Source: an uncultured Chloroflexia bacterium (GTDB lineage: Bacteria; Chloroflexota; Limnocylindria; Limnocylindrales; CSP1-4). Taken from it: a stretch of DNA of 64,000 nucleotides. Position numbers and translations under genes: made by a program. Positions within the stretch are counted from its first letter, which is position 1. Each line of letters begins with the position of its first letter. The stretch is taken from NCBI GenBank assembly GCA_963772565.1, contig CAVYXU010000004.1, positions 3,886-67,885 on the forward strand, in the 5' to 3' direction. The notes beneath the pieces are model-generated. The model had not been told where the DNA came from. It made no database searches and saw only the letters and a list, made by a program, of their open reading frames with translations. This document shows positions 1 through 64,000 of this stretch, piece by piece.

Positions 1-38
1 CACCTACAACACGCTCAGCCGCGCGGGGGTTGCATGCC

Positions 39-767
39 TCATCTCGCGACGGGCCGCTCGCCGCCCAGCGTCCGTGCGACCACGGTGACCTCGCCGGTCG
101 GCCGGATGAGAATGATCCACAGGTCCCACGCAACGTGGCTGACGACGAGCGCACCCAGGGGTACGCCGGCCGCGTACAGGGCGCACCAGTGCGCCCCGGC
201 CACGCCGGCGGCGCCCACGAGCGTGAGGTTGCCGGACACGACGTGTGCCGCCGCGTAGGTCGTGGCGGCCAGGGCGGCACCGGTCCAGCGCCCGTAGCGC
301 GCCATCAGTACCTCCTGGATCAGCCCGCGCCAGAACAGCTCCTCGGCCGGCGCGATGACGGCGGCCAGGCGGATCGCGATCTCCGGCTGCGGCCGCAGGG
401 TCCGCAGCGCATAGAGCTCGCGAATCTGCGCATCGCCGCCCGGAACGAACCGCCGGGCGAACCTGTCGCCCGCCCGGAACGCGACGTACAGCACGGCAGC
501 GGACGCGAGGCCGAGGACGATGCTCCGCGAGCCGATCCGCGTCCGTCGGGCCGCGCCACTCCGCGTGAGCGCCATCGCACCAAGGCCTGCACCGGTCCGG
601 GTCATCCGGGTCCAGAAGCGGTCGCGCGGTCCGCGGAACGTCGTCGCGATCGCCGCCTCGGCGATGATCACTGCGATCAGGAGCGACAGGGGCGTCCGCC
701 CGGCCACCGGTTCACCAGGGGTGTCGGCGCCGGGGTCGCGGGCGCGGGTGAGCATGCGCGTGAGCAT
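39..767 (-). CDS. CPBP family intramembrane glutamic endopeptidase (CAAX/Abi type)
   Basis: C-terminal 243 codons of the 39..2522 ORF starting at MLTRMLTRARD. Multi-TM protein with EELFWRG, YAAAH and SHVAWD motifs typical of CPBP proteases. Confidence 0.8.
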   Translation of the reverse strand: MLTRMLTRARDPGADTPGEPVAGRTPLSLLIAVIIAEAAIATTFRGPRDRFWTRMTRTGAGLGAMALTRSGAARRTRIGSRSIVLGLASAAVLYVAFRAGDRFARRFVPGGDAQIRELYALRTLRPQPEIAIRLAAVIAPAEELFWRGLIQEVLMARYGRWTGAALAATTYAAAHVVSGNLTLVGAAGVAGAHWCALYAAGVPLGALVVSHVAWDLWIILIRPTGEVTVVARTLGGERPVAR

Positions 768-782
768 GTCACAATCGCCGGC

Positions 783-1793
783 ATGAGCCTCGACGACCGC
801 TTCGATGACATGGTCGCCAGCCTCGGCGGCTTCTACAAGACGTGGTACGTGTTCGTCGGGCTGGAGCTCGGGTTGCTCGCGCGCCTCCGGGAGGCCGGGG
901 CATCGGGACTCACGGTCGACGACCTGGCCATGGCAACGGGTACGACGGCCGACCTGGTCGGTCGCTGGGCGTGGGGTGCCGACGCGCACGACCTGGTCGA
1001 GATCGCGGATGGCCGGCTGCGTCTCCCCGACGACGTCGCGGCCATCCTGCTGGAACCCAATCGGTCCGAGTACCTGGGCGGTCAGTTCCTCCACGCGGCG
1101 ACCGGGAGCCTCGACTACGCCGCGCTGCTCGACGTGTTCCGTTCCGGCCGGCCGGTCGCGAACCGGCCCGAGCGGTACCGCGTCGCGATCGAGCGGCTGA
1201 CGGTCCAGGACATCGCGGTGTTCTTCCAGGAGGTTCTCGCCGCGCTGCCGCAGCTGGTCGTGGACCTCCGGGGCGGCGCCAGGATCCTCGACATCCACTG
1301 CGGCGGCGGCCGCTGGCTGATCGACATGGCGCGCCGCTTCCCGGACGTCTCGCTGATCGGCGTCGAGTTCGAGCCGGACTCGGTCGCCCGGGCGCGTGCG
1401 AATGTCGAAGCGGCCGGGATGTCCGACCGGATCTCGATCGAGCAGGACGAGGTCACCTCGATCGACCACGTTGGCGAGGTCCAGCTCGCCTACTACCAGT
1501 ACGCGCTGCACCAGCTGGCGGATCCGGCCGCCGCGCTGCGCGCCGCGTGGGCCGCGGTCCGGCCCGGCGGCTGGCTGATCGCGCTGGACTGGTACCTGCC
1601 TTCCGATCCCGACGAGCTGCGCACCCGCCACGGCGAGCTGATCGCCGGCGTGCAGCTCGACGAGCTGCTCCAGGGCACGCGGCTGGTGACGCGATCCGAG
1701 GCGCTCGGCTGGTTCGCCGCCGCCGGCCTGCCGACGCCAGAGCTGCTGGACCTGCCCTCGGGCGCATCCGCGATCGTCCTCCAGCGCGACTGA
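783..1793 (+). CDS. class I SAM-dependent methyltransferase with N-terminal winged-helix dimerisation-like domain
   Basis: Starts at MSLDDRFDDM inside the 30..1793 ORF. Has an ILDIHCGGGRW glycine-rich SAM motif and high GC3. Confidence 0.8.
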   Translation: MSLDDRFDDMVASLGGFYKTWYVFVGLELGLLARLREAGASGLTVDDLAMATGTTADLVGRWAWGADAHDLVEIADGRLRLPDDVAAILLEPNRSEYLGGQFLHAATGSLDYAALLDVFRSGRPVANRPERYRVAIERLTVQDIAVFFQEVLAALPQLVVDLRGGARILDIHCGGGRWLIDMARRFPDVSLIGVEFEPDSVARARANVEAAGMSDRISIEQDEVTSIDHVGEVQLAYYQYALHQLADPAAALRAAWAAVRPGGWLIALDWYLPSDPDELRTRHGELIAGVQLDELLQGTRLVTRSEALGWFAAAGLPTPELLDLPSGASAIVLQRD

Positions 1794-1881
1794 CGCGCGC
1801 CCGATCCGCCTCGCCTCGCGAGGGGCGAATGCCGCTGCCGGACCAGCGGTCGTTGCGCGTGGTGCGGCATCCGAGCAGGCG

Positions 1882-2730
1882 TTGGCTATCGTGGACGAGG
1901 TGACCAATACACTGCGCCTCGACGACGCCACGATCCGCCGCATCGAGCGGCACGAGACCGATGCCCACGCCATCCCGTCACGGGAGGTGCGCGACCTCGG
2001 TGATGCGCTGTTGCTGCTCGATCCACGCGACGTGGACCCGTTCTGGAACCGCATGGTGAGCATCCGCTGGCCCGACGACCCGGCCGCCTTCGACCGGCGC
2101 CTGACGGAGGCCTTGGCGCTGTTCGGGCTGCTCGCGCGGCGACCCCACATCTGGCCGCCGCCGGACCACGCGCAACCATTCGATCTCGTCCAGCGGCTCC
2201 AGGCAAACGGGTTCCAGGACGTGGGCGGGGGACACGTGATGGTGCTCCAGGAACCCGCGGCATGCGGGCCGATCGCCCAGGGGGAGCTCGACCCGGGCGT
2301 GTCGATCCAGGCGATATCGCGACCGGCCGACGCGACCACGGACGATGTCGTCGAGGCGGCAGGCGTGCTGGTCGATGCCTTCGGGGCTCCGCCCCAGCGC
2401 ACCGACGAGCTGGCGGGCGATCTCCGGACCACGCTCGATGACCCGCGGATCGCGCTTGCGCTCGCACGCGTCGACGGCGTTCCGGCCGCCGTGGCCAAGG
2501 CGACCACGTTCGACGGCTGCACCTACCTCTCGTCGATCGGCACCCGCCCGGGGTTCCGCGGCCGCGGGCTCGCGAGCCTGGTCACCCGGCAGGCGGTTGC
2601 GAGCTCCGCGCGACCCGACCTGCGGCTGACGTACCTGGGCGTGTTCAGTGGCAACGTCGCGGCCAGGCGGATGTACGAGCGGCTCGGCTTCGCCTCGATC
2701 GGCGAGGCGCCGGACCTCCTGCTCGAATGA
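1882..2730 (+). CDS. GNAT family N-acetyltransferase
   Basis: 282-aa ORF with a C-terminal RGRGLASLVTRQ...MYERLGF acetyl-CoA binding signature. The start is uncertain (TTG 1882 or GTG 1900). Confidence 0.75.
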   Translation: MAIVDEVTNTLRLDDATIRRIERHETDAHAIPSREVRDLGDALLLLDPRDVDPFWNRMVSIRWPDDPAAFDRRLTEALALFGLLARRPHIWPPPDHAQPFDLVQRLQANGFQDVGGGHVMVLQEPAACGPIAQGELDPGVSIQAISRPADATTDDVVEAAGVLVDAFGAPPQRTDELAGDLRTTLDDPRIALALARVDGVPAAVAKATTFDGCTYLSSIGTRPGFRGRGLASLVTRQAVASSARPDLRLTYLGVFSGNVAARRMYERLGFASIGEAPDLLLE

Positions 2731-3494
2731 CGTTCTGGGCGCGCCTGACCTGGCAGGTCCCCGACCCGGCAGCGCTGGGCGAGGATCTCGCCCGGCGTCT
2801 GGGATTGTCCGTCACTCCCGGCGGGCTGGTCCCGGAGGCGCTGACCGTGTCCCTGGGCAGCGCCGTGATCGAGCTCCGGCCGTGGCGGGCCGAGTCGGCT
2901 GGCGAGCGGCCGCTGCCATCGGGACGGCTGGTGTTCGAGCCGGTCCCGGGCGGCGAGGAGGCGCCGGCGCCGGGCGGGGACGAGGCGACCGGACCGGGCA
3001 ACCCCGGCATGCCGGCCACGCGGGAGCTGCCATTGACGCTGGCCGGCGTGGGTTGGGCGACCGTCGAGCTCGACCGCGCGGAGGAGGAGCTCGATCCGTG
3101 GCTCGCGCCGCGCGCGACGGCCGTCGGTGGGGACGAGGAAACAGGCGACGGAACGGAGCCGCACCTGGGCGGGCGGTCGCGCCGGCGTGGAGCCGGCGGC
3201 CTGCCCGCGGGCAGCATCGTGCTCCTCGAGCCGTCAACCGAGGGCAGGCTCGTGGTGTCGCTCGCGCGCAACGGAGAGGGCCCGTGCGCCCTGTACCTCG
3301 CCCCGCACGAGCGGCTCCGTGCCTGGCTCCGCGCCGCCCGTGACCGCGGCGTGCGGACCTCGGCCATCCGCCCGGGACCACTCGGGCCATCGGCGCTGGT
3401 GCTCGGCGGCGCCACCTCGGGACCGCATCTCATCCTGGTCGACCCGTCGTGGCCTTCCTCCAACAGGTCGCCGGCGGGTACCATCAGCGCATGA
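2727..3494 (+). CDS. hypothetical protein (possible glyoxalase/VOC-like fold)
   Basis: Its ATG overlaps the upstream stop (ATGA) and its stop overlaps the next start. I recognise no diagnostic motif. Confidence 0.55.
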   Translation: MTFWARLTWQVPDPAALGEDLARRLGLSVTPGGLVPEALTVSLGSAVIELRPWRAESAGERPLPSGRLVFEPVPGGEEAPAPGGDEATGPGNPGMPATRELPLTLAGVGWATVELDRAEEELDPWLAPRATAVGGDEETGDGTEPHLGGRSRRRGAGGLPAGSIVLLEPSTEGRLVVSLARNGEGPCALYLAPHERLRAWLRAARDRGVRTSAIRPGPLGPSALVLGGATSGPHLILVDPSWPSSNRSPAGTISA

Positions 3495-3931
3495 ACGACG
3501 CCGCCCAGATCCTGCTCCGCGACGCCCGGGAAGGGGACGCCGAGCGCCTCGCGACCCTGCTCACCGACGAGGGGTACCCGGCCGGTGAGACCGACCTCGC
3601 CGGCCGGATCGAGCGTTTCTCCGTACCCGGGTCACGCGTCGTCGTCGCCGAGGCCGGTGGTGAGGTGGCCGGGTTCATCGCGTTCCACGTCATCCCGCGC
3701 TTCGAGACGGACGATCGCTTCGTCCGGATCGTCACCCTGGTCGTGGGCCCGGGCTTCCGGGAGCGAGGGGTCGGCCGCCTGCTGATGACCGAGGCGGAGC
3801 GCGTTGCCGGCGAGGCGGGCGCGGTCTACCTCGAGATCACGGCCGGGCATCATCGCCCCGAGGCGCGCCAGATGTACGAGTCGCTGGGCTACGACGCCGG
3901 CGTCACGACCTACCTGCGGAAACGGACCTGA
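3491..3931 (+). CDS. GNAT family N-acetyltransferase
   Basis: Start MNDAAQ overlaps the upstream stop (ATGA). Has an RERGVGRLLM...MYESLGY motif. Confidence 0.8.
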   Translation: MNDAAQILLRDAREGDAERLATLLTDEGYPAGETDLAGRIERFSVPGSRVVVAEAGGEVAGFIAFHVIPRFETDDRFVRIVTLVVGPGFRERGVGRLLMTEAERVAGEAGAVYLEITAGHHRPEARQMYESLGYDAGVTTYLRKRT

Positions 3932-3974
3932 GCAGGCCCGACCTCCTGCGCGTCCCACCGCCGGTGGCCGGCTG

Positions 3975-5246
3975 ATGTTTCCCCGCCTCCGCCTCCGTGA
4001 CGAGGTCGCCGGCCTGCTCGACCTGCCCTGGGAACGTCCGCTCAGCCAATGGACGGCCGACACGCACCGGTTCCGCGAGCTGCCCGTCGGCCCCTCGCGG
4101 CACCTGGTCCGGTTCCTGGTCTCGGAGGGGATCATCTACGCGCTCAAGGAAGAGCCGGTGGGTGTGGCCGAGAAGGAGTTCGCGGTCCTGCGGCACCTCG
4201 AGGACGCCGGGCTGCCGGGCGTGCGAGCGGTCGGGCTGGCGGGTCGGCCGGATCGGGGCGACGCCATCCTCGTCACCGAGTACCTCAAGCATTCAATGCA
4301 GTACCGCCGTCTCCTGATGCGGTTCCGGGTCGTGGGCCGCGCCGACCGGGATCGCCTGCTCGACGCGATGGCGCTGCTCCTCGTCGACCTTCACCGGGGC
4401 GGCGTCTACTGGGGCGACTGCTCGCTGGCGAACACACTGTTCCGGCGTGACGGTGACCGGATCCAGGCCTACCTCGTCGACGCCGAGACGAGCGAGATCC
4501 ATCCGTCGCTGTCCGACGGCCAACGCGGGTTCGACCTCGACATCCTGGTCGAGAACGTCGCCTTCGGCCTGGCGGACCTCGCCGCCTACCAGGAGCGTGC
4601 CGAGGACATCGACGACGCGATCGATGCCGCGCAATCCGTCCGCGACCGTTACGACGCCGTGTGGAAGGAGCTTCACGACAACGAGGAGCTGATCCCGGGC
4701 GACCGCCAGGCGATCCGTTCCCGCCTGCGTCGGCTCAACGACCTCGGCTTCTCGGTCGATGTCGAGGTCGATCCGGTCGGAACGCTGGGCGCGGTGCGGC
4801 TCAGGACCTCGGTCACGACGCGCCGCTATCACGCGAACGAGCTGGAGCGCCGGACGCGTCTCCGGACCCTCGAGGGGCAGGCACGGATCCTGCTCAACGA
4901 CCTCAACGAGTACGGCGCGTGGCTGGAGTTCAACGAGCAGCGCGCGGTCACCCCGGAAGAGGCGGCCGAGCGCTGGCTTCGCGGCGTGTATCGACCGACG
5001 CAGGCCCGGATCGCCGGTGCAGTCGGGACACAGCGGGACCTCGTCCAGGCGTACTGCGACGTGCTCGAGCACAAGTGGCTGCTGTCCGAGCTGGCCGGCA
5101 AGGACGTGGGCCTGGAGGCCGCGATCGAGTCGTACCTCGCGGAGGGGGCTCCGGCGCCCGAGCCTGCGGTCACCTCGGCGGACGGGATCCTGGCGACGCT
5201 CGACGTCGAGGCGGACGATCCCGGCTACGACGGGGCGACGAGCTAG
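3975..5246 (+). CDS. DUF4032-like protein with Kdo/RIO-like kinase N-terminal region
   Basis: Starts at MFPRLRLRDE. The N-terminal part resembles lipopolysaccharide-kinase-like folds (LHRGGVYWGDCSLANTLF, YLVDAET). The family call is from memory. Confidence 0.65.
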   Translation: MFPRLRLRDEVAGLLDLPWERPLSQWTADTHRFRELPVGPSRHLVRFLVSEGIIYALKEEPVGVAEKEFAVLRHLEDAGLPGVRAVGLAGRPDRGDAILVTEYLKHSMQYRRLLMRFRVVGRADRDRLLDAMALLLVDLHRGGVYWGDCSLANTLFRRDGDRIQAYLVDAETSEIHPSLSDGQRGFDLDILVENVAFGLADLAAYQERAEDIDDAIDAAQSVRDRYDAVWKELHDNEELIPGDRQAIRSRLRRLNDLGFSVDVEVDPVGTLGAVRLRTSVTTRRYHANELERRTRLRTLEGQARILLNDLNEYGAWLEFNEQRAVTPEEAAERWLRGVYRPTQARIAGAVGTQRDLVQAYCDVLEHKWLLSELAGKDVGLEAAIESYLAEGAPAPEPAVTSADGILATLDVEADDPGYDGATS

Positions 5247-5307
5247 CCTCCCGAAGCGGTCGTGCCGGCTCCCCGTGGCGACCGCTGCTCACCACGCCGC
5301 AGTCCGG

Positions 5308-5853
5308 TTACGTGCCGCCCGGTTCGTCCCGCCAGTGATCCTCGTGGACGAGCCCCGCCGCCGGCCGCCGGCCACCCGGCCGGTTGGGTCGGGTCATGAC
5401 CGACGGGTCGCGCGGGTACCCGAACGACAGGATGTATTCGCAGTGCATCCCGGCCGGGTAGCCGAGCAGGTCCCGGGCACGCTCCGCCTCGTACACCGTC
5501 GCGGGACAGCTGCCGATGCCGAGCTCCCAGGCGACCAGCATCATCTGCGCCGCGGCGCCGCCGATGTCCCAGACCACGCTGAGCGGTGCGTCCGGACCGC
5601 GGGGATCGGGCGTGACCAGCGCAACGGCGACCGCGGCACCGGCCAGGTGTCCGGCGAATGGGCCGAGCTCCGACAGCTCGCGCAGGCGCTCACGATCGCG
5701 CACCACGATGAACGCCCAGCGCTGCTGGTTCTTGGAGCTGTGGGCCCGCCGGCCGGCGCCCAGGATCCGCTGCAGGCGGTCCGGCTCCAGTGGACGGTCG
5801 TCCGCAAACTCGCGCACGGCCCGCTTGGCGTGGACGGCCTCCCAGACGGTCAT
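5308..5853 (-). CDS. nitroreductase family protein
   Basis: 181 aa with RRAHSSKNQQRW near the N-terminus and a typical nitroreductase layout. Confidence 0.8.
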   Translation of the reverse strand: MTVWEAVHAKRAVREFADDRPLEPDRLQRILGAGRRAHSSKNQQRWAFIVVRDRERLRELSELGPFAGHLAGAAVAVALVTPDPRGPDAPLSVVWDIGGAAAQMMLVAWELGIGSCPATVYEAERARDLLGYPAGMHCEYILSFGYPRDPSVMTRPNRPGGRRPAAGLVHEDHWRDEPGGT

Positions 5854-6983
5854 GCGGCCGGCGCCCCCGGATCAGCCGGCGATGTTGTATCTGCCGGCGG
5901 CACGCGCAGCGCACCGGGTGGCCGGAGGTCGCGGTGGCGGATGATCCGGGCGAGGGACCGGAACCCGCCCGGCTCCTCGTCGAGCGTCGTGAGGCGCTCC
6001 GGATCGGGCAGCCGTTCGGCCGGGACCGCCTCCGCGAGCGCTGCAGCGACGTCGGGGGCCACCGGGCCGCCCAGGGTCGTGGCGAGGAACCGGGCGATGG
6101 CCGCTCGATAGGCGGGATATTCGTACAGCCAGGAATGATGGCCGCCCTCGACGACCATGACCTCGGTCACGGCGTCGGGCAGGGCAGCGCGGCGAGCCTC
6201 GGCCAGTCGGGCGACGTCTCCCACCGGGACGACGCCGTCCTCGCTGCCATGGGCCAGCATCACGGGCACCGCGATCTCGCGGATCGCGCGGCTGGCACTG
6301 ATCGACGACACGGTGTGGCCGCGCGGCTTGAGGTACACGCGGGTCGTCAGCCAGGCGAGCGGCCAGGCGATCGGGCCGGGGATCGGCAGGCGGGCGAGAC
6401 GGAACGTCTGGCGGGTGAGCCGGTACGGGTCCGCGGGTGCGGCGACCGCGATCACCGACGCGATGTTTGGGTCGGTTGCTGCGGCGACCAGCGATCCCGC
6501 CGCTCCCATCGAGTGGCCGAGCAGGGCAGCGCGCGAGACCTCGGGCCGGCGGAGGATCGCCGCGACGCCGGCGCGCGCATCGGCGGCGTACTCGGCGACC
6601 GACATCGGCAGCGCCTCGGGGCCGTTCGCACCGTGGCCGCGTACGTCGAACGTGAGCACGTGGAAGCCCGCGGCATTGAGAACCTGCGCATGCGGGAGCG
6701 TCCGGTCACGCGCCGACTCCCAGCCGTGGACGAGCACAACTCCGGGTGCCCGCTCCGTTCCCGCGGGGATGAACCAGCCCGGCAGGAGGAGGTCGTCATC
6801 GGTCGGGACGTCGACGTCCTCGAACGGCAGGCCGAGCGCCGCAGGCGTGCAGGTGGGTGGGTGGCGGCGCGGGTACCCCGCGCGGACGCGGTAGACGAGC
6901 GCGAAGCGGTACGCGGCAGCCAGCGGCAGAGTGGCGAGCGCCGCCACGAGACCGGCCCGGCGCGAACGGAGAAGCGGGAGCAT
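5850..6983 (-). CDS. alpha/beta hydrolase
   Basis: GHSMG nucleophile elbow and VLVHGW oxyanion region. Its stop overlaps the downstream nitroreductase start. Confidence 0.85.
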   Translation of the reverse strand: MLPLLRSRRAGLVAALATLPLAAAYRFALVYRVRAGYPRRHPPTCTPAALGLPFEDVDVPTDDDLLLPGWFIPAGTERAPGVVLVHGWESARDRTLPHAQVLNAAGFHVLTFDVRGHGANGPEALPMSVAEYAADARAGVAAILRRPEVSRAALLGHSMGAAGSLVAAATDPNIASVIAVAAPADPYRLTRQTFRLARLPIPGPIAWPLAWLTTRVYLKPRGHTVSSISASRAIREIAVPVMLAHGSEDGVVPVGDVARLAEARRAALPDAVTEVMVVEGGHHSWLYEYPAYRAAIARFLATTLGGPVAPDVAAALAEAVPAERLPDPERLTTLDEEPGGFRSLARIIRHRDLRPPGALRVPPADTTSPADPGAPAA

Positions 6984-7030
6984 GAGCCAAGGGGACCCCG
7001 AGCCGTGCCGGTTGTCAAGCGAGCCGGGGC

Positions 7031-7036
7031 TACACT
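7031..7036 (+). promoter_or_regulatory. -10-like hexamer TACACT 6 nt upstream of a GTG start (leaderless-type arrangement)
   Basis: TACACT-ctggac-GTG, with no Shine-Dalgarno between them. Confidence 0.4.
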
Positions 7037-7042
7037 CTGGAC

Positions 7043-7780
7043 GTGGCCCCCAAGAACCCGCACGCGGTGCTCGGCGTGGAGCACGGCGCGACCCCCGACG
7101 ACATCAAGGCCGCATGGCGCGCGCTCGCCCGCCAGCATCACCCGGACCTGACCGGCGACGATCCCGAGGCGGTCAGGCGCGCGACGCGGCGGATGGCCGA
7201 GATCAACGCCGCGTATGCCGCCCTCACCCGCGCCGGCGAGACCGCCGAGGGTCAGCGAGACCGCGGCGCGCGGCGTCGAGCGGGTGACGCGACACCCGGC
7301 AAGCGCAACGGCCGGGCCGCCGGGCCGCCGCCCCCGAGGAAGACCCGACCGGTCACCGGCCGCCTCGACATGAGCGATGTCGTTCGGCCGCGCAACCAGA
7401 CGACCACACCGCCCGGCATGCGCATCCCGCTGACGGGCCAGCCGCCGCTGCGCTGGGACCGATCCGCGCCGGAGCTGCGCGCGTCGCAGCCGTCGGGACC
7501 GATGGAGCGGGGTCACCTGGCCGGCCATCAGGCGCCCACGCCGCCGTCGCTTGACGACGCGCTCGAGATCGAGGTCGAGTTCGGCAAGTTCCACGGGCAC
7601 ACGCTGGGCGAGATCGCCGCGTTCGAGCCCTCGTACATCGACTGGCTGGCGACGACGGTCACCCGCGAGCCCGAGATCGCGATGGCATCCAGGGTGATCC
7701 GCGACGACCTGGATCGACGCGGGATCCGCCGCGTGCACCGGCCGTCCCGACCGGGCTGGCACTCGAACCCGTTCGGATAG
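7043..7780 (+). CDS. J-domain protein with C-terminal DUF3820-like domain
   Basis: N-terminal NPHAVLGV...HHPD J-domain signature. C-terminal FGKFHGHTLGEIA...YIDWL motif. Confidence 0.8.
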   Translation: MAPKNPHAVLGVEHGATPDDIKAAWRALARQHHPDLTGDDPEAVRRATRRMAEINAAYAALTRAGETAEGQRDRGARRRAGDATPGKRNGRAAGPPPPRKTRPVTGRLDMSDVVRPRNQTTTPPGMRIPLTGQPPLRWDRSAPELRASQPSGPMERGHLAGHQAPTPPSLDDALEIEVEFGKFHGHTLGEIAAFEPSYIDWLATTVTREPEIAMASRVIRDDLDRRGIRRVHRPSRPGWHSNPFG

Positions 7781-8331
7781 GGAAACGGCCGAGATCCTGG
7801 TTGTCGGCCCGGCGTGATCGTCGCCGCCACGGTTCCGATCGGGGCTACCGCCGCCGCCCAAACCGCCGACATGACTGCGCCCCCGGCAAGAGTGCCGAGG
7901 GCGCCGATGAAGGACCGATCAGTGCTGCCGCCCCACGACCGGGCCTGCTGGCCGGTCGATCCTTGGTTACTCGGCTCGTGATCGCGGACCCGGAACCCTC
8001 GTGCCGTCGAGCGTCCCCGACGATCGAGTTGTCCGGCCCTCGATCCGTGGCCGACGCCCCAGGTGTTCCCCCGGTGGTTCGTGGGGTCGGCGCGTATCGA
8101 ACGCGAACGTCAACGTACGACCGTCCTGCGCGATGGGCAATGGGCGTCAGGTCATGGGGTGCCCATGCGCGATCGTCAGGCGCACGCTGGCACCGCCCGG
8201 ACCATCAACCCAGCATGTCCGAGACCATCGGCGGCGAACGGGGCGCGATCTCGGCGCCGCCTGGTGCGGGTCACGGCCAGCGGTCATGCGTCGGAGCGGC
8301 GCACCAGCCCCATCGCCGGTAGGCTCTGCGC

Positions 8332-8940
8332 ATGCCCCGACACTCCCGCCGATCGTCGGTCGCGGCCGGCTCATTCCTCGTGCTCGTGGTCGCCACGCTG
8401 TTCGCCGCCTGCGGCGGCTCGAAGATCCCCGTCTCGACCTTCGACCCGACAACGCCGTGCACCACGGATGGCCGCCAGCCCGGTGCGTATCCGGACCTCG
8501 AGGCCGCACTGCCGAAGACATATGAGGGCCAGTCGCCGGTCAGCGTGGACTCGGGCCGCAACTGCACGACGGGTGCGCTGGGGACCCTCGCCGACGAGGG
8601 GATCTCGGGCGTGCACTTCGCCGGTGCAACGTGGGATCTCGGCGGAACGACGGCGCTGACCGTCGCGCTGTTCGAGGCGGACGGGCTCGACGCGTCCGCG
8701 ATGTTCCGCTTCTACCGGGATGGAGCGACCCAGAACAGCAAGACCGAGAAGCTGGCCACGAGCGAGCTCACGGTCGGCGGCGCGAAGGCCTACCGGCTGG
8801 ACGTCCTCCAGAGCGATGGCACTGGCCAGACCGTGGTCGCATGGCCCGCCACGGAGCCGGGTCGCGTGCACGTGCTGCTCGCCGCGGACCTTGGCGATGC
8901 AAAGGTCCTCGAGGCGCTGGCGATGTTCGGCGCCTCCTGA
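8332..8940 (+). CDS. hypothetical lipoprotein
   Basis: Signal peptide with lipobox LFAAC. Confidence 0.75.
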   Translation: MPRHSRRSSVAAGSFLVLVVATLFAACGGSKIPVSTFDPTTPCTTDGRQPGAYPDLEAALPKTYEGQSPVSVDSGRNCTTGALGTLADEGISGVHFAGATWDLGGTTALTVALFEADGLDASAMFRFYRDGATQNSKTEKLATSELTVGGAKAYRLDVLQSDGTGQTVVAWPATEPGRVHVLLAADLGDAKVLEALAMFGAS

Positions 8941-8958
8941 TCGATCACCGGCGCGTCT

Positions 8959-8973
8959 CGGCACGCATTGCGA
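8959..8973 (+). repeat. degenerate half-copy of the 24-bp intergenic motif
   Basis: cggcacGcattgcga matches 14/15 positions of the 3-prime half of the motif at 12090/12626. Confidence 0.4.
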
Positions 8974-9163
8974 TGCCAACCGGACGTGATCACAATTCCG
9001 CTCCATGTGCGTCTCGATCGTCACCACGACGTCCATCACCAGGCCAGAGGGAGCGGAGCCGTGCGGCGTTCGATAGCGATCCTGCTCGATCTCGATCGCT
9101 GCGACCGGCTGCAGTCTCGCTGGGGCGTCCCCAGAGGTACCGACAGCCGAGTCGCCCTCTTCG

Positions 9164-9727
9164 TTGAGGACGCCGGCGACTACCTTCGCTCCAGCCACCT
9201 CAGCGCCGGCGACCGCCGCGGTCGGTTCGGAGGTGCCAGTCCCGTCCATGCCGCCATTCACCGGCAACCCGACATTGCACATCGGGAGCGGTCCCGCAGT
9301 TGAGCGGACCGGGGATGGCGGCTGCACCGACGTGTTCTACCTCGCCGCCGAGGTCGGCGGATCGAGCTGCGGTCCGGGCGCCTTCGTCCTCGACGCACCG
9401 GCGCAGCCAGTCCAGCGTGGTCAGATGCTCACGATCACCGCACCACCCGGCTGGCTGTTTTCCGGGGCGGCCGTCGGTGTCCCAGAGGCGTGGTCGATGA
9501 CGATCGCCCCAGTCAGCGCGCTGGCGAACCTCGGCGCGAACGACCAGGCCGAGATCCCCGCTGAATTCGGGACGGTCCTGGGTAGCGGCCACGGACCGGA
9601 CGAGGTAGCAACCGCGGCCGCGCCGACATCACCTGGCGAGTATCTGCTCCAGTTCCGGGACGAGTTGACCCAGGACGGCTGGACGCTCGATGGCGCCACC
9701 TACTTCTGGCGGCTCTCGATCAAGTAG
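9164..9727 (+). CDS. hypothetical protein (start uncertain)
   Basis: 187-aa ORF with a TTG start and acceptable GC3, but no signal peptide. The upstream 220 bp has competing frames. Confidence 0.5.
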   Translation: MRTPATTFAPATSAPATAAVGSEVPVPSMPPFTGNPTLHIGSGPAVERTGDGGCTDVFYLAAEVGGSSCGPGAFVLDAPAQPVQRGQMLTITAPPGWLFSGAAVGVPEAWSMTIAPVSALANLGANDQAEIPAEFGTVLGSGHGPDEVATAAAPTSPGEYLLQFRDELTQDGWTLDGATYFWRLSIK

Positions 9728-9748
9728 GAATCCGGACTCGGCAGCGGG

Positions 9749-9772
9749 TGACATTCTCGACACACATTGCGA
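9749..9772 (+). repeat. 24-bp intergenic motif copy 1 (tgacattctcgacacacattgcga)
   Basis: 21/24 identical to the copies at 12090 and 12626, in the same orientation. Confidence 0.8.
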
Positions 9773-10054
9773 GAACATGGCGACCGTACGCAGGATCTTG
9801 TCCGTGATTCGCCGTCGAGTCACCATCCAGCCGATCCCGGGCTTCACCCCGGGCTGATCCCTGCAGTCCAGGGCGGGATGCCCGCTCGCGGGTCCGTTCT
9901 GGGCCGCGAGACCGGCGCACGAGTTCGTACAGCGGATCTACGGGGTGCCGTTCGCGGTGCATGGCGTCGGTCTGTCCCCGATCCCCGCTTCGTCCTCGCC
10001 CTGTCCGTCTGGCTGCGCGGCAACCCGACGATCATCGAGCAGCCGGGCGCCTGA

Positions 10055-11872
10055 TCAGGGCGTGACGTACATCACGCCGTAGGGCCAGGAGCTGTACGGC
10101 GGCCAGCGATAGATCGGGCCGACCCTGCTTCCGGCGAGGCTCTGGCTGAGGTTGAAGAAGGTCGGGATCACCCAGGCATTCTCGACCGCCTGCTTGTCGA
10201 GGGCCTGCCACTTCCGCGCCTGCTCCGCCCGGTCGAGCGTGGAGACTGCGACCTGAAGCGCGGCCTCGAATGCCGGATCGTCGACCTGCGAGAGGTCCCA
10301 GCCACCCTGTTGCATGAACAGTGCGGGGATGACGGTCGAGGCGTTTGGCCAGTCGGCCCCCCAGCCAGACATCCCGAAGTCGCCCGGGTCCTGGAACGCC
10401 GTGCAATAGGAACCAGCTGGACAGGGCACCCATCGCTCGACTGTGATCCCGGCCTTGCCGAGCGAGTCGATCACGATCGCTGCGGTCTGCTCGTTGGCCG
10501 GCGTGTCGGCGTAGCCGAACCTGACGGTGGGGTTGGGCTGACCGGAGTCGGCGAGCAGCTTCTTGGCGAGGTCCGGATCCCCTTGGGGCGGGATCGCCTC
10601 GCCGAAGAACGTGTCCCAGACGCCCGTCGGCGCGTAGTCGACGCCGATGTTCGGCTTTAGCACGCCGTCTGAGAAATCAGCCCACGAATCGCCGCCGAGG
10701 TTGACTCGGATCGCCTCGCGATCGAGAGCCACCAGCATCGCCTGGCGGACCTTGAGGTTCGCAACCTTTGTCACATCGATCCAGAGGTACCGCGTCCATG
10801 GGTCGAAGTCGCTTATGGCCCGACCGACGAACCGCACAGTTGGCGTGTGCGCGTCCCCGAAGACGGTAGGCAGGTTCTCCGGCTGAATTGGGCTGTACCC
10901 GATCGCGGTTGCGTCGTTGCCAGACGATGCCATCAGGCGCTGGTCGACAACCTTGGGATCGATACCGAAGTCGACTTCCCACTTGTCGGGGTACGCCGCC
11001 CGGATCGGGTCGCTCGTCTCGTTCCAGCTCGAGTTCCGGACGAGCACCATCTTGCCGCCCTGGCCGGTGGTGTAGCTCTGGATCCGATAGGGGCCCGACG
11101 AGATCGGCGGGTGACCGGGCTGGCCATACGTCGCGCCGGAGTCGACCCCTGGGTGATCCTTCGGGTTGGGGACCGGCGAGAAGCCCAGGGTGGTCGTGTA
11201 GTTGAAGTCGCCGTGTGGCGAGTTCAGGCGGAAGGTGATGGTCTTGTGGTCCGGCGAACACACCACGGCCTTGTCAAAGAGGGCCTGCTGGTTCGCGGTC
11301 GCCTTGTACGGCCCCGGGTACTGCGAGGTTTGGCCGTCCGGCTCGTAGGGGATATCGAGGTACGAGATGGCGTACGTCGGGCCATCGTTGATGACGTCGG
11401 TCGCGAACGTGCGCGAGGCACCGTACTTGATGTCCTCGCATTGGATCGGCGAGCCGTCCTGAAAGGTCACCCCGTCGCGCAGCGTGAAGGTCCACGTCCT
11501 GCCGCCGTCGCTCGCGGTACCAAGGTCGGTCGCGAGGTCGGGAACCAAGCGGGTGCCGGCGACCGGGTCCGGCGAGTATGCGAAGGACTCGAGCGACCGG
11601 TAGAGGGTCGCCCCGAAGAACGCGAGGTCCTGGTAGTTGTAGACGCGCTGCGGGTCGACCTGGTCCCAGCTGGCCTGCGTCAGGAGATAGATCGTGCCGC
11701 CCTTCTGGGCGACCGGCGAGGGCGAGGGGGAGGGCTCGACACTCGGGGCGGCGGAATTGCCCGGATCACTCGGCTTTGGGCTGGGGCTGGGACTCGGGCC
11801 GCACGCCGCCACGATCAGGACGATCGTTGCGACGAGCGCCATGGCCCGATGAGCCGCCGCGACGCTCGCCAT
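10055..11872 (-). CDS. ABC transporter substrate-binding lipoprotein, family 5 (peptide/nickel type)
   Basis: Start at MASVAAAHRAMALV. Has lipobox IVAAC followed by a PS-rich linker, and the length and sequence are typical of a family-5 SBP. No permease or ATPase genes are adjacent. Confidence 0.85.
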   Translation of the reverse strand: MASVAAAHRAMALVATIVLIVAACGPSPSPSPKPSDPGNSAAPSVEPSPSPSPVAQKGGTIYLLTQASWDQVDPQRVYNYQDLAFFGATLYRSLESFAYSPDPVAGTRLVPDLATDLGTASDGGRTWTFTLRDGVTFQDGSPIQCEDIKYGASRTFATDVINDGPTYAISYLDIPYEPDGQTSQYPGPYKATANQQALFDKAVVCSPDHKTITFRLNSPHGDFNYTTTLGFSPVPNPKDHPGVDSGATYGQPGHPPISSGPYRIQSYTTGQGGKMVLVRNSSWNETSDPIRAAYPDKWEVDFGIDPKVVDQRLMASSGNDATAIGYSPIQPENLPTVFGDAHTPTVRFVGRAISDFDPWTRYLWIDVTKVANLKVRQAMLVALDREAIRVNLGGDSWADFSDGVLKPNIGVDYAPTGVWDTFFGEAIPPQGDPDLAKKLLADSGQPNPTVRFGYADTPANEQTAAIVIDSLGKAGITVERWVPCPAGSYCTAFQDPGDFGMSGWGADWPNASTVIPALFMQQGGWDLSQVDDPAFEAALQVAVSTLDRAEQARKWQALDKQAVENAWVIPTFFNLSQSLAGSRVGPIYRWPPYSSWPYGVMYVTP

Positions 11873-12089
11873 TCGCGACCCTCCCGCGGGTGAATCACAG
11901 GCTGCCTCATCGACTGCGAGGCGAGCGCATGATCTCGAGCGGATGATACGCGTGCCCCTCGAGAAGGCGCTGATCACTCGTCAGGGCTCGTCGGAAGGCG
12001 CGTCGCGGTGTCGCTTGGCGTTGCGACATCGGCGCACCAGGGTAGGAGCAGCTCCTGCGGGCCGACCACCGCCACAGGGTCTGACCGGA

Positions 12090-12113
12090 TGACATTGCCG
12101 GCACACATTGCGA
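12090..12113 (+). repeat. 24-bp intergenic motif copy 2 (tgacattgccggcacacattgcga)
   Basis: Identical to copy 3. Lies 49 nt upstream of the 12163 start. Confidence 0.85.
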
Positions 12114-12162
12114 CGGCGACCTTCCCTCACCCCGACGGAGCGCTCGGGCCTACCATGGCTGA

Positions 12163-12600
12163 GTGGTTCGCCTCGTCCTAGCCTTGCTGGTAGCGATGAC
12201 CGTCGGCGGCTGCGGCGCCGCGACGGGCAGCCCATGGCCGGCCCGTACACCCTTTCCGCTGCCGGCCGGCGGGAGCACGGTCCCCCTGACTACCGCGCCG
12301 CCGGCTTCGCCGCTCCCACCGAATGAGGGCTGGGCGTGTCCGGCCTCCCTGATCCTGCCCCTGCGGATCATCTGGGATCGAGCAGCAGGGACCATTCGCT
12401 TCATCGGCGTTGATACGGGTGGGGTCGTCGAGCTCACCTGGCCGCGAGGGTTCTCGGCGCGTGTGGTCGCCGATCGGCTGGAGATCGTGGCCCCCGATGG
12501 CACGGTCGTGGGTCGCGACGGCGGGATCCTGTCCGGGCTCGGTGGTTCGACGAGCGACATCTGTGAAGTGGGGGGCACGATCTATCGACCGGCCAGCTAG
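12163..12600 (+). CDS. hypothetical lipoprotein
   Basis: Signal peptide with lipobox TVGGC. Confidence 0.7.
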
Positions 12601-12625
12601 GATTTGCCGATCAGCATGAGTCATG

Positions 12626-12649
12626 TGACATTGCCGGCACACATTGCGA
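12626..12649 (+). repeat. 24-bp intergenic motif copy 3
   Basis: Identical to copy 2. Lies 112 nt upstream of the 12762 start. Confidence 0.85.
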
Positions 12650-12761
12650 GGCAGCCGCGATCTCCGCACGGGTTGGGTCGAGGCGGCCACCGAGCGTACG
12701 CACTCCACGCGGACGGCCCACCCGGCGCGTCTATGATTTTGATGTCACAGAAGGACGTTCG

Positions 12762-13382
12762 ATGAGCGAGTCTCGGCCCGGATCCATGGCCTCACGCCCA
12801 AGCCGTATCCGTCCCGATTTCTACCAGCGGCCCAGGGTGTTGCTCATTGCCGATCTCAGCCTGATCGCGCTGTTCGTGGTCCTGCTGCGCTGGCTGGTGG
12901 GTGGCCTGTTGTCCGCGGACTTCCTGACCAACCTGGGTGGCGTCCCGCCCCTTATCGCCGACGCTCACCTGGACGGCCTCCATGCCCTGCTGGCGTTCGC
13001 CCCGGCGATGGCGCTGGTGGCCCTCACTGCGATCCGCCTGTGGCTGCCCGGTCGGTTGACCTGGCCGTGGTCTCCGCTGATCGCCGCGTGGGTGGTCATT
13101 GCGTTCAGCGAGACCATCATCGCCACGCCGGACGTGACGGCCGCAGCCTTTGGGGCGGGCCTGATCCCGGCCGTGCTCATCGGCACGCATCAGCGCTATC
13201 TCCGCCGGGCCGCCGGCCAATCTCCGAACAACCCGCCCTGGACACGGCTGCATCGCAACCTGACGCTGATCGGCTCGTTCGCGGTCACGATCTGGGTCGT
13301 GGTGTATCTCGTGGCCGGAGTGATCTCCATCATGCACCTCTTCGGCCCCTTCCCATTCGAGGCATTCCCGCACGGGCCGTAG
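12762..13382 (+). CDS. hypothetical integral membrane protein
   Basis: Several hydrophobic helices. Preceded by TATGAT and a GAAGGA Shine-Dalgarno. Confidence 0.7.
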   Translation: MSESRPGSMASRPSRIRPDFYQRPRVLLIADLSLIALFVVLLRWLVGGLLSADFLTNLGGVPPLIADAHLDGLHALLAFAPAMALVALTAIRLWLPGRLTWPWSPLIAAWVVIAFSETIIATPDVTAAAFGAGLIPAVLIGTHQRYLRRAAGQSPNNPPWTRLHRNLTLIGSFAVTIWVVVYLVAGVISIMHLFGPFPFEAFPHGP

Positions 13383-13416
13383 GCCACCGGGACCGGGCGA
13401 CCCAGCGCCCGCGTGC

Positions 13417-13422
13417 TAGAGT
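13417..13422 (+). promoter_or_regulatory. -10-like hexamer TAGAGT 9 nt upstream of ATG
   Basis: TAGAGT-cgcggaacg-ATG, with no SD. Confidence 0.35.
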
Positions 13423-13431
13423 CGCGGAACG

Positions 13432-15210
<1,779 letters not shown>

Positions 15211-15308
15211 GCCTGCAAGGCTGCGCGGCCCTCGGGCCGACGTCGACGCCCCCCGGTGTCTGACGCCCCCGGACGCCGAACCTGCGTCCATCGGAACCCG
15301 GTCGGGTC

Positions 15309-15314
15309 TACGAT
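15309..15314 (+). promoter_or_regulatory. -10-like hexamer TACGAT 6 nt upstream of ATG
   Basis: TACGAT-gcaccc-ATG. Confidence 0.4.
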
Positions 15315-15320
15315 GCACCC

Positions 15321-15803
15321 ATGTATCTCGACGCCCTCTCCTTTCTCGAAGACGAGCGTGACGCGTTCCGTGCCTACGAGGCCCTCGGCGCGCTGACCGA
15401 CGAACAGCTGGATCAACCCGTTGAAGCGGCCGGCGGCTGGTCCGGGCGCGACCTGATGGGCCACATGGTGGTGTGGCAGGAGGCCGCCCTCGCGACTGCC
15501 AAGGAGCTCGCGATGGGGGAGACGAGCGCCACGATGGCGCGGCTCAACGCGCAGTGGGATATCCCGGGCGAGGGCGACCGGATCAACGAGGAGGCGATGG
15601 CCCGCTTCCGGGCGATGTCGATGGCCGAGGTTCGCGAACAGTTCCGCAACGTGTCGGGCGAGCTGCGCGGCTATCTCACCGTGGTCCCCGAGGTCCGCTG
15701 GATCAAGAACGCGGACAACCAGGAGTACTTCTTCGGCGAGACGACCGAGCACTACCAGGAGCACCTGCCGGCGCTGCAGGCGATCCTCGAGGCTGCCTCG
15801 TGA
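15321..15803 (+). CDS. DinB-fold / ClbS-like four-helix-bundle protein
   Basis: 160 aa with WSGRDLMGHM and TTEHYQEH histidine motifs. Confidence 0.7.
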   Translation: MYLDALSFLEDERDAFRAYEALGALTDEQLDQPVEAAGGWSGRDLMGHMVVWQEAALATAKELAMGETSATMARLNAQWDIPGEGDRINEEAMARFRAMSMAEVREQFRNVSGELRGYLTVVPEVRWIKNADNQEYFFGETTEHYQEHLPALQAILEAAS

Positions 15804-16229
15804 CCGACGTGTCCGGCAACGGGCACTTCAACCCGAACGACGACGGCGAAGACGACGACCGTCCGCTCGATGCGTCGGAGGAGGCCGCGGCGGCCGCCGA
15901 GGCCCTGGCGGAGGGCGATGAGACGCTCGACGAGCGGGTCGAGGGCGTGATCGCCGACCTGGACGGGGTGGAGCGGCGGCGCGACGGCGAGTCGGTGACG
16001 TACCTCGTCGGGCGGGACGGCCTTCGCGGTGCTGATGGAGGATGTGCTCGAGGTCTCGCTCGACCCGGTCGTCGCGTCGGCTGCGCTCAAGACCGCCGAC
16101 ACGATGCAGTCGACGCGCGGCGCGGGCTGGGTCGCGTTCACGCCCGAGGCGATCGATCGCTTTGCCCTGGACCGCGCGGAGGCGTGGGTGCGCAGCGCTC
16201 ACCGGCGAGCGGCTGGGCGCACGACGTAG
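15800..16229 (+). CDS. hypothetical protein with acidic N-terminus and TfoX-N/YjbR-like C-terminus, interrupted by a +1 frameshift near 16010-16022
   Basis: The GTGA start overlaps the upstream stop. High GC3 runs in frame 2 to about 16021, then continues in the 16029..16229 frame. Confidence 0.5.
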
Positions 16230-16422
16230 CGCTGGCGCGGGCGCTCCGCGGCCGCCTCCACCACCTTGACTCACGCAGCGCATCACCACGGTCCCGGGAC
16301 ACGGGTTTCGCGGTGATCTCGCGTCCATCTGGCCCGGAGCCGCCACGCTGGGTTCGCCATTGATGCACCCGGTGAGTCAGGGCCTGGTGCGGCGGGCGAG
16401 GCGGCGTGCAGCGCGCACGAAA

Positions 16423-16447
16423 CGACCCCGGTCGATGACCGGGGTCG
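16423..16447. terminator. GC-rich hairpin between convergent genes (11-bp stem, GAT loop)
   Basis: cgaccccggtc-gat-gaccggggtcg, a perfect inverted repeat. Confidence 0.6.
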
Positions 16448-16490
16448 CGTGCCGTTGGAACGACGCCGGGTTGGTCCCCGGCGAGCCCGT

Positions 16491-16841
16491 CTAGGCCGTG
16501 GCCTTGGGGGCCGCCGCGAGGCTGGTGAGCCCGAACGCCGTCTCGAGCTGCTCGAGCGGCCGGAAGCCGACGACGCCCTGGGGCTGCGCGCCCGGCTTGA
16601 AGTACGCGATGGTCGGAATGCTCATGATCCCGAACGCCTGCGACAGGCGCGGATTGGCGTCCACGTCCACCTTGACGACATCGACGACGCCGTCGTACTT
16701 CTCCGCGAGCTTGATCATCTCAGGAGCGACCATCTTGCAGGGTCCACACCAGGTGGCCCAGAAGTCGACCACGACCGGCTTGTCGTTGTTCAGCACCAAC
16801 GCCTCGAAGGTGTCGTCGGTTGCCTGCTTGATCTCCGCCAC
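16491..16841 (-). CDS. trxA: thioredoxin
   Basis: WCGPC active site. GTG start preceded by GGGAGAAAGGAG with 7-nt spacing. Confidence 0.9.
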   Translation of the reverse strand: MAEIKQATDDTFEALVLNNDKPVVVDFWATWCGPCKMVAPEMIKLAEKYDGVVDVVKVDVDANPRLSQAFGIMSIPTIAYFKPGAQPQGVVGFRPLEQLETAFGLTSLAAAPKATA

Positions 16842-16887
16842 GCGGCGGCTCCTTTCTCCCACCTGACGGTGGGACATCCCGACCCGG

Positions 16888-17184
16888 TCAGCGGGCGAGC
16901 GTCTGTAGTAGCTGGTAGGCCTCGACGACCCGAGGGTCGGCAAGGCGGTAGTAGACCGTGTTCCCGTCACGACGAGCCGTGACGAGGCCGGCCGACCGGA
17001 GCACAGCGAGATGCTGGCTCATGTTCGGCACCTGGCAGCTGACCCGCGACGCGAGCTCGCCCACCGAGGCCTCGCCACCGGCAAGGGACTCGAGGACGCA
17101 CAGCCGCTTTGGGTCACCAAGGGCCCTGGCGACGGCGGCGGACCGCTGTCGCTCGGTATCCCGGTCTGCGTCGATGTCGATCAC
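16888..17184 (-). CDS. ArsR/SmtB family transcriptional regulator
   Basis: 98 aa with a winged HTH (ELASRVSCQVPNMSQHLAVLRSAGLV). Confidence 0.9.
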   Translation of the reverse strand: MIDIDADRDTERQRSAAVARALGDPKRLCVLESLAGGEASVGELASRVSCQVPNMSQHLAVLRSAGLVTARRDGNTVYYRLADPRVVEAYQLLQTLAR

Positions 17185-17260
17185 GTGAGAAGTGTGTCAC
17201 TAGTTGCGCAAGAACGCAAGTGCATTCGGGGGATGATCTGACTCGAAAATCGGGAGCGAG

Positions 17261-18307
17261 GTGGCGGCCGGCGGCGGCATACTCCCGATCGTGCGCGACC
17301 ATCCCGTCACCCTCGCCGCCATCCGCGAGACCCGCGTGATGCTGCGTGACCGTGTCCACCACACGCCGATGCTGTCATCGGCGACGGCGGCGAAGTTGGC
17401 GGGCGCGGCCGTCGGGGTTCGCCTGGGCGATGGCCGGCTGTACCTCAAGGCGGAGCACCTCCAGAAGACCGGCTCGTTCAAGCCGCGGGCGGCGCTGGCC
17501 CGGATCCGGTCGCTTACGGCCGCCGAGCGCAAGCGCGGGGCGATCACGATCTCCGCCGGCAACGCCGGGCAGGCGTACGCATGGGCCGGCCGGGAGGCGG
17601 GCGTCCCGGTCACGGTGGTGATGCCGGTGGGCGCCGTCGCGTCCAAGGTCGCGGCCTGCCTCGAGTACGGCGCCGATGTCGTGCTCCGGGGCGCGCACGT
17701 CGGCGAATCGATGGTCCATCTCGAGAAGCTGCGCGAGGAACGGGGGCTGACGCTGGTCCACCCGTACGACGACCCCGAGGTCCTGATCGGCAACGGGTCG
17801 TGCGGGCTGGAGATCCTCGAGGACCTGCCCGAGGTCGACGTCGTGGTCATCGGCGTGGGCGGCGGCGGGTTGCTGGGCGGCGTGACGGTCGCACTCAAGG
17901 AGAGCCGGCCATCCGTGCGGGTCTACGGCTGCGAGCCGGTCGGATCGAATGCGATGCGCAAGGGGCTCGACGCGGGTGAGCCCGTCCGGATCACGCCCGT
18001 CAGCGTCGCCGACGGGCTCGGTGCGCCGACGGCGGGGCGGCTCGCGCTGGCGGTCGCGCAGCACTATGTCGAGGACGTGGTCCTGATCGAGGATGCGACG
18101 ATCCTCGCCGGCATGCGGTTCGCCGTCGAGCGCCTCAAGCAGGTGATCGAGCCCGCCGGGGCTGCCGCGCTCGCCGCGGTGCTCACCGGCGCGGTGCCGA
18201 TCCGCGACGGGGACCGGGTGTGCGTCATCCTGTCGGGCGGGAACGTGGCGGTCGAGGGCCTGGGCGAGCTGCTGGCGGATGCCGGTCCATTGCCGGGCCA
18301 GCGCTGA
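17261..18307 (+). CDS. PLP-dependent threonine/serine dehydratase
   Basis: KTGSFKPRAA PLP-lysine motif and SAGNAGQA. Confidence 0.85.
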   Translation: MAAGGGILPIVRDHPVTLAAIRETRVMLRDRVHHTPMLSSATAAKLAGAAVGVRLGDGRLYLKAEHLQKTGSFKPRAALARIRSLTAAERKRGAITISAGNAGQAYAWAGREAGVPVTVVMPVGAVASKVAACLEYGADVVLRGAHVGESMVHLEKLREERGLTLVHPYDDPEVLIGNGSCGLEILEDLPEVDVVVIGVGGGGLLGGVTVALKESRPSVRVYGCEPVGSNAMRKGLDAGEPVRITPVSVADGLGAPTAGRLALAVAQHYVEDVVLIEDATILAGMRFAVERLKQVIEPAGAAALAAVLTGAVPIRDGDRVCVILSGGNVAVEGLGELLADAGPLPGQR

Positions 18308-19551
18308 TGGACGAGACGCCTGCGGAGATCCCGGCCGGCCCGCCGCCGGCGCACGAGCCACCGGCGAACATCCCGGCCGGCCCGCCTCCGCCGCCACCAC
18401 CACCGGCATCGGCCGCCCGCCCGGAGCTCCGGTTCGACGGCAGCTTCGTGGGGCCGCTCCTTCCACCTGCGCCACCAACTGTCGGCGCGACCTCGGCGCT
18501 CGGGGGTGGGTTGATCGCACTGCCGCCTGTCACCGACGACGTCCTCGCAATCCCGCTGGGAACCCGCAAGCTCGTCTCGATGGCGCTCGACCTGCTGACA
18601 CGCACGGATTCGGGCCTGCGCTCGGCATCGTTCTACATCGGGCTCGTCATGCTCATGACGGTCGGCCCGGCGGTGACCCTGTTCGGCCTCATCTGGCTCA
18701 AGCTCGGCGATGCCGCCTTCTCGTGGTACGTCGAACCCGGGTACTCGTACGGCGATCCCGGTCCATGGACCGGCTGGCTGGTGCTCTCGGCGCTGCCCGC
18801 GATGCTCGGATATCTCGTCGCGAGCGTGGAGGCCACCGCCCTCGCCGCTGCGGTCATCGGGGGACGCGCCGAAGGCCGGCCCCTCCGACTGCGCGAGTCG
18901 ATCGCTGTCGTTCGCCGTCGGTTCTGGCGGGTGCTCGGCGCCGGGATCCTGACCGGTATCGTGACCTCGATCGCATCGTTGATCGTGAGCTCCATCGTCC
19001 ATGCGGCGATCGGGACGGTGGATTCCATCGACTTCGGCGTCTCGCTGGTCGTGGGCCTGGTCGTGGGTGCCCCGTTCGTCTATGTCACGGCCGGGATCGT
19101 GATCGGTGAGGTCGGTGTCGGGACCGCGATCGGGCGCTCGCTCGCCCTCGTGCGCGCGCGCAAGCAGCTGGCGGTCGTCGTCACCCTGTTCGGCGTCGTG
19201 TCCCAGTTCATCGTCGTGTTCGGGCTGAGCGAGGGCCTCGACACCGTCTACCGGCTGGCGGCCGGAACCGGGCTTGCCGACACCTTTCCGCCCGTGCTCG
19301 CCATCCCCGTCATTGCCGCGTTCGTGTTCGCGCTGGGAACGTTGACGTTCATCGTGGAGGCCATCGCCGAGGCGCCAGCCGTCTACGCGTTCGCCGCGCT
19401 GACGCACTACACGCGCGGGCTCGAGCTCGGACGGCGCGCGCCGCTCCGCGTCGACCATGTCTGGGACCCGTACATCACGCCGGGCCTGGCGATCGGCGGG
19501 GCGATCGCGCTGCTGGCGCTGCTCGCGGGGATCGCCTCACTCCCGGGCTGA
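18307..19551 (+). CDS. integral membrane protein with proline-rich N-terminus
   Basis: The ATG overlaps the upstream stop. Multiple TM helices; function unknown. Confidence 0.7.
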   Translation: MDETPAEIPAGPPPAHEPPANIPAGPPPPPPPPASAARPELRFDGSFVGPLLPPAPPTVGATSALGGGLIALPPVTDDVLAIPLGTRKLVSMALDLLTRTDSGLRSASFYIGLVMLMTVGPAVTLFGLIWLKLGDAAFSWYVEPGYSYGDPGPWTGWLVLSALPAMLGYLVASVEATALAAAVIGGRAEGRPLRLRESIAVVRRRFWRVLGAGILTGIVTSIASLIVSSIVHAAIGTVDSIDFGVSLVVGLVVGAPFVYVTAGIVIGEVGVGTAIGRSLALVRARKQLAVVVTLFGVVSQFIVVFGLSEGLDTVYRLAAGTGLADTFPPVLAIPVIAAFVFALGTLTFIVEAIAEAPAVYAFAALTHYTRGLELGRRAPLRVDHVWDPYITPGLAIGGAIALLALLAGIASLPG

Positions 19552-19645
19552 CGTCGCGTGCGCCGATCTCGTCCCGCAGCGCGACGCAGCAAGCGGCCGC
19601 AACCATCCATAGAATCGACGTCCGGCTGTAGGAGCGGGGATCGCG

Positions 19646-20581
19646 TTGACCACTGCCACCGACAATCGCCCCGTCATCGAGGTCGCGGGGCTGCACAAGC
19701 GATATGGCGACGTGCTCGCCGTCGACGACATCAGCTTCGAGGTGCGCCGGGGGGAGATCTTCGGGCTGCTCGGGCCAAATGGCGCCGGCAAGACCACGAC
19801 GGTTGAGATCCTCGAAGGGCTCCGCAAGCCGGATGCCGGCAACGTGCTCGTGCTGGGCATCGATGCCGCCCACCAGCCGGTCGAGATACGGGAACGGATC
19901 GGCGTCCAGCTGCAGACCGCGGCGCTGTACCCGTACCTGACCGTCTCGGAGCTGATCGACCTGTTCCGCAGCTTCTACCCTCGGAGCCGCTCGACCGAGT
20001 GGCTGCTCAAGGCGGTGGATCTCGAGGAGCGGCAGGGCGCGCAGACCCGCCACCTGTCGGGCGGCCAGCGCCAGCGCCTGTCGGTCGCCCTCGCGCTGGT
20101 CAACGAGCCCGAGCTCGTGTTCCTTGACGAGCCGACGACCGGCATGGATCCGCAGGCGCGTCGCTCGCTCTGGGACCTGGTCCTCCGACTCCGAGACCAG
20201 GGTTGCTCGGTGCTGCTCACGACGCACTACATGGAGGAGGCGGCGCAGCTGTGTGACCGGGTCGCGATCATGGACCACGGGCATGTCCTGGAGCTGGGGA
20301 CCGTCACGGAGCTCGTCTCGCGCCGATTCAAGGAACGGGCGGTCCACTTCGACACGCTGCCGGAGCTTGATCTCGCGCAGCTGGCCGCCCTGCCCGCGGT
20401 CACACGGGCCGTCATCGAGGACGACGCGAGCGTGCTCTACACGACCGATGTCGCGGCCACGATCGGCGCCCTGCTCGAGCGCACCGAGCAGCTGGGCCGC
20501 GAACCGGGGAACCTGGGCATCCGCCGGGCCACCCTGGAGGACGTGTTCCTCGACCTCACCGGCCGGGCGCTTCGGGAGTGA
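19646..20581 (+). CDS. ABC transporter ATP-binding protein (ABC-2/DrrA type)
   Basis: Walker A GPNGAGKTT, signature LSGGQRQR and Walker B VFLDEP. Confidence 0.95.
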   Translation: MTTATDNRPVIEVAGLHKRYGDVLAVDDISFEVRRGEIFGLLGPNGAGKTTTVEILEGLRKPDAGNVLVLGIDAAHQPVEIRERIGVQLQTAALYPYLTVSELIDLFRSFYPRSRSTEWLLKAVDLEERQGAQTRHLSGGQRQRLSVALALVNEPELVFLDEPTTGMDPQARRSLWDLVLRLRDQGCSVLLTTHYMEEAAQLCDRVAIMDHGHVLELGTVTELVSRRFKERAVHFDTLPELDLAQLAALPAVTRAVIEDDASVLYTTDVAATIGALLERTEQLGREPGNLGIRRATLEDVFLDLTGRALRE

Positions 20582-21699
20582 CCGGCATGCATTCGCTCGT
20601 CACCCTCACCCGGGCCAACATCCGGAGCTTCGTCCGTGACCGCACGGCGCTGTTCTGGACCCTCGCGTTTCCGGTCATCTTCATCCTGCTGTTCGGGGCG
20701 ATCTTCTCGGGTCCCGGCGGCACGACCTACAAGGTCGGGTGGGTCGACGACGATGGGACGCCTGCCGCCGCCCAGCTCAGGCAGGCGTTCGCGCAGGTCC
20801 CGCTGCTCGAGCTCGCAGACAGCACCCTGGACGATTCGCGGGCCGCGATGCAGAACGGCGATCTGCGCGGGATCATCGTCGTGCCCGACGGCTACGCGGC
20901 GGCGATCGCGGCCGCGGCAGAGGCGAGCGGCGCCCCGACCGCCGGTCCGGCGGTCACCCTGGACCTGTACACGGATCCGAGCCAGCAGACCAGCAGCACG
21001 ACGATCACGCAGGTCGTGAGCCAGGTCACCTCGGCGCTCAACATCGTCCTCACCGGGCGGGCCCCCACGTTGGGCGTGTCGTTGCATTCGATCCAGACGC
21101 AGGACCTGACGAGCGCTGCATTCCTCGTTCCGGGGATCCTCGGCATGGCCCTGATGCAGCTGGGCATCTTCGGGGCGGTGCCGCTGGTGGCCCAGCGGGA
21201 GAAGCTGATCCTCAAGCGCCTGGGCGCAACGCCGCTGCCGCGCTGGACGCTGGTCGGGAGCAACGTCGTCCTCCGCCTGCTGATCGGCCTCGTGCAGGCA
21301 GCGCTGATCGTGGGGATCGGGTTCGCGGTGTTCGGCGTCCAGGTGCTCGGCGCTCTGTGGCTGATGGCGGCGGTGGTCGTCCTCGGCGCCCTCACCTTCA
21401 TCTCGATCGGCTACCTGGTCGCCGCGTTCGTGCGGACTGAGGAGGCGGCGAACGGCGTCGTCCAGGTGATCCAGTTCCCGATGATGTTCCTGTCCGGCGT
21501 GTTCTTCCCGATCGAGATCATGCCCGGCATCCTGCGGCCGGTGGCGGCGTTCCTGCCGCTGACCTACCTCGGCGACGCGCTGCGACAGGTGATGGTCAGC
21601 GGGTCCGCGTTCGCCCCGCTGCCCGTGGACCTGTTGGTCCTCGGCGGCTGGTTCGTCGTCTGCCTGGCGATCTCGGCGCGGTTCTTCCGCTGGGAGTGA
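20578..21699 (+). CDS. ABC-2 type transporter permease
   Basis: 4-nt overlap with the ATPase gene. Multi-TM protein. Confidence 0.9.
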   Translation: MTGMHSLVTLTRANIRSFVRDRTALFWTLAFPVIFILLFGAIFSGPGGTTYKVGWVDDDGTPAAAQLRQAFAQVPLLELADSTLDDSRAAMQNGDLRGIIVVPDGYAAAIAAAAEASGAPTAGPAVTLDLYTDPSQQTSSTTITQVVSQVTSALNIVLTGRAPTLGVSLHSIQTQDLTSAAFLVPGILGMALMQLGIFGAVPLVAQREKLILKRLGATPLPRWTLVGSNVVLRLLIGLVQAALIVGIGFAVFGVQVLGALWLMAAVVVLGALTFISIGYLVAAFVRTEEAANGVVQVIQFPMMFLSGVFFPIEIMPGILRPVAAFLPLTYLGDALRQVMVSGSAFAPLPVDLLVLGGWFVVCLAISARFFRWE

Positions 21700-21808
21700 G
21701 CCGATCGCCGGCTGGTTCGGCGCCAGGCCATCTGCTCCGCGTGATGCGGTGGGGTGACAGCGACGCGCCGTGCGCCCGGCGACGCGGCCGGGTGGCACCG
21801 GTCCGCCC

Positions 21809-22228
21809 TCAGTCGATCCCGAGCTCCTCCAGTCGATCCTCGTCCTCGATCCCGAGGTGGTGCGCAAGCTCGTGGAGGATCGTGATCCGGACCTCGTCCG
21901 CAAGCTCGTCGGGGTCCGGGAAGTCCTCCTCCAGCGGCAGCCGGAAGACCAGGATCCGGTTCGGGAACGGCGCCCAGTCGGCGCCGTACTCGCTCAGCGG
22001 CACGCCTTCGTAGAGCCCGTACAGCGTCTCGTCCGGTCGCAGGCCGTTCTCGCGCAGCTGGTCGGGGGTGGGCTCGTCCGCGATGACCAGCGCGATCTCG
22101 TCGAGCGCGGCCCGGAACGGGGCCGGAATCCCGGCCACGGCGCGATCGACCAGGCGCTCGAAGCGCTGCTGGCGGACGGGATGCGTCCCTCGGGGCGCGG
22201 TTCGGGAGCCGCGGCGGCGCTTGCTCAT
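21809..22228 (-). CDS. metallopeptidase family protein (zinc-binding HELAHH, DUF1025-like)
   Basis: 139 aa with an HELAHH motif. Confidence 0.8.
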   Translation of the reverse strand: MSKRRRGSRTAPRGTHPVRQQRFERLVDRAVAGIPAPFRAALDEIALVIADEPTPDQLRENGLRPDETLYGLYEGVPLSEYGADWAPFPNRILVFRLPLEEDFPDPDELADEVRITILHELAHHLGIEDEDRLEELGID

Positions 22229-22249
22229 CGCACCCGTATCCTAGCCGCG

Positions 22250-23236
22250 ATGACCCACGATCCCGCCACCGATGACGACAGCGTTCACTCCGTCGACCCT
22301 GCCGCTGGCCGGTCCGGCGCGCTTTTCCCATGGTCGCCGGACCCGACTCGTGCGCCCGGCGCCGACCCCGACGCCGCTCCCGAGGGGTTCGTGGTCCTCG
22401 CCGACGGCGATGTCAGGCTGCACTTTCTGGACTGGGGCGGACCGCCCGACGCGGACGGCGTGCTGCTTATCCCCGGGCTGCTCCAGCCGGCCTGGTCGTG
22501 GGCCCCGGTCGCCCGACGCCTGGTCGCCGAGCGCCGCACTGTCGTCGCGGACCTGCGGGGGCAGGGACTCTCCGATGCGCCCCAGACCGGCTACGACCTC
22601 GACACCCTGGCCGACGATACGATCGCCGTGGCGGAGGGCTCTGGGCTCCTTGCGGCGGGCCGGATCACGCTCGCCGGGCACGGGTTCGGGGGGATCGTCG
22701 CGGCGGCGGCTGCGGCCAGGCTGGGCGAGCGCTGTGGGCGGCTGGTCCTGGTCGACGGCGGCTGGGAGCGGCTGGGCATGACGACAGACCTCGATGTCGA
22801 AGAGTTCCTGCGGGGCTTCGACGAGCCTCCGGAGGTGATGCGCTCGATGGAGGCGTATCTCGCGGACCGGCGCGCGTTCGACGCCGCCACCTGGGACGCC
22901 GACCAGGAGCGGGCGGCGCGGGATGCCGTGGTCGAGACCGCTGCCGGCCACGTCGTGCGCGCGGTACGTCCGCATGTGGTCGAGGAGATCGTGCGGACGA
23001 TGTTCGAGTACCAGCCGGGGATCGTGCTGGCCGGGGTTGCGGCACCCGTTGTCGCGCTGGTCGCGCTTGCGTCCGGCGATGCGGACATGCGCCTGGGCGA
23101 GCTGCGTCGCACGGCGGAAATGCGGGTGGCGGCGGGTCCCGGTCCGATCCAGGCCGCGTCGTTTCCGGCCGCGCACAACCTGATGCGCTACCGGCCCGCC
23201 GAGGTCGTAGCCGCGGTCCTCGACGTCGGCGGCTGA
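22250..23236 (+). CDS. alpha/beta hydrolase
   Basis: Start at MTHDPATDD. Has a GHGFGG nucleophile elbow. Confidence 0.8.
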   Translation: MTHDPATDDDSVHSVDPAAGRSGALFPWSPDPTRAPGADPDAAPEGFVVLADGDVRLHFLDWGGPPDADGVLLIPGLLQPAWSWAPVARRLVAERRTVVADLRGQGLSDAPQTGYDLDTLADDTIAVAEGSGLLAAGRITLAGHGFGGIVAAAAAARLGERCGRLVLVDGGWERLGMTTDLDVEEFLRGFDEPPEVMRSMEAYLADRRAFDAATWDADQERAARDAVVETAAGHVVRAVRPHVVEEIVRTMFEYQPGIVLAGVAAPVVALVALASGDADMRLGELRRTAEMRVAAGPGPIQAASFPAAHNLMRYRPAEVVAAVLDVGG

Positions 23237-23332
23237 CGAGCCGCCGCAATCGGGTCGTCTTGGACCGCGCATCGACCACGACCGCGCGTGGTCGTCGAGC
23301 CGCCGTGGGGCGCCGGTGCCGCACGCCGCCGA

Positions 23333-23731
23333 TCAGTTGATGATCTCGCCCCGTTCGTCCGCGCGGATTGCTGCCAGCCGATCCCGCCATTTCTGCAGCG
23401 CGGCAGGGGTTTGCCGAGTCCAGTCGGCCACCTCACCGACGATCCTGAGCGGCTCCCGGCTCCGGTAGGACCGGGTTGGGTTGCCGGGGAATTTCTTGTC
23501 GGTCACATTGGGGTCGTCCTCGAACGCCCCAACCGGCTCAACGACGTAGACGCGGGGAGCACCTTCGCCTGCCGCGAGTTCTGCGGCGAGCCCGGCACCG
23601 TCTCGCAGCGCGGTGAAGTAGATGTGGTTCATCACGACATCGGGCCGATAGTTCGACCGAAAGCCGGCCGTCAGGCGGTCGCCCACGCGCAGGACGGCTT
23701 TCGTGCCATGAAAGAACGGACCTTCGTCCAG
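23333..23731 (-). CDS. arr: NAD+-rifampin ADP-ribosyltransferase (Arr) homolog; apparent CTG start
   Basis: FHGTKA, YFTA and DDPNVTDKKFPGNPTRSYRSREPLRIVGEV motifs. There is no ATG/GTG/TTG upstream of the conserved FHGTKA. A CTG lies 8 nt after AAGGAG. Confidence 0.8.
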   Translation of the reverse strand: MDEGPFFHGTKAVLRVGDRLTAGFRSNYRPDVVMNHIYFTALRDGAGLAAELAAGEGAPRVYVVEPVGAFEDDPNVTDKKFPGNPTRSYRSREPLRIVGEVADWTRQTPAALQKWRDRLAAIRADERGEIIN

Positions 23732-23939
23732 CGGATGCTCTCCTTGCGGAAGCCGGAAACTACCCGACGTCGTTGTGGCGGACCGGGTCTGGCCCGCTAC
23801 GGCTGATCTTGTCGTGGTTGTCCCGTGGCGGCAGGCGACCCGCCCATCGCCCGCGGGCGCGGACGGCCCCCCGATCGTCGCCCGAATTCATTCCAGCGCC
23901 GCTAGCATCGCGGCAACAACCGCCGCCCGGAGGGCCCCG

Positions 23940-25148
23940 ATGCGCGTCGTCTATTCGCCGCTTCACCTCGGTCACGACATCACGCGCCAGACGGTGCTCG
24001 GCGTCCAGGTCCCGGCCAACGAGGTCGCCGATCGGGCGGAGCGGATCCGCGCGACGCTCGACGCGGACGGCGGGTTCGAGCTCGTATCGCCAGTCGAGCA
24101 CGGCGAAGCGCCGATCGCGGCCGTCCACGATCCGGGGCTGGTGGCCTTCCTCCGCGACGCATGGGCCGAGGCGCGAAAGGCCCGGCATCCCTACGACTTC
24201 CTCGCGCCCGAGTCGTTCGCGCCGGCGGCCATGACCGAGGGCATGTCCGATCGGTTCCGGCACGAGACGCCGCGGATCGACGGGCGCGCGGGCTTCTGGG
24301 CGCTGGACACGTCCACGCCGATCGTCGCCGGGACGTACGCCGCGGCCCGTGCCGCCGTCGACGTGGCGCTGACCGCGGCGGACCTCGCGCTGGCGGGCGA
24401 GACAGCGGTCTACGGGCTGTGCCGCCCGCCAGGCCACCACGCGGCGCGCTCGATGTACGGCGGTTTCTGCTACTTCAACAACGCTGCGATCGCGGCCCAG
24501 GCGATCGCCGAGCGGACCGGCGAGCACGTCTCGATCCTCGACGTCGACTACCACCACGGCAACGGTACCGAGCAGATCTTCTGGCGGCGCAGCGACGTGC
24601 TGTACGTCTCGCTGCATGCGCACCCGGATCGCCAGTACCCGTACCTGCTGGGATGGCCCGATGAGGTCGGGGAGGGGCCCGGCGCCGGCGCGAACCTCAA
24701 CCTGCCGCTTCCCGCCGGCCTCTCGAACGAGGGGTATCTCGAGGCGATCGACCGGGCGCTGGAGCGGATCGCGACCGAGCCCGGGTCCGTCGTGGTCGTG
24801 TCGCTCGGCTTCGACACCTATGGCCAGGATCCGATCGGCGACTTCGCGCTCACCACCGAGGTCTACCACGAGGTCGGCCGGCGGACGGCGGCGCTCGGCA
24901 AGCGGCTGGTGATCCTCCAGGAGGGGGGCTACTACCTGCCGGCACTGGGCGACAACGCGCGCGCCTGGCTGCGCGGCGCGGAGGGGCGCCCGTACGACCC
25001 GATGCCGGCCACCGGCTTCGCGCCGGGGGAACGGGCGCGTAGGCCTGGGGGTCACCACGCCGGCGAACCCACCGGGCTCGAGCTTCGGCGCCCGCTCGAC
25101 GTTCGGCGCGTCCAGCGGGGCCGCCGCGCTACCATCGCCCGACCATGA
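23940..25148 (+). CDS. histone deacetylase family protein (acetylpolyamine/acetoin-type amidohydrolase)
   Basis: [17 protein letters not shown] and GFDTY motifs. The stop overlaps the folE start. Confidence 0.9.
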
Positions 25149-25828
25149 CCGACCGCACCGACATCCGCGACCTGCCCGACCACATCCGCCTCATCGTCGA
25201 GGAGATCGAGAGCGAGATCGGCGACGAGGAGCCCGGTCGGCCCACGCCGTCGCCTGGGACCAACGGCGGCATCGAGGCCGCCGTGCGCGAGATTCTGACC
25301 GAGATCGGCGAGGATCCCGACCGCGAGGGGCTGGCCGGCACCCCGAATCGCATGCACCGGATGTATTTCGAGCTCACCGCCGGCTACCACGTCGACCCAG
25401 ACCGGCTGGTCAACGGCGCGATCTTCGAGGTCGACTACTCGGAGATGGTGGTCGTCAAGGACATCCCGTTCTACTCGCTGTGCGAGCACCACCTGCTGCC
25501 GTTCTTCGGCACCGCGCACGTCGCGTACATCCCCGACGGCCGGGTGATCGGCCTGTCGAAGATCCCGCGCATCGTCGAGATGTACGCGCGTCGCCTCCAG
25601 GTCCAGGAGCGGATGACCCAGCAGGTCGCCGACTTCCTGATGAACGCCGTCGAGCCGAAGGGCGTTGGCGTCGTCCTCGAGGCCACCCACCTGTGCGCGG
25701 CGATGCGGGGCGTCCGCAAGCCCGGGACCGTGATGACGACCGCCGCCGTCCTGGGCCTGTTCCGGCGCAACGAGAAGACCCGCGCAGAGTTCTACTCGCA
25801 CCTCGCCCGGCCGACCACCGGAGCCTGA
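25145..25828 (+). CDS. folE: GTP cyclohydrolase I
   Basis: [10 protein letters not shown] and HLCAAMRGV motifs. Confidence 0.95.
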
Positions 25829-26378
25829 GCCGGGTCGACCGACGCGTCGCGGGGACCGGCCGCCTGCCGTTGGCCGCCGCGCCCGAACCTCCGCGCCTTC
25901 GACCTCTCGACCCCCGGCCGGCGGCGACCGTCCGCGGCGCCCGCCAGCCCGACTTCTTCGTGCGCCGCTATTCGTGCGCCGCGGGAGCTGGGCCGGGTCA
26001 CCAAACCGCCTGCCGCCGACCATGTACATGCAGCCGCATACCTCCCAGGCGTACGAGACGTCTTTCGAGGCTCCGACGGCGCCACCCAGGTAGTTCCGCG
26101 TTCAGATTCGGGCCGCGCCGGGGTTTCCATGAACCGGGATATGCGTGGGAGGCGTGTTGCGACTGATTAGGGTCGGTTGAGGAGCAGCGCGCACAGCCCG
26201 GGCCGCTGTTTGCCCGCCCGCTAAACGTGACAGGTATGCGGCGGCAGGTGATCGCGCGTGGTTGCCCGTGCCTGGCCGTGGCCGGCGCCGCGGTCGCCCT
26301 CGCTCGGCCCCGGGCGGCGGCAGGCGGAGGGAGTGCGCTGCGCCGCGGCCCCACCGTCGCGCGACCGGATCGACGCCC

Positions 26379-26384
26379 TACAAT
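26379..26384 (+). promoter_or_regulatory. -10 hexamer TACAAT 6 nt upstream of ATG (leaderless-type)
   Basis: TACAAT-cggcac-ATG. Confidence 0.5.
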
Positions 26385-26390
26385 CGGCAC

Positions 26391-26795
26391 ATGACCGATC
26401 GACCGCTCAAGGTGCTGATCGCGAAGCCCGGGCTTGACGGCCACGACCGAGGCGCCAAGGTCCTCGCGCGGGGCCTGCGTGACGAGGGTTTCGAGGTCGT
26501 CTACACGGGCCTCCGCCAGACGCCCGACATGATCGTGACCGCCGCGCTCCAGGAGGACGTGGACGTCGTGGGCCTGTCGATCCTTTCGGGCGCGCACATG
26601 ACGCTCGTACCGAAGGTCTGCGCGCAGCTCAAGGACCGCGGCCTCGACGACGTGATGGTGACGGTGGGCGGGATCATTCCCGACGAGGACGTGCCGGCGC
26701 TTCGCGAGGCCGGTGTCGCCGCGGTGTTCGGACCCGGGACCACGATCCGCGAGGTGGCCGACTTCATCCGCGCGAACGCGAAGCCGCGCGAGTAG
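26391..26795 (+). CDS. acyl-CoA mutase small subunit (cobalamin-binding domain)
   Basis: [11 protein letters not shown] (DxHxxG B12 motif). 134 aa. Confidence 0.9.
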
Positions 26796-27811
26796 TGGCC
26801 GACGCACCCGAGGACCGCGCGAAGGTCGCCGAGGACCGCGCGAAGGTCCTCGCCGATGCCGCCCGAGCCGGCGACCGACGGGCGCTCGCCCGGTTGCTGA
26901 CGGCGGTCGAGAACCGCACCCCGATCGCGGAGCACGCGATGCGTCGCCTATACCCGCTTGCCGGAGCCGCTCACCTGGTCGGGATCACGGGGCCGCCCGG
27001 CGCGGGAAAATCGACGCTCGTCGCAGCGCTGATCGCGGAGCTCCGACGCGCGGGCCGATCGGCCGCCGTGGTGGCGGTCGACCCTTCATCGCCGATCACC
27101 GGCGGCGCGCTGCTCGGCGATCGCGTCCGGATGCAGGCGTACGCCGCGGACGACGGCGTGTTCATCCGGTCGATGGCCTCGCGGGGGCATGCCGGCGGGC
27201 TCGCCTCGACGTCGACGGCGGCCGCGGCGGTGCTTGACGCGGCCGGGTTCGAGGTCGTCCTGCTCGAGACGGTAGGCACGGGCCAGAGCGAGGTCGAGGT
27301 GGCGGCCGCGGCGGACACGACGGTGGTGCTCGAGTCGCCCGAGATGGGGGACGAGGTCCAGGCGATCAAGGCCGGGCTGCTCGAGGTCGCGGACCTGGTC
27401 GTCGTCAACAAGGGCGACCGGCCGGGTGCCCAGCGGACCGCGGCACAGCTGCGCGCGATGCTGGTCCCGGCCGGTGCGCGCTCCGACGCGGACCCCGCGC
27501 GCCCAGAACCCAAGCACCCCGATGTCCTGATCACGACGGCCTCGACCGGCGACGGCATCCCGGAGCTGCTGGTCGCCCTCGATCGCCATCGTGCGGCCGG
27601 TGGGAGCGGTTCGACCTCGGAGGCGAGGCGAGCCCGTGCGGTCGCGCAGGTCCGCGCGGTGCTCGTCGAGCGCCTGTGGGAGCGGCTCGGCACGCCGGGC
27701 CTGGCCCCGGTCACCGAGGCGCTGGTCGCCGCGGTCGCGGGGCACGAGCTGGATCCATATGCGGCGGCCGATCGCCTCCTGGCCGCCCTCGGAAGCGAGG
27801 ATCGACCATGA
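26795..27811 (+). CDS. meaB: mutase-associated G3E GTPase MeaB/ArgK
   Basis: P-loop GPPGAGKST, and VLLETVGTGQSE. Confidence 0.9.
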   Translation: MADAPEDRAKVAEDRAKVLADAARAGDRRALARLLTAVENRTPIAEHAMRRLYPLAGAAHLVGITGPPGAGKSTLVAALIAELRRAGRSAAVVAVDPSSPITGGALLGDRVRMQAYAADDGVFIRSMASRGHAGGLASTSTAAAAVLDAAGFEVVLLETVGTGQSEVEVAAAADTTVVLESPEMGDEVQAIKAGLLEVADLVVVNKGDRPGAQRTAAQLRAMLVPAGARSDADPARPEPKHPDVLITTASTGDGIPELLVALDRHRAAGGSGSTSEARRARAVAQVRAVLVERLWERLGTPGLAPVTEALVAAVAGHELDPYAAADRLLAALGSEDRP

Positions 27812-28668
27812 GCATCGAACGCGTCTTCGTCGCCGGTGCCGGCCTGATGGGGCACGGCATCGCGCAGGTCCACGCAGCGGTGGGCAAGCAGGTGACCCTG
27901 TACGAGCCGGACCTCGCCCGTGCGGACGCCGGCCGGGCGCGGATCGCCGGCAACCTCGATCGAGCGGTCGCAAAGAGCAAGATCGATGTCGACGAGCGCG
28001 ATGCGATCCTGGCGCGGATCACGTCGACCGATGACCTCGCCGCGGCGGCCGGCGCCGATCTCGTGGTCGAGGCGGTGTTCGAGGACATCGACGTCAAGAC
28101 CACGCTGTGGGCCGCGCTGGACGCGATCGCGCCCCCCGGTGCCGTGTTCGCCTCGAACACCTCGTCCATCTCCATCGACCGCCTGGCGGCCGCGGTGGGG
28201 GAGTCGCGCCCGGCGAGCTTCGTCGGGATGCATTTCTTCAGCCCGGTCCCGGTCATGCCCCTGATCGAGCTCATCCGGGGCTCCGCCACGGGCGATGCGG
28301 CGGAGGCCACGGTGCGAGAGCTGGCGGGCGAGCTCGGCAAGCAGGTCATCGTGTCCGCGGATCGCCCCGGGTTCATCGTCAACCGGATCCTGATGCCGCT
28401 CCTCGCGGAGGCGATGCGCGCGTACGAGGAGGGTCTGGGCACGGCCGAGGACATCGACACCGGGGCGCGGGTCGGGCTCAACCACCCGATGGGTCCGCTC
28501 CAGCTGGCCGACTTCATCGGCCTCGACGTGTGCCTGGGCGTGATGCGCGTGCTCGAGGAGGGGATCGGCGGCCAGCAGTTCGCGCCGCCGAAGGTGCTGG
28601 TCGAGCTGGTCGAGGCGGGGCACCTTGGCCAGAAGACCGGTCGCGGGTTCCACGTCTACCCGCGCTGA
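27808..28668 (+). CDS. 3-hydroxybutyryl-CoA / 3-hydroxyacyl-CoA dehydrogenase
   Basis: GAGLMGHGIA Rossmann motif. The start overlaps the meaB stop. Confidence 0.9.
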   Translation: MSIERVFVAGAGLMGHGIAQVHAAVGKQVTLYEPDLARADAGRARIAGNLDRAVAKSKIDVDERDAILARITSTDDLAAAAGADLVVEAVFEDIDVKTTLWAALDAIAPPGAVFASNTSSISIDRLAAAVGESRPASFVGMHFFSPVPVMPLIELIRGSATGDAAEATVRELAGELGKQVIVSADRPGFIVNRILMPLLAEAMRAYEEGLGTAEDIDTGARVGLNHPMGPLQLADFIGLDVCLGVMRVLEEGIGGQQFAPPKVLVELVEAGHLGQKTGRGFHVYPR

Positions 28669-28799
28669 GGCCGTGCGACTCACCACCGGGCGCGGGCCTG
28701 TCCGGCTGCCCCTTGACCCCGGGCGAGCGGCCGGACCATGCTCTTGTCCGCGGTGGCCGGCTGAAGCGTACGCGAAGCGGCCGCGCGGACGTTGAGGCG

Positions 28800-28937
28800 A
28801 TGGCCATGTTTCTCAATCAGGTCAATCTCCTCTGGCGAGAGCTCGGTCACGCTCGCGGAGGCGTCGCGCTGCTACTGGTGCTTGCGCCGCTGGTCATCTT
28901 CGGGTTGCTGGCGCTGCTCCTGCAGAACGCCGGGTAG
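28800..28937 (+). CDS. possible 45-aa single-TM small protein
   Basis: MAMFLNQVNLLWRELGHARGGVALLLVLAPLVIFGLLALLLQNAG. Weak support only. Confidence 0.3.
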   Translation: MAMFLNQVNLLWRELGHARGGVALLLVLAPLVIFGLLALLLQNAG

Positions 28938-29061
28938 CATCAGGCCCTCTCGCGGTTGCTCGGCGCGCCCGGCTGCGCCGGCCGCGCCGCGCCGGCCGCG
29001 CCGGGGCCGTGCCGCGGCGGGGTCGCGCCACGCCCTGCGCTCGCTGGCTGACGGCCCGGTG

Positions 29062-29067
29062 TAGATT
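29062..29067 (+). promoter_or_regulatory. -10-like hexamer TAGATT 6 nt upstream of ATG (leaderless-type)
   Basis: TAGATT-gcgggc-ATG. Confidence 0.45.
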
Positions 29068-29073
29068 GCGGGC

Positions 29074-30309
29074 ATGGAACACTCAACCGGGCCCAACGGC
29101 CACGTCTACCTCGTCAGCGCCGCGCGTACCCCGATCGGCAAGTTCGGCGGCGCGCTCGCCGGCGTCCCCGCCACCGAGCTCGGTGCCACCGCGATCCGTG
29201 CCGCCGTCGACCGATCGGGCCTGCCCGGCGACGCGCCCATCGACGAGGTCATCATGGGCCAGGTGCTCCAGGCCGGCGCCGGCCAGGCACCCGCGCGGCA
29301 GGCGCTGCTGCGGGCCGGTCTCGCCGACACCACGCCCGCGACCACGATCAACCGCGTCTGCGGGTCGGGACTCAAGGCGATCATGCTCGCCACCGCCGGC
29401 ATCCGCGCGGGCGATGGCGACGTGTACGTCGCCGGCGGCATGGAGTCCATGAACCAGGCGCCGTTCCTGCTGCGCAAGGCGCGCTTCGGGTATCGGTTGG
29501 GCAACGGCACGCTCGAGGATGCGACCCAGCTCGACGGCCTGTGGTGCGCGGTGGAGGACTGCCACATGGGCACCCATGCGGAGCGCGTGGCGATCTCCAA
29601 CAAGGTCAGCCGCGAGGACCAGGACACGTTTGCCCTCGAGAGCCACCTGCGGGCGGTCGCCGCAATCGACGCCGGCCGTTTCGACGACGAGATGGCGCCC
29701 GTCACGATCCGCGACGCGAAGGGCCGCGAGACGGTCGTTGCCGTTGACGAGAGCCCGCGCCGGGACACCACCGCCGAGGCGCTGGCGAGGCTCAAGCCCG
29801 TGTTCCCGCTCCCGGACGGAGAGGATCGCGGTGATGCGACCACCGGAACCGTGACCGCAGGCAACGCGCCCGGGATCACGGACGGGGCGGCGGCCACCGT
29901 CGTCGCGTCGGAGCGCGCGGTCGAGCAGCATGGCCTCAAACCCCTCGCCCGGATCGTCGGATACGCCCAGGCCGAGGTCACGCCCAAGTGGCTGTTCCTC
30001 GCGCCGATTCAGGGGGTGCGCGGCCTCGAGGCGAAGACCGGGCTCTCGCCGGCCGATTTTGACCTGATCGAGATCAACGAGGCGTTCGCCGCTCAGACGC
30101 TCGCCGACGGGCGGGAGCTGGGCTTCGACTGGTCGAAGGTCAACGTCAACGGCGGCGCCATCGCGCTGGGGCACCCGGTCGGGGCGTCCGGTGCGCGCAT
30201 CGTCGCCACGCTGCTCCACGAGCTGCGGCGTCGCGAGGGCCGCTACGGGATGGCGACGTTGTGCCTCGGCGGCGGAGGCTCGGTCGCGATGGCGTTCGAG
30301 CGCGTCTGA
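29074..30309 (+). CDS. acetyl-CoA C-acetyltransferase (thiolase)
   Basis: NRVCGSGLKA active-site Cys and a C-terminal CLGGGGS motif. Confidence 0.95.
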   Translation: MEHSTGPNGHVYLVSAARTPIGKFGGALAGVPATELGATAIRAAVDRSGLPGDAPIDEVIMGQVLQAGAGQAPARQALLRAGLADTTPATTINRVCGSGLKAIMLATAGIRAGDGDVYVAGGMESMNQAPFLLRKARFGYRLGNGTLEDATQLDGLWCAVEDCHMGTHAERVAISNKVSREDQDTFALESHLRAVAAIDAGRFDDEMAPVTIRDAKGRETVVAVDESPRRDTTAEALARLKPVFPLPDGEDRGDATTGTVTAGNAPGITDGAAATVVASERAVEQHGLKPLARIVGYAQAEVTPKWLFLAPIQGVRGLEAKTGLSPADFDLIEINEAFAAQTLADGRELGFDWSKVNVNGGAIALGHPVGASGARIVATLLHELRRREGRYGMATLCLGGGGSVAMAFERV

Positions 30310-30356
30310 CGCGACGGTCTGTCGTCAGCCGCGCCGTGCGACGAAGCACGGGTGGC

Positions 30357-30443
30357 GATTGCCGGCCCCGCGGCGACGGCGCCATGCAGCCTCGACAACG
30401 CCCCGCGGCGACGGCGCCATTGCCGGCCCCGCGGCGACGGCGT
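30357..30443. repeat. intergenic short direct repeats (ccccgcggcgacggcg x3; attgccggcccc x2)
   Basis: Copies start at 30366, 30401 and 30427. Confidence 0.7.
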
Positions 30444-30453
30444 AGAACGAAGG

Positions 30454-30690
30454 TCACGGACCGCGGTCGCGCAGCTTCGGATGATGGGGCAGCAGGTTGT
30501 GCGTCCCGCATGCCGGACACCCGACCCAGCTCAGCCGTGACCCGAAGAACAGCTCGAGGACCCAGCGGCTGAAGCGGGTCCGGCAGAAGGCGCAGGTCGC
30601 CTCCCAGCGCACGAACACGTAAAGCAGGTTCGGAGGGAAAGCGCCGATGCGGATGGGATTGATCGCCTCGATTTCCAGGGCCACGCGCAT
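30454..30690 (-). CDS. small hypothetical protein with CxxC...CxxC (zinc-ribbon-like)
   Basis: High-GC3 ORF containing CAFC and CPAC pairs. Start is ATG 30690 or GTG 30717. Confidence 0.5.
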   Translation of the reverse strand: MRVALEIEAINPIRIGAFPPNLLYVFVRWEATCAFCRTRFSRWVLELFFGSRLSWVGCPACGTHNLLPHHPKLRDRGP

Positions 30691-30894
30691 GTCCTCCTCG
30701 TCGCGATTCTTGACCACGGAGGCGACGCTGTCGAACCGTCTTCCGGGCTATCGCACTGCCTGCGACGGCACGGTCGAACAGGCGGGCTCAACGCCCGACC
30801 CCGTCGACCCGCCCCGCGCAACACCGTCATTGACGTAGCAGGCCCGCACGGCTGACGATCAACCAGCCTTCCGACCACCAGCCCGAGGACCCCG

Positions 30895-32403
30895 ATGCCC
30901 GAGGCAGCCACCACCACCGAGACCTTCCGCCTGTTCATCGCCGGCCGCTGGGTCAGTGGCGTGTCCGGCGAGACGTTCGACAGCGTCAACCCCGCCGACA
31001 CGCGAGATGTCGTCGGGCGGTTCCAGGCGGGCTCCCCGGCCGATGTTGCGATGGCGATCCGCGCCGCCGACACGGCGCTGCCCGAGTGGAAGGCGACCCC
31101 GGCGCCCAAGCGGGGCGAGCTCCTGTACCGCTTCGGGGCGCTGATGGCCGAGCACAAGGAACGGCTCGCCCGGGCGATGACCCGGGAGATGGGGAAGGTG
31201 CTGGCCGAAGCGCGGGGCGACGTCCAGGAGGGGATCGACATCGCGTTCCTGATGGCCGGCGAGGGCCGCCGGATGTTCGGCGACACGGTTCCGTCGGAGC
31301 TGCCGGACAAATGGGCGATGAGCATCCGCCAGCCGATCGGGATCGCCGGGATCATCACGCCCTGGAACTTTCCGATCGCGATCCCGTGCTGGAAGATGAT
31401 GCCCGCGCTCGTGGCCGGCAACACGGTGGTGTTCAAGCCCTCGAGCGACGCGCCCCATTGCGCCACCCTGCTGGTCGAGCTGATGGCGGAGGCGGGGTTC
31501 CCGCCGGGCGTCGTCAACCTGGTCACGGGGTCCGGCGCGGCCGTCGGTGATCCGATCGTGGACAACCCGGAGATCGGCGTGATCTCGTTCACCGGCTCGT
31601 CGTCGACGGGGCGCACGATCGCGGAGCGCGCGGGACGGCGGCTCAAGCGGCTCAGCCTTGAGCTGGGTGGCAAGAACGCCGTCGTCGTCCTTCGTGACGC
31701 GGACCTCGACCTCGCGGTCGACGGGATCCTGTGGTCGGCGTTCGGGACCACCGGCCAGCGGTGCACCGCTTGCTCACGGGTGATCGCGGACCGGGCGATC
31801 GCCGATGACCTGGTCGCGCGGCTGGAGGCGCGCACGAAGGCGCTCCGCCTCGGGTCCGGGCTGGACGAGACCGTCGACGTGGGTCCCCTGGTCAACGCCA
31901 GCGCCACCGACAAGGTCGAGCGGTACGTTGCCATCGGCCGGCGGGAAGCCGACCTCGTGACCGGTGGTGAGCGGGCGACGGGCGGCGCCCTTGACCACGG
32001 CCATTTCTTCCAGCCGACGATCTTCCACGGCGTGGCCCCCATGGCGACCATCGCCCAGGAGGAGATCTTCGGCCCGGTCCTCTCGGTCGTGCCGGTCGAC
32101 GGCTACGACGAGGCGATGATGGCCGCCAACCAGGTGAAGTACGGGCTGTCGGCGTCCGTGTACACGCGTGACGTGAACATGGCCTTCCGTGCGATGCGCG
32201 ACTTCGAGACCGGGATCGTGTACGTCAACGCCGGTACCACCGGCGCCGAGACACACCTTCCATTCGGCGGCTGGAAGAACACCGGCAACGGCCATCGCGA
32301 GGCGGGCCACGTGGCGCTCGACACGTTCACGGAATGGAAGGCTGTGTACGTGGACTTCAGCGGCCACCTGCAGCGAGCCCAGATCGACAACCAGCCGGCC
32401 TGA
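30895..32403 (+). CDS. NAD(P)-dependent aldehyde dehydrogenase
   Basis: ELGGKNA and GQRCTA catalytic motifs. Confidence 0.95.
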   Translation: MPEAATTTETFRLFIAGRWVSGVSGETFDSVNPADTRDVVGRFQAGSPADVAMAIRAADTALPEWKATPAPKRGELLYRFGALMAEHKERLARAMTREMGKVLAEARGDVQEGIDIAFLMAGEGRRMFGDTVPSELPDKWAMSIRQPIGIAGIITPWNFPIAIPCWKMMPALVAGNTVVFKPSSDAPHCATLLVELMAEAGFPPGVVNLVTGSGAAVGDPIVDNPEIGVISFTGSSSTGRTIAERAGRRLKRLSLELGGKNAVVVLRDADLDLAVDGILWSAFGTTGQRCTACSRVIADRAIADDLVARLEARTKALRLGSGLDETVDVGPLVNASATDKVERYVAIGRREADLVTGGERATGGALDHGHFFQPTIFHGVAPMATIAQEEIFGPVLSVVPVDGYDEAMMAANQVKYGLSASVYTRDVNMAFRAMRDFETGIVYVNAGTTGAETHLPFGGWKNTGNGHREAGHVALDTFTEWKAVYVDFSGHLQRAQIDNQPA

Positions 32404-32507
32404 CGAGCGAGAGAGCGGACGCCACGATCGGGTGGGCCGGCGCGATCCTGTGCGCCGAAGTCGCCAGCGCGCCGCGCGCGTGACTTGCGCTATCCTTCCG
32501 CCGGTCC

Positions 32508-32582
32508 GGGCGCGTAGCTCAACGGTAGAGCAAGTGACTCTTAATCACTAGGTTCAGGGTTCGAATCCCTGCGCGCTCACCA
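32508..32582 (+). tRNA. tRNA-Lys (anticodon CTT), CCA encoded
   Basis: Hand-folded cloverleaf: 7-bp acceptor stem with one G-U pair, D arm gctc/gagc, anticodon loop cTCTTAa, T arm caggg-ttcgaat-ccctg. Confidence 0.9.
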
Positions 32583-32600
32583 CTCTCCCACGCACGAAAC

Positions 32601-32640
32601 AGCCCCTCCAGGCGGACCCGGAGGGGCTTTCGATTATTGG
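32601..32640 (+). terminator. rho-independent-type terminator after the tRNA
   Basis: 9-bp stem agcccctcc/ggaggggct followed by the T-rich ttcgattatt. Confidence 0.6.
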
Positions 32641-32740
32641 GTCCTGCCGGACCCCTCGGCCGAGTGAAGACGGGTCGCCCAGCCCTTGATCGCCGGTTCG
32701 CCTGGCCCCTCGTTCCATCGACCCCCGGGCGTACTCTTGG

Positions 32741-33031
32741 GTGGTGACCCTGAGACACGAGCGCTTCGCCCTCCATGACGTGACCTTCGCGGGGGTTCCG
32801 TTGCCCAGCGCGACGATGGACTGCTGGGATGACACCCGCGGTCAGCCGCAGTGGCTTGCGCGCGTATCGACACGGACATGCCCGGTCGTGACCGCCGGAG
32901 AGCTGTCCGGCCGGACCGCCAGTGGACGCACGTTGTCCGGTCACGCCGTGGTCGCCGATCAACAGGTCGGTTCCGGCAGCCGGCGAGAGACGATCGTCGT
33001 GTTCCACGGCGCCGGGGCGCTGCACGGCTAG
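32741..33031 (+). CDS. hypothetical protein
   Basis: 96-aa ORF with moderate GC3 and no recognisable motif. Confidence 0.35.
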   Translation: MVTLRHERFALHDVTFAGVPLPSATMDCWDDTRGQPQWLARVSTRTCPVVTAGELSGRTASGRTLSGHAVVADQQVGSGSRRETIVVFHGAGALHG

Positions 33032-33060
33032 AGCCCCGATCGATCCGCCGCGGGCAGCGG

Positions 33061-33087
33061 AAGGGCCCCGGCGATGCCGGGGCCCTT
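33061..33087. terminator. GC-rich hairpin between convergent genes (12-bp stem, GAT loop)
   Basis: aagggccccggc-gat-gccggggccctt, a perfect inverted repeat. Confidence 0.6.
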
Positions 33088-33115
33088 GCTCGATTGGCCG
33101 TCGTGAGACGATCCG

Positions 33116-36100
33116 CTACTTCTGGAAGTCGAACAGCACCTCGTGTGATGTCCCATCCACGAGTGTGAAGCTCAGCTGCTGGCAGGTCCCGGCCAACGCC
33201 TTGTCGGTCTTCCAGGTGTAGACGTACTGGTCGGCGATCGGGTCATACCGGAGGCTGCCCGTTGCGGCCACGGCGGGGCCGGTCGGGGTCCCATCCGTGC
33301 ACGAGATCGGCGTCGCCGTCGGTCCGCTGGCGAAGATGTCCGAGCCGCGATCGCCGCCGAGGCTGAACTTGACGGGCACGGTCCGGCCAGCCTTGGCGGC
33401 GTTGAATCCCGGCGCCGGGTCGACCGGAGGCCGGAACCCGCTGAACGGGAACGGGATCACGAACGTGGCGACGCCCGGATCGTGATCGCTGGTGCCGCGC
33501 GCGACGTCGCCGGGGTAGTCCGCCGGGAAGTCGCTGTTGATGTGCGCAATCCTGAACTGGTCGAGGTTCGCGAGCATCGAGGGCGTCACGAACATCTGGT
33601 CGAGCGTCTGCGCCATGCCCTGGTACACGTAGGAGTAGGCGGACGCAGGCGCCTGGCCGAGCAGGACCTCCCACAGGTTCTTCAGCCCGAGGGACGGATC
33701 GTAGAGCGCGCCGAGCTGGTCGCTCGAGCCGGCCTGCCCGATCGGCGCGAACGGGTCATCCGGTCGCGGATAGACGTTGAGGTCGCCGCCGACGACGACC
33801 CGGGCATCCGGGTTGGCCTGCTCGAGATAGGCCACCAGCGCGGCGTTGTAGTTGGCCTGCTCGGTGCGGTGGTCGACGCACGCGTCAGGGCCGCTCTTGA
33901 AGTGGTTGTTGACCACGTACACGTCCTGCTGGAGATCGGCGTCGATCCCGGTGCCGTGGATCCGGAACAGGGCGACGCCGGGCGCGCGCGGGAAGACCCA
34001 CGCGGTCTCGCACGCGGAGACGCCGGCCGGCAGCTCGGCGTTGAGGGTCTTGGGGTTGGACACGTCGGCGTCGTACGGGACAGGCGTGTAGCCACCGATC
34101 GCGGGATCGCCGCCCAGGACCGGGTCACCCGCCGGTGGCAGGAGCTCGACCCGGTCGGTGCGGTAGAGGAAGGCCGGGGCGATGCCCCGCAGGTCCGAGC
34201 TGTCGCGGTCGAACGCGGCGTCGTAGGCGGGACCGCCCAGGGCGCTGATCCGAAGCGCGAGCTCCTGGAGCACGTCGGGCTTGCCGTCCGCGTTGTTGGT
34301 CGTGCCGCAGGCGAGGGCTCCGGCCGACACGGTACAGATGTCCTGGTTCTCGACCTCCTGGACCATCAGGATGTCCGGGCTGTGGAGGTCGGTGATGACC
34401 TGGTGCGCGATGTCGCCGAGTCGCGCCTGGTAGGCGGCGTCGCTCGCCGGCACGTAGTCGAACGGCGAGGACACGGCCGCCAGGAACGGGGCGACCCTGG
34501 GACACCCGCTGTCACCGGTGAAGTCGCAGCCGGAGAATGGGTCGTCGCGGTAGTCGTACAGGTTCTCGAGGTTGTAGTCGGCGATGCTGTAGCGCAGGCT
34601 GCGATCGAAGGCCTGCGGCGGGTTGTCGGCCGAAGGGTCGACGCCCTCGTTGAACACCGGCTGCCCGGTGATCTCGATCCGGTACTTGCCGAAGGTGTAG
34701 TTGAGCCCGCCCGATGGGGCGTTGGTGAGCGTATCGAACGTCCGCGCCGGATCGATCAGCGCCTGGCCGTCGGCCTCGGTCGCCTTGATGCCGAGGCTGC
34801 CCAGCAGGATCCGGTATCCGTTGCCATCCCAGCTGGTCGGGTCGTAGTTGTCATCGAGCAGGTGGGCATCGCGGAAGGCACGACGCCAGAACGGGTTCGC
34901 GCGCTGCGCGATCGTGCTGTCGGAACGCGCAACCCAGATCTCGGCATCGGCCGGGTTGAACACGTTTCGACCACCGAGGACGACGCTGCCCGCGGGGGCC
35001 TCCACGCGGCTGCCCTGGAGGCGCTCCCAGTAGCGGTTGGCATCGTCGAGCGCGACCGGCGGGTCCGCGACGGCGGCCGGGACCTCGGCGTCGACGTCGA
35101 CGCCGGTGCGCACGACCTTGAGCAGCCGCAGGCTGCCCAGCTCGGTCATGTTGTAGTACTCGCTGACCCGCCCCGACATGACGACCTCGTCGCCGACCTG
35201 TGGCACGTAGTAGCCGCCACCCGAGACGAGGATGTCGCCGTAGGCACCCATGAACGCGAACAGCCCGTCGGACGTCGTCGCGTCGCCGTCAGCCGTGGCG
35301 GCCGTGTTCTGGAGGAAGAGGCCCTTGTACGTGTTCGCGGAGTTGCTGATCGCCTGCAGGGTGTTCTCGTAGATCACGCCCTGGACGGTCACCGTCTGGC
35401 CGACGTACGGGGACAGGTGCGCGGTCCCGCTGTCCGTGTCGAGGACGGGACCGTTGACCGTCCCGATCGGAAGGATCTCCAGCACGGTGAGCGCGATCGT
35501 CGCGCTTCCGGTGCGCGCCTGGGCGTCGTCGAGCGTGCAAGCGAGGCTCGTCTCCCCGCCGGCCGTGCCGTCGGCGATCGAGGCCTGGAACGAGAACGTG
35601 AGATCGCCGGCGACATCGTCACCGTTGGTGCCGTCGTCGAACAGCGCCTGCGTCGCGGAGCCGCCGATCGCGGTCAGGTCACATGTCACGGCAAGGCCGG
35701 TGCTTGTCGGGGACGACCCCGGCGTCACGGCGACGGTCAGCAGTGTGGTGTCGCCGGCGAACAGGCTGTTCGGGGTTGCGGCGCCGACGCCGTTCGGGTC
35801 CGTGGGACCGGTGCAGCTGTGGAGCGGCGAGGCCGAGTTGCGGGGCGCCGGGGCGTCCGCCGCGAAGTCCGCGCTGTTGTCATCGGTGTCCGTGCAGCCG
35901 CCATTCGCGCGGAGGTCGGCCGTCGTGTTCGACGTCGCCGGTGCCGCGGCCCCGCCCTCGAAGAAGTTCGCGCTGCCCCAGCCGATCAGGTCGACGATCT
36001 GGGCGAGCTGCGACGGAGAGCAGGGGTTGTTGCTGCCGTTACAGCCGAGCGAGTCGGCCGTGTTGGCGAGCGCGACCTTGCCGGCCGTCCCCGACATCGC

Positions 36101-36502
36101 GATCGGGGACGTGTCGGTGATGTCCGGCGTCGGGAGGGCCGTCGTGCCTCCGGATCCCTGCGCTTCCTCGACGAGGATGTACTGGCCGGGCCCGATCGAG
36201 CCGGCGAGCGGCGTGAGCTGGGTGCTGCTCGAACCGAGGTTGCCGGTGCCCGTCGCCGACGCGTACTGGACGGACCAGCCGCTCAATGAGACCGTGGAGG
36301 TCCCGCGGTTGAACAGCTCGATGAAGTCGTTGGTGTACGTCGCACCGCTGTTGCCGCCACCGCCATACACCTGGCTGATCACGACATCGGGTGATGCGGC
36401 AGCGGCCGGGGCGGGTAGTGCCGCCCCTGCCGATCCCGCTATCAGGGCTGCTGCGACGGCGAGAATTCCCGCACGCCTGTAGGCAAGCCGCGCATTCGGC
36501 AT
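33116..36502 (-). CDS. ExeM/NucH-type extracellular nuclease (lamin-tail domain plus endonuclease/exonuclease/phosphatase domain)
   Basis: Signal peptide, then an N-terminal VISQVYGGGGNSGATYTNDFIELFN LTD signature, and a C-terminal EEP region (ILMVQEVEN, GTSDHDP). Confidence 0.85.
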   Translation of the reverse strand: MPNARLAYRRAGILAVAAALIAGSAGAALPAPAAAASPDVVISQVYGGGGNSGATYTNDFIELFNRGTSTVSLSGWSVQYASATGTGNLGSSSTQLTPLAGSIGPGQYILVEEAQGSGGTTALPTPDITDTSPIAMSGTAGKVALANTADSLGCNGSNNPCSPSQLAQIVDLIGWGSANFFEGGAAAPATSNTTADLRANGGCTDTDDNSADFAADAPAPRNSASPLHSCTGPTDPNGVGAATPNSLFAGDTTLLTVAVTPGSSPTSTGLAVTCDLTAIGGSATQALFDDGTNGDDVAGDLTFSFQASIADGTAGGETSLACTLDDAQARTGSATIALTVLEILPIGTVNGPVLDTDSGTAHLSPYVGQTVTVQGVIYENTLQAISNSANTYKGLFLQNTAATADGDATTSDGLFAFMGAYGDILVSGGGYYVPQVGDEVVMSGRVSEYYNMTELGSLRLLKVVRTGVDVDAEVPAAVADPPVALDDANRYWERLQGSRVEAPAGSVVLGGRNVFNPADAEIWVARSDSTIAQRANPFWRRAFRDAHLLDDNYDPTSWDGNGYRILLGSLGIKATEADGQALIDPARTFDTLTNAPSGGLNYTFGKYRIEITGQPVFNEGVDPSADNPPQAFDRSLRYSIADYNLENLYDYRDDPFSGCDFTGDSGCPRVAPFLAAVSSPFDYVPASDAAYQARLGDIAHQVITDLHSPDILMVQEVENQDICTVSAGALACGTTNNADGKPDVLQELALRISALGGPAYDAAFDRDSSDLRGIAPAFLYRTDRVELLPPAGDPVLGGDPAIGGYTPVPYDADVSNPKTLNAELPAGVSACETAWVFPRAPGVALFRIHGTGIDADLQQDVYVVNNHFKSGPDACVDHRTEQANYNAALVAYLEQANPDARVVVGGDLNVYPRPDDPFAPIGQAGSSDQLGALYDPSLGLKNLWEVLLGQAPASAYSYVYQGMAQTLDQMFVTPSMLANLDQFRIAHINSDFPADYPGDVARGTSDHDPGVATFVIPFPFSGFRPPVDPAPGFNAAKAGRTVPVKFSLGGDRGSDIFASGPTATPISCTDGTPTGPAVAATGSLRYDPIADQYVYTWKTDKALAGTCQQLSFTLVDGTSHEVLFDFQK

Positions 36503-36908
36503 GAGTGCCCTCCTCCATTCGCCGATGGTCGGTCGGCCGCAGGGGACGCGGTCGATACCCCGATCCTAGCCCTCAGCGACAACCCTGGCGATCTCGCGAC
36601 GTTGCACCTACGCGGCAAGTGCACGGCCCTGTGTTGCGCTTCCCTGCTGTCGCCCCCGCGCCGGCTCCCCTTGCGTCGATCTCCTCGCATCGCCACCGAC
36701 CCACGTCGGGCCCGACCCTGCCGTCCGACCCGCCTCTCGTAGCCATCCGGGCCCCTGAACCATGCCCTTGGCAGGGCCGGACGGCGACCAGTGGCACGCC
36801 CACCAGGTCCACGCGTCGCCCATAGTCGACACCGGCGTCCCTTGATCACGCTGTGGCCGATGTGGGGCCCCCGGCACCCGCCCGCCGCGGCGAACGAGCG
36901 AGTTTGAC

Positions 36909-38330
36909 GTGATGGCTGACGACGGGCTCTACGCTGCGCTGGTCCGGCGCGGGATGACCCGGCGCTCATTCCTCCAGTTCTCGACCGCCATGGCGGCCGC
37001 CCTTGCGCTGCCAGCCGCATACGCCCCCCGGATCGCGGAGGCCGTGGCCAAGGCGCCCCGGCTGCCGGTGATCTGGCTCCGCGGCCAGGCCTGTGGTGGC
37101 GAGACTGAGGCGTTCCTCCGCGCGTCGGACCCGACGGCCGGATCGCTGCTGCTCGACCTGTTGTCGGTCGAGTACCACGAGACGTTGATGGCCCCGACCG
37201 GCGCCGCCGCCGACCTTGCGAGGACCAGCGCGATGGAGCGCTACCCGAACGGGTACCTGGCGGTGGTCGAGGGTTCGATCCCGACCGGAGCCGGTGGCGC
37301 CTACTGCATGGTGGGCGGTCGCGCGATCGCCGACATCGTGCGCGAGGTGAGCGACGGTGCGCTGGCCACGATCGCGGTCGGCGCGTGCGCGTTCGATGGC
37401 GGCGCCCCTGGCGCCGGCGGCGGCGTGACCGACGCCCGCAGCGTGAGCGAGATCATGTCAGGCGGTGGTCCGCTGATCGCGCTGCCGGGCAGCCCGCTCA
37501 ACGTGGACAACCTTGTCGCGACGATCGTCCACTACCTGACGTTCAACGACTGGCCTGCGACCGACGGCCGGGGCCGCCCCCTGTTCGCCTACGGCCCGTT
37601 GATCCACAACGAATGCGAACGTCGGCCGCATTTCGAGTTCGGGGAGTTCGTGCAGGCATGGGGCGACGAGGGCGCCCAGAAGGGCTGGTGCCTGTACAAG
37701 ATGGGCTGCAAGGGTCCGGAGTCGTTCGGAAACTGCGCGACCCAGCGGTTTGCTGAGGGCACGAGCTGGCCGATCCAGGCCGGGCACGGCTGCATCGGCT
37801 GCACGATGCCGGACTTCTGGGACGCGATGAGCCCGTTCTACCGGAGGCTCCCGTCGCCGGTGCCGTTCTTCCCCAACGTGACTGCGGACGGCGTCGGAAC
37901 TGCCCTGGTGGGCGGGATCGGGGCTGTCGCGGCAGTCCACGGCGCCGGCATGTACCTGCGGACGCGCCGCAACCGTCGTGCTGAGCGGCGAGCCGCCGCA
38001 ACAGCCGCAGCAACAGCCGCCACCGCAACAGCCGATGGGACGCCGGTGGCCGTGTCGGTCCCGGTCGACACAACAGCCGCCCGGGTTCGCGCGGTCTCGC
38101 CTGCACCGGCGACGCCCGAGCCGGTTGCCCCCACCGAGCTGGTCCCAGCCCCGCCGGCCCCGGCCACGCCGGATTCCAGTGATCGCCCCGAGCCGGCAAC
38201 GGTCGAGCCGGCAACGGTCGAGCCGGCAACGGTCGAGCCGGTCCTGGCCACGCCGGAATCCGGCGATCGTCCTGATCCCGCGACGCCCGAGCCGGCCCCG
38301 GCCACCGGCGACGATCCCGAGGCGCGCTGA
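36909..38330 (+). CDS. [NiFe]-hydrogenase small subunit, Tat-exported, membrane-anchored (HyaA-like) with long disordered C-terminal tail
   Basis: RRSFLQF twin-arginine signal. Medial and distal cluster ligands are present (HNEC, WCLY, GCKGP, GNCAT, HGCIGC). C-terminal TM helix followed by about 115 aa of A/T/P/E-rich tail. Confidence 0.95.
   Translation: MMADDGLYAALVRRGMTRRSFLQFSTAMAAALALPAAYAPRIAEAVAKAPRLPVIWLRGQACGGETEAFLRASDPTAGSLLLDLLSVEYHETLMAPTGAAADLARTSAMERYPNGYLAVVEGSIPTGAGGAYCMVGGRAIADIVREVSDGALATIAVGACAFDGGAPGAGGGVTDARSVSEIMSGGGPLIALPGSPLNVDNLVATIVHYLTFNDWPATDGRGRPLFAYGPLIHNECERRPHFEFGEFVQAWGDEGAQKGWCLYKMGCKGPESFGNCATQRFAEGTSWPIQAGHGCIGCTMPDFWDAMSPFYRRLPSPVPFFPNVTADGVGTALVGGIGAVAAVHGAGMYLRTRRNRRAERRAAATAAATAATATADGTPVAVSVPVDTTAARVRAVSPAPATPEPVAPTELVPAPPAPATPDSSDRPEPATVEPATVEPATVEPVLATPESGDRPDPATPEPAPATGDDPEAR
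38190..38243 (+). repeat. 15-bp tandem repeat x3.6 (gagccggcaacggtc) encoding EPATV repeats
   Basis: Perfect tandem copies inside the small-subunit tail. Confidence 0.9.
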
Positions 38331-38331
38331 C

Positions 38332-40107
38332 ATGGCCCGGATCGCCATCGACCCTGTCACCCGCGTAGGCGGCCACCTCCGGATCGAGGCGGACGTCGCC
38401 GCCGGCGAGGTCCGGGATGCGTGGAGCGCCGGGACCATGTTCCGGGGCCTGGAGCTGGTCCTCCGCGGCCGCGATCCCCGCGATGCGTGGATGATCGCCG
38501 ACCGCGTCTGCGGCACCTGCACGGGCGTGCATGCTCTGGCGTCCGTGAGGGCCGTGGAGGACGCGCTGGGCATCACGATCCCGGACAACGCCCGGCTCGT
38601 CCGCAACATCCTCGCGGCCACGCTCGCGGTCCGCGACCACATCGTGCAGTTCTACCTCGCCCAGCTTCCGGACTGGGTCGATGCGACGGTCGCGCTGGGC
38701 GCGGACTCCACCGCTGCCTCGACCCTCGCGCGCTCGATGAGCGACTGGCCGCAGTCCAGCCCGGACTACTTCAGCGGCGTCCGCGACCGGCTGGCCACGG
38801 CAACCTCGTCCGGGCAGGCGGGCCCGTTTGCGCCATCGTTCGCCGGTCATCCGGGCTACCAGCTGTCGCCGGAGCTGAGCCTGGTTCTGCTCGCACACGC
38901 GATCGAGGCGCTCGACTGGCAGCGCGACTTCATGCGGATCCACACGCTGCTGGGCGGCCGCGACCCGCACCCGCAGTCGTACCTCGTCGGCGGCGTCTCG
39001 CTGACGCCGCCCTGGGGCGGCCCGCCTGCACGGCGCGCCGGCGAGCATCCGCAGCTGCCGGACCGCAACACGCCGTCGGCGTTGAGCGATGCGGGCCTCA
39101 CCCTGATCGACAACCTGATCAGCAAGGCCCAGACGTTCATCTCGTGGGTCCTGATGCCCGACGCTCTCCAGCTGGCGCAGGCGTACCCGGACTGGGGCAA
39201 GGTCGGCCGGGGGACGGGCAGCTACCTGGCCTTCGGCGACTACCCGGGCGCGGCCGTCGAGGCCGGCAAGCTGTTCCTGCCGCGAGGTCGGATCCTCGGT
39301 GGCAACCTCGCGTCCCTGTCCGAGATGAACGCGACCTCGGTTGCCGAATCGGTGGCTGCCTCCTGGTATGCCCAGGACGACAGCGATGCCGGCCCGCGCC
39401 AACCCGTCAACGGGCGCACCGACCCGGTGTACTCCGGGCCCCCGCTCCCGCTGGTCTCGCTCGAGGGATCCACCCGGTACAGCTGGCTCAAGGCTCCGCG
39501 CTACAACGACCAGCCGATGGAGGTTGGCCCGCTGGCGCGGATGGCGGTTGCCTACGGCGACGGGCAGGTCGATGTCCGGGCAGCCATGAACACGGCGCTC
39601 ACCACGTTGGGGCTCGAGCCGGCCGCGCTGTTCAGCACCCTGGGCCGGATGGTCGCCAGGGCGGTCGAGACGCGGGTCCTCGCCAGCCAGGCAGGCGACT
39701 GGCTGATCGAGCTGCAGGGGAACCTCGCCGCAGGCGACCTCGCGCTGGTCGATGGCGGCCACTGGGATCCCGGCACCTGGCCCGCGTCGGCAGAAGGCTC
39801 GTCGCTGGGTGAGGGGCCGCGGGGTGCCGTGGGCCACTGGGTGTCGATCCGCGACGGCGTCATCGGCGACTACCAGATCGTCGACGCGACCACGTGGAAC
39901 GCTTCTCCGCGTGATGCCACGGGAACGCGCGGCCCGCTCGAGCAGGCGCTGATCGGCACGCGCGTATCCGACCCGGGCCAGCCGCTGGAGATCCTGCGGA
40001 CCGTCCACTCGTTCGATCCGTGCATGGCCTGTGCCGTCCACGTCTTCGATCCGCGCGCCGGCGGCCCGATCCAGATCCGCGTCAACCGCACGGAGACCGC
40101 CCGATGA
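38332..40107 (+). CDS. [NiFe]-hydrogenase large subunit (group 1, HyaB-like)
   Basis: RVCGTCTGVH and DPCMACAVH Ni-Fe ligand motifs, with a C-terminal extension for protease cleavage. Confidence 0.95.
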   Translation: MARIAIDPVTRVGGHLRIEADVAAGEVRDAWSAGTMFRGLELVLRGRDPRDAWMIADRVCGTCTGVHALASVRAVEDALGITIPDNARLVRNILAATLAVRDHIVQFYLAQLPDWVDATVALGADSTAASTLARSMSDWPQSSPDYFSGVRDRLATATSSGQAGPFAPSFAGHPGYQLSPELSLVLLAHAIEALDWQRDFMRIHTLLGGRDPHPQSYLVGGVSLTPPWGGPPARRAGEHPQLPDRNTPSALSDAGLTLIDNLISKAQTFISWVLMPDALQLAQAYPDWGKVGRGTGSYLAFGDYPGAAVEAGKLFLPRGRILGGNLASLSEMNATSVAESVAASWYAQDDSDAGPRQPVNGRTDPVYSGPPLPLVSLEGSTRYSWLKAPRYNDQPMEVGPLARMAVAYGDGQVDVRAAMNTALTTLGLEPAALFSTLGRMVARAVETRVLASQAGDWLIELQGNLAAGDLALVDGGHWDPGTWPASAEGSSLGEGPRGAVGHWVSIRDGVIGDYQIVDATTWNASPRDATGTRGPLEQALIGTRVSDPGQPLEILRTVHSFDPCMACAVHVFDPRAGGPIQIRVNRTETAR

Positions 40108-40940
40108 CGACCGTCCAGAAGCCGTTGCCGGGCCGTGTCGAGGCGGGGCCGACGCCGCCCGTCCTGCCGGTTCCGTCACCCGCGAGCGGGCTCGACCCTG
40201 TGAAGACACCGCCGCCGGTCGCCGAGGCCGCCCGCCCTGTCGACCGGCCCCACGAGCGCGTTCAGCTGTACGTGTGGCAGATCCCCGTGCGCTTCACCCA
40301 CTGGCTGACCGCCGGCTGCATCGTGGTCCTCAGCGTGACCGGCGGCTATATCGCCGATCCGTTCCTCATCGCGCCCGGCGGCGGCGTGATGACGACGATC
40401 CGGTTGATCCACATCCTCACGGCATTCACCTTCCTCATGTCGGGACTGCTCCGGACCTACTGGCTGCTGGCGGGAAACCGCTTCGCTCGCTGGTCTGCAT
40501 TCATTCCGACCTCGCGCTACCAGGCGATGGAGCTGTTCCGCCAGGCCGGGTTCTACGGCTTCATCCGCAAGGAGATCCCGAAGGTCCTGGGCCACAACCA
40601 GCTGGCCGCGACGGCGTACCTCGCGCTGTTCGCGCTCCTGCTCGTCGAGACCGTCACCGGGTTTGCCCTCGACGGCCTGATGGGGTCGGAGCCCGGTGCG
40701 ACGCTGTTCGGCTGGCTGCGCGAGCTGATGGGTCCGCAGCTGCTCCGCCTGATCCACCACCTCGCGATGTGGGCGATCCTCGCGATCGCGCTGTTCCACG
40801 TGTATAGCTGCGTGCTCGTCGATCACATCGAGAAGAACGGGCTGATGTCGAGCATCTTCAGCGGCTTCAAGTTCCCCACCAGGGAAGAGGTCGTCGAGTC
40901 GCGCGACGGCGGTGCGGACCTCCTGGAGCGCATCGAATGA
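40104..40940 (+). CDS. Ni/Fe-hydrogenase b-type cytochrome subunit (HyaC-like)
   Basis: The start overlaps the upstream stop (ATGA). Four TM helices and an RFTHW motif. Confidence 0.85.
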   Translation: MTTVQKPLPGRVEAGPTPPVLPVPSPASGLDPVKTPPPVAEAARPVDRPHERVQLYVWQIPVRFTHWLTAGCIVVLSVTGGYIADPFLIAPGGGVMTTIRLIHILTAFTFLMSGLLRTYWLLAGNRFARWSAFIPTSRYQAMELFRQAGFYGFIRKEIPKVLGHNQLAATAYLALFALLLVETVTGFALDGLMGSEPGATLFGWLRELMGPQLLRLIHHLAMWAILAIALFHVYSCVLVDHIEKNGLMSSIFSGFKFPTREEVVESRDGGADLLERIE

Positions 40941-41476
40941 CCCGCGGCGACCGCCCGATCGTGGTCATCGGTATCGGCAACGTCCTGCTCGGCGACGACG
41001 GCGTCGGCGTCCGCGCGGTCGAGGCACTGGGCCGGATGGCCGAGGCCGACCCCGGGGTGCTGCCTCGCGGCACTCGACTCCTCGACGGTGGGACGCTCGG
41101 GCTCAATCTTCTGAACGACCTCGACGACGCACGGGCGCTCATCCTGGTCGACGCCGTCGACCTTGGACGTGCGCCGGGAACGGTGAGCGTGATGCGGGGC
41201 GATGAGCTCGCTGTCGCGGACGGTTTCCGGACCCCGTCGCGCCAGGGTGGGGTGGGGGAGCTGCTGGCGACCGCGCGGCTGCTCGCGATCCTGCCGCCTG
41301 ACGTGCTCCTGGTCGGTGTCCAGGCGGGCGCGATCAATGTTGGCCAGGCATTGTCGCGCGAGGTCGCGGCGGCGATGCCTGCGGTGGCCGAGGCCATTCG
41401 GCGCGAAGCCCATGCGCTGGCGGGCTCGAGTCCGTCGTCATCCCGGACCCCGGAGCTGGCAGGAGCGGTCTCATGA
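40937..41476 (+). CDS. hydrogenase maturation endopeptidase (HyaD/HybD family)
   Basis: VIGIGNVLLGDDGVG and LVDAV motifs. The start overlaps the upstream stop. Confidence 0.9.
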   Translation: MTRGDRPIVVIGIGNVLLGDDGVGVRAVEALGRMAEADPGVLPRGTRLLDGGTLGLNLLNDLDDARALILVDAVDLGRAPGTVSVMRGDELAVADGFRTPSRQGGVGELLATARLLAILPPDVLLVGVQAGAINVGQALSREVAAAMPAVAEAIRREAHALAGSSPSSSRTPELAGAVS

Positions 41477-42219
41477 GCACCAGGCTCGACCGGGGGCTGC
41501 GCGCCCTCATCGTTGCGAACTTCGTGGTCGTTGCCGCGCTCGCGGGCCTGATGGTCGGCGGGTGGCTCCAGATCCTCCCGGACCTCGATGCACAGCCCAG
41601 CCCGAGCGCGTCCGCGGCGCCATCGATCGAACTGATGCAGATGGGGCTGGCCCACATCCCGACCTCGAACGACTGCCTCCTGTGCCACGACCAGGGCGGG
41701 GAGGGGGGTCTCAAGCCGATCCCTGCGCTCGGGCATCCGCTCGACGGCTGGGGCGCCTGCCTCGTGTGCCACACCAACGAGGACCTGGGTCGCGCGGCAC
41801 CGGGCCATGAGGACATCGCCCAGTCCGAGTGCCTCAACTGCCACACGGTGGCGCAGCCCGGGCCAGCGATCACGCAGGCGCACTCGGAGCTCAACCAGCC
41901 CTGCCTCGACTGCCACGGCAGCGTTGCCCACCTTCCGTCGAGCATGGTCGGGCGCAACCAGGACGATTGCTGGCTGTGCCACAAGCCGGCGGCGGAGAAG
42001 CCACCCCAGGAGCCGCACCCGAACAACCCGAACCTCACCTGCCGGTCGTGCCACCAGGCGTCGAATGTCGGCGGCCTGCCGATCGACCACGCGCTCCGCG
42101 CCGACGACACGTGCGTCCTGTGCCACGACATGGACCGCCTCGGCGCGACGCCGACGCTGCCCGGCACGAGGCCGACCCTGCCCGCAACGACGCCTGTACC
42201 GCCCGCCGACGGAACCTAG
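41473..42219 (+). CDS. membrane-anchored heptaheme c-type cytochrome
   Basis: N-terminal TM helix then seven CxxCH motifs (CLLCH, CLVCH, CLNCH, CLDCH, CWLCH, CRSCH, CVLCH). Each of motifs 2-7 is preceded by a His 8-18 residues upstream. ATGA overlap with the protease gene. Confidence 0.9.
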   Translation: MSTRLDRGLRALIVANFVVVAALAGLMVGGWLQILPDLDAQPSPSASAAPSIELMQMGLAHIPTSNDCLLCHDQGGEGGLKPIPALGHPLDGWGACLVCHTNEDLGRAAPGHEDIAQSECLNCHTVAQPGPAITQAHSELNQPCLDCHGSVAHLPSSMVGRNQDDCWLCHKPAAEKPPQEPHPNNPNLTCRSCHQASNVGGLPIDHALRADDTCVLCHDMDRLGATPTLPGTRPTLPATTPVPPADGT

Positions 42220-42276
42220 GCAGGCTGCGGTCCATACCACTGTTCAGAGTGCACGTGCGCGCACTAATATCTGGGG

Positions 42277-42705
42277 ATGAACGGATCCTCGGGCAACCTC
42301 ATCCGGGTCGGGCAGGCAGCCGAGATGCTCGGCGTGACCGTCGAGACGCTGCGTCGATGGGAGGCCGAGGGCCGTCTCCGGGTTGAGCGCTCGCCGGGTG
42401 GCCAGCGGCTGGTGCCGGTCGCCGAGGTGACGCGCCTGCTCGCCGAGCGTCGCAACGAGACGGCCGACCGGCCCATCGTCGCGCAGTCGGCGCGCAACCG
42501 GTTCGAGGGCATCATCACCCGCGTCGAGAAGGACCGGGTCGCGGCCGTGGTCGAGGTGCTGGCGGGACCGCACCGCGTGGTCAGCCTGATGACGGCCGAG
42601 GCGGTCGACGAGCTCGGTCTCAAGGTTGGCGACGAGGCCGTGTGCGTCGTCAAGGCGACGAACGTGGTCGTGGAGATCCCGTCGAGGCGCGAGACCCGCG
42701 GATGA
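42277..42705 (+). CDS. MerR/excisionase-type HTH plus TOBE (Mop) domain molybdate-responsive regulator
   Basis: N-terminal IRVGQAAEMLGVTVETLRRW HTH and a C-terminal SARNRFEGIIT...VCVVKATNVVV TOBE domain. Confidence 0.85.
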   Translation: MNGSSGNLIRVGQAAEMLGVTVETLRRWEAEGRLRVERSPGGQRLVPVAEVTRLLAERRNETADRPIVAQSARNRFEGIITRVEKDRVAAVVEVLAGPHRVVSLMTAEAVDELGLKVGDEAVCVVKATNVVVEIPSRRETRG

Positions 42706-43530
42706 TGCCGCCTGCCAACCGGGCCGCGCGCGCGGCCCGGGTTGCCCTCGTGTCGCTCCTCGCCCTCGGTGTCGTGGCGGGGTGCACGCTGGCGACCGGT
42801 GGAGACGGCCCCGGGCGGCCGGGCGCCGGTCGAGCTCCGGGTCGCCGCCGCCGCGTCGCTCCGGACCGCCATCGTTGCCCTCCGGGACGCCTACCTGACC
42901 TCGCACCCCGGGACCACGATCACGATCGCAACGGACTCGTCGGCCGCGCTCCGCACCCAGATCGAGCAGGGCGCCCCGTTCGACGTGTTCCTGTCGGCTG
43001 ACGAGGAGAACCCGCAGGCCCTCGCCGACGAGCACCTGGCGGCCGGCGACCCGATCGCGTTCGCGGGCAACTCGGTGGCGCTCGTCGTCCCGGCCGACAA
43101 CCCGGGCAGGATCGCGACGCCCGCCGATCTCGCCCGTCCCGGGATCCGCCTGGTCGCCGCCGGGGCGCGCGTCCCGATCACGACCTACGCCGATCGGGTG
43201 ATCGCCAATCTCGGCTCCATCGCCGGGTACCCACCGGGCTACGCGGCGGCGCTCGGGGCGAACACGGTGAGCCGCGAGGACAACGTGGCGGCCGTGCTGG
43301 CGAAGGTCGAGCTGGGCGAGGGCGATGCCGGGTTCGTGTACGCCACCGATGCCGCGGGCAGCACCAGTGTGCTGACCATCGAGCTCCCCGAGGGAGCCGA
43401 CGTCCCGGCGCGATACGCGGGCGTCGTGATCGCGAACGGCCACGTGGACGCTGCTGCCGGCTTTCTCGGATGGGTGGCCGGTCCGGCCGGCCAGGCGATC
43501 CTGCACCCGCTGGGGTTCCTCGCGCCATGA
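42702..43530 (+). CDS. modA: molybdate ABC transporter substrate-binding lipoprotein, interrupted by a +1 frameshift at about 42807-42828
   Basis: The signal peptide and lipobox (VVAGC) are in frame 0 from ATG 42702. The mature ModA (VAAAASL..., FLSADE, GFVYATD) is in the 42742..43530 frame. Confidence 0.8.
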
Positions 43531-44369
43531 CCGCCGTCCCGGCACCTGGTGGGTCGGCGGCACGAGGTTCGCGCCGGGCCGGCAGATCGTCGCTCGCCGT
43601 GGCGTGGATCCTCGGGTTGGTGCTCGCGCTGCCCGTGGTCGTGCTGGTCGCGAGGGCGGTCGCGGGCGGATCGTTCGCGGCGATGCTCGGCTCCGCTGCC
43701 GTCGTCGACGCGCTGGCGCTCAGCCTGGTCACCACGACGTGCAGCCTCGCGGTGACGATCGTGATCGGAATGCCGCTGGCGTTCGTCCTCGCACGGCGTC
43801 GCTTCCGCGGCTCCGCGCTGCTGGAGACCGTGGTCGATCTGCCGATCGTGCTGCCCCCGGCGGTCGCCGGGCTTGCGCTCCTGCTCGTGCTCGGGCGGCG
43901 CGGGCTGCTCGGCGGACCACTCGACCTGCTCGGCCTCACCATCCCGTTCACCACCCTCGCGGTCGTGATCGCCCAGGTGTTCGTGGCCTCTCCGTTCTTC
44001 ATCCGATCCGCGCGTGCCGGCCTGGCGGCGGTGGACCGCGACGTCGAGGATGCTGCGCGGGTGGACGGCGCGACGGAGGCCGACCTCATCCGCTGGATCA
44101 CGGTTCCGCTCGCGGCGCCGGCGCTCGCGGCCGGGCTGGTGATGGCGTGGGCCCGGGCGCTGGGCGAGTTCGGCGCCACGATCATGTTCGCGGGCAACGT
44201 CGAGGGGCGGACCCAGACGCTGCCGCTGCTCGTGTACGGAGAGTTCCAGGGCGGCGACCTCGATGCGTCGATCGCCGCGGCCGCCGTGCTGGTCCTCGCC
44301 GCGGCCGGCGTGCTGCTGGCGGTCCGGGCGCTCCACTGGGGCCGCGCGCTCGATACGGCGTTCGGCTGA
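43527..44369 (+). CDS. modB: molybdate ABC transporter permease
   Basis: EAA-loop region (DAARVDGATE...PLAAPAL). The start overlaps the modA stop. Confidence 0.9.
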   Translation: MTAVPAPGGSAARGSRRAGRSSLAVAWILGLVLALPVVVLVARAVAGGSFAAMLGSAAVVDALALSLVTTTCSLAVTIVIGMPLAFVLARRRFRGSALLETVVDLPIVLPPAVAGLALLLVLGRRGLLGGPLDLLGLTIPFTTLAVVIAQVFVASPFFIRSARAGLAAVDRDVEDAARVDGATEADLIRWITVPLAAPALAAGLVMAWARALGEFGATIMFAGNVEGRTQTLPLLVYGEFQGGDLDASIAAAAVLVLAAAGVLLAVRALHWGRALDTAFG

Positions 44370-44490
44370 GCTCGCGCCCGCGCTTGTGCGCGACCGGTCT
44401 GCGCCCGTTGCGACCGCCCCACCAGCTGCGACCGGCTGAGCTCGCGCCCGGGATTGCGCGCGGCGGCGCCGGGTAGGCGATGATCTGGCC

Positions 44491-44946
44491 ATGCCGGAGA
44501 CGCTCGTGGTCAGCTGGGAGGCGCTCGATGCCCTGGTCGGGCGCCTTGCCGAGGGCGTCGGTCACGACCACGACCTGGTCCTTGCGATCACCCGCGGCGG
44601 CCTCGTCCCGGCCGGGATGCTGGCGTACCGTCTCGGCTTGCGCGAGATCCTCGTTGCCGGCGCGGAGTTCTACCTCGCCGACGGGCGGACCCACGAGGCA
44701 CCGCGGATCGGCCATTTCCCCGATGCACAGCTGCTCGCCGGGCAACGAGTCCTGGTGGTCGACGAGGTCTGGGAGACCGGCGAGACGATGACCGAGGTGC
44801 TGGCCCGGGTTCGCATCGCCGGAGGCGTGCCGGTGTCGGCCGTCGTCCACTACAAGCCCGGCCGGTCGCGGGTGGACGGGAGCCCGGATCACTACGCTGC
44901 AACCGTTGAGGAGTGGGTGACGTACCCGTACAAGGCTGGCGGCTGA
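44491..44946 (+). CDS. phosphoribosyltransferase (purine PRT-like)
   Basis: VLVVDEVWETGETM PRPP-binding motif. Confidence 0.8.
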   Translation: MPETLVVSWEALDALVGRLAEGVGHDHDLVLAITRGGLVPAGMLAYRLGLREILVAGAEFYLADGRTHEAPRIGHFPDAQLLAGQRVLVVDEVWETGETMTEVLARVRIAGGVPVSAVVHYKPGRSRVDGSPDHYAATVEEWVTYPYKAGG

Positions 44947-45015
44947 ACGAGGCCACCGACCGCTCGGTCCGGCATGCTGCCGGAGCGTCTCGCAGCGTCG
45001 TCCCAGGAGCGTCCA

Positions 45016-45768
45016 ATGCAGCACCATCGATTGCGCACACGCTGGCCCCGGCTGGCTGCGATCCTCGCCCTGGTCGCGCTCATCGCCGCCGGCGCGGGCG
45101 TCTGGTACCTGTTCTTCCGGCCGGCCGGGCCTGCGCCGGTCTCGCTGGCGAGCCTGCCACCGATCGGATCGCCGGCTGCGGGATCGCCCGCCGGGTCGGG
45201 TGGTCCGGCTGTCGGGATCACCGGGACCTGGCGGGTGGATCCCTCGATCGGCTCCGTGGCCGACGGGTCTGGTTCGTTCGTGGGCTACCGGGTGCGCGAG
45301 GTGCTGGCGACGATCGGCGCCGCCGAGGCGGTTGGCCGGACGCCCGACGTGACCGGGACGGTCACCATCGAGGGCACGACGATCACGGCGGCGGAGCTCA
45401 CGGCGGACCTGACGACGCTTCGGAGCGACGAGTCGAAGCGCGACCGCCAGCTCTCGCGCCAGGCCATCGAGACCTCGCGGTTCCCGACCGCCACGTTCAC
45501 CCTGACCGCCCCGATCGAGCTCGGTTCCATCCCCGCAGAGGCGCAGATCGTCGACGCCACCGCGACCGGGGGCCTGACGCTCCACGGAGTGACCAGGTCG
45601 GTCGACATCGCGCTGCAGGCGCGCCTCCAGAACGGCGTGATCACGGTCGCGGGCTCGCTCCCGATCGTGTTCGCCGATTTCGGGATCGAGCGGCCGCAGG
45701 CGGGGGCCGTGCTGTCGGTCGAGGACCAGGGCACGATGGAGCTCCAGCTCCAGCTCACCCGGGGCTGA
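45016..45768 (+). CDS. YceI family protein with N-terminal TM anchor
   Basis: Start MQHHRL preceded by AGGAG. YceI-like beta-barrel region (TFTLTAP...LTLHGVT). Confidence 0.8.
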   Translation: MQHHRLRTRWPRLAAILALVALIAAGAGVWYLFFRPAGPAPVSLASLPPIGSPAAGSPAGSGGPAVGITGTWRVDPSIGSVADGSGSFVGYRVREVLATIGAAEAVGRTPDVTGTVTIEGTTITAAELTADLTTLRSDESKRDRQLSRQAIETSRFPTATFTLTAPIELGSIPAEAQIVDATATGGLTLHGVTRSVDIALQARLQNGVITVAGSLPIVFADFGIERPQAGAVLSVEDQGTMELQLQLTRG

Positions 45769-45771
45769 CGG

Positions 45772-45790
45772 CTCTCAGCGACTTCTCAGG
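45772..45790 (+). promoter_or_regulatory. MprA-box-like 19-bp direct repeat, copy A (ctctcagc-gac-ttctcagg), followed 9 nt later by TTGACT
   Basis: 8+3+8 architecture shared with copies B and C. Confidence 0.6.
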
Positions 45791-46240
45791 CTCCAGCGCT
45801 TGACTATGGGCAACCGCGGCGCTCTGGGTGGTCTCCTCCCCACCGAGAGGGCCGCGGACGTATGACCGGGACGGCGGGCCGACTCCGGCAGGTTGCCCGG
45901 CATCGCTCTCGGTCACCCACCTCGCTCGCGCCTGCCACGGTTTCGCCCAGCTCGCTCGCGCTGACTCACGCGGCGAGTCAGATTCGCCCTTCGCCTTGGG
46001 CGCCGACGCCCGATGGGCTCCAAATCGCCGTGGGCCGCCAGCCGGGATGCGCCGATGATGCGCCCGGTGAGTCGCGGCGAGTCACGGCACCCGACGAGGC
46101 CCGGACAGGCGGGCGGCCGCACAGTCGGGCCAGATCAGCCGGTTCGTCGAGCCGAACCGCGTGGTGTGGACGCCGATGGCCATGGCGCTGCGGGCGCGCA
46201 CGAGCGGCGGCTGATCGTGGGCTCGGGCGGGGTCCGGCAG

Positions 46241-46259
46241 CTCTCACGTCGCTCTCAGG
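46241..46259 (+). promoter_or_regulatory. MprA-box-like 19-bp direct repeat, copy B (ctctcacg-tcg-ctctcagg), followed 9 nt later by TTGACT
   Basis: 57 nt upstream of the protease start. Confidence 0.65.
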
Positions 46260-46315
46260 TGGCGGGCGTTGACTGGGGACCAAGACAACGACCTCCTCGT
46301 CAGGAGCCCCGACCG

Positions 46316-47323
46316 ATGATCCCTCCGTTCACTCCCGCCGACCCCGAGCCGGATCCGTTCGGCCCTTCCGTCCCGCCGCCGCCGATCGCCGCCGGCATCG
46401 CCCCCGACGCGGACCCGCGGGCCCCGGCTGGCCCGGCGTTCCCGCCGACCCCGGTGCCACCGGCAGACCCGATGCCCACGCCGCATCCGGCGCAGCACGG
46501 ACCCGGCCGCCGTGGAGCCGGCCGCCGGCTCGGCCCCATCCTCGCCGCGTCGTTGCTCAGCGCGACGCTGGCTTCGGGCGGCACGGCCCTCGTCGTGCAG
46601 CAGCTTGTCCCGCCGGTCACGGCCTCGCCCGCGGCAACCATCGCGACCGGTACCGCGACCAGCACGACGACGCTCCAGACCGCTGACCTCACCGCGATCG
46701 TCGCCGCCGCACAGCAGTCGGTCGTGACGATCACGGCGGACGGCCTGTCGGTCAGCCGGTTCTCGCCATTCGGCCAGCCCACCTCCGGCGTCGGCTCGGG
46801 GATCATCCTCACCGGCAACGGCTACATCCTGACCAACCGCCACGTGGTGCAGAACAGCACGAGCCTGAGCGTCGAGCTCTCGGATGGGCGAACCTTCCCG
46901 GCCACGATCGTCAAGCAGTTGACCAACAACGACCTCGCCCTGATCAAGATCGACGCGACCGGCCTGACCGCGGCCCACGTCGGCGACTCGGGCGCGATCC
47001 AGGTGGGCGAGACGGCACTCGCCATCGGCAGCCCCCTGGGAACCTATACCGAGACGGTGACGCGCGGGATCGTGTCCGGTCTGGGCCGCCAGATCACCGT
47101 CGCCGACGAGACCACGCGACAACCCACGACGCTCACCGGCCTGATCCAGACCGACGCCGCCATCAACCCCGGCAACAGCGGCGGACCGCTGCTGGACGGA
47201 ACCGGTGCGGTGATCGGGATCAACACGGCGATCGACGCCAGCGCCCAGGGCCTGGGCTTCGCGATCCCGATCAACGCCGCCTCCGACCTCATCTCCATCG
47301 CCACCGCCGGCCAGGGCGCCTGA
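46316..47323 (+). CDS. S1C (HtrA/PepD-like) trypsin-type serine protease without PDZ domain
   Basis: TNRHV, NDLALIK and NPGNSGGPL catalytic triad motifs. Pro-rich N-terminus and TM segment. AGGAG SD upstream. Confidence 0.9.
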   Translation: MIPPFTPADPEPDPFGPSVPPPPIAAGIAPDADPRAPAGPAFPPTPVPPADPMPTPHPAQHGPGRRGAGRRLGPILAASLLSATLASGGTALVVQQLVPPVTASPAATIATGTATSTTTLQTADLTAIVAAAQQSVVTITADGLSVSRFSPFGQPTSGVGSGIILTGNGYILTNRHVVQNSTSLSVELSDGRTFPATIVKQLTNNDLALIKIDATGLTAAHVGDSGAIQVGETALAIGSPLGTYTETVTRGIVSGLGRQITVADETTRQPTTLTGLIQTDAAINPGNSGGPLLDGTGAVIGINTAIDASAQGLGFAIPINAASDLISIATAGQGA

Positions 47324-47425
47324 CGGCGGGATCCGGGGGCGACGCTCCTCGTGACGACGCCCCTCGGATGGAACCGCCACTCCCGCCACGTTCGGGAGCG
47401 GAGGCCGCCATTTCCGGCAGAATGC

Positions 47426-47444
47426 CTCTCAGCGCGCTCTCAGG
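47426..47444 (+). promoter_or_regulatory. MprA-box-like 19-bp direct repeat, copy C (ctctcagc-gcg-ctctcagg)
   Basis: 26 nt upstream of the response-regulator ATG. A GACGCT hexamer follows 9 nt later. Confidence 0.65.
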
Positions 47445-47469
47445 AACGCGATCGACGCTGGGGAACGCC

Positions 47470-48147
47470 ATGCACCTGCTTCTGGTCGAGGATGACGAAC
47501 GCCTCGCCCGCGCTCTGACCCGTTTGCTCGAGGAGGACCGGCACGTCGTCGAGCACGCTCCTGACGGGCGAACGGGGCTCGAGCTGGCAACCGCCATCGA
47601 CGGACTCGACGTGGTGATCCTCGATATCGGCCTGCCGGACATGTCCGGCCTCGACGTCGCGCGACGGTTGCGCCGCGACCGGGTGGACGTCAACATCCTG
47701 ATGCTCACTGCTCGCGACACGGTCAACGATCGGGTCACGGGCCTCGATGCGGGCGCCGACGACTACGTGGTCAAGCCGTTTGCGTACCAGGAGGTCGCGG
47801 CCCGGCTTCGGGCGCTCGCCCGGCGCGCCGAGCCCGGCCCCCGGCGCGCGGCCCCGAGGCTCGAGTGCGGTGCGATCGCGCTCGACGAGACCGCCCGCCG
47901 CGTGACGGTCGAGGGTCGCACGGTGGACCTCAGCCCGCGCGAGTTCTCGCTCCTGGAGGCCCTGCTTCGCCATCCGGGCCAGACGCTGACTCGCGACCAG
48001 CTTCTCGATCACGCTTGGCCGTTCAGCGTGGCCGTGACACCCAACGCGGTCGACGCGTACGTGCACTACCTCCGGACCAAGCTGGGCGATGCCGGGTCGC
48101 AGATCGAGACCGTCCGCGGTGTCGGCTATCGCCTGTCGGATGCCTGA
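47470..48147 (+). CDS. OmpR/PhoB-family response regulator (MprA-like)
   Basis: Receiver domain (LLVEDD, ILDIGLPDMSG, LTARD, KPF) and a winged-helix C-terminus (VRGVGYRL). Confidence 0.95.
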   Translation: MHLLLVEDDERLARALTRLLEEDRHVVEHAPDGRTGLELATAIDGLDVVILDIGLPDMSGLDVARRLRRDRVDVNILMLTARDTVNDRVTGLDAGADDYVVKPFAYQEVAARLRALARRAEPGPRRAAPRLECGAIALDETARRVTVEGRTVDLSPREFSLLEALLRHPGQTLTRDQLLDHAWPFSVAVTPNAVDAYVHYLRTKLGDAGSQIETVRGVGYRLSDA

Positions 48148-49534
48148 CGGCACCCGCGTCGATCCGCTCGACGACGGCGCCGAGCAGGTTGCGCTGGCAG
48201 GTGAGGCGCGGCTCATCCGGCGCGTCCGCTGGCGCCTCGTGGCGTGGAGTGGGGCGTCGACGCTCGTCGTCCTCGTCCTGCTCGGCGCCGTCCTCTACGC
48301 GGCCGTGGCCAACACCCTGGCAGGCGCGTCGGTCCAGCAGCTGTCCGACCGCGCCCGCCCGCTCGTCGACGCCCTCGAGGGTCCATCCGCCGGCGAGCAG
48401 GACCGGCCGACGCTCGGGTTCGTGTTCGGTGGCGGGAACACGCTGCTGTTTGCGTTCGACGACCAGGGCGCGCCGGTCCAGGTGGGGCGCGGCCCCGTGG
48501 TCGTGCCCGCGGGCCTGCCCGAGGACGGCGGCATGGCCGCCGCGCGGATCGCGACCGACGGCCGCGACGTGCGCACCGCGACCCTGGACCTCAGCACGGC
48601 CGTCGGGCAGTCGACGTCGGTGCCGATCCGGGTCCTGACCTGGAAGGTCGTCGCGCAGCAGGACGGCAACACCTACTTCCTCCAGGTGCTCCAGGACCGC
48701 ACGACCGAGGTCCAGACGCTCAACGCGCTGCTCGCGGTCCTGCTCGTCGGCGGCGTCCTGGTGGTCGTTGTCGCGTTTGGCTTCGGGACGGTGTACGCGC
48801 GGCGGGCGCTGGTCCCGATCCGCGACTCGCTGGTCGCCCAGCGCGATGCGCTGCGTCGCCAGCGCGAGTTCGCGGCCGACGCGAGCCACGAGCTGCGCAC
48901 TCCGCTGACGGTCATCCGGTCGTCGGTGGAGCACCTGTCGCGTCATCGCGACCGACCGATCGGCGAGTCGAGCGAGGCGCTGGATGACATCGATGCCGAG
49001 GTGAGCCATCTGGCGTCACTGGTCGAGGACCTGCTGCTCCTCGCCCGATCCGACTCGGGCGCCGTCTCGCTGGCGTCGGCGCCACTGGACCTCGGGGACA
49101 TCGCGTTCGATGCGGCGTCGACGCTCGGCCGCGCGGCCGACGCGCGCGGCGTCAGGGTGACGGTGGACCCGGAGCCGGCGATGGTCGACGGTGACCCGGA
49201 GCGCCTCCGCCAGCTGGTGATGATCCTGGTCGACAACGCGGTTCGTCACAGCCCGCGCGGAGGCGAGGTCGGCGTGACTGTCCGCGCCGCCGGCCCGATC
49301 GTGTCGGTCGAGGTCGCCGACCAGGGGCCGGGCGTCCGCCCCGAGGACATGCCCCACGTGTTCGATCGGTTCTGGCGCGCACCCGGTGCGCCATCCGGTG
49401 GGACCGGTCTCGGGCTCGCGATCGGGAAGTGGGTCGTGGATCGTCACGGCGGGCGGATCGGGGTCGCCAACGCCGAAGCTGGCGGGGCCGTGTTCCGTGT
49501 CGAGCTGCCGGCGTCGGGGGTCGTCGCGCCGTAG
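48140..49534 (+). CDS. sensor histidine kinase (MprB-like)
   Basis: H-box FAADASHELRTPLT and an HATPase region (GTGLGLAI). 8-nt overlap with the regulator gene. Confidence 0.95.
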   Translation: MPDGTRVDPLDDGAEQVALAGEARLIRRVRWRLVAWSGASTLVVLVLLGAVLYAAVANTLAGASVQQLSDRARPLVDALEGPSAGEQDRPTLGFVFGGGNTLLFAFDDQGAPVQVGRGPVVVPAGLPEDGGMAAARIATDGRDVRTATLDLSTAVGQSTSVPIRVLTWKVVAQQDGNTYFLQVLQDRTTEVQTLNALLAVLLVGGVLVVVVAFGFGTVYARRALVPIRDSLVAQRDALRRQREFAADASHELRTPLTVIRSSVEHLSRHRDRPIGESSEALDDIDAEVSHLASLVEDLLLLARSDSGAVSLASAPLDLGDIAFDAASTLGRAADARGVRVTVDPEPAMVDGDPERLRQLVMILVDNAVRHSPRGGEVGVTVRAAGPIVSVEVADQGPGVRPEDMPHVFDRFWRAPGAPSGGTGLGLAIGKWVVDRHGGRIGVANAEAGGAVFRVELPASGVVAP

Positions 49535-49663
49535 GGGATCCGGGCCCTGCGCCGGGGAGATCAGGCTCCGCGCCCCGGCGAGATCCGGCCCCGCGGCCGC
49601 GATGTCGATCCGGCCCGCGTGCTATCGTCAGGGCCATCCTGAGGGCCGGTCCTGTGAGGCCGG

Positions 49664-49695
49664 TGTACCGGTCCAGAGAGGCCGGCGAGGAGGCC
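49664..49695 (+). promoter_or_regulatory. PyrR-binding-loop-like RNA element followed by a GAGGAGG Shine-Dalgarno
   Basis: GGTCCAGAGAGGCC core at 49670-49683 matches the conserved UCCAGAGAGG PyrR site. Confidence 0.7.
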
Positions 49696-49703
49696 AGATA
49701 CTC

Positions 49704-49757
49704 GTGCGCATGCCCGCCTGCGGCGCTCGCTCGCCGCGGCCCGCCGGGATCCCGTGA
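49704..49757 (+). CDS. possible 17-codon upstream ORF whose stop overlaps the carA start (GTGA)
   Basis: The GTG lies 8 nt after GAGGAGG. The peptide would be VRMPACGARSPRPAGIP. Confidence 0.3.
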   Translation: MRMPACGARSPRPAGIP

Positions 49758-50917
49758 TCGCCCCACTGTCCGCCGGCCATCCGCCGTTGCCGCGTGCCGA
49801 CGCGCTCGTCGACCCGCGGGTCGGTGATTCCGGGCCAGCGCTCCTCGTGCTCGAGGACGGCGCGATGTTCCCCGGGATCGCGTTCGGGGCGCCCGTTGCC
49901 TCGGGCGGCGACCTGGTCGTCAACACGTCCCAGACCGGGTACCAGGAGATCGCCACCGATCCGTCGTACGCGGGCCAGGTCGTCGTGATGACGTACCCGC
50001 TGATCGGCAACTACGGCCGCCTCCTCGACGAGGACCAGTCCGAGCGTCCCTGGCTGCGAGGGCTGGTGGTCGCGCACGCGACGGCCGCCGTCCTCGACGA
50101 TGCGCGCCAGCTGGCCACGATGCTGCGCCGCGCGTCGATCCCCGCGATCGCCGGCGTGGACACGCGCGCGCTCGCGCGACACCTGCGCGACAACGGCTGC
50201 CTGCGCGGGATCATCACCGAGCCGGGAGTCATGGACGCCGCCATGGCGGTGGAGCGTGCCCGTGCCGTGCCGCGCTGGGAGGACCAGGACTTCGTCGCCC
50301 AGGTCTCGCCGGCGGCCGTGCGCGAGGTTGGCGACGACCCGTCGATGCCGCTGGTCGCGATCGTCGACTTCGGTCTCAAGACCAACATCGTGGCCTCGCT
50401 GCGACGGCGGGGCGTCAGGGTTCGCGTCCTGCCCCACACCGCCGATCCGGCGGCCGTCCTCGCACCCGACATCGCAGGCGTCGTCCTGTCGCCCGGGCCG
50501 GGAGATCCCGCGCGCCTCGCCGGTCCGGTCGCGCTCGCCCAGGCGATCATCGATGATGGGCGTCCGCTGCTGGGCATCTGCCTCGGACACCAGATCGTGG
50601 GGCGGGCGGCCGGCGCCGAGACCCGGCGGCTCCGGTTCGGGCATCACGGCGCGAACCACCCGGTCCAGGACCTGGACACCGGGTATGTGCAGGTGACCGC
50701 CCAGAACCACGAGGTCCAGGTGGTCGGCGACACGCTGCCGGCCAGCTCCGGCTTTCGCGTCAGCCAGATCAACCTCAACGACCGCTCGGTCGAGGGTCTG
50801 CGGCACGCCGACAAGCCCATCGAGACGGTGCAGTACCACCCCGAAGGCGCACCCGGACCGCTCGACGCCCTGGCGGTGTTCGACCAATTCGTCGACGCGT
50901 GCCGGCGCGGCGCGTGA
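49754..50917 (+). CDS. carA: carbamoyl-phosphate synthase small (glutaminase) subunit
   Basis: LVLEDG, GICLGHQ and YHPE motifs. The start is uncertain because the N-terminal extension before LVLEDG is unusually long. Confidence 0.9.
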   Translation: MIAPLSAGHPPLPRADALVDPRVGDSGPALLVLEDGAMFPGIAFGAPVASGGDLVVNTSQTGYQEIATDPSYAGQVVVMTYPLIGNYGRLLDEDQSERPWLRGLVVAHATAAVLDDARQLATMLRRASIPAIAGVDTRALARHLRDNGCLRGIITEPGVMDAAMAVERARAVPRWEDQDFVAQVSPAAVREVGDDPSMPLVAIVDFGLKTNIVASLRRRGVRVRVLPHTADPAAVLAPDIAGVVLSPGPGDPARLAGPVALAQAIIDDGRPLLGICLGHQIVGRAAGAETRRLRFGHHGANHPVQDLDTGYVQVTAQNHEVQVVGDTLPASSGFRVSQINLNDRSVEGLRHADKPIETVQYHPEGAPGPLDALAVFDQFVDACRRGA

Positions 50918-50954
50918 TGCCGGCATCGCCCGCGGACGCCCGGCCGGAGCGCGC

Positions 50955-53900
50955 ATGACGGCGCCCCTCCCGCAGCCGCCGGTCCACGCCCACCGGCCCA
51001 AGCCGACGTCGGTGCTGATCCTTGGCTCGGGGCCGGTCGTCATCGGCCAGGCCGCGGAGTTCGACTACGCAGGGACCCAGGCGTGCCGCGCGCTGCGCGC
51101 CGAGGGGGTCAGGACCGTGCTCGTCAACTCCAACCCGGCGACGATCATGACCGATCCCACGGTCGCGGACGTCGTGTACCTCGAGCCGCTGACGGTCGAC
51201 GCGATCGAGGCGGTCATCGCCCGTGAGCGACCCGAGGGCCTGCTCGCGGGCCTCGGCGGGCAGACGGCGCTCAACCTGGCCATGGCGCTGTCCGAGGCGG
51301 GCGTGCTCGAACGCCACGGCGTCCGGCTGCTGGGGACGCCGCTCGAGGCGATCCGGATGGCCGAGGATCGCGAGGCGTTCCGCGACCTGCTCGACCGCAT
51401 CGGCCAGCCGTACGCGCCGTCGGCCATCGTGGAGGGCGCCGACGAGGCAGCCCGCCTCGCCTCGGCGGACGCGGCCCTGGCCGAGATCGGGCTGCCCGCG
51501 ATCATCCGGCCGGCGTTCACGCTGGGCGGCACGGGCGGCGGGATCGTCGGGACCGAGGTGGCCTACCGCGAGCGCGTTCGATCGGGGCTGCGGGCCAGCC
51601 CCATCCACCAGGTGATGGTCGAACAATGCCTGGTCGGGTGGCAGGAGGTCGAATACGAGGTGATGCGCGATGCCGACGACACGTGCATCGCCGTGTGCTC
51701 GATGGAGAACGTCGATCCGCTGGGCGTCCATACCGGCGACTCGATCGTGGTGGCGCCCGTCCAGACGCTGACCGACTCGGTCCACCAGCGGCTGCGCAGC
51801 GCGGCGCTCGCGATCATCCGGGCGCTGGGCGTCGAGGGCGGCTGCAACGTCCAGTTCGCGCTGTCGCCGGACTCCACGGAGTACGCGGTGATCGAGGTGA
51901 ACCCGCGAGTCTCGCGATCGAGCGCGCTCGCGTCGAAGGCGACGGGCTACCCGATCGCGCGGGTTGCGGCCCAGATCGCCGCTGGGCGGACACTGGCCGA
52001 GATTCCCAACGTGGTCACCGGGACGACCGTCGCGGCGTTCGAGCCGGCGCTCGACTACGTCGTGGTCAAGCTGCCACGCTTCCCGTTCGACAAGTTTCCG
52101 GCGGCCGACCGGCGGCTCGGGTCGCAGATGAAGGCGACCGGCGAGGTCATGGCGATCGACCGGACGTTCGGGGCCGCGCTCAACAAGGCGCTCCGCGGGC
52201 TCGAGCAGGCGGGTGCCGGGCCGCTCGGCGAGGACGCGTCGTGGCAGCCGACCTTCGACTACCTGTCGGCGGTCTATGCCGGCGTTCCGGCTGCCGATCC
52301 GGCCGACACCCTCGACGTCGTGGAGGACGGCGTGATCCGCTGGATCGACGAACGCGGCCAATCCTGCGAGAGCACCCGGTTCGCGCAGCGGTCGGCGGCG
52401 CCGATCGTCATCCGGCAGTTCCTCGAGCCGTCCGACTCACGGCTGTGGCGGGTGCTCGGGCTGCTGCGCCGGGGCGTGCCGCAGGAGGTGGTCCGCGCTG
52501 CCACCGGGATCTCGCCCTGGTTCCTCGCAGAGATGGGGCGCAACATCATCCTCGAGCACGACGTGCGGGCGATGGGCCCGCGGCTCGCCGATGCGACCGA
52601 CGCGCAGGCGGCCACGCTGCTGGCGACCGCCAAGCGCGCGGCGTTCGCGGACCGGGACCTGGCGGGTCTCGCCGGGGTGGACGAGGCGGAGCTGCGGGCT
52701 GCGCGGCGCGCGCTGGGGCTGGCGCCCGGCTACGCGATGGTGGACACCTGCGCCGCCGAATTCGCCGCCGAGACCCCGTACTTCTACTCGACCTACGCGT
52801 CCGCCGGATCCCCGCCCGAGGCGCCGCCCGTGCCGCGGCCGGGCGCCCTGGTCATCGGCAGCGGGCCGGTCCGGATCGGGCAGGGGATCGAGTTCGACTA
52901 CTGCGCCGTCCAGGCGGCCGACGTGCTCCGCCGCGAAGGCTGGAGCGCGGTGATGGTCAACTCCAACCCCGAGACCGTGTCCACCGACTTCGATGCGTCG
53001 ACCCGGCTGTACTTCGAGCCGCTCGATGTGGAGAGCGTCGAGGGCATCCTCGAGTTCGAGGGTGGGCTGCTGCCCGCCGTGGTCGCGTTCGGGGGACAGA
53101 CGCCGCTCAACCTCGCAGGCCCCCTGGTGGCCCTCGGCGTGCCGTTGCTCGGCTCGAACATGGAGGCGATCAACCAGGCCGAGGAGCGGACGCGCTTCTC
53201 CGCTCTGCTGGACCGCCTGGGCATCCCGCAGCCGGAGGGTGGGATGGCCGAATCCGTGGAGGAGTCGCTGACGCTCGCCGAGCGGATCGGCTACCCGGTC
53301 ATCGTGCGGCCGAGCTTCGTCATCGGCGGCCTCGCGATCGACTTCGCGTACTCGGCGGAAGACCTCGTCCGCCACCTTGCGGCCGCGGCGGTGGTCGACC
53401 CGGATCGCCCGGTCAGGATCGATCGCTTCCTGGAGGGGATCGAGGTGGACATCGACGCGGTCAGCGACGGCGAGCGGGTCCTCATTCCGGGTCTCCTGGA
53501 GCACGTAGAGCGCGCCGGCGTCCACTCCGGCGACTCGATCGCGGTGTTTCCGCCGCAGCACGTCTCCGAGGGCGACCAGGCCCTCATCGTCGGCACGATG
53601 GAACGCATCTGCCTCGCCCTTGGCGCCCGCGGCCTGGTCAATGCCCAGTTCATCGTGCGCGAGGATGGCGTGTACCTGATCGAGGTCAACCCTCGCGCCA
53701 GCCGCACGGTGCCGTTCCTGTCCAAGGTCACCGGCGTGCCGATGGTCGAGCTGGCGGTCCGGATCTCGCTGGGCGCCACGCTCGGCGAGCTCGGCTGGCC
53801 GGACGGGCTGCTCCCGGAGCCCGCGTTCGTGGCGGTCAAGGCGCCGGCGTTCTCGACCGCGAAGCTCAAGGGCGTGGACCCGTCCGTCGGCCCGTTCATG

Positions 53901-54453
53901 CAGTCGACCGGCGAGGTGATCGGGATCGCCGAGGATCCGCGCGTCGCGATGGCCAAGGCGCTCACGGGGGCATCGCTCATCCCGCCGCGCGCGGGCGATG
54001 GCGAGCCGCCGGTGGCCCTGCTGTCGATCGCCGACCGCGACAAGTGGGGGCCTGCTCGACCTCGCGACCGCGCTGGTCCGCGCGGGCTACCGGCTGGCGG
54101 CGACCGCCGGCACGCGCGCCGCCCTTGAGGCCGCGGGCCTCGCCGCAGAGCCGGTGGCAAAGCTCGGCGCGGCGCCTGTGGACGACGAAGCGGGGATCCT
54201 GGACCTGATCGCCGGTGGCCGCGTGCGCCTGGTCGTCAACACCCCCACACCTCGGTCCGGCGCCGTCCGCGACGCGGCCGAGATCCGGCACGCAACGATT
54301 GCCGAGGGCATCCTGTGCCTGACGGCGATCGAGACGGGGGTCGCGGCGGCCGAGGCGCTGGACCCGGCGCTCGCTCCCGGGATCTCGGCGGTGCGGCCGA
54401 TCACGGACTGGGTGCCTCCGCACTCGGGGCGGGGCTGGGCAGGCCGGGACTGA
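50955..54453 (+). CDS. carB: carbamoyl-phosphate synthase large subunit, interrupted by a +1 frameshift in a G5 run at 54046-54050
   Basis: The 50955..54128 ORF carries both ATP-grasp halves. The MGS-like C-terminal domain (LLDLATALVRAGYRLAATAGT...) continues in the 53998..54453 frame. Confidence 0.9.
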
Positions 54454-54481
54454 CGGCTGAGCCGGCCGGGACTGACGGCTG
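54442..54481 (+). repeat. 22-bp tandem duplication (ggccgggactgacggctg repeated) spanning the carB stop
   Basis: 18-nt identical cores at 54442-54459 and 54464-54481. Confidence 0.8.
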
Positions 54482-54487
54482 CGGCGG

Positions 54488-56068
54488 CTACAGCGGGCGG
54501 GTGAGCGCCGGGACGACGCCCGAGGGCGCCTGCACCTGGACGATCGCCTGGCCGAGCGACCAGAGCGTCAGCGTGGTCAACGCGATCATGACCAGCGCCA
54601 GCGGGACCTCCCGCACCCGCATGTTCCTGTCCCGGAGCGACCGGACCCCCGGCAGCTTTCGATGGCGCATGTCGCGTGGCTCGCGCGCGTTGGCCTGGGC
54701 CTCGACGTCACGGGCCGCGGTCACGTGCCCCGACCACGCCCCCAGCATGTGCCCGCCGACCACGGCGGCCAGCTGCACGGTCCACACGAGGCCGGCCGGC
54801 AGCAGGCCCGTGTTCACCTGGTAGAACGCGGTCCCGAACAGGTCATCCCCGCGCTGGAGGGGATCGGAGACGGCGATGATGATCCGCTGCCCGTCGATCA
54901 CGAGATAGGTCAGGTAGTGGGCGACGAGGTACCCCACCGATATCGGCAGCAGCCCGGCCCCGATCGCTCCCGGGCTCACGGTCCGCGAGACGGTCAACGC
55001 CGCAATGACGATGAGGCCCAGGAACGCGATCAGGATGAGCGTCTTGGGCAGGATGGCCGGGGCGCCGAATATCGACGCGAACGCGACGGTCTGAGACAGG
55101 CCGTCGAACAGGATCGACCCGGCCCCGATGGCGACCAGCGCGATCCGCGGTGCCGTCCACGACGACTCGAGCAGCGCACTCGCGAACGGACGCCGCACGA
55201 CGACGCGCGTGTCGACAGCATCGGGATCGATGTCCCCATCGCCGTCCTCGCCGCTGTTCTCGCCGCTGTTCTCGCCGCCGGCCGCGGTTTCCTCGAGGTG
55301 GACGATCCCCGCCGGTGCGAGCCGGTTCAGCGTCCGGAACCAGACCGTGAACGCCTCGCCCTGGGCGCGCCATTGGTCGCGCCCGAACTGGGCCATCAGC
55401 GCGAGGGTCACCAGCGTGTACCCGGCAAGCACGACGGAGAGCGTGGCGTTGCCGGCGATGGCCACCAGCTCGAGCCACACGAAGAAGGTGAGCCCGGCGA
55501 CGGCCGGCCAGACGCCGACCCAGCCCGGCAGCTCGCTGGGCACCCAGCCGCGCAGGCCGACGCGCCGGAGGATCCAGGCAAGGATGTCGTGGATCGTCGC
55601 GAACGGATCCAGCCACTCCCACACCGGTCCGACGAATGCCGACAGGGCGGCGACGCCGACCCAGCCGTAGACCCACAGGAACAGGGTGGCAACTGCGGCG
55701 TCCGACGACCCGCCGGCGATCCCCTGGGCCATGATCCAGATCCAGCCGGCCAGGCCGATCACCCGGAGCCCGACCCTCACAGCGCCCGGGACGGCCGCGA
55801 TCCGGGTCTCGGGCGGCGGCCCTGCGCGCATGTCGCGTGCGAGGACGAACACGAACGAGAGGGCCACCGTGGCCGCGGCACCTACCAGGTAGACGGCAAG
55901 CGGCAGCGGGCTCTCGTAGACGGGCGACAGACCATGGGCCGCGACCACGGCCGGCGCGCCCGCGACGAGCAGGAAACCGGCCAGGGCGCCGAGCGAGCGC
56001 GTGGAGACGAGCGGGTTGGGGACCCTCACGCCGTCAGCCTCGTCGGCTGCGTCGGAGGACGTAGACAC
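54488..56068 (-). CDS. large polytopic membrane protein of unknown function, downstream of copC
   Basis: More than 10 TM helices. An alternative GTG start at 56029 lies 4 nt after the copC stop. Confidence 0.75.
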   Translation of the reverse strand: MSTSSDAADEADGVRVPNPLVSTRSLGALAGFLLVAGAPAVVAAHGLSPVYESPLPLAVYLVGAAATVALSFVFVLARDMRAGPPPETRIAAVPGAVRVGLRVIGLAGWIWIMAQGIAGGSSDAAVATLFLWVYGWVGVAALSAFVGPVWEWLDPFATIHDILAWILRRVGLRGWVPSELPGWVGVWPAVAGLTFFVWLELVAIAGNATLSVVLAGYTLVTLALMAQFGRDQWRAQGEAFTVWFRTLNRLAPAGIVHLEETAAGGENSGENSGEDGDGDIDPDAVDTRVVVRRPFASALLESSWTAPRIALVAIGAGSILFDGLSQTVAFASIFGAPAILPKTLILIAFLGLIVIAALTVSRTVSPGAIGAGLLPISVGYLVAHYLTYLVIDGQRIIIAVSDPLQRGDDLFGTAFYQVNTGLLPAGLVWTVQLAAVVGGHMLGAWSGHVTAARDVEAQANAREPRDMRHRKLPGVRSLRDRNMRVREVPLALVMIALTTLTLWSLGQAIVQVQAPSGVVPALTRPL

Positions 56069-56648
56069 CCACGCCCGCGACGAGGACGAGAGCGATCACG
56101 ATCGGGAGCACGACGTCGCCCGGGCTGGCGGCCGGCTCGGCCGGTACCGGCGCGGGCGACGACGTCGGGAGGGCCGACGCGGCAGCCGACGGCTCGGCCG
56201 ACGCGGCAGCCGACGGCGCAGCGCTGGGCGCCACAGGCGTTGGCGCCGGCGCGGACACCGTGAACGTCAGCGTGCCGCGGAGGATGTCCCCGTCGAGCGC
56301 CGCGGATGTCCACTGGATCTCATAGCTGCCGGGGTCGAGCGCGAGGCCCTCGAGCGTCATCACGAGCGGGTCGGCAGACACGGCGCCGTCGCCGACCGTG
56401 CCGGCCGGCCCGACGAGCTTGAACGAGCTCTTGCCGGGATCGAGATCCTCGGAGAAGGTGAGCGTGATCGTCGTCGGTGGCGTGGCCAGGACGGCCTTGT
56501 CGGCGGGATCCGACGACACGAGCTCGGAATGGGCAAGGGCCGAGCCGGCGACGGCCAGCAGGATGAGCAGCGCGAGGGCACTCGCGGCGAGCGTTCGTCG
56601 GCCGGTGCGGGTCGGCATGCGCCGTGGTCGCTGGGGAAACGTGTTCAC
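56034..56648 (-). CDS. copC: CopC-domain copper-binding protein with C-terminal TM anchor
   Basis: Signal peptide, then a mature N-terminus HSELVSSDPA, a CopC beta-sandwich region, an A/P/S linker and a TM helix. Confidence 0.85.
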   Translation of the reverse strand: MNTFPQRPRRMPTRTGRRTLAASALALLILLAVAGSALAHSELVSSDPADKAVLATPPTTITLTFSEDLDPGKSSFKLVGPAGTVGDGAVSADPLVMTLEGLALDPGSYEIQWTSAALDGDILRGTLTFTVSAPAPTPVAPSAAPSAAASAEPSAAASALPTSSPAPVPAEPAASPGDVVLPIVIALVLVAGVGVYVLRRSRRG

Positions 56649-56766
56649 GGGTCGGCAGTCTACCCGCGGGTGCTCAAACGCGCCGCGAACCGGAATCGGC
56701 GATCATCCGAACACCACCATGAACGGGGTGGACGAGCCGCACCCACCCCGGAAACCCGGAGGACAG

Positions 56767-57192
56767 ATGTCAGGTCTCTTGCACGGTGCTCCCGGCGCAC
56801 CGGCATCCGCGGGTGGCGGGTACGTTCCCGGCGTCTGCAACATCGGGCCGTGGGAGATCCGCCGGCGCCGCGCGTTTGCGATCGTCGGCCTGGCCGTCGC
56901 GGTGTTGCTGCTCGTTGCGCTGGTCGCCGCTCACGCACCCGCCGCCGCTCGACTGCTCCTCGTGCTTCCCCTGTGGGGCGGCATGTTCTCGTGGCTCCAG
57001 GCCCGCCGCAGGTTCTGCGGCGCATTCGCGCTCGCCGGCATCGCCAACTTCGGTGATGGGACGGGGTCTCGAAGCGCCGTCATGGACCCGGCCGACCATC
57101 GCGCCGACATGCAGGCGTTGTGGTGGATGACGCGCGATTCGTTCCTGCTCGCACTCGTGCTCACCATCATCGCGGTGCTGCTGCCCGTGTAG
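56767..57192 (+). CDS. hypothetical membrane protein
   Basis: 141 aa with three hydrophobic segments. Confidence 0.55.
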   Translation: MSGLLHGAPGAPASAGGGYVPGVCNIGPWEIRRRRAFAIVGLAVAVLLLVALVAAHAPAAARLLLVLPLWGGMFSWLQARRRFCGAFALAGIANFGDGTGSRSAVMDPADHRADMQALWWMTRDSFLLALVLTIIAVLLPV

Positions 57193-57286
57193 CCGGATCG
57201 TCGCGCCGGCCGCCGGCGCCACCGATCGCGCCCGCCCCCCTACAATCGAGCCAACCCACCCACCCCTGTCCGAGGACTCGTTCCGC

Positions 57287-58591
57287 ATGCCCGTTCCTGT
57301 TGTCGAGTTCAGCGATGAGCGCCTGGCCAACGGGCTGCGCCTCGTGGTCGCCGAGGACCATCTCGCCCCCGTCGTCGCGGTCAACCTCTGGTACAACGTC
57401 GGCTCCAAGCACGAGGTGAAGGGCAAGACGGGATTTGCCCACCTGTTCGAGCATGTGATGTTCCAGGGATCCGCCAACGTGGCCAAGGCGGAGCACATGG
57501 CGCTGGTCCAGGCGGCCGGCGGCACCCTCAACGGCAGCACCTGGCTCGACCGCACGAACTATTTCGAGACGATGCCGTCGCACGAGCTCGAGCTCGCCCT
57601 GTGGCTCGAGGCCGACCGGATGGGGACGCTGCCGGTCGCGCTGAGCCAGGAGAACCTCGACAACCAGCGCGAGGTCGTCAAGAACGAGAAGCGCTGGAGC
57701 TACGACAACCGCCCGTACGGGAGCTGGAACGAGAAGCTGCAGGGCCACCTGTTTCCGCCGGAGCACCCGTACCACCACTCGACGATCGGGTCGATGGACG
57801 ACCTCGACGCGGCGTCGCTCGAGGACGTGACCGCGTTCTTCCGTACCTACTACGCGCCCAACAATGCCGTGCTGTCGGTCGTCGGCGATTGCGAGCGCGG
57901 CCGGGTCCGTGCATGGGCGGAGCGCTACTTCGGCCCGATCCCGCCCAACCCGTCGATTCCGCCGCTGCCCGACATGTCGCTTCCGGCGGTGATCGGCAGC
58001 GAGCATCGCGAGATCGTGGAGGACAACGTCCCGCTGGCGCGCGTATACATCGGCTTCCGCGCCCCGGTCTTCGGAGACCGCCGCCTGGACGCGCTCGACC
58101 TCGCCTCGCAGCTGCTGGCCGGGGGCAAGGGCAGCCGGCTCCATCGGCGGCTCGTCCGCGAGGACCGGATCGCCCAGGACGTGGCCGCGTTCACGCTGCC
58201 GTTCATCGGCGGCGGCTCGGTCTCGGTCGGCTGGGCCACCGCTCGTCCCGGGGTGGACGTGGCGACGGTCGAGGCGGCCTATCTCGAGGAGCTCGAGCGA
58301 CTGGCGACGGAAGCCCCCAGCGACGACGAGCTCGCGCGCGCCAAGGCGCTCACCGAGGCCGACGAGCTGGGCGCGCTCGCGCGGGTCGAAGAGCGTGCGG
58401 ACCGGCTGTCGATGTACGCGACCCTGTTCGACGACCCGGGCGTCATCAACACCCTCCTGCCGCGATACCTGAGCGTGACCCCCGAGCAGATCCGCGACGC
58501 CGCGCGCGACGTGTTCCGGTCTGACAACCGGGTCGTGCTCACCTACGTCCCCTCGGCGACGGGCGAGCAGACTGGCGAGGCGGCGGCATGA
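57287..58591 (+). CDS. M16 family zinc peptidase (active subunit)
   Basis: HLFEH inverted zinc motif (HxxEH). Confidence 0.9.
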   Translation: MPVPVVEFSDERLANGLRLVVAEDHLAPVVAVNLWYNVGSKHEVKGKTGFAHLFEHVMFQGSANVAKAEHMALVQAAGGTLNGSTWLDRTNYFETMPSHELELALWLEADRMGTLPVALSQENLDNQREVVKNEKRWSYDNRPYGSWNEKLQGHLFPPEHPYHHSTIGSMDDLDAASLEDVTAFFRTYYAPNNAVLSVVGDCERGRVRAWAERYFGPIPPNPSIPPLPDMSLPAVIGSEHREIVEDNVPLARVYIGFRAPVFGDRRLDALDLASQLLAGGKGSRLHRRLVREDRIAQDVAAFTLPFIGGGSVSVGWATARPGVDVATVEAAYLEELERLATEAPSDDELARAKALTEADELGALARVEERADRLSMYATLFDDPGVINTLLPRYLSVTPEQIRDAARDVFRSDNRVVLTYVPSATGEQTGEAAA

Positions 58592-60009
58592 GCAAGCACG
58601 CACGCACGACCGGGACCGCGCCGGCCCTTCCGCAGATGGTGACCACCCGACCGGTGCCGGGCGCACCCAGGCCGTACGAGTTCCCCGATACGCACCGCAC
58701 GACCCTGGCCAACGGGCTGCGCGTCATGGTCACCCCGATGCCCGGCCGCGAGCTCGTATCCGCATCGCTCGCGCTGCGGGCCGGCGCGTCGGACGAGCCG
58801 GATGCGGTGGGCGGGGCAACCGTGCTCCAGGCGCGCGCGCTGACCGAGGGCACCGAGGTTCGCGACGCGATCGAGCTCACCGAGGCCGCCGAGCGGCTCG
58901 GCGCGTCGCTGCATGCCGAGGCCGGCTGGGATGCGACCACGGTCGGGCTGGACGTCCCGGCGACACGGCTGGGAGCCGCACTCGAGCTCATGGTCGAAGT
59001 CATCCGCCGGCCGGCCTTCCCGGACTCCGAGGTCGGACGGCTTCGCGACGAGCGGCTGACGGACCTGCTCCAGGCGAAGGCCGATCCGCGCCGGCGTGCC
59101 GACGTGGCCTACATCGAGACGATCTACGCGCCCTCCAGCCCGTATCACCGCCCCGCCGGCGGGACGGCTGACACGGTGGCCACGCTGACGGCCGATGAGC
59201 TTCGCGGGATCCATCACACCTCGTTCTCGCCCGATCGAGCGGCGCTGGTCGTCGCCGGCGACGTCGACCCGGACGAGGTCGTGCGCACCGTCGAGGCGCA
59301 GCTCGGCGACTGGACCCCGGGTCCCGGTGCCGTGCGCCGCTCGATCGATGACACCGCGGCCGGAACCGGCCGTATCGTGCGCGTCGTCCACCGGCCGGGA
59401 TCGGTGCAGACCGAGATCCGGATCGGGCATCCCGGGCTGCCGCGGCGGCACCCCGACTACCACGCGCTCTCGGTGATGAGCACCATCCTGGGCGGGCTGT
59501 TCAACTCGCGCCTCAACATGAACCTGCGCGAGGACAAGGGCTACACCTACGGCGCCGGTGCCGGCTTCGACCTCCGTCGCGGCCGCGGCCCGTTCACCGC
59601 CCGGGCCGCCGTGAACACCGAGGCAACCGTGCCTGCCATCCGCGAGTTCCTGGTCGAGCTCAATCGCATCCGCGACGAAGCCGTGACCGACGCCGAGCTC
59701 AGGGCCGGCCGCGAGTTCCTGATCGGCGTGTTCCCGCTCCGGTTCGAGACGCCGGGTCCCGTTGCCGGTTCGCTGGCCGGCCTGTTCGTCCACGAGCTGC
59801 CCGACGACGAGCTCACCCGGTACCGCCGCGCGATCGAGGCCGTCACCGGCGCCGACGTGCTGCGGGTCGCGCGCGAGCACATCCGGCCCGAGGCGGCCGC
59901 CATCGTGCTGGTCGGCGACCATGAGCAGTTCGGCACCGACCTCGACGCGGCCGCGTTCGGCCCGCTCGACGTGGAGCGGGAGCTGCCGCCGGGCGCCGCG
60001 GTCGCATAG
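58588..60009 (+). CDS. M16 family peptidase-like protein (non-catalytic partner, no HxxEH)
   Basis: 4-nt overlap with the upstream M16 gene. M16 fold without the zinc motif. Confidence 0.85.
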   Translation: MSKHARTTGTAPALPQMVTTRPVPGAPRPYEFPDTHRTTLANGLRVMVTPMPGRELVSASLALRAGASDEPDAVGGATVLQARALTEGTEVRDAIELTEAAERLGASLHAEAGWDATTVGLDVPATRLGAALELMVEVIRRPAFPDSEVGRLRDERLTDLLQAKADPRRRADVAYIETIYAPSSPYHRPAGGTADTVATLTADELRGIHHTSFSPDRAALVVAGDVDPDEVVRTVEAQLGDWTPGPGAVRRSIDDTAAGTGRIVRVVHRPGSVQTEIRIGHPGLPRRHPDYHALSVMSTILGGLFNSRLNMNLREDKGYTYGAGAGFDLRRGRGPFTARAAVNTEATVPAIREFLVELNRIRDEAVTDAELRAGREFLIGVFPLRFETPGPVAGSLAGLFVHELPDDELTRYRRAIEAVTGADVLRVAREHIRPEAAAIVLVGDHEQFGTDLDAAAFGPLDVERELPPGAAVA

Positions 60010-60163
60010 CGCGCGGCAAGTTTCGCGGGGGTCTCGCAGGGCCATCCGGCAGCACGTCGCCGGCGCGGCCCGCCGGTCGCTGAAACCTTTGCGTCGTCAA
60101 TCGCCTCGGGAGGGGTGAAGCGGGCCCAGCGAGGGGGCCGCACCCCACCGGAGAGACCACTAC

Positions 60164-60652
60164 ATGAAGCTCAACTCCAGGATGATCCGCCCGATCGGCA
60201 CCTCGTTCGTGGCAGTGTTCCTCGTCGCGGGCGCCGCGTTTGCCACCAGCACCTTCGTCGACGGCAGTCGGCACGCGGACACCAGCACCGTCGGGCTCGA
60301 CGCCTCGGCCAGCGACGACGCATCGGCCGGCCTCGAGACCGAGTCGGCCGAGCCGAGCGAGAGCACCAAAGCCGCGTCGCAGGACGCGTCGGCAAGCTTC
60401 GAGACCGAGTCCGCAGAGCCCAGCGAGACCCCCGAGGCAAGCGAGACGCCCGAGGCCAGCGACGACCACAGCAGCAAGAACGACAGCCAGCAGGCTGCCG
60501 CGACCGACAACCACGGCGACGATGCCGACGAGACCTCCGAGGCCGGCGACGACCATGACGGTCCGAACGCGAGCGCGGAGGCGAGCTCCAGCCCCGAGGA
60601 CCACGACGGCTCGGGCGGGGAAGACCACAGTGGAGGTGGCTCGGACGACTGA
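60164..60652 (+). CDS. secreted acidic low-complexity protein rich in D/E/S and DH dipeptides
   Basis: N-terminal signal/TM segment, ETESAEPSE repeats, and DDHS, DNHGDD, DDHDG and EDHSGGGSDD motifs. Confidence 0.65.
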   Translation: MKLNSRMIRPIGTSFVAVFLVAGAAFATSTFVDGSRHADTSTVGLDASASDDASAGLETESAEPSESTKAASQDASASFETESAEPSETPEASETPEASDDHSSKNDSQQAAATDNHGDDADETSEAGDDHDGPNASAEASSSPEDHDGSGGEDHSGGGSDD

Positions 60653-60678
60653 TCCAGTCATCGGTCCCAGCGGGGCAC

Positions 60679-61416
60679 ATGACATCCGTCACGAGATGGG
60701 AGCCGGTCAGGCAGGCGATGATGTCGCCGGGCGCCGGACCGGCACCCACCGGGTCGCCCGATCGGGCGCCGGACCCGGGAGACGCAACGGAGGCCGCCGT
60801 AACGGACCGGACCTGGACCGCCGAGCTACACGACAGGACGACGACCGATGACCGCAGCATCGTCGATGCCGTGCTGGGTGGCGACCGGGATGCCTTTCGC
60901 AAGCTCGTGGAGCGCGAAGGGCCCTCGGTCGTCGCGGCATGCACGCGCGTGCTCGGTGATCGCAGCGAGGCCGAGGACGTCGCCCAGGAGGCCTTCGTGA
61001 TCGCGTACCGCTCGCTGGGGTCCTGGCGCGCCGAAGGCGCGTTCGGCGCCTGGCTGTCGCGGATCGCGGTCCGGCTGGCTGTCCGGCGTGCCGCGCAGCG
61101 CAAGCAGGTCGCCTGGCTCGATCCGATCGCGGCCGATTCCGATCAGCCCGGCCGCGAGCGATTCCGGACCACGAACCCTTCGCAAGCCGCCGACCCGGCG
61201 CACACCGTGCTTCGATCGGAGCGCGACGCGCGACTCCGGATGGCCGTCGCCTCGCTCGACGAGCCGTACCGCGAGGTCGTGGCCCTGCGCTTCTTCGCCG
61301 AGCGGTCGCTGATCGAGATCGCCGAGGCGACCGGCCGGCCGGTGGGCACCGTCAAGACGCACCTGCACCGTGGGCTCGCCCGCCTCCGCGGATCCGTCGA
61401 GGCGGACGACCGATGA
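60679..61416 (+). CDS. ECF-type RNA polymerase sigma-70 factor
   Basis: Region 2 (DVAQEAFVIAYRSL, GAWLSRIA) and region 4 (SLIEIAEATGRPVGTVKTHLHRG). The N-terminal extension makes the start uncertain. Confidence 0.9.
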   Translation: MTSVTRWEPVRQAMMSPGAGPAPTGSPDRAPDPGDATEAAVTDRTWTAELHDRTTTDDRSIVDAVLGGDRDAFRKLVEREGPSVVAACTRVLGDRSEAEDVAQEAFVIAYRSLGSWRAEGAFGAWLSRIAVRLAVRRAAQRKQVAWLDPIAADSDQPGRERFRTTNPSQAADPAHTVLRSERDARLRMAVASLDEPYREVVALRFFAERSLIEIAEATGRPVGTVKTHLHRGLARLRGSVEADDR

Positions 61417-62198
61417 CCGAGATGCGCCCGGGCGGCCAGCCGCGCCCGTTCACCCCTGCCGAGCTCGACGGAGCCTCCGGTCTGCACGCCGACGAGGTTG
61501 CGAGCAACGTGCCCGTGGCGCGCGAGCTCGAGCGGCTCGCCGCCGGCACGACGATGGCGCCGTCCCCGGGCTTCGCGGATCGCGTGATGCAGGCCGTCGC
61601 CGCCGAGCCTGCCCCGTCGCCGGCGCGGCTGGCCGGGCTCGCCCTTCGACGCCTTTCGGTCAGCGCGTTCCTGCTGTCGCTCCGCGACGCATGGCGGGTG
61701 ACCACGAGCGCAGGGTTCCCCGTTGCGGCGCGAGCCCAGGCCATGGCGCTGGTGCTCGTCGTCGCGGCCATGGCGACCGGATCGGGCATGGTCACGGCCG
61801 GTGCCCTCGGCCTGCTCGATGGCGACCATTCGAGCCCCAGCCCTTCGATCGAGCAGCCGGCCGAATCCGCCGAGCCGTCCGCGGACGCGTCCGATACAGC
61901 CGAGCCCAGCGAGGATGCTTCGACCAGCCCCGACGCGTCGCCTGATCCGTCGGAGAGCGCCGGCGATGAGTCGGCCGAGCCGGACGCTTCGACCGAGCCG
62001 TCGGAGACCCCCGACGACCACAGCGGCTCGGGCTCAGGCTCGGACTCGGGCTCCACGCCGAAGCCAACCTCGACGCCATCCCCATCCAGCTCGGATCACG
62101 AGGACCACACCGAGTCGCCCTCGGCCACGCCCAGGCCCAGCCAGACGCCGGGACCGTCCGAGACCCCGCGTCCATCCGAGTCGCCCGGCGACCACTGA
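61413..62198 (+). CDS. putative anti-sigma factor: cytoplasmic N-domain, one TM helix, acidic DH-rich extracytoplasmic tail
   Basis: 4-nt overlap with the sigma gene. TM helix ALVLVVAAMATG. The tail contains DGDHS, DDHSGSGSGS, DHEDH and PGDH. Confidence 0.7.
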   Translation: MTEMRPGGQPRPFTPAELDGASGLHADEVASNVPVARELERLAAGTTMAPSPGFADRVMQAVAAEPAPSPARLAGLALRRLSVSAFLLSLRDAWRVTTSAGFPVAARAQAMALVLVVAAMATGSGMVTAGALGLLDGDHSSPSPSIEQPAESAEPSADASDTAEPSEDASTSPDASPDPSESAGDESAEPDASTEPSETPDDHSGSGSGSDSGSTPKPTSTPSPSSSDHEDHTESPSATPRPSQTPGPSETPRPSESPGDH

Positions 62199-62266
62199 GC
62201 TCCACCGCCACTGACCGTCACCGCCACGACCACCCGCCGGGCGCAGCCGGGGGGTAGGCTGATCCC

Positions 62267-62959
62267 GTGATCGTGGTCGTCGGAAACCCTGCCTGGCGTG
62301 CCGCTGACCCGGCTGGTCCGGCGGGTCGCGCCTGCGACATCGCGCTCGAGACGGCGCAACGAGGATCGAAGGTCGAGCTGGTGGGCCGCACCGGCGATGA
62401 CCTGGCCGGGGATGCGCTCCTCCTCGCGCTCGGGAAGGCCGGCGTCGGGCACGTCGCGATGCTGCGCGATCCGGTGCGTGGCACCCCGGTCATCCCACCG
62501 GAGCCCGACGATTCGGACGACGCTGGCCCGGCCGACGTCAACGATGACCCAACCGTCTCGTCAGCCGCAGATCCGCCCGGCGGCGACGGACCGGGGATCA
62601 GCGCCATGGCGCCCCGCCTCGAGGCTGGCGACGTCTCGCTCGGGCTCGGCTACCTGACCGCGTTCAACGTGCTGGTGGTCGTCGACGGGGTCCCCGAACC
62701 GGTGCTGCCGGTGGCGGTCGAGGCTGCTGCCTACACTGATGCCCATCTCGTGCTGCTGATCGCCGCCGGGACGCTGGAGCCGGTCGGGTTGCCCGCCGCG
62801 GCGACCGTCATCGTCGCCCCGGCGGAGACGGACGACGGCGCGTTCGCGACGTTGGTGGGCGCCTATGCCGCCGCGCTGGACGGGGGCGCCGCACCCGGCC
62901 CCGCCTTTGCCGCCGCGACGCAAAGTGCCGGCTGGGAGGCGCTCGAGCCTTCGGCCTGA
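62267..62959 (+). CDS. PfkB/ribokinase-like protein, short with degenerate motifs
   Basis: N-terminal VVVGNP...GRTGDDLAG resembles the PfkB N-terminus. The C-terminal ETDDGAF is a degenerate DTxGAGD motif. Confidence 0.55.
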   Translation: MIVVVGNPAWRAADPAGPAGRACDIALETAQRGSKVELVGRTGDDLAGDALLLALGKAGVGHVAMLRDPVRGTPVIPPEPDDSDDAGPADVNDDPTVSSAADPPGGDGPGISAMAPRLEAGDVSLGLGYLTAFNVLVVVDGVPEPVLPVAVEAAAYTDAHLVLLIAAGTLEPVGLPAAATVIVAPAETDDGAFATLVGAYAAALDGGAAPGPAFAAATQSAGWEALEPSA

Positions 62960-63004
62960 GCCCGGACCGGCGGACCCGCCCCAGCCTGGCCCCGCTAGCC
63001 GAGC

Positions 63005-63712
63005 CTACGCGAGCCCGAGCCCGTCGGTCGCCGGCCCCTCGAGCTCGACCCGATCGACCAGCGCCGCGCCGTCGTTGCGCACGTTGTTGACCAGCGTCGC
63101 GACCGGGTACGCATCGAGTGTCAGGTCGTCGTTGGGTTCGAGCAGGGCGCGCAGCTCGGCCGGGTCGCGGAGCTCGGGATCGAGCCAGATCGCCCAGGCG
63201 TCGGGCGGGACGACGACGGGCATCCGGTTGTGGATCGCGGCCATGAATGCGTTGGGTCGTGACGTCACGATCGTGAACGTCCGGTGCCACTCGCCGCTCT
63301 CCGGGTCCTGGCGCCCCGTCCACAGCCCGGCCAGTGCCAGCGGCTGGTCCGCCGGGTCCCGGATCAGCATCGGCTGGCGCTTCGATCCCCGTCGGAGCCA
63401 CTCGTAGAAGCCGTCCACCGGAACCAGGCACCGTCGCGTTCGGAAGGCGCCCCGGAACAGCGGGCTGGTCGCAAGCGTCTCGGCGCGCGCGTTGAAGGTG
63501 CGGGCGGCGATCCGCGGGTCGTCCGACCAGGCGGGGATCAGGCCCCAGCCGTAGCGCCGCACCGCGCGGCGGTCCTCGCGCTGGACGACCACCGACGCCT
63601 CGGTCGTGGGCGCCACGTTGTAGTGCTCGCCGGGATCGCCCGCCAGGTCCTCCGCCTCGAAGATCCGGGCGATCTCTGAGGTCGGCCGCTGCTGCGTGAA
63701 CCGTCCGCACAT
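63005..63712 (-). CDS. SOS response-associated peptidase (SRAP/YedK family)
   Basis: N-terminal MCGRF catalytic Cys2, plus NARAET and VPVDGFYEW motifs. Confidence 0.95.
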   Translation of the reverse strand: MCGRFTQQRPTSEIARIFEAEDLAGDPGEHYNVAPTTEASVVVQREDRRAVRRYGWGLIPAWSDDPRIAARTFNARAETLATSPLFRGAFRTRRCLVPVDGFYEWLRRGSKRQPMLIRDPADQPLALAGLWTGRQDPESGEWHRTFTIVTSRPNAFMAAIHNRMPVVVPPDAWAIWLDPELRDPAELRALLEPNDDLTLDAYPVATLVNNVRNDGAALVDRVELEGPATDGLGLA

Positions 63713-63721
63713 CGTGGCGCG

Positions 63722-63727
63722 AGTCTA
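63722..63727 (-). promoter_or_regulatory. -10-like hexamer TAGACT 9 nt upstream of the SRAP ATG
   Basis: The minus strand reads TAGACT-cgcgccaca-ATG, with no SD. Confidence 0.35.
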
Positions 63728-63775
63728 CGTGACGTGGTCGCTGTGCTCCCGCACCACCCCGAGCCGTCCGGCCTC

Positions 63776-64000
63776 ATGTACGCTCGCGCCGTGACAGAAC
63801 ACCCCGACATCGACCTCCAGTCCGTCCTGTCCCACGACGGGCCACTGCCGCGCGATGCGGCACTGGCTGCGCTCGATCATGCGGCGGAGCTGCTCCAGAG
63901 CTCGGACTTCGTCGACGCCGCCCGCCTGTACCAGCGTGTGATCGGGTTCAACGATCCGGCGGTCACGGCCGCAGCCCTGCTGGGCCTCGGAGAGGCATGG
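63776..64000 (+). CDS. partial CDS running off the window end (TPR-like helical N-terminus?)
   Basis: Open frame MYARAVTEHPDIDLQSVLSHDG...LLGLGEAW with high GC3 and no stop before the window end. Confidence 0.4.
   Translation, partial: MYARAVTEHPDIDLQSVLSHDGPLPRDAALAALDHAAELLQSSDFVDAARLYQRVIGFNDPAVTAAALLGLGEAW

Follow-up and report, generated by a model that had tools for sequence, protein, structure and literature searches.

How do electrons from H2 leave a hydrogenase whose genes are followed by those of both a membrane cytochrome b and a multihaem cytochrome c? The question is raised by five adjoining genes in a 64,000-nucleotide stretch of DNA (the window) from an uncultured member of the Limnocylindria. 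This group (Ellin6529, Edaphomicrobia, RIF-CHLX) is one of the dominant uncultured lineages of soil Chloroflexota (PMC6776052) and in some Antarctic soils makes up ~5% of the community on average (10.1101/2020.08.06.239558). Its members are reported to be monoderm, and cytochrome c oxidases are encoded in nearly all of its genomes (10.1101/2021.08.23.457424). The H2 metabolism of Limnocylindria/Ellin6529 has so far been discussed as 1h/1l-type, groups 1h, 1l and 1m being the high-affinity oxidisers of atmospheric H2 reported from this lineage.

All five genes lie on the same strand in the order small subunit, large subunit, cytochrome b, protease and cytochrome c (S-L-B-P-C; Table 1). The S/L junction (TGAcATG) leaves a 1-nt gap, and the L/B, B/P and P/C junctions are three ATGA overlaps; coordinates and junction sequences match exactly the layout given in a preliminary description of this DNA. 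The same description had proposed a single expression unit, and the overlaps, kept across the clade, bear this out: judged from sequence, the block is one tightly coupled operon, predicted to encode a membrane-bound [NiFe] hydrogenase. Across relatives, the 4-nt overlap was found at 52 of 66 L/B junctions, 58 of 61 B/P junctions and 71 of 79 junctions between either P or B and C. Recurrence of both the order and the 4-nt overlaps in dozens of species is far beyond chance. A simple scan for internal promoters and terminators gave no matches in the operon, which is weak evidence for this organism. Pfam searches of the five operon genes and the 45 further genes of the window detected no hyp maturation genes, in agreement with the preliminary description, and no hyaE/F genes attached to the operon. 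The sole weak CobW/HypB-type match in the window was a MeaB GTPase, whose gene adjoins methylmalonyl-CoA mutase genes.

Table 1 Features of the hydrogenase block, numbered from the first nucleotide of the window
Feature	Position	Strand	Evidence
[NiFe]-hydrogenase small subunit, 473 aa	36909..38330	+	Pfam Oxidored_q6, NiFe_hyd_SSU_C; TIGR00391 387 bits
Twin-arginine motif RRSFL, small subunit residues 18-22	36960..36974	+	
Glu65 codon at second proximal-cluster Cys position	37101..37103	+	Aligned to 1h2a_S, 5xvb_S, 6ehq_S
Ser195 codon at fourth proximal-cluster Cys position	37491..37493	+	Alignment to solved small subunits
Small subunit C-terminal TM helix, residues 332-350	37902..37958	+	Hydropathy and conservation
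Perfect 15-nt tandem repeat, 3.5 copies, encoding (PATVE)n in small-subunit tail	38189..38241	+	
[NiFe]-hydrogenase large subunit, 591 aa	38332..40107	+	NiFeSe_Hases PF00374, 587 bits
Gly13 codon at RxEGH proton-relay Glu position	38368..38370	+	Aligned to 3myr_B, 4c3o_A (both TRIEGH)
HyaC/HydC-type cytochrome b, 278 aa	40104..40940	+	Ni_hydr_CYTB PF01292 92.6 bits; TIGR02125 132.9 bits (cut-off 121.5)
HyaD/HybD-type maturation endopeptidase, 179 aa	40937..41476	+	HycI PF01750, TIGR00072
Membrane-anchored heptahaem cytochrome c, 248 aa	41473..42219	+	Seven CxxCH; generic multihaem Pfam families
Cytochrome c N-terminal TM helix, ~residues 8-34	41494..41574	+	AF2, hydropathy, conservation
Cytochrome c haem domain, residues 57-220	41641..42132	+	Seven ~24-residue units, H-x6-12-CxxCH

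The cytochrome c carries exactly seven CxxCH motifs (residues 68, 96, 120, 144, 166, 190 and 214), no CxxxCH or CxxxxCH motifs, and seven additional invariant histidines (61, 88, 112, 137, 153, 182 and 206). Together, the seven motifs and the seven distal histidines indicate that all seven haems are bis-His ligated and serve electron transfer, none of them offering an open catalytic site. Mean column identity across relatives was 0.84 in the haem domain and 0.76 in the transmembrane (TM) helix, against 0.52 in the linker adjacent to the helix. R10, L12, N16 and L23 of the helix were invariant, and such conservation, with invariant polar and charged residues inside a TM segment, is better explained by specific packing of the helix than by passive anchoring. 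AF2 modelled a helix at residues 2-34 with pLDDT 81-98, the remainder of the model being uninformative (pLDDT 52.6). The Pfam matches (PF14537, PF14522 and PF09699, c3/c7-type among them) were weak and just above their cut-offs, NCBIfam gave none above cut-off (decahaem models matched below threshold only), and a search for a solved homologue found none. More distant relatives of the protein are octahaem cytochromes, encoded directly behind, or fused to, quinone-reactive NrfD membrane proteins, and their multihaem, Fe-S and NrfD operons resemble Qrc. In a further protein (P0328), a PF01292 cytochrome b is fused in one chain with a c domain of 12 haems.

The cytochrome b, with four TM helices, conserves His66, His103, His218/219 and His232, the four-His dihaem pattern; its first ~55 residues are variable and Pro-rich. 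Outside hydrogenases, CbcBA and CbcL provide a precedent for combining a hydrogenase-type dihaem cytochrome b with a roughly seven-haem c. CbcBA of Geobacter sulfurreducens combines a dihaem relative of hydrogenase cytochrome b with the seven-haem CbcA (10.1101/2021.04.15.440034), CbcL is a b-c fusion with nine c haems (PMC6295460), and both serve electron transfer that links the quinone pool to acceptors beyond the membrane (10.1101/2021.04.15.440034; PMC6295460). The likeness, a b subunit next to or fused with a membrane multihaem c, is by architecture alone. A hydrogenase is attached here and none is in Geobacter; the anchor helix is N-terminal here, whereas that of CbcA is C-terminal; and all four histidines lie within the cytochrome b itself.

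Among hydrogenases, the block most resembles the HydABC/HyaABC(D) type (Wolinella succinogenes HydABC, E. coli Hyd-1), with which it shares the S-L-B-P order, a Tat-exported small subunit with a C-terminal, His-bearing TM helix, a large subunit with RxCGxC and PCxxCxxH motifs and a predicted cleavable C-terminal extension, a four-helix dihaem cytochrome b and a HyaD-type protease. In the window, the small subunit comprises a Tat signal, three Fe-S cluster regions, a C-terminal TM anchor and a low-complexity Pro/Ala/Thr/Glu tail. Its RRSFL motif points to an S-L dimer that is exported to the outer membrane face; the signal scored above the TIGR01409 cut-off (22.1 bits) and just under that of PF10518 (TAT_signal, 21.4 bits). 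At least 95% of sequences have His344 within the anchor helix. Among solved structures, the closest are Allochromatium vinosum 3MYR (group 1e; 46% identity of the large subunit to 3myr_B) and, from group 1d, Salmonella Hyd-5 4C3O (4c3o_A) and E. coli Hyd-1 3UQY. Unlike the HydABC/HyaABC(D) type, however, the block includes an extra, obligatory heptahaem cytochrome c gene, the RxEGH Glu is replaced by Gly, and the second proximal-cluster Cys is replaced.

Group 1f is polyphyletic and poorly studied. Its Frankia synton-3 operon (hupS-hupL-hupC-hupD) has the same S-L-cytochrome-protease order and a small subunit that is unusually long (410-420 aa; PMC11879354), as it is here, the likeness being one of gene order and small-subunit length. 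Group 1f enzymes are found in Chloroflexota and in aerobes (PMC6776052), but a multihaem cytochrome c is not reported for 1f operons in the literature examined. Groups 1h, 1l and 1m were rejected: the match to 5aa5_C (1h) had E = 3.5e-30 against 6.6e-153 for the 1e/1d enzymes, a cytochrome b and a Tat-type membrane-bound architecture are present here, and the published gene organisations of groups 1l and 1m differ from this operon. The O2-tolerant group 1d was also set aside, as the two supernumerary Cys of its six-Cys proximal cluster are absent (ACGGE rather than CTCC) and one canonical Cys is itself missing. Desulfovibrio passes electrons from a periplasmic [NiFe] hydrogenase to type I cytochrome c3 and then to Qrc/NrfD-type quinone reductases. 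That system is alike in joining a low-potential bis-His multihaem c, matched weakly by c3/c7 Pfam families here, to a periplasm-facing group 1 hydrogenase. The small-subunit TM anchor, the cytochrome b and the TM helix of the heptahaem c nonetheless rule out a soluble enzyme working with tetrahaem c3, and the soluble c3 that had been offered for comparison in the preliminary description gives way to a membrane-anchored cytochrome.

On balance, we think it probable that the block encodes a Tat-exported, membrane-bound, uptake-type group 1 [NiFe] hydrogenase of HydABC/HyaABCD-like (group-1f-like) gene order, in which the cytochrome b is paired with a haem-c wire. H2 would be oxidised at the Ni-Fe site, and its electrons would run via the three small-subunit Fe-S clusters to the cytochrome b haems. 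From there they could pass to menaquinone, or along the seven c haems to an acceptor outside the cytoplasmic membrane, probably a c-type branch to a terminal oxidase or else an extracellular or cell-wall acceptor. The heptahaem cytochrome c would sit on the outer membrane face via its conserved N-terminal helix, and the b and c pair would be the counterpart of a CbcBA/CbcL-type bc quinone oxidoreductase in split form, onto which the hydrogenase is docked. The sequences show the identities of the genes, their coupling and obligate co-occurrence, the purifying selection on them and the numbers of haems and ligands; we infer that a complex forms, where the electron path branches, which way electrons run and where they end.

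A different use of the same seven haems is conceivable, if unlikely. The cytochrome might be a reservoir or sink for electrons, either holding the hydrogenase in its reduced state or discharging H2-derived electrons to O2 or reactive oxygen species (ROS) at the outer face of the membrane: seven haems can hold seven electrons, the hosts are mostly aerobes and, with the six-Cys cluster of group 1d absent, another O2-protection strategy would be useful. Such a use would fit the role suggested for group 1f, which HydDB describes as 'oxygen-protecting', possibly feeding ROS reduction (PMC5037454; PMC6896113). However, with an invariant distal His on all seven haems, an open site for O2 or peroxide chemistry is not evident, the Pfam scan of the window found no peroxidase-like genes encoded nearby, and a reservoir leaves the ties of the cytochrome's relatives to NrfD quinone modules unexplained.

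The two hydrogenase subunits depart from canonical signatures throughout the clade. In the large subunit, none of the 62 clade sequences that span both motifs has lost any of the four Ni-binding cysteines (C60, C63, C564 and C567, in RxCGxC and PCxxC); one further clade large subunit is N-terminally truncated and lies outside these counts. The proton-relay position, by contrast with RxEGH, reads TRVGGH (RxGGH) in the window and is G, N, S or D, never E, in the same 62 sequences. The canopy Arg is changed to Gly in ~8 of 63 clade large subunits, and most members have another residue in place of the Asp of DPCxxCxxH. Beyond His570, the large subunit of the window carries a C-terminal extension of 21 aa.

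In the small subunit, the second proximal Cys, canonically within ECTGC, falls in ACGGE here and is N, D, E or S in 58 of 58 clade members. The fourth, canonically within GCPPNP, falls in PGSPLN; Cys is retained at this position in 55 of 58 relatives, and the Ser of the window is common to the closest relative (L004) and of independent origin in L062. Most members have three Cys plus N, D or E as proximal ligands, and the window has two Cys, a Glu and a Ser. The distal (His and three Cys) and medial (three Cys) ligand sets are retained in the clade. The cluster at the proximal site may be of the 3Fe kind or may have a ligand other than Cys. These clade-wide departures from canonical signature residues lend support, at the level of sequence, to the earlier suggestion of a distinct lineage.

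With the proton-relay Glu missing, the canopy Arg and the Asp partly lost and the proximal Cys set short, normal H2 turnover is not assured. Taken to its extreme, the same evidence would describe large and small subunits that have drifted from H2 catalysis to a sensor or a structural or redox scaffold, with the cytochrome b and c pair, as a quinol:cytochrome c module, forming the conserved business end. The large subunit is indeed the least conserved protein of the block and cytochromes b and c are the most conserved, cytochrome c being the least divergent of the four structural proteins. We nevertheless regard such a loss of function as improbable, because the four Ni ligands and the distal and medial cluster ligands are all kept, the Tat signal is retained, and the large subunit is under clear purifying selection (dN/dS 0.17-0.22). 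In ten loci, which form a sub-clade, the protease gene is absent from the block, and in seven of these the C-terminal extension of the large subunit is missing as well; joint rather than random loss shows that the maturation pathway is still under selection.

A more far-reaching form of the wired-hydrogenase reading is possible, and we advance it tentatively, as something short of an even bet. The locus would represent a new group 1 subgroup, a four-subunit 'hydrogenase-bc' complex (S, L, dihaem b and heptahaem c) that delivers the H2 electrons of abundant monoderm soil Chloroflexota to a c-haem wire, leading toward a terminal oxidase or extracellular acceptors, and to menaquinone. It would do so with no Glu relay and with a three-Cys proximal cluster that is maybe tuned to high potential.

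Relatives of the cytochrome c occur in at least 100 species-level genomes, nearly all labelled as Chloroflexota or Limnocylindria metagenome-assembled genomes (MAGs), and every cytochrome c locus with usable upstream flank (100%) has the S-L-B-(P)-C block. Independent gene calls and Pfam annotation of three contigs gave the same block. Flanking genes vary across genomes and the block does not. The pairing of a cytochrome b anchor with a tethered seven-haem cytochrome c is constant throughout Limnocylindria wherever flank exists. Among close relatives (at least 52% identity) with flank, the cytochrome c gene was never found without hydrogenase genes. All five genes are under purifying selection, with dN/dS for cytochrome c (0.10-0.20) similar to that of the small subunit and cytochrome b, and pairwise distances between cytochromes c follow those between small subunits (r = 0.69) and between large subunits (r = 0.73). 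Cytochrome c directly overlaps cytochrome b in most of the ten protease-less loci; its retention where the protease was lost makes it the more indispensable of the two.

That cytochrome c serves an unrelated respiratory function and merely shares the transcript is very improbable: genes after the protease in canonical hya/hup operons (hyaABCDEF) are accessory, not structural, and the distant cytochrome relatives act with NrfD modules, not hydrogenases, but the association without exception in loci with usable upstream flank, the overlap kept at most junctions, the re-coupling to cytochrome b, the correlated distances and the constancy of the block between variable flanks all speak against it.

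The preliminary description had called the architecture an unrecognised one. This holds for the literature, in so far as we found no description of a hydrogenase operon with both a cytochrome b and a multihaem cytochrome c in searchable full text, but not for the genomes, where the synteny is common; rather than a rarity, the operon is a vertically inherited, class-wide trait in Limnocylindria. Judging from that literature, what is new for hydrogenases is the wiring that contains the cytochrome c, the kinds of hydrogenase and bc module being already known.

If the wired reading is true, this would be a second, class-wide hydrogenase of Limnocylindria; it would alter the view of how H2 electrons enter respiration in these monoderm bacteria, and would join two usually separate fields, work on uptake hydrogenases and work on extracellular electron transfer through quinone-cytochrome c modules of the CbcBA/CbcL type. 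The clade would also be a natural setting in which to ask whether the 'essential' proton-relay Glu and a four-Cys proximal cluster can really not be dispensed with, and a hydrogenase natively wired to a haem chain would be of use to bioelectrochemistry.

Both ends of the small subunit deserve mention. The gene starts with GTG, and an in-frame ATG at 36912 fits the MADDGLY start of relatives. At the other end, the repeat-bearing tail is variable in length or absent among relatives, and clade small subunits range from 346 to 473 aa.

The five genes of the [NiFe]-hydrogenase operon lie at the positions named in the preliminary description, all on one strand (Table), and the tight spacing it reported was confirmed: the small- and large-subunit genes are joined by TGAcATG (a 1-nt gap) and the next three junctions are ATGA overlaps. 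The small subunit as listed starts with GTG; an ATG one codon on, at 36912, fits the MADDGLY start of its relatives. The 4-nt overlaps are a feature of the whole clade of operon-bearing relatives, mostly Limnocylindria (Chloroflexota) MAGs, occurring between the large-subunit and cytochrome b genes at 52 of 66 junctions, between the cytochrome b and protease genes at 58 of 61, and between the cytochrome c gene and its predecessor (protease or cytochrome b) at 71 of 79. G+C content is about 72% throughout the window and the operon shows no compositional break. A promoter and terminator consensus scan of 36400-42400 gave no match, the consensus being uninformative for a 72% G+C Chloroflexota genome, and a tRNA was the sole Rfam match; neither a riboswitch nor another RNA turned up close to the operon.

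Table. Positions of the operon genes, selected residues, repeats and neighbouring features in the window
Feature	Position	Strand	Basis or remark
[NiFe]-hydrogenase small subunit	36909-38330	+	ORF; Pfam and NCBIfam
Glu65 of small subunit (second proximal-cluster Cys position)	37101-37103	+	Alignment
Ser195 of small subunit (fourth proximal-cluster Cys position)	37491-37493	+	Alignment
15-nt repeat in small-subunit tail	38189-38241		Perfect tandem, 3.5 copies (PATVE), in-frame
[NiFe]-hydrogenase large subunit	38332-40107	+	ORF; Pfam and NCBIfam
Gly13 of large subunit (RxEGH Glu position)	38368-38370	+	Alignment; departure clade-wide in related operon loci L001-L083
Cytochrome b	40104-40940	+	ORF; Pfam and NCBIfam
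Protease	40937-41476	+	ORF; Pfam and NCBIfam
Cytochrome c	41473-42219	+	ORF; Pfam and NCBIfam
21-nt repeat in cytochrome c tail	42141-42194		In-frame, 2.6 copies
tRNA	32508-32579		Rfam; between aldehyde dehydrogenase gene and operon
1128-aa secreted lamin-tail/endonuclease-exonuclease-phosphatase protein	33116-36502	-	After tRNA, before operon
YceI-like secreted protein	44974-45768		Polyisoprenoid/quinone-binding
Methylmalonyl-CoA mutase/MeaB gene set, first part	13432-15210
Methylmalonyl-CoA mutase/MeaB gene set, second part	26262-27811

The operon is widespread in one abundant uncultured class. Scanning one genome per GTDB species, we found a cytochrome c relative encoded in at least 100 species; the 80 loci kept come nearly all from Chloroflexota/Limnocylindria MAGs, and three short contigs with other taxon labels are probably mis-binned. 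A collection of 5.8 billion proteins held 441 cytochrome c relatives, the best 120 of which share 59-85% identity and, in the few cases where a name is given, belong to 'Candidatus Limnocylindrales' or Chloroflexota MAGs. In the search for a sister group, the best 120 protein matches listed all fell inside the clade. Using tblastn with the five window proteins, we recovered the order small subunit, large subunit, cytochrome b, protease (where present), cytochrome c at every locus with an upstream flank, and upstream matches were missing only where a contig stops at the cytochrome gene; cytochrome c genes standing without hydrogenase genes, which the preliminary description had named as counter-evidence, were seen at no locus with such a flank. 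Independent gene calls with precomputed Pfam assignments gave the same block on three contigs, two of them chromosomes of 3.6-4.2 Mb. Loci L026/L002 and L031/L001 lie on the complete MAG chromosomes OY969796.1 and OY970218.1, respectively.

The cytochrome b scores above the curated cut-off of the NCBIfam model for hydrogenase b-type cytochromes and has four predicted transmembrane (TM) helices; His66, His103, His218/219 and His232, kept in at least 95% of 71 sequences, match the pattern usual for dihaem binding. The single C-terminal TM helix of the small subunit carries a conserved His, an anchor arrangement that, together with the cytochrome b, is similar to that of Wolinella HydA/HydC (10.1101/2021.04.15.440034). 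With its Tat signal, the hydrogenase is clearly predicted to be exported and membrane-anchored, with a dihaem cytochrome b. Past the helix, the small subunit ends in a cytoplasmic low-complexity tail, variable or absent in relatives, which in the window contains a tandem repeat.

From its N terminus, the cytochrome c consists of a short positive segment, a TM helix (about residues 8-34), a Pro/Ser/Ala linker, a haem domain of 160 residues and a variable Pro/Thr-rich tail. Unlike the soluble cytochrome c3 that the preliminary description cited as one usual hydrogenase partner, the protein is tethered by its TM helix. There are exactly seven CxxCH motifs and no variant motifs, and seven further invariant His (61, 88, 112, 137, 153, 182 and 206) each lie 6-12 residues ahead of a CxxCH. 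This pattern is most simply read as seven low-spin haems with bis-His ligation that serve electron transfer, each taking up about 24 residues, which would make the protein a wire and not a catalytic site. Residues R10, L12, N16 and L23 of the helix are invariant, and column identity falls from 0.76 in the helix to 0.52 (linker) and 0.31 (tail), which we take as a sign that the helix packs specifically against other subunits in the membrane. AlphaFold2, run on a 32-sequence alignment, was confident for the TM helix alone (pLDDT 81-98, against 52.6 for the whole protein). A profile search against PDB sequences gave no credible match (best E = 0.015), and among curated Pfam and NCBIfam families only generic multihaem domains cover the protein. 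The C-terminal tail, whose length varies in relatives, also contains an in-frame repeat.

At 50% clustering, the entire hydrogenase-linked cytochrome c family collapses to one representative. Its next relatives (E ~1e-43) are octahaem proteins, encoded behind an NrfD gene with overlap, in operons for multihaem, 4Fe-4S, NrfD and multihaem proteins, or fused to NrfD; these operons appear to be unannotated Qrc/ACIII-like quinone modules. In P0328, a database protein of 663 aa, a PF01292 cytochrome b is continuous with a domain of twelve c-haems. Throughout the wider family, then, the cytochrome goes with membrane modules that react with quinones. Distant octahaem relatives occur at L087:4720-8813, L088, L089 and L084-L086 and as proteins P0255, P0264 and P0334, in the order small protein, multihaem c, 4Fe-4S protein, NrfD, octahaem c, or as a fusion at the NrfD C terminus.

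The core of small subunit, large subunit, cytochrome b and protease is shared with HydABC/HyaABCD enzymes, and the long small subunit with Frankia group 1f synton-3 (PMC11879354); unlike the operon here, the described group 1 operons that we found have no obligatory multihaem cytochrome c beside the cytochrome b. Geobacter CbcBA comprises a dihaem b 'related to [NiFe] hydrogenase' cytochrome b and a seven-haem membrane-anchored c (10.1101/2021.04.15.440034), and it and the fused CbcL are quinone:cytochrome c oxidoreductases for extracellular electron transfer (10.1101/2021.04.15.440034; PMC6295460). By analogy, these would be the closest functional counterparts of the b and c pair. We found no description of the operon in the open full-text literature on Chloroflexota, HydDB, groups 1f/1l/1m and archaeal cytochromes, which mostly excludes subscription journals, nor a comparable operon in work on Ignicoccus and Pyrodictium hydrogenases and c-cytochromes. 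The architecture, which the preliminary description did not recognise, is therefore without a description that we could find but common across this class. Novelty attaches to a hydrogenase operon holding both cytochromes; a b paired with a multihaem c has the Cbc precedent, and each component and the pairings of hydrogenase with b, b with multihaem c and hydrogenase with c3 are known separately.

We consider it reasonably probable that the cytochrome c is a dedicated electron-transfer subunit or partner of the hydrogenase, and hold any particular electron direction or acceptor with much lower confidence. The two hydrogenase subunits and both cytochromes would form one complex, in which electrons from H2 would pass through the Fe-S chain to the b-haems and from there either reduce menaquinone or continue through the c-haems to an outer-face acceptor. 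Members of the class are reportedly monoderm, with cytochrome c oxidases in nearly all genomes (10.1101/2021.08.23.457424); a tethered multihaem protein would therefore be a sensible link to the cell wall or to a further membrane complex, with no need for a soluble carrier in the periplasm. By analogy with CbcBA and CbcL, the b and c module could also oxidise menaquinol without H2, or run in reverse. A role of the heptahaem cytochrome as a redox buffer or in oxygen protection is unlikely: it would suit hosts that are aerobic and the 'oxygen-protecting' label of group 1f, but each of the seven haems has a distal His and no peroxidase-like gene lies nearby.

The closest solved large subunits are that of Allochromatium vinosum (A. 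vinosum) 3MYR (group 1e; E = 6.6e-153; 46% identity) and those of group 1d enzymes; a 1h structure matched only weakly. We aligned 63 large and 58 small clade subunits to solved enzymes. Every large subunit lacks the Glu of the N-terminal RxEGH, which we take to be the residue of the proton relay (E28 of E. coli Hyd-1), and has Gly, Asn, Ser or Asp instead; the following His also varies. The canopy Arg of PRGxxxH is Gly (PRG to PGG) in about 8 of the 63, and the Asp of DPCxxCxxH is replaced in most members (mostly by Ala or Asn, otherwise by Ser, Val or Gly). The second proximal-cluster Cys is replaced in 58 of 58 small subunits, most commonly by Asn, otherwise by Asp, Glu or Ser, and the fourth is Ser in the window, in its closest relative (L004) and, independently, in L062, leaving the window cluster with two Cys only. 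The four Ni-binding Cys are invariant, and the distal His/Cys3 and medial Cys3 ligands are all kept. The enzyme thus seems to be a functional, if non-canonical, group 1 hydrogenase whose proton path is altered and whose proximal cluster, with three Cys, may be 3Fe or bear a carboxylate or amide ligand. Group 1d membership was ruled out because the supernumerary Cys are absent; groups 1l and 1m, reported for this class or similar soils, were rejected as 1h-like with different gene clusters. The clade-wide departures agree with the distinct lineage proposed in the preliminary description, the resemblance to group 1f being one of operon layout and small-subunit length.

The most telling result for the status of the cytochrome c is a protease-less sub-clade. 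At ten loci (L059, L061, L062, L070, L072, L078, L080, L028, L057 and L082) the block is missing its protease gene. The large subunit at seven of these stops exactly at the L2-motif His or Gln and so offers no C-terminal extension for cleavage, an apparent joint loss of protease and substrate tail. The gene for cytochrome c has been retained, and at most of the ten loci it now overlaps that for cytochrome b directly; it thus behaves like part of the core and not like a hitch-hiker behind an accessory gene.

Compared with the three closest relatives, the window genes had dN/dS of 0.07-0.11 (small subunit), 0.17-0.22 (large subunit), 0.12-0.20 (cytochrome b), 0.18-0.35 (protease) and 0.10-0.20 (cytochrome c), and therefore all five are under purifying selection. 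The hydrogenase is always encoded with a membrane-tethered heptahaem wire, and selection acts on every part. Across 55 loci, divergence is greatest in the large subunit, with a mean p-distance of 0.445, and smallest in the cytochrome c, with 0.34. A degenerate, non-catalytic hydrogenase could account for the eroded second-sphere residues and the relatively fast evolution of the large subunit; it is improbable given that metal ligands are invariant, that dN/dS is low and that the protease and the extension were lost in step. Pairwise distances of the cytochrome c correlate with those of the small (r = 0.69) and large (r = 0.73) subunits over the 55 loci, and the idea that it is an unrelated passenger gene, contradicted by every synteny and co-evolution test, is very hard to credit.

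Hydrogenase genes split over two or three frames occur in the long-read MAG loci L090, L047, L052, L055, L065 and L068, reflecting either homopolymer assembly error or true pseudogenisation. At L090:4600-9400 all four genes are frame-broken, so the apparent cytochrome b-cytochrome c fusion P0270 encoded there is an assembly error or pseudogene and was not accepted as a Rosetta-stone link; P0242, too, is an artefact of reading in the wrong frame.

Upstream of the operon lie, in order, methylmalonyl-CoA mutase/MeaB genes, 3-hydroxyacyl-CoA dehydrogenase, thiolase and aldehyde dehydrogenase genes, the tRNA and the 1128-aa gene, which was found at only 2 of 55 related loci and so looks like an insertion beside the tRNA. 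Downstream are genes for a MerR/TOBE regulator, ModA-/ModB-like transport, a phosphoribosyltransferase, YceI, a trypsin-like protease, a two-component system and carbamoyl-phosphate synthase. The phosphoribosyltransferase (31 of 55 loci), YceI (23 of 55, 1-3 kb downstream) and trypsin-like protease (35 of 55) genes, all on the same strand, are only partly conserved, a pattern that fits vertical inheritance in a stable chromosomal neighbourhood and not a mobile island. As the preliminary description had noted, hyp genes are absent from the window: none was found among 45 further genes scanned with Pfam, MeaB giving the sole (weak) CobW/HypB-type match. One relative has, some 4 kb beyond its operon on the downstream side (L001:14196-16994), a gene set that the window lacks, for a flavocytochrome resembling ferric reductases, an ApbE flavin transferase and an FMN_bind protein; the set is reminiscent of monoderm flavin-based extracellular electron transfer. 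In E. coli, yceI is co-operonic with a PF01292-family cytochrome b561, and a functional link between YceI and the cytochrome b is conceivable here. The methylmalonyl-CoA mutase large-subunit, B12-binding-domain and MeaB genes are divided between two sites about 11 kb apart.

What the first reader, a model, noticed from the sequence alone, without database searches (positions are those of the whole stretch)
36909..38330. Small subunit appears to have Glu and Ser in place of two of the four canonical proximal Fe-S cluster cysteines
I aligned by eye to E. coli HyaA and the D. gigas small subunit, both recalled from memory. VIWLRGQACGGETEAFL aligns with VVWIHGLECTCCTESFI, so Cys17 is kept and Cys20 becomes Glu (gag 37101-37103). 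IAVGACAFDGG aligns with IAWGTCASWGC, so Cys115 is kept. ALPGSPLNV aligns with KVPGCPPIP, so Cys149 becomes Ser (agc 37491-37493). All medial and distal ligands are intact. Known variants include six-Cys O2-tolerant clusters and 3Cys+Asp in group 1h, but I know of no Cys2/Glu/Ser set. This implies either an unusual proximal cluster or impaired electron relay.
Basis: partly seen in the sequence, partly recalled or inferred. Interest (0 to 1): 0.8.

Follow-up and report, generated by a model that had tools for sequence, protein, structure and literature searches.

The report
Hydrogenase iron-sulfur site with two cysteines
A soil Chloroflexota uptake hydrogenase really does carry Glu and Ser where two of the four cysteines that hold its first electron-relay iron-sulfur cluster normally sit; the Glu is one state of a position that is never cysteine in a very large clade, while the Ser is a rare change that arose twice and has since been kept under strong purifying selection, so the enzyme probably works with an oxygen-ligated cluster.

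Summary
In the small subunit (36909-38330, +), Glu65 (GAG 37101-37103) aligns with canonical Cys20 and Ser195 (AGC 37491-37493) with Cys149. Cys62 and Cys160 are kept, and all medial and distal ligands are intact.

The two changes have different histories.
- **Position 65** is never Cys in the 120 closest homologues (N77, E22, D19, Q2). Asn or Asp occupies it across Chloroflexota, Acidobacteriota, Desulfuromonadales and other relatives down to about 46% identity. It is a clade trait, comparable in kind to the 3Cys+Asp cluster of group 1h.
- **Ser195** is rare. It occurs in four closely related sequences (including this window) and in one independent lineage. Every other family member has Cys.

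Ser195 is not decay or error. The AGC codon recurs in separate assemblies, dN/dS within the Ser clade is 0.06-0.10, and the five-gene operon is intact. Both Ser events arose on an Ala61 plus acidic-65 background.

The wider subclade (Candidatus Limnocylindrales-type) is also odd. Its large subunit lacks the proton-gate Glu (RxEGH reads RVGGH), has an invariant insertion and an invariant Asp518, and is always followed by a heptahaem cytochrome c gene.

Verdict: a new variant of a known kind. The cluster chemistry is inferred, not shown.

The parts
36909..38330 (+). [NiFe] hydrogenase small subunit gene (473 aa): Tat signal, Fe-S domain, C-terminal membrane helix and a low-complexity tail
36960..36965 (+). 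Twin-arginine codons (Arg18-Arg19 of RRSFLQF) of the Tat export signal
   Evidence: Pfam TAT_signal 2.2e-4 and TIGR01409 1.3e-4; coordinates
37089..37091 (+). Ala61 (GCC), the residue before the first proximal Cys. It is Glu in the canonical enzymes aligned here and most often Asp in this family. Ala is the background on which both Ser events arose.
37092..37094 (+). Cys62 (TGT) = canonical proximal ligand Cys17; invariant in the family
37101..37103 (+). Glu65 (GAG) in place of canonical proximal ligand Cys20. The family has N77, E22, D19 and Q2 here, never Cys.
37386..37388 (+). Cys160 (TGC) = canonical proximal ligand Cys115; invariant
37395..37397 (+). Asp163 (GAT) in CAFDGG, where canonical enzymes have Phe, Tyr or Trp. 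Conserved in 118/120; a possible extra oxygen ligand or hydrogen-bond partner (inference).
37491..37493 (+). Ser195 (AGC) in place of canonical proximal ligand Cys149. It is one transversion from the TGC/TGT of its relatives.
37605..37802 (+). Block holding the intact distal ligands (His233, Cys236, Cys261, Cys267) and medial ligands (Cys276, Cys295, Cys298)
37896..37958 (+). Predicted C-terminal membrane-anchor helix (about residues 330-350), followed by an Arg-rich stretch
   Evidence: sequence; helix 326-344 in the AF2 model
38332..40107 (+). [NiFe] hydrogenase large subunit gene (591 aa) with exactly four Cys (60, 63, 564, 567) and a C-terminal extension after His570
38368..38370 (+). Large-subunit Gly13 where the canonical proton-gate Glu of RxEGH sits (the motif reads TRVGGH)
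   Evidence: role of the Glu from PMC3325256
40104..40940 (+). b-type cytochrome membrane subunit (TIGR02125 1.1e-38)
40937..41476 (+). HyaD/HybD-type large-subunit maturation endopeptidase
41473..42219 (+). Heptahaem c-type cytochrome (7 CxxCH) with a hydrophobic N-terminal stretch. It follows the protease gene in every locus of this subclade that is long enough.

Best explanation
This is a working, Tat-exported, membrane-anchored H2-uptake [NiFe] hydrogenase. Its operon reads small subunit, large subunit, cytochrome b, maturation protease, heptahaem cytochrome c. It belongs to a Chloroflexota (Candidatus Limnocylindrales-type) subclade of a large clade in which the second cysteine of the proximal CxxC motif has been replaced by Asn, Asp, Glu or Gln. 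In that clade the proximal cluster is held by three cysteines plus, at most, one oxygen or nitrogen ligand. This is the same kind of departure as the 3Cys+Asp [4Fe-4S] of group 1h and the all-[3Fe-4S] relay of Huc. In the small lineage that includes this window, a single TGC-to-AGC transversion then replaced a third ligand (Cys149 equivalent) by Ser, on a background that already had Ala61 and a carboxylate at position 65. I infer that the cluster is still assembled, with Cys62, Cys160, the Glu65 carboxylate and the Ser195 hydroxyl/alkoxide. Asp163 is a possible helper. Under this inference electrons still pass to the intact medial and distal clusters and on to cytochrome b or the heptahaem cytochrome, probably with a shifted potential. 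SHOWN: the substitutions, their distribution, two independent origins, inheritance through diversification, purifying selection and an intact operon. INFERRED: that Glu65 and Ser195 actually ligate iron, the cluster type, and any change in potential or O2 behaviour.
For: The alignment is unambiguous. Position 65 is N/E/D/Q in 120/120 close homologues. Asn or Asp also occupies it in relatives from GTDB genomes of many phyla down to about 46% identity, where canonical ECTGC reappears. Ser195 is found in WIN (= P0393), P0001, P0390 and P0391 (94-96% identity; NCBI, ENA and JGI assemblies), always as AGC where DNA was seen. Ser also occurs in P0107 and P0403, whose nearest relatives P0080 (92%) and P0081 (91%) have Cys. 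A neighbour-joining tree built without the three focal columns nests the two Ser groups in different Cys clades. Pairwise dN/dS within the Ser clade is 0.063-0.099 at dS 0.23-0.30, against 0.11 between Ser and Cys lineages. The other four operon genes give 0.12-0.19. L002 against its Cys relatives gives 0.13, the same as a Cys-Cys pair at 0.12. The large subunit keeps its four Ni/Fe cysteines and its C-terminal extension, and the protease gene is present. Both Ser events lie on the Ala61 plus Asp/Glu65 background, which only 8 of 120 representatives have. P0400 and P0081 show that this background existed with Cys. Precedents for non-Cys proximal ligation with retained activity come from the literature: 3Cys+Asp in C. 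necator AH and [3Fe-4S] clusters in Huc (PMC11023054; PMC10017518).
Against: There is no direct evidence that a cluster assembles or what it is. The AF2 monomer model is unusable at the cluster loops (pLDDT below 50 at residues 62-64, 166-171 and 230-319), and no coordinates were available for geometry. Ser195 is rare: 2 of 120 cluster representatives. A metagenome scan for LPGSPxNxxNL with an AGY codon gave 25 hits, none of them a hydrogenase. Rarity would also fit a slightly deleterious allele that does not last long. No compensating new Cys or His was found in either subunit. No hyp maturation genes lie in the window, so expression and maturation cannot be judged here. The dN/dS values are pairwise Nei-Gojobori estimates in a 71% G+C genome, not a branch model. 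The background association (naive p about 0.004) ignores phylogenetic non-independence.
Confidence: 0.6

Rival explanations
1. The enzyme is functional, but Ser195 and/or Glu65 are not iron ligands. The proximal site would hold a smaller or differently bound cluster, for example a [3Fe-4S] or [2Fe-2S] type held by Cys62, Cys160 and Asp163 or water. Ser195 would then be a tolerated second-shell change.
For: Most family members have Asn at position 65, which is a poor iron ligand (my own knowledge). This suggests the clade may already run with a three-ligand [3Fe-4S]-like proximal cluster, as Huc does. Asp163 is conserved in 118/120. Purifying selection is equally compatible with this reading.
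Against: Asp163 also occurs alongside a canonical Cys at position 65 (L063, L065), and many Asn-65 proteins lack it, so it is not a dedicated replacement ligand. A cluster with only two protein thiolates and no other ligand has no precedent that I know of in this relay. Both Ser events occurred only where position 65 is a carboxylate, which argues that residue 65 matters for tolerating the loss of Cys195.
Confidence: 0.22
2. Ser195 is a mildly deleterious or loss-of-function mutation, and the hydrogenase in this lineage is impaired or on its way to being lost.
For: The allele is rare in a family where Cys is otherwise invariant and was not found in JGI metagenomes. The Cys149-equivalent ligand is otherwise essentially universal.
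Against: The allele has persisted through 4-6% protein divergence and dS of about 0.3 in at least four sequences. dN/dS is 0.06-0.10, which is lower than in comparisons with Cys lineages. All five operon genes are intact and constrained in WIN, L001 and L112. An independent second origin also persists in two distinct sequences.
Confidence: 0.08
3. The Ser and Glu codons are sequencing, assembly or binning artefacts.
For: The nearest sequences come from metagenome assemblies. The reads behind the window could not be inspected.
Against: The same AGC codon, in a different synonymous context, is present in L001, L112, L113 and L002, which come from different samples and archives. GAG at position 65 is shared by L001, L003 and L004.
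Confidence: 0.01

Closest known systems
Group 1 membrane-bound uptake [NiFe] hydrogenases with solved structures: D. vulgaris MF 1H2A (1b), E. coli/Citrobacter Hyd-2 6EHQ/5XVB (1c), E. coli Hyd-1 3UQY and C. necator MBH 3RGW (1d), A. vinosum 3MYR (1e)
   Same: Same fold and subunit set. The small subunit matches at 1e-72 to 1e-82 and the large subunit at up to 6.6e-153. Shared features: Tat signal, cytochrome b partner, HyaD/HybD protease, four Ni/Fe cysteines, a His+3Cys distal site and a 3Cys medial site.
   Different: The proximal site has 2 Cys instead of 4 (or 6 in group 1d). The large subunit has Gly instead of the RxEGH glutamate, loses four of the five histidines of the HxHxxHxxHxH motif, and has a conserved insertion (W228-G-G-P231...H239) and Asp518. 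A heptahaem cytochrome c gene is appended to the operon.
Clade with Cys20 replaced by Asn/Asp in Acidobacteriota, Desulfuromonadales, Roseiflexus, Acidimicrobiia and others (probably HydDB group 1f, 'oxygen-protecting')
   Same: The same small-subunit motif type ([DS]C[AS]G[ND]) with three proximal Cys. Many members also have CA[FW]DGG. Identity to the window is 46-63%. The subunit sizes resemble those reported for Frankia group 1f (small about 410-420 aa, large about 573 aa; PMC11879354).
   Different: Those enzymes keep TRIEGH in the large subunit, keep Cys at the 149 position, and have no heptahaem cytochrome gene after the protease gene. Assignment of either clade to group 1f was not tested with the HydDB classifier.
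Group 1h actinobacterial-type hydrogenase (C. necator AH, PDB 5AA5)
   Same: A natural proximal cluster with a carboxylate in place of one cysteine (3Cys+Asp [4Fe-4S]). That Asp is required for O2 insensitivity (PMC11023054).
   Different: Only a distant relative (small subunit 1.6e-15, large subunit 3.5e-30). AH keeps three cysteines; the window keeps two. I could not verify with the tools whether the AH Asp occupies the same column as Glu65.
Group 2a Huc of Mycobacterium smegmatis (PDB 7UTD/8DQV)
   Same: Non-cysteine residues at the fourth ligand position of the relay clusters, giving [3Fe-4S] clusters of higher potential. This was proposed to bias the enzyme toward H2 oxidation in air (PMC10017518).
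   Different: A distant relative (small subunit about 5e-19). Huc reduces menaquinone directly and its clusters keep three Cys each. Here the medial and distal sites are canonical.

Membership tests
[NiFe] hydrogenase, group 1 (membrane-bound H2-uptake) | Small subunit with a twin-arginine (Tat) signal peptide | tested here: met
   RRSFLQF at residues 18-24. Pfam TAT_signal 2.2e-4 (21.4 bits, just under the 22.7-bit gathering score). TIGR01409 22.1 bits, above its cut-off of 16.7.
[NiFe] hydrogenase, group 1 (membrane-bound H2-uptake) | Large subunit with the two Ni/Fe-binding cysteine pairs (RxCGxCxxxH and DPCxxCxxH) and a cleavable C-terminal extension, plus a cognate endopeptidase | tested here: met
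   RVCGTCTGVH (Cys60, Cys63). DPCMACAVH (Cys564, Cys567) followed by 21 residues. HyaD/HybD-type protease gene at 40937-41476.
[NiFe] hydrogenase, group 1 (membrane-bound H2-uptake) | b-type cytochrome membrane partner | tested here: met
   TIGR02125 1.1e-38 for 40104-40940.
[NiFe] hydrogenase, group 1 (membrane-bound H2-uptake) | Conserved Glu next to the active site in the N-terminal RxEGH motif (proton gate) | tested here: not met
   The motif reads TRVGGH. Position 13 is G110, D4, N3, S1 and A1 among 120 homologues, never Glu. All 61 relatives outside the subclade have Glu.
Standard (4-Cys) proximal [4Fe-4S] small subunits (groups 1a-c, 1e) | Four cysteines at positions 17, 20, 115 and 149 (E. 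coli Hyd-1 numbering) | tested here: not met
   The residues are Cys62, Glu65, Cys160 and Ser195.
Group 1d O2-tolerant hydrogenases (6-Cys [4Fe-3S]) | Supernumerary Cys19 and Cys120 | tested here: not met
   Gly64 and Gly165 occupy these columns.
HydDB group 1f | Placement by the HydDB large-subunit classifier or phylogeny | not testable with these tools
   Only indirect support. The next relatives come from taxa reported to carry group 1f: Acidobacteriota, Desulfuromonadales, Roseiflexus and actinobacteria (PMC5900883 listed; PMC11879354). The window's subclade departs from them at several invariant large-subunit sites.
Group 1h (Hhy / actinobacterial type) | Close sequence relationship to HofK/HofG-type subunits, with a 3Cys+Asp proximal cluster | tested here: not met
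   5AA5 is among the weakest PDB hits (1.6e-15 and 3.5e-30). The window has a Tat signal and only two proximal Cys.
Group 1l (Hyl) | Small and large subunit genes separated by about five small transmembrane ORFs, plus a Rieske-type HylE | tested here: not met
   The small subunit gene ends at 38330 and the large subunit gene starts at 38332. No such ORFs are present. Gene order for group 1l is from bioRxiv 10.1101/2020.08.06.239558.
Group 2a (Huc) | Close sequence relationship to HucS/HucL | tested here: not met
   7UTD/7UUR hits are only about 5e-19 (small subunit) and about 1e-43 (large subunit). The distal His+3Cys site is intact.

The most novel reading that the evidence does not exclude
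The Limnocylindrales-type subclade is an undescribed functional subtype of group 1 [NiFe] hydrogenase. It would have a rebuilt proton route (no Glu gate, an invariant Asp518 and an invariant WGGP...H insertion). It would also have an altered gas-channel end (Val replaced mostly by Thr/Ser/Ala in RxCGVC), an oxygen-ligated proximal cluster and a dedicated heptahaem cytochrome c partner. Within it, the window's lineage would be the first natural hydrogenase to run its proximal cluster on two cysteines plus Glu and Ser. That would show the 'essential' cysteine set is replaceable when a carboxylate is present.
Probability: 0.3. Interest if true: 0.75.

Novelty: new variant of a known kind. Interest (0 to 1): 0.55.

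Why it matters
Ligation of the proximal cluster is linked to O2 tolerance and catalytic bias in [NiFe] hydrogenases. The variants covered in the 2024 review I read are 4Cys, 6Cys, 3Cys+Asp and all-[3Fe-4S]. A naturally selected 2Cys+Glu+Ser site, with Cys-bearing sisters at 91% identity, provides a ready-made natural mutant series for testing how thiolate-to-oxygen ligation changes potential, bias and O2 behaviour. The series runs Asp61/Glu65/Cys195, then Ala61/Glu65/Cys195, then Ala61/Glu65/Ser195. The wider subclade appears mostly in soil and sediment metagenome assemblies. It lacks the glutamate usually described as the proton gate, so it also bears on the long-running question of which proton route [NiFe] hydrogenases need. 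If the enzyme turned out to be inactive, the finding would reduce to a curiosity of slow gene decay.

Tried and rejected
1. **AF2 model of the small subunit from a 25-sequence alignment.** Mean pLDDT was 64.8 and below 50 across the cluster loops and the whole C-terminal Fe-S domain. No coordinates are returned, so no geometry could be derived, and I did not run a fold search on it.
2. **Metagenome DNA scan for more Ser alleles.** It returned 25 matches, none encoding a hydrogenase. The scan covers only AGY Ser codons and CTN Leu codons.
3. **Search for a compensating new Cys or His in the Ser lineages.** None was found in the small subunit or the large subunit.
4. **Asp163 as the dedicated replacement ligand.** Rejected, because Asp163 occurs independently of the state at position 65.
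5. **Finding which column the group 1h Asp occupies.** I queried PDB with a TCTGD-like representative, P0265. It turned out not to be group 1h, and the 5AA5 alignment was not printed, so the question stays open.
6. **Literature searches for an Asn-, Glu- or Ser-ligated proximal cluster or a description of this clade.** Nothing specific turned up. The Greening 2016 survey is not held.
7. **Group 1l, which is reported in the same class of Chloroflexota.** Rejected on gene order.
8. **Pfam scan of other large ORFs in the window.** No hyp genes and no second hydrogenase.
9. **Look-up of P0393, the window's own protein without its first residue.** It is not on record, so the source record was not identified.
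Full report
**What is there**

The ORF at 36909..38330 (+) is a 473-aa [NiFe] hydrogenase small subunit (TIGR00391 7e-116; Pfam Oxidored_q6, NiFe_hyd_SSU_C and TAT_signal). It opens a tightly packed operon:
- large subunit, 38332-40107 (PF00374, 5e-176)
- b-type cytochrome, 40104-40940 (TIGR02125)
- HyaD/HybD-type maturation protease, 40937-41476
- a c-type cytochrome with seven CxxCH motifs, 41473-42219

The window is 71% G+C. The closest named relatives are metagenome-assembled genomes labelled Chloroflexota or Candidatus Limnocylindrales.

**Checking the observation**

HMMER alignments of the small subunit to 43 distinct solved small subunits are ungapped at both motifs.
- 'GQACGGETEAF' lies on 'AECTGCSESV' (D. 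vulgaris) and 'AQECTGCTESL' (Hyd-2).
- 'GACAFDGG' lies on 'GTCATFGG'.
- 'LPGSPLN' lies on 'IAGCPPN' or 'IPGCPPN'.

Assuming signal-peptide cleavage after Ala45 (inference from the sequence), precursor residues 62, 65 and 160 correspond to mature positions 17, 20 and 115. Residue 195 corresponds to 149 after a one-residue insertion.

So Cys17 and Cys115 are kept, Cys20 is Glu65 (GAG 37101-37103) and Cys149 is Ser195 (AGC 37491-37493). The distal ligands (His233, Cys236, Cys261, Cys267) and medial ligands (Cys276, Cys295, Cys298) are present.

**The two substitutions have different histories**

Among the 120 closest cluster representatives (67-96% identity), the Cys20 column is Asn in 77, Glu in 22, Asp in 19 and Gln in 2. 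It is never Cys.

In 80 species-representative genomes, motifs such as DCAGN and SCSGD continue down to about 46% identity. They occur in Chloroflexota, Acidobacteriota, Desulfuromonadales, Acidimicrobiia, Gemmatimonadota and Proteobacteria. A few Cys-bearing members (DCAGC, DCTGC) are interspersed. The fully canonical ECTGC motif appears only among the most distant hits. The same pattern shows in the 150 best representatives of 50%-identity clusters.

Glu65 is therefore one state of a position that this large clade never fills with cysteine among close relatives.

By its taxa, subunit sizes and cytochrome b partner, the clade is probably HydDB group 1f. Members of 1f have been linked to atmospheric H2 oxidation (PMC7174314; PMC11879354). 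I could not run the classifier, so this stays an inference.

The Cys149 column is different. It is Cys in 117 of 120 representatives, a gap in one, and Ser in only P0001 and P0107.

**Ser195 is real, inherited and recurrent**

- P0001's 90% cluster holds four distinct full-length sequences: WIN (= P0393), P0001, P0390 and P0391. They are 94-96% identical and come from NCBI, ENA and JGI assemblies. All have Ala61, Glu65 and Ser195.
- Where DNA was available (L001, L112, L113), the codon is AGC in differing synonymous contexts.
- The sister cluster P0002 (ten members, 89-92% identity) has Cys (TGC) throughout, so the change is a single T-to-A transversion.
- P0107 and P0403 (69% identity to the window) also have Ser (AGC in L002, the P0107 locus). 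Their nearest relatives, P0080 (92%) and P0081 (91%), have Cys.
- A neighbour-joining tree built without columns 61, 65 and 195 nests the two Ser groups in separate Cys clades.

This gives two independent origins.

**The gene is not decaying**

Pairwise Nei-Gojobori dN/dS over small-subunit residues 1-345:

| Comparison | dN/dS |
|---|---|
| Within the Ser clade (dS 0.23-0.30) | 0.063-0.099 |
| Ser versus Cys sisters | about 0.11 |
| L002 versus its Cys relatives | 0.13 |
| Cys versus Cys pair in that lineage | 0.12 |

For WIN against L001, the large subunit, cytochrome b, protease and heptahaem cytochrome give 0.12-0.19. All five genes are intact and syntenic in WIN, L001 and L112. Constraint has therefore held since the Cys-to-Ser change.

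**A hint of epistasis**

Both Ser events sit on an Ala61 plus acidic-65 background. Only 8 of 120 representatives have that background. P0400 (Ala61/Glu65/Cys195) and P0081 (Ala61/Asp65/Cys195) show that the background came first.

The naive probability of two events both landing there is about 0.004. This ignores phylogenetic structure, so it is only suggestive. It still points to a carboxylate at position 65 being what makes loss of the Cys195 thiolate tolerable.

No new Cys or His appears in either subunit of the Ser lineages. Asp163 (CAFDGG, 118/120) is conserved but varies independently of position 65, so it is not a dedicated substitute.

**How it most likely works**

Established precedent shows that [NiFe] hydrogenases can function with non-cysteine proximal ligation.
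- The C. necator group 1h enzyme uses 3Cys+Asp, and that Asp is needed for O2 insensitivity (PMC11023054).
- Huc runs on three [3Fe-4S] clusters whose fourth positions are non-cysteine. This raises the relay potential (PMC10017518).
- From my own knowledge, engineered Cys-to-Ser variants of several Fe-S proteins still assemble clusters with Ser-O ligation, and IspG naturally uses 3Cys+Glu.

I therefore infer a proximal cluster held by Cys62, Cys160, the Glu65 carboxylate and Ser195 Oγ. It would pass electrons to the canonical medial and distal clusters and then to cytochrome b or the heptahaem cytochrome.

The cluster type, its potential and any effect on O2 tolerance are not shown. The AF2 monomer model was too poor to help.

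**Beyond the finding: the subclade's large subunit is also atypical**

I compared 11 loci of the window's subclade with 61 relatives outside it, and then surveyed 120 large-subunit homologues at 55-94% identity.
- The RxEGH glutamate is never Glu among the 120 (G110, D4, N3, S1, A1). All 61 outside relatives have Glu.
- Val of RxCGVC is mostly Thr, Ser or Ala.
- HFYHLHAL reads QFYLAQLP in the window.
- An insertion with invariant Trp228-Gly-Gly-Pro231 and His239 is present in all 120.
- Canonical Val518 is Asp in all 120.

That glutamate is the reported proton gate (Glu25 in D. fructosovorans). However, E14Q in the T. roseopersicina Hyn enzyme kept about 50% activity, whereas Arg487, Asp103 and His104 were essential or nearly so (PMC3325256).

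The equivalents of that second route are kept here: Arg497, Asp102, His103 and Glu446. The four Ni/Fe cysteines are also kept. Loss of the gate therefore does not imply an inactive enzyme.

The heptahaem cytochrome gene follows the protease gene in every subclade locus long enough to show it. It never does so in the outside relatives.

**Comparison and novelty**

The enzyme passes the structural tests for a group 1 membrane-bound uptake hydrogenase: Tat signal, Ni/Fe cysteine motifs, protease and cytochrome b. It fails two motif-level features usually treated as invariant: the four proximal cysteines and the RxEGH glutamate.

It is not group 1d (no Cys19 or Cys120). It is not 1h or 2a (distant hits only). 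It is not 1l (different gene order).

I found no paper describing an Asn-, Glu- or Ser-substituted proximal site in this clade, or the subclade itself. The held library is incomplete and the HydDB pages could not be consulted.

I rate the finding as a new variant of a known kind, with interest 0.55.
- The Glu alone is ordinary for the family.
- The Ser, together with its recurrence and constraint, would moderately surprise a specialist.
- The subclade's rebuilt large subunit adds weight but was only partly followed up.

Noticed in passing
window 38332-40107 (Gly13 codon 38368-38370; Thr62 38515-38517; Asp518 39883-39885); also L001-L004, L007, L011, L012, L014, L085, L086, L112: The large subunit of this subclade lacks the proton-gate Glu of RxEGH (never Glu in 120 homologues). 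It has Thr/Ser/Ala for the Val of RxCGVC and loses four of the five His of HxHxxHxxHxH. It also carries an insertion with invariant WGGP...H and an invariant Asp518. All 61 more distant relatives are canonical at these sites.
   Followed up: partly
window 41473-42219 (+): A heptahaem c-type cytochrome gene (7 CxxCH, hydrophobic N-terminal stretch) follows the protease gene in every subclade locus long enough to show it. It never occupies that position in the Glu-bearing relatives. This suggests a dedicated electron partner.
   Followed up: partly
large-subunit homologues P0270-P0389 (columns of window residues 497 and 562): In 17 of 120 homologues the active-site 'canopy' Arg (EAPRG) aligns with Gly. 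In 26 of 120 the Asp of DPCxxC is Ala. The window keeps both residues. I did not check whether the two losses co-occur or whether they are alignment artefacts.
   Followed up: no
window 37960-38330, repeat at 38189-38241: After the membrane helix, the small subunit has a Pro/Ala/Thr/Glu-rich tail of about 120 aa. It contains a perfect 15-bp tandem repeat of 3.5 copies (EPATV x3). Tail length varies widely among homologues (total length 357-502 aa).
   Followed up: partly
window 42277-44369 (+): A MerR-HTH/TOBE (ModE-like) regulator, a ModA-like periplasmic binding protein and a ModB-like permease lie directly downstream. They are conserved next to the hydrogenase operon in L001, L003, L004 and L112. 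This is an unexplained link between a molybdate/tungstate-type uptake system and the hydrogenase.
   Followed up: no
window 33116-36502 (-): A 1128-aa secreted-looking protein with a lamin-tail domain and an endonuclease/exonuclease/phosphatase domain lies upstream on the opposite strand. No such gene is called at that position in L001, L003, L004 or L112.
   Followed up: no
L112 versus L003 relative to the window: The small subunit of L112 is closer to the window (94%) than that of L003 (91%). For the large subunit the order reverses (87% against 89%). Across the family the large subunit diverges faster than the small one (64% against 81% for L004). This suggests recombination or uneven rates within the operon.
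   Followed up: no
window 13432-15210, 26262-32403: The flanking genes are housekeeping metabolism: methylmalonyl-CoA mutase, and by synteny with L001 a B12-binding subunit, MeaB, 3-hydroxyacyl-CoA dehydrogenase, thiolase and aldehyde dehydrogenase. No hyp maturation genes or second hydrogenase were seen among the ORFs scanned.
   Followed up: partly

Follow-up and report, generated by a model that had tools for sequence, protein, structure and literature searches.

In [NiFe] hydrogenases, the Glu residue of the large-subunit RIEGH motif has been called a universal proton gate (PMC8020662). Along the canonical exit, protons are passed from the terminal Cys to this Glu, and from there to Thr18 and Glu16 of the small subunit; the distances measured for this relay in Desulfovibrio vulgaris Miyazaki F are 3.20 Å for Cys546-Glu34 and 2.52 Å for Glu34-Thr18S, with Thr18S pointing to Glu16S (PMC10498676). 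In the E28Q variant of Escherichia coli hydrogenase-1 (Hyd-1), a water or hydroxide entering beside the residue rescues proton transfer (PMC8020662), and the E14Q variant of Thiocapsa roseopersicina HynL (group 1e) retains approximately 50% of its activity (PMC3325256). In the latter enzyme, mutagenesis backs a route through Arg, Asp and His, the His belonging to the motif HxHxxHxxHxH found in most membrane-bound enzymes (PMC3325256).

In this work, we analyzed a window (the whole stretch of DNA under study, 64,000 nucleotides) from a soil bacterium of the Chloroflexota that encodes on its forward strand a [NiFe] hydrogenase large subunit of 591 amino acids (38332..40107), matching PF00374 over its full length (E = 5.2e-176, model positions 1-508 of 508 covered). 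The gene starts with an ATG codon at 38332 and the N-terminal peptide reads MARIAIDPVTRVGGHLRIE. Both direct reading of the DNA and an ungapped alignment place a GGC codon, Gly13 (38368..38370, + strand), where Hyd-1 has its proton-gate residue E28, so that the Glu of RIEGH expected of a group 1 member is missing. In phmmer alignments without gaps to solved structures, Gly13 falls on the Glu of DPITRIEGH in Allochromatium vinosum 3MYR, Salmonella Hyd-5 4C3O and E. coli Hyd-1, and the E28D mutant chain 5LRY shows TRIDGH in the same column. A Glu shifted by one residue was ruled out, as the alignment is ungapped and Gly13 has no acidic flanking residue. Our results thus bear out the sequence-only reading, which had reported a ggc-encoded Gly at the RIEGH Glu in a large subunit retaining the four Ni-Fe cysteines and the PRG Arg (C60, C63, C564, C567 and R497). 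The AF2 model of this subunit (pLDDT 81.9, pTM 0.87) has a confidence <50 at residues 8-14, which include Gly13, and at residues 223-242.

The replacement is not an isolated event. None of 121 full-length relatives (55-94% identity) carries Glu at position 13: Gly occupies it in 112 of them, and D, N, S or A appear rarely in the remainder. Gly is encoded by GGC, GGT or GGG across independent assemblies, and the rare D, N and S states by GAC, AAC and AGC, each one step away. These relatives form one clade with no Glu-bearing member (UFBoot 71; parent node 100), on a separate branch with a stem of approximately 0.18 substitutions per site; despite the moderate bootstrap, monophyly is supported by a 17-residue insertion common to its members. 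Clade counts given below refer to 122 sequences, that of the window included, and were compared with 79 Glu-bearing (E-type) relatives. The nearest E-type sisters also belong to the Limnocylindria (Limnocylindrales), and the nearest relatives outside the clade are 1e/1f-like enzymes of Chloroflexota, Nitrospirota and Acidobacteriota, Roseiflexus and Geobacteraceae among them. Comparison of the large subunit with its closest relative (L001) yielded a dN/dS of 0.17, indicative of purifying selection. As judged from the sequences, the clade is a distinct group 1 lineage, which in the present sampling occurs only in Limnocylindria-type Chloroflexota. A search of representatives at 50% identity, in which the clade is reduced to one or two representatives, showed that other deep lineages are also devoid of the Glu. 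The earlier reading would have been refuted by a lineage generally lacking the Glu and already described; the lineage does generally lack it, but our literature search found no published description of Limnocylindria hydrogenases or of a natural loss of this Glu.

The surroundings of the metal site present both conserved and variable elements. The four Ni-Fe cysteines lie in two CxxC motifs. In the N-terminal one, C60-G-T-C63 (38509..38520, + strand), Thr62 stands at the gas-gate Val position (V74 in Desulfovibrio fructosovorans numbering); the C-terminal motif is D562-P-C564-M-A-C567-A-V-H570 (40015..40041, + strand). It is followed by an extension of 21 amino acids plus the stop codon (40042..40107, + strand), cut off by the maturation protease, whose gene is present in the operon. 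The equivalents of Hyd-1 R509, D118 and D574 are all found in our enzyme as R497 (the pendant Arg of PRG; 39820..39822, + strand), D102 and D562. The His-rich motif is degenerate: R101-D102-H103-I-V-Q106-F-Y-L109-A-Q111 (38632..38664, + strand) reads RDHIVQFYLAQ where the canonical form is HDHxxHxxHxH, so the HxHxxHxxHxH pattern is lost and the second His is the only one left. What remains of the alternative proton route in this motif is its Asp-His core. Throughout the clade, little or no variation affects C60, C63, C564, C567, the Mg ligand Glu41, H570, H103, H213 and D518. By contrast, the equivalents of E28, H30, the gas-gate Val, H82, R509 and D574, which are 100% conserved in the 79 E-type relatives, vary within the clade: the pendant Arg is gone in 20 of the 122 members through at least seven independent changes, the canopy Asp is altered in 45, and His15 and His67 are variable as well.

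Two features are peculiar to the clade. Asp518 (39883..39885, + strand) is present in 122/122 members, whereas 79/79 E-type relatives have at this position a Val that presumably lines the pocket of the Fe-bound CO; the surrounding motif is YQxVD(A/G)(S/T)TWN in the clade versus YQxVVP(S/T)TWN in the E-type enzymes. Literature searches on the environment of this Val yielded no relevant paper. A column scan identified Asp518 as the sole new invariant clade-specific carboxylate and found no clade-specific compensating acidic residue in the N-terminal loop. Among 70 diverse representatives, position 518 is far more often small or polar when the Glu is missing (10 of 18 Glu-less versus 3 of 52 Glu-bearing sequences) with a Fisher p of 2e-5, a value not corrected for phylogeny. 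The second feature is the 17-residue insertion (residues 225-241; 39004..39054, + strand), with invariant W228, G229, G230, P231, H239 and P240 and an AF2 pLDDT < 50. The lineage-wide nature of the Glu loss, the invariant Asp518 and insertion, and the variable pendant Arg and canopy Asp had all been missed by the sequence-only reading.

The genes flanking the large subunit, all on the + strand, are those of an exported, membrane-bound enzyme. The small subunit (36909..38330) has a TAT signal with the motif RRSFL, recognized also by TAT signal models, the domains PF01058 and PF14720, a C-terminal anchor and a long tail, and matches TIGR00391 with E = 7e-116. It thus has the TAT export signal and the domains for three Fe-S clusters that characterize group 1 small subunits, although the ligands of the proximal cluster are atypical: its motif Q-A-C-G-G-E (residues 60-65; 37086..37103) corresponds to E16-C17-T18-G19-C20 of Desulfovibrio vulgaris Miyazaki F (DvMF), with Ala, Gly and Glu in place of Glu16, Thr18 and Cys20. 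The link drawn earlier between the large-subunit Gly and changes in the small subunit was apt; the two relay partners Thr18 and Glu16 are Gly and Ala here. Replacement of Thr18 by Gly was also considered as an invariant marker of the clade and ruled out; most members have Gly and three have Ala, and Ala is already common at this position among E-type relatives. Downstream, the start of a cytochrome b subunit gene (40104..40940) overlaps the large-subunit stop codon in an ATGA sequence, and its product scores 132.4 bits against TIGR02125, above the 121.5-bit cut-off. A HyaD/HybD-type maturation endopeptidase (40937..41476) was assigned by profile matches: it clearly exceeds the cut-off of the superfamily model TIGR00072 (119.4 versus 47.45 bits), but remains below that of the HyaD/HybD subfamily model TIGR00140 (100 versus 151.8 bits). 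A cytochrome b partner, a dedicated endopeptidase and a cleavable C-terminal extension, as expected of group 1, are therefore all present. The operon ends with a multihaem cytochrome c gene (41473..42219), which is the last gene of every full-length clade operon examined and is absent from the four E-type sister loci with a recognisable operon. All five genes, from the small subunit through to the multihaem cytochrome c, are conserved in six other clade loci.

Among described enzymes, the best match of solved structure is A. vinosum 3MYR (group 1e, Isp-type; 513.6 bits, residues 3-570). The A. vinosum and T. roseopersicina HynSL enzymes share with ours the fold, the Ni-Fe cysteines, the PRG Arg and the Asp-His core, but they retain the Glu and VVPS as well as a complete HxHxxHxxHxH motif, lack the 17-residue insertion, and have Isp1/2 as group 1e partner instead of cytochrome b and a multihaem cytochrome c. 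The likeness to E. coli Hyd-1 (group 1d) lies in the TAT-type small subunit, the large subunit, the cytochrome b and the protease, as judged from NCBIfam matches; Hyd-1 differs in its native Glu, in the strict conservation of R509, D118 and D574, and in its special 6-Cys proximal cluster, the corresponding motif of our enzyme having fewer cysteines, not more. DvMF hydrogenase (group 1b) is likewise periplasmic and has a multihaem cytochrome c partner, but its relay side chains Glu34(L), Thr18(S) and Glu16(S) are all absent from our enzyme (Gly, Gly and Ala). The nearest sequences outside the clade (46-56% identity) are the Limnocylindria E-type enzymes and those of Geobacter (Hya), Frankia (synton-3), Roseiflexus and Acidobacteria, which putatively belong to HydDB group 1f. 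These relatives resemble our enzyme in having cytochrome b as partner and a comparable small-subunit motif, QDC(A/T)G(C/N/D), with residues other than Cys frequently found at Cys20. In 79/79 of the E-type relatives sampled, however, RIEGH, VVP, the Arg and the canopy Asp are all retained and the insertion is absent. The sizes reported for the Frankia 1f enzyme (about 573 amino acids for the large and 410-420 for the small subunit) are similar to those of these relatives (PMC11879354).

Taken together, these results point towards a functional extracytoplasmic membrane-bound uptake [NiFe] hydrogenase that has abandoned the canonical proton exit and would release protons via water, probably relayed by Asp518, a reading that we consider slightly favored by the evidence. 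Among the options raised by the sequence-only reading, namely altered catalysis, a different proton path, or a sensory or degenerate enzyme, the different path fits best, with the relay absent at three positions and the metal ligands, protease and operon kept. Replacement of the Glu by Gly, and of its two small-subunit partners by Gly and Ala, would open approximately 180 cubic angstroms beside Cys564. Protons may leave via ordered water in this space, probably with Asp518, the sole invariant carboxylate specific to the clade, as relay; the retained Arg497-Asp102-His103 route would be a possible second exit. We infer from sequence the oxidation of H2 itself, the carriage of protons by water and/or Asp518 and the three-dimensional location of Asp518, whose site may be too distant from Cys564 for a direct proton hand-over. 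A bolder proposal, which we advance only tentatively and hold to be doubtful, is that the catalytic proton acceptor itself has moved from the loop Glu next to the terminal Cys to an Asp at the Hyd-1 V530 position, in the strand that connects the Mg site with the Fe(CN) ligands, Gly13 and the small residues of the small subunit forming a water-filled link. If true, such a shift would account for the dispensability of the "universal" Glu and, for part of the members, of the "strictly conserved" pendant Arg and canopy Asp. Evolution would then have produced a second outer-sphere arrangement for activating H2 at an identical Ni-Fe site.

Other explanations have to be weighed against this proton exit via water. 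The enzyme could be an active hydrogenase using the previously proposed alternative route, from the pendant Arg to Asp, the second His of the His-rich motif and the surface, with neither Gly13 nor Asp518 having a direct role in proton transfer. The presence of R497, D102 and H103 in our enzyme and the retention of H103 in 121/122 and D102 in 117/122 clade members speak for it, as does the fact that the one His kept out of the five in the motif matches the situation in T. roseopersicina, where His104 alone matters (PMC3325256). However, since the Arg heading this route has been lost repeatedly in the clade, as described above, it is not a clade-wide solution, and it leaves the invariance of Asp518 and the insertion unexplained; we rate it as unlikely. 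The variability of the pendant Arg, canopy Asp, His15 and His67 could instead reflect generally relaxed catalytic demands and not a re-routed path. The protein would then be a second hydrogenase of low speed, possibly with high affinity or a shifted bias, or a redox module whose role has partly changed; rapid proton gating would no longer be under selection, and the Gly would mark a lost constraint. Such a relaxation would agree with the variation of residues fixed in all E-type relatives, with the gain of the multihaem cytochrome c and with the canonical E-type paralogue present in 9 of the 12-13 genomes of the class carrying the Glu-less type, which could perform the bulk of H2 oxidation. 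In the source genome's assembly (80.5% complete), however, no canonical group 1 paralogue was found. Besides, a position 13 that is mostly Gly and never Glu, together with the invariant Asp518 and insertion motif, indicates new constraints rather than drift, and the low dN/dS points in the same direction, which makes relaxed demands a rather improbable account and contradicts the earlier suggestion of a degenerate enzyme.

An H2-sensing (regulatory) role, also suggested earlier, is very improbable. Group 2b regulatory hydrogenases do have modified active-site surroundings, two clade members (G038 and G029) are like sensors in missing the C-terminal extension, and a two-component system lies upstream in two loci. 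But group 2b sensors are cytoplasmic enzymes of low turnover with no TAT signal, cytochrome b or C-terminal extension, and they keep the Glu (RVEGD). In place of the cytoplasmic location, missing extension and PAS-kinase partner typical of that group, our enzyme carries the extension and a TAT signal, is anchored in the membrane at a C-terminus, and is accompanied by cytochrome b, a maturation protease and an exported multihaem cytochrome, with no kinase gene in the operon. In addition, its best matches are all group 1 enzymes, and the upstream two-component genes are KdpD/KdpE-like and not conserved beside the operon. Finally, an artefact of sequencing or assembly, or decay into a pseudogene, might be suspected in a metagenome-assembled genome in which HypD was not found, but we attribute this absence to the incompleteness of the assembly because 11/13 genomes carrying this enzyme type have HypD. 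The occurrence of the Glu-less state in 121 independent relatives that use different synonymous codons for Gly, the two base changes separating GGC from a Glu codon, the intact frame matching the full Pfam model and the purifying selection effectively refute this explanation.

The mechanism of [NiFe] hydrogenases has been argued mostly from a few supposedly invariant residues, i.e. the gate Glu, the pendant Arg and the canopy Asp, whose necessity has, to our knowledge, been tested almost exclusively by engineering mutations into three or four model enzymes. The lineage described here, which is environmentally widespread, conserved and under purifying selection, has kept the metal site and its maturation while dropping the Glu throughout and, in one-sixth of its members, also the Arg, and has fixed a new Asp and an insertion. 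It constitutes a natural test set for determining which outer-sphere residues are really needed and which other proton exits exist, and it points to concrete variants to be made in laboratory model enzymes. With regard to ecology, the Limnocylindria, an abundant but uncultured group of soil and freshwater bacteria, have in this clade a second and specialised enzyme for H2, which comes with a multihaem cytochrome of its own.

The large-subunit gene at 38332-40107 (+ strand) encodes a 591-residue protein with the N-terminus MARIAIDPVTRVGGHLRIE, which matches the Pfam [NiFe] hydrogenase large-subunit model PF00374 over its whole length (E = 5e-176) and has as its top NCBIfam matches the Hyd-1- and Hyd-2-type group 1 large subunits, with scores below the equivalog cut-offs; the closest solved structure is that of the A. 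vinosum group 1e enzyme. The gene belongs to a translationally coupled five-gene operon, all on the + strand, comprising a TAT small subunit (36909-38330), the large subunit, a cytochrome b (40104-40940), a HyaD/HybD-type protease (40937-41476) and a multihaem cytochrome c (41473-42219). As claimed in the sequence-only reading, codon 13 (38368-38370) is GGC, and the four Ni-Fe cysteines (C60, C63, C564 and C567) and the PRG arginine (R497) are all present, together with D102, D562 and the C-terminal H570. The N-terminal DPVTRVGGHLRIEA pairs without gaps with DPITRIEGHLRIEA of A. vinosum 3MYR and with DPITRIEGHMRCEV of Hyd-1, and the TRIDGH of the E28D mutant chain 5LRY falls in the Gly13 column; Gly13 therefore occupies the position of the proton-gate glutamate (Hyd-1 E28), and a glutamate displaced by one residue is ruled out. 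Apart from the canonical proton relay, the protein has all the features of an uptake hydrogenase that is exported, anchored in the membrane and carries Ni-Fe.

Across 5.8 billion proteins searched, 120 relatives (55-94% identity) were found, of which one is N-terminally truncated; in the others, the gate column holds Gly in the great majority, rarely Asp, Asn, Ser or Ala, and never Glu. A pattern scan with one genome per species gave 80 loci, of which the 94%-identical one, from a Chloroflexia/Limnocylindria soil MAG, has Gly and the remaining 79 (46-55% identity) all have RIEGH. In a tree of 201 sequences, the 121 full-length Glu-less sequences and the truncated relative form a single clade without any Glu-bearing member. 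This clade was also recovered in an IQ-TREE subset (36/36, UFBoot 71), where its sisters are two Limnocylindrales Glu-bearing (E-type) enzymes, with a support of 100 for the joint node, and its monophyly is independently supported by a common 17-residue insertion. Outside it, the nearest sequences are 1e/1f-like and come from Chloroflexota, Nitrospirota, Acidobacteriota and Geobacteraceae. Six other loci of the clade have the five-gene operon too, in partly syntenic surroundings, whereas no CxxCH-rich gene was seen downstream of the large subunit at five E-type relative loci; at L002, L004, L006 and L007 the apparent order is cytochrome b, protease where recognisable, and hyp-like genes.

A column-by-column comparison between the clade (122 members) and 79 E-type relatives showed that the replacement of Glu by Gly13 is accompanied by other diagnostic changes. 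Position 518 is Asp in 122/122 clade members and Val in 79/79 E-type relatives, the surrounding motif being YQxVD(A/G)(S/T)TWN instead of YQxVVP(S/T)TWN, with Ala or Gly in place of Pro at 519; position 491 is Ser instead of Gly, and the Val of CGVC is replaced by Thr, Ser, Ala or Met. The insertion (residues 225-241, window 39004-39054) contains an invariant W228-G229-G230-P231 and H239-P240, and a contact with either the additional cytochrome or the atypical proximal cluster is possible. It lies just after the NPHP...VGG segment (Hyd-1 H229 region), which we take to face the proximal Fe-S cluster, and its AF2 confidence is below 50. In the sub-branch of the query the His-rich motif HxHxxHxxHxH reads R-D-H-I-V-Q-F-Y-L-A-Q, with an Asp-His pair as sole remnant; this loss was a later event, since the clade member L091 retains HFYHLH. 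The small subunit is altered as well: the site E16-C17-T18-G19-C20 of Desulfovibrio vulgaris Miyazaki F (DvMF) reads A-C-G-G-E in the query and Q(A/T/G/D/S)C(G/A)G(N/E/D/S) across the clade, compared with QDC(A/T)G(C/N/D) in E-type relatives. In the DvMF relay, as seen by neutron and X-ray crystallography, Cys546 S-gamma lies 3.20 Å from Glu34(L), which lies 2.52 Å from Thr18(S), whose hydroxyl is oriented to Glu16(S) (PMC10498676). The query has Gly, Gly and Ala at these three sites, so that all three relay side chains are absent in this genome.

Several residues that are present in 79/79 or 78/79 E-type relatives vary within the clade (n = 122): the pendant arginine R497 (Hyd-1 R509; R 102, G 17, K 2, V 1; Fitch minimum 7 changes), the canopy aspartate D562 (Hyd-1 D574; D 77, A 26, N 8, S 6, G 3, E 2; minimum 14 changes), H15 (H 109, Q 10, R 1, P 1, one truncated) and H67 (H 109, Q 13). 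The four cysteines, the Mg-binding Glu41, H103, H213, H570 and D518 show little or no variation in the clade, with zero changes for D518, indicating strict constraint on the metal site and the new Asp, not on the classical outer sphere. The pendant arginine, described as strictly conserved and kept in the query, has been lost in 20/122 members by at least seven independent changes, as in loci L091 and L096 (EAPGGA) and sequences P0112 (SPVGA), P0074 and P0086 (PKG). Two loci of the clade, L099 (genome G038) and L109 (G029), stop straight after the C-terminal His (VH), with no extension for the maturation protease.

From these features, we infer that protons would exit by a non-canonical way. 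With Gly, Gly and Ala in place of Glu, Thr and Glu, some 180 cubic angstroms of side-chain volume (standard residue volumes) are lost beside Cys564, which would be enough for several waters, and in Hyd-1 E28Q a blocked relay is rescued by water or hydroxide entering beside residue 28 (PMC8020662). Asp518 is the sole new, invariant, clade-specific carboxylate and could be the new relay. By analogy with Desulfovibrio structures, its strand presumably runs from the Mg-binding carbonyl two residues before to the Ser/Thr two residues after, which we take to hydrogen-bond an Fe-bound cyanide. Among 70 diverse 50%-cluster representatives, Asp, Ser or Gly at this position occurs in 10/18 Glu-less against 3/52 Glu-bearing lineages (Fisher p = 2e-5, not phylogeny-corrected), which suggests functional coupling between both positions. 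In the T. roseopersicina large subunit HynL, E14Q retains about 50% activity and an Arg-Asp-His route has been demonstrated by mutagenesis (PMC3325256); its residues are intact in the query and the route may contribute there, but it is not a clade-wide answer because the Arg is absent in 16% of members. The query is probably competent in H2 oxidation, and we tentatively propose water and/or Asp518 as its main proton exit.

In a class sample of 201 genomes, 12-13 carry the Glu-less type, nine of which (G200, G038, G098, G035, G053, G188, G062, G179 and G002; loci L094-L122) also have a canonical group 1 paralogue of the E-type, itself highly conserved (RIEGH, HFYHLHALD, EAPRGALGHW, YQAVVPSTWN); seven further genomes have the E-type enzyme alone. 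The genome of the query (80.5% complete) shows, besides the Gly13 enzyme, only two group-3-like large subunits; these lie on contig C5 at about 430-2490 and on contig C77 at about 15130-16480 (loci L082 and L083) and keep the Glu (RIEGH, RVEGE). HypD was not detected in this 80.5% complete assembly and is present in 11/13 genomes carrying the Glu-less type.

Sequencing error or decay is contradicted, and effectively excluded, by the lineage-wide absence of Glu, by the different Gly codons of independent assemblies (GGC, GGT, GGG) and by a dN/dS of 0.17 between the query and its closest relative (0.18 for another close pair); the rare Asp, Asn and Ser are encoded by GAC, AAC and AGC. An H2 sensor is likewise contradicted by the export signal, membrane partners and C-terminal extension. 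The sequence-only interpretation is supported in part: of its options, a different proton path agrees best with the data, and the sensory and degenerate ones are contradicted. A second hydrogenase, generally slowed or re-purposed, fits in part: the variability of Arg and Asp, the presence of canonical paralogues and the additional cytochrome c all agree with it, but it leaves unexplained why Glu never occurs at position 13 and why the clade has an invariant Asp518 and an invariant insertion. We are highly confident that the Glu-less state is a real trait of the lineage, under selection, in an enzyme that bears its cofactor.

The lineage is indeed Glu-less, one half of what the earlier reading had named as a refutation, but the literature searched contained no description of a natural group 1 lineage without the gate Glu, termed a universal proton gate (PMC8020662), nor any mention of Limnocylindria enzymes of this type. 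Near the query's family, the Glu is absent in 18/70 diverse representatives through at least nine changes; Glu-less lineages therefore turn up repeatedly, and the best sampled of them is this clade. Six deep-branching group-1-like representatives (P0166, P0209, P0279, P0239, P0253 and P0276) have neither gate Glu nor pendant Arg and keep the C-terminal Cys motif. Related loci also show putative selenocysteine motifs, RxUGxU at both cysteines in 29 (L011, L016-L019, L024, L027 and others) and RxCGxU in 15 (L013, L015, L025, L031 and others), the C-terminal DPCxxC remaining Cys. N-terminal UXXU, UXXC and CXXU were reported as new for Group 4 in a 2026 paper, in which CXXU is cited for only two Group 1 sequences (PMC13582414), so putative double Sec in a large set of Group 1 sequences looks unreported. 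For Limnocylindria, the nine genomes with both types suggest two uptake hydrogenases with a division of labour, and naturally occurring sequences that dispense with the textbook gate, and in some cases with the pendant Arg as well, are of real interest for hydrogenase mechanists.
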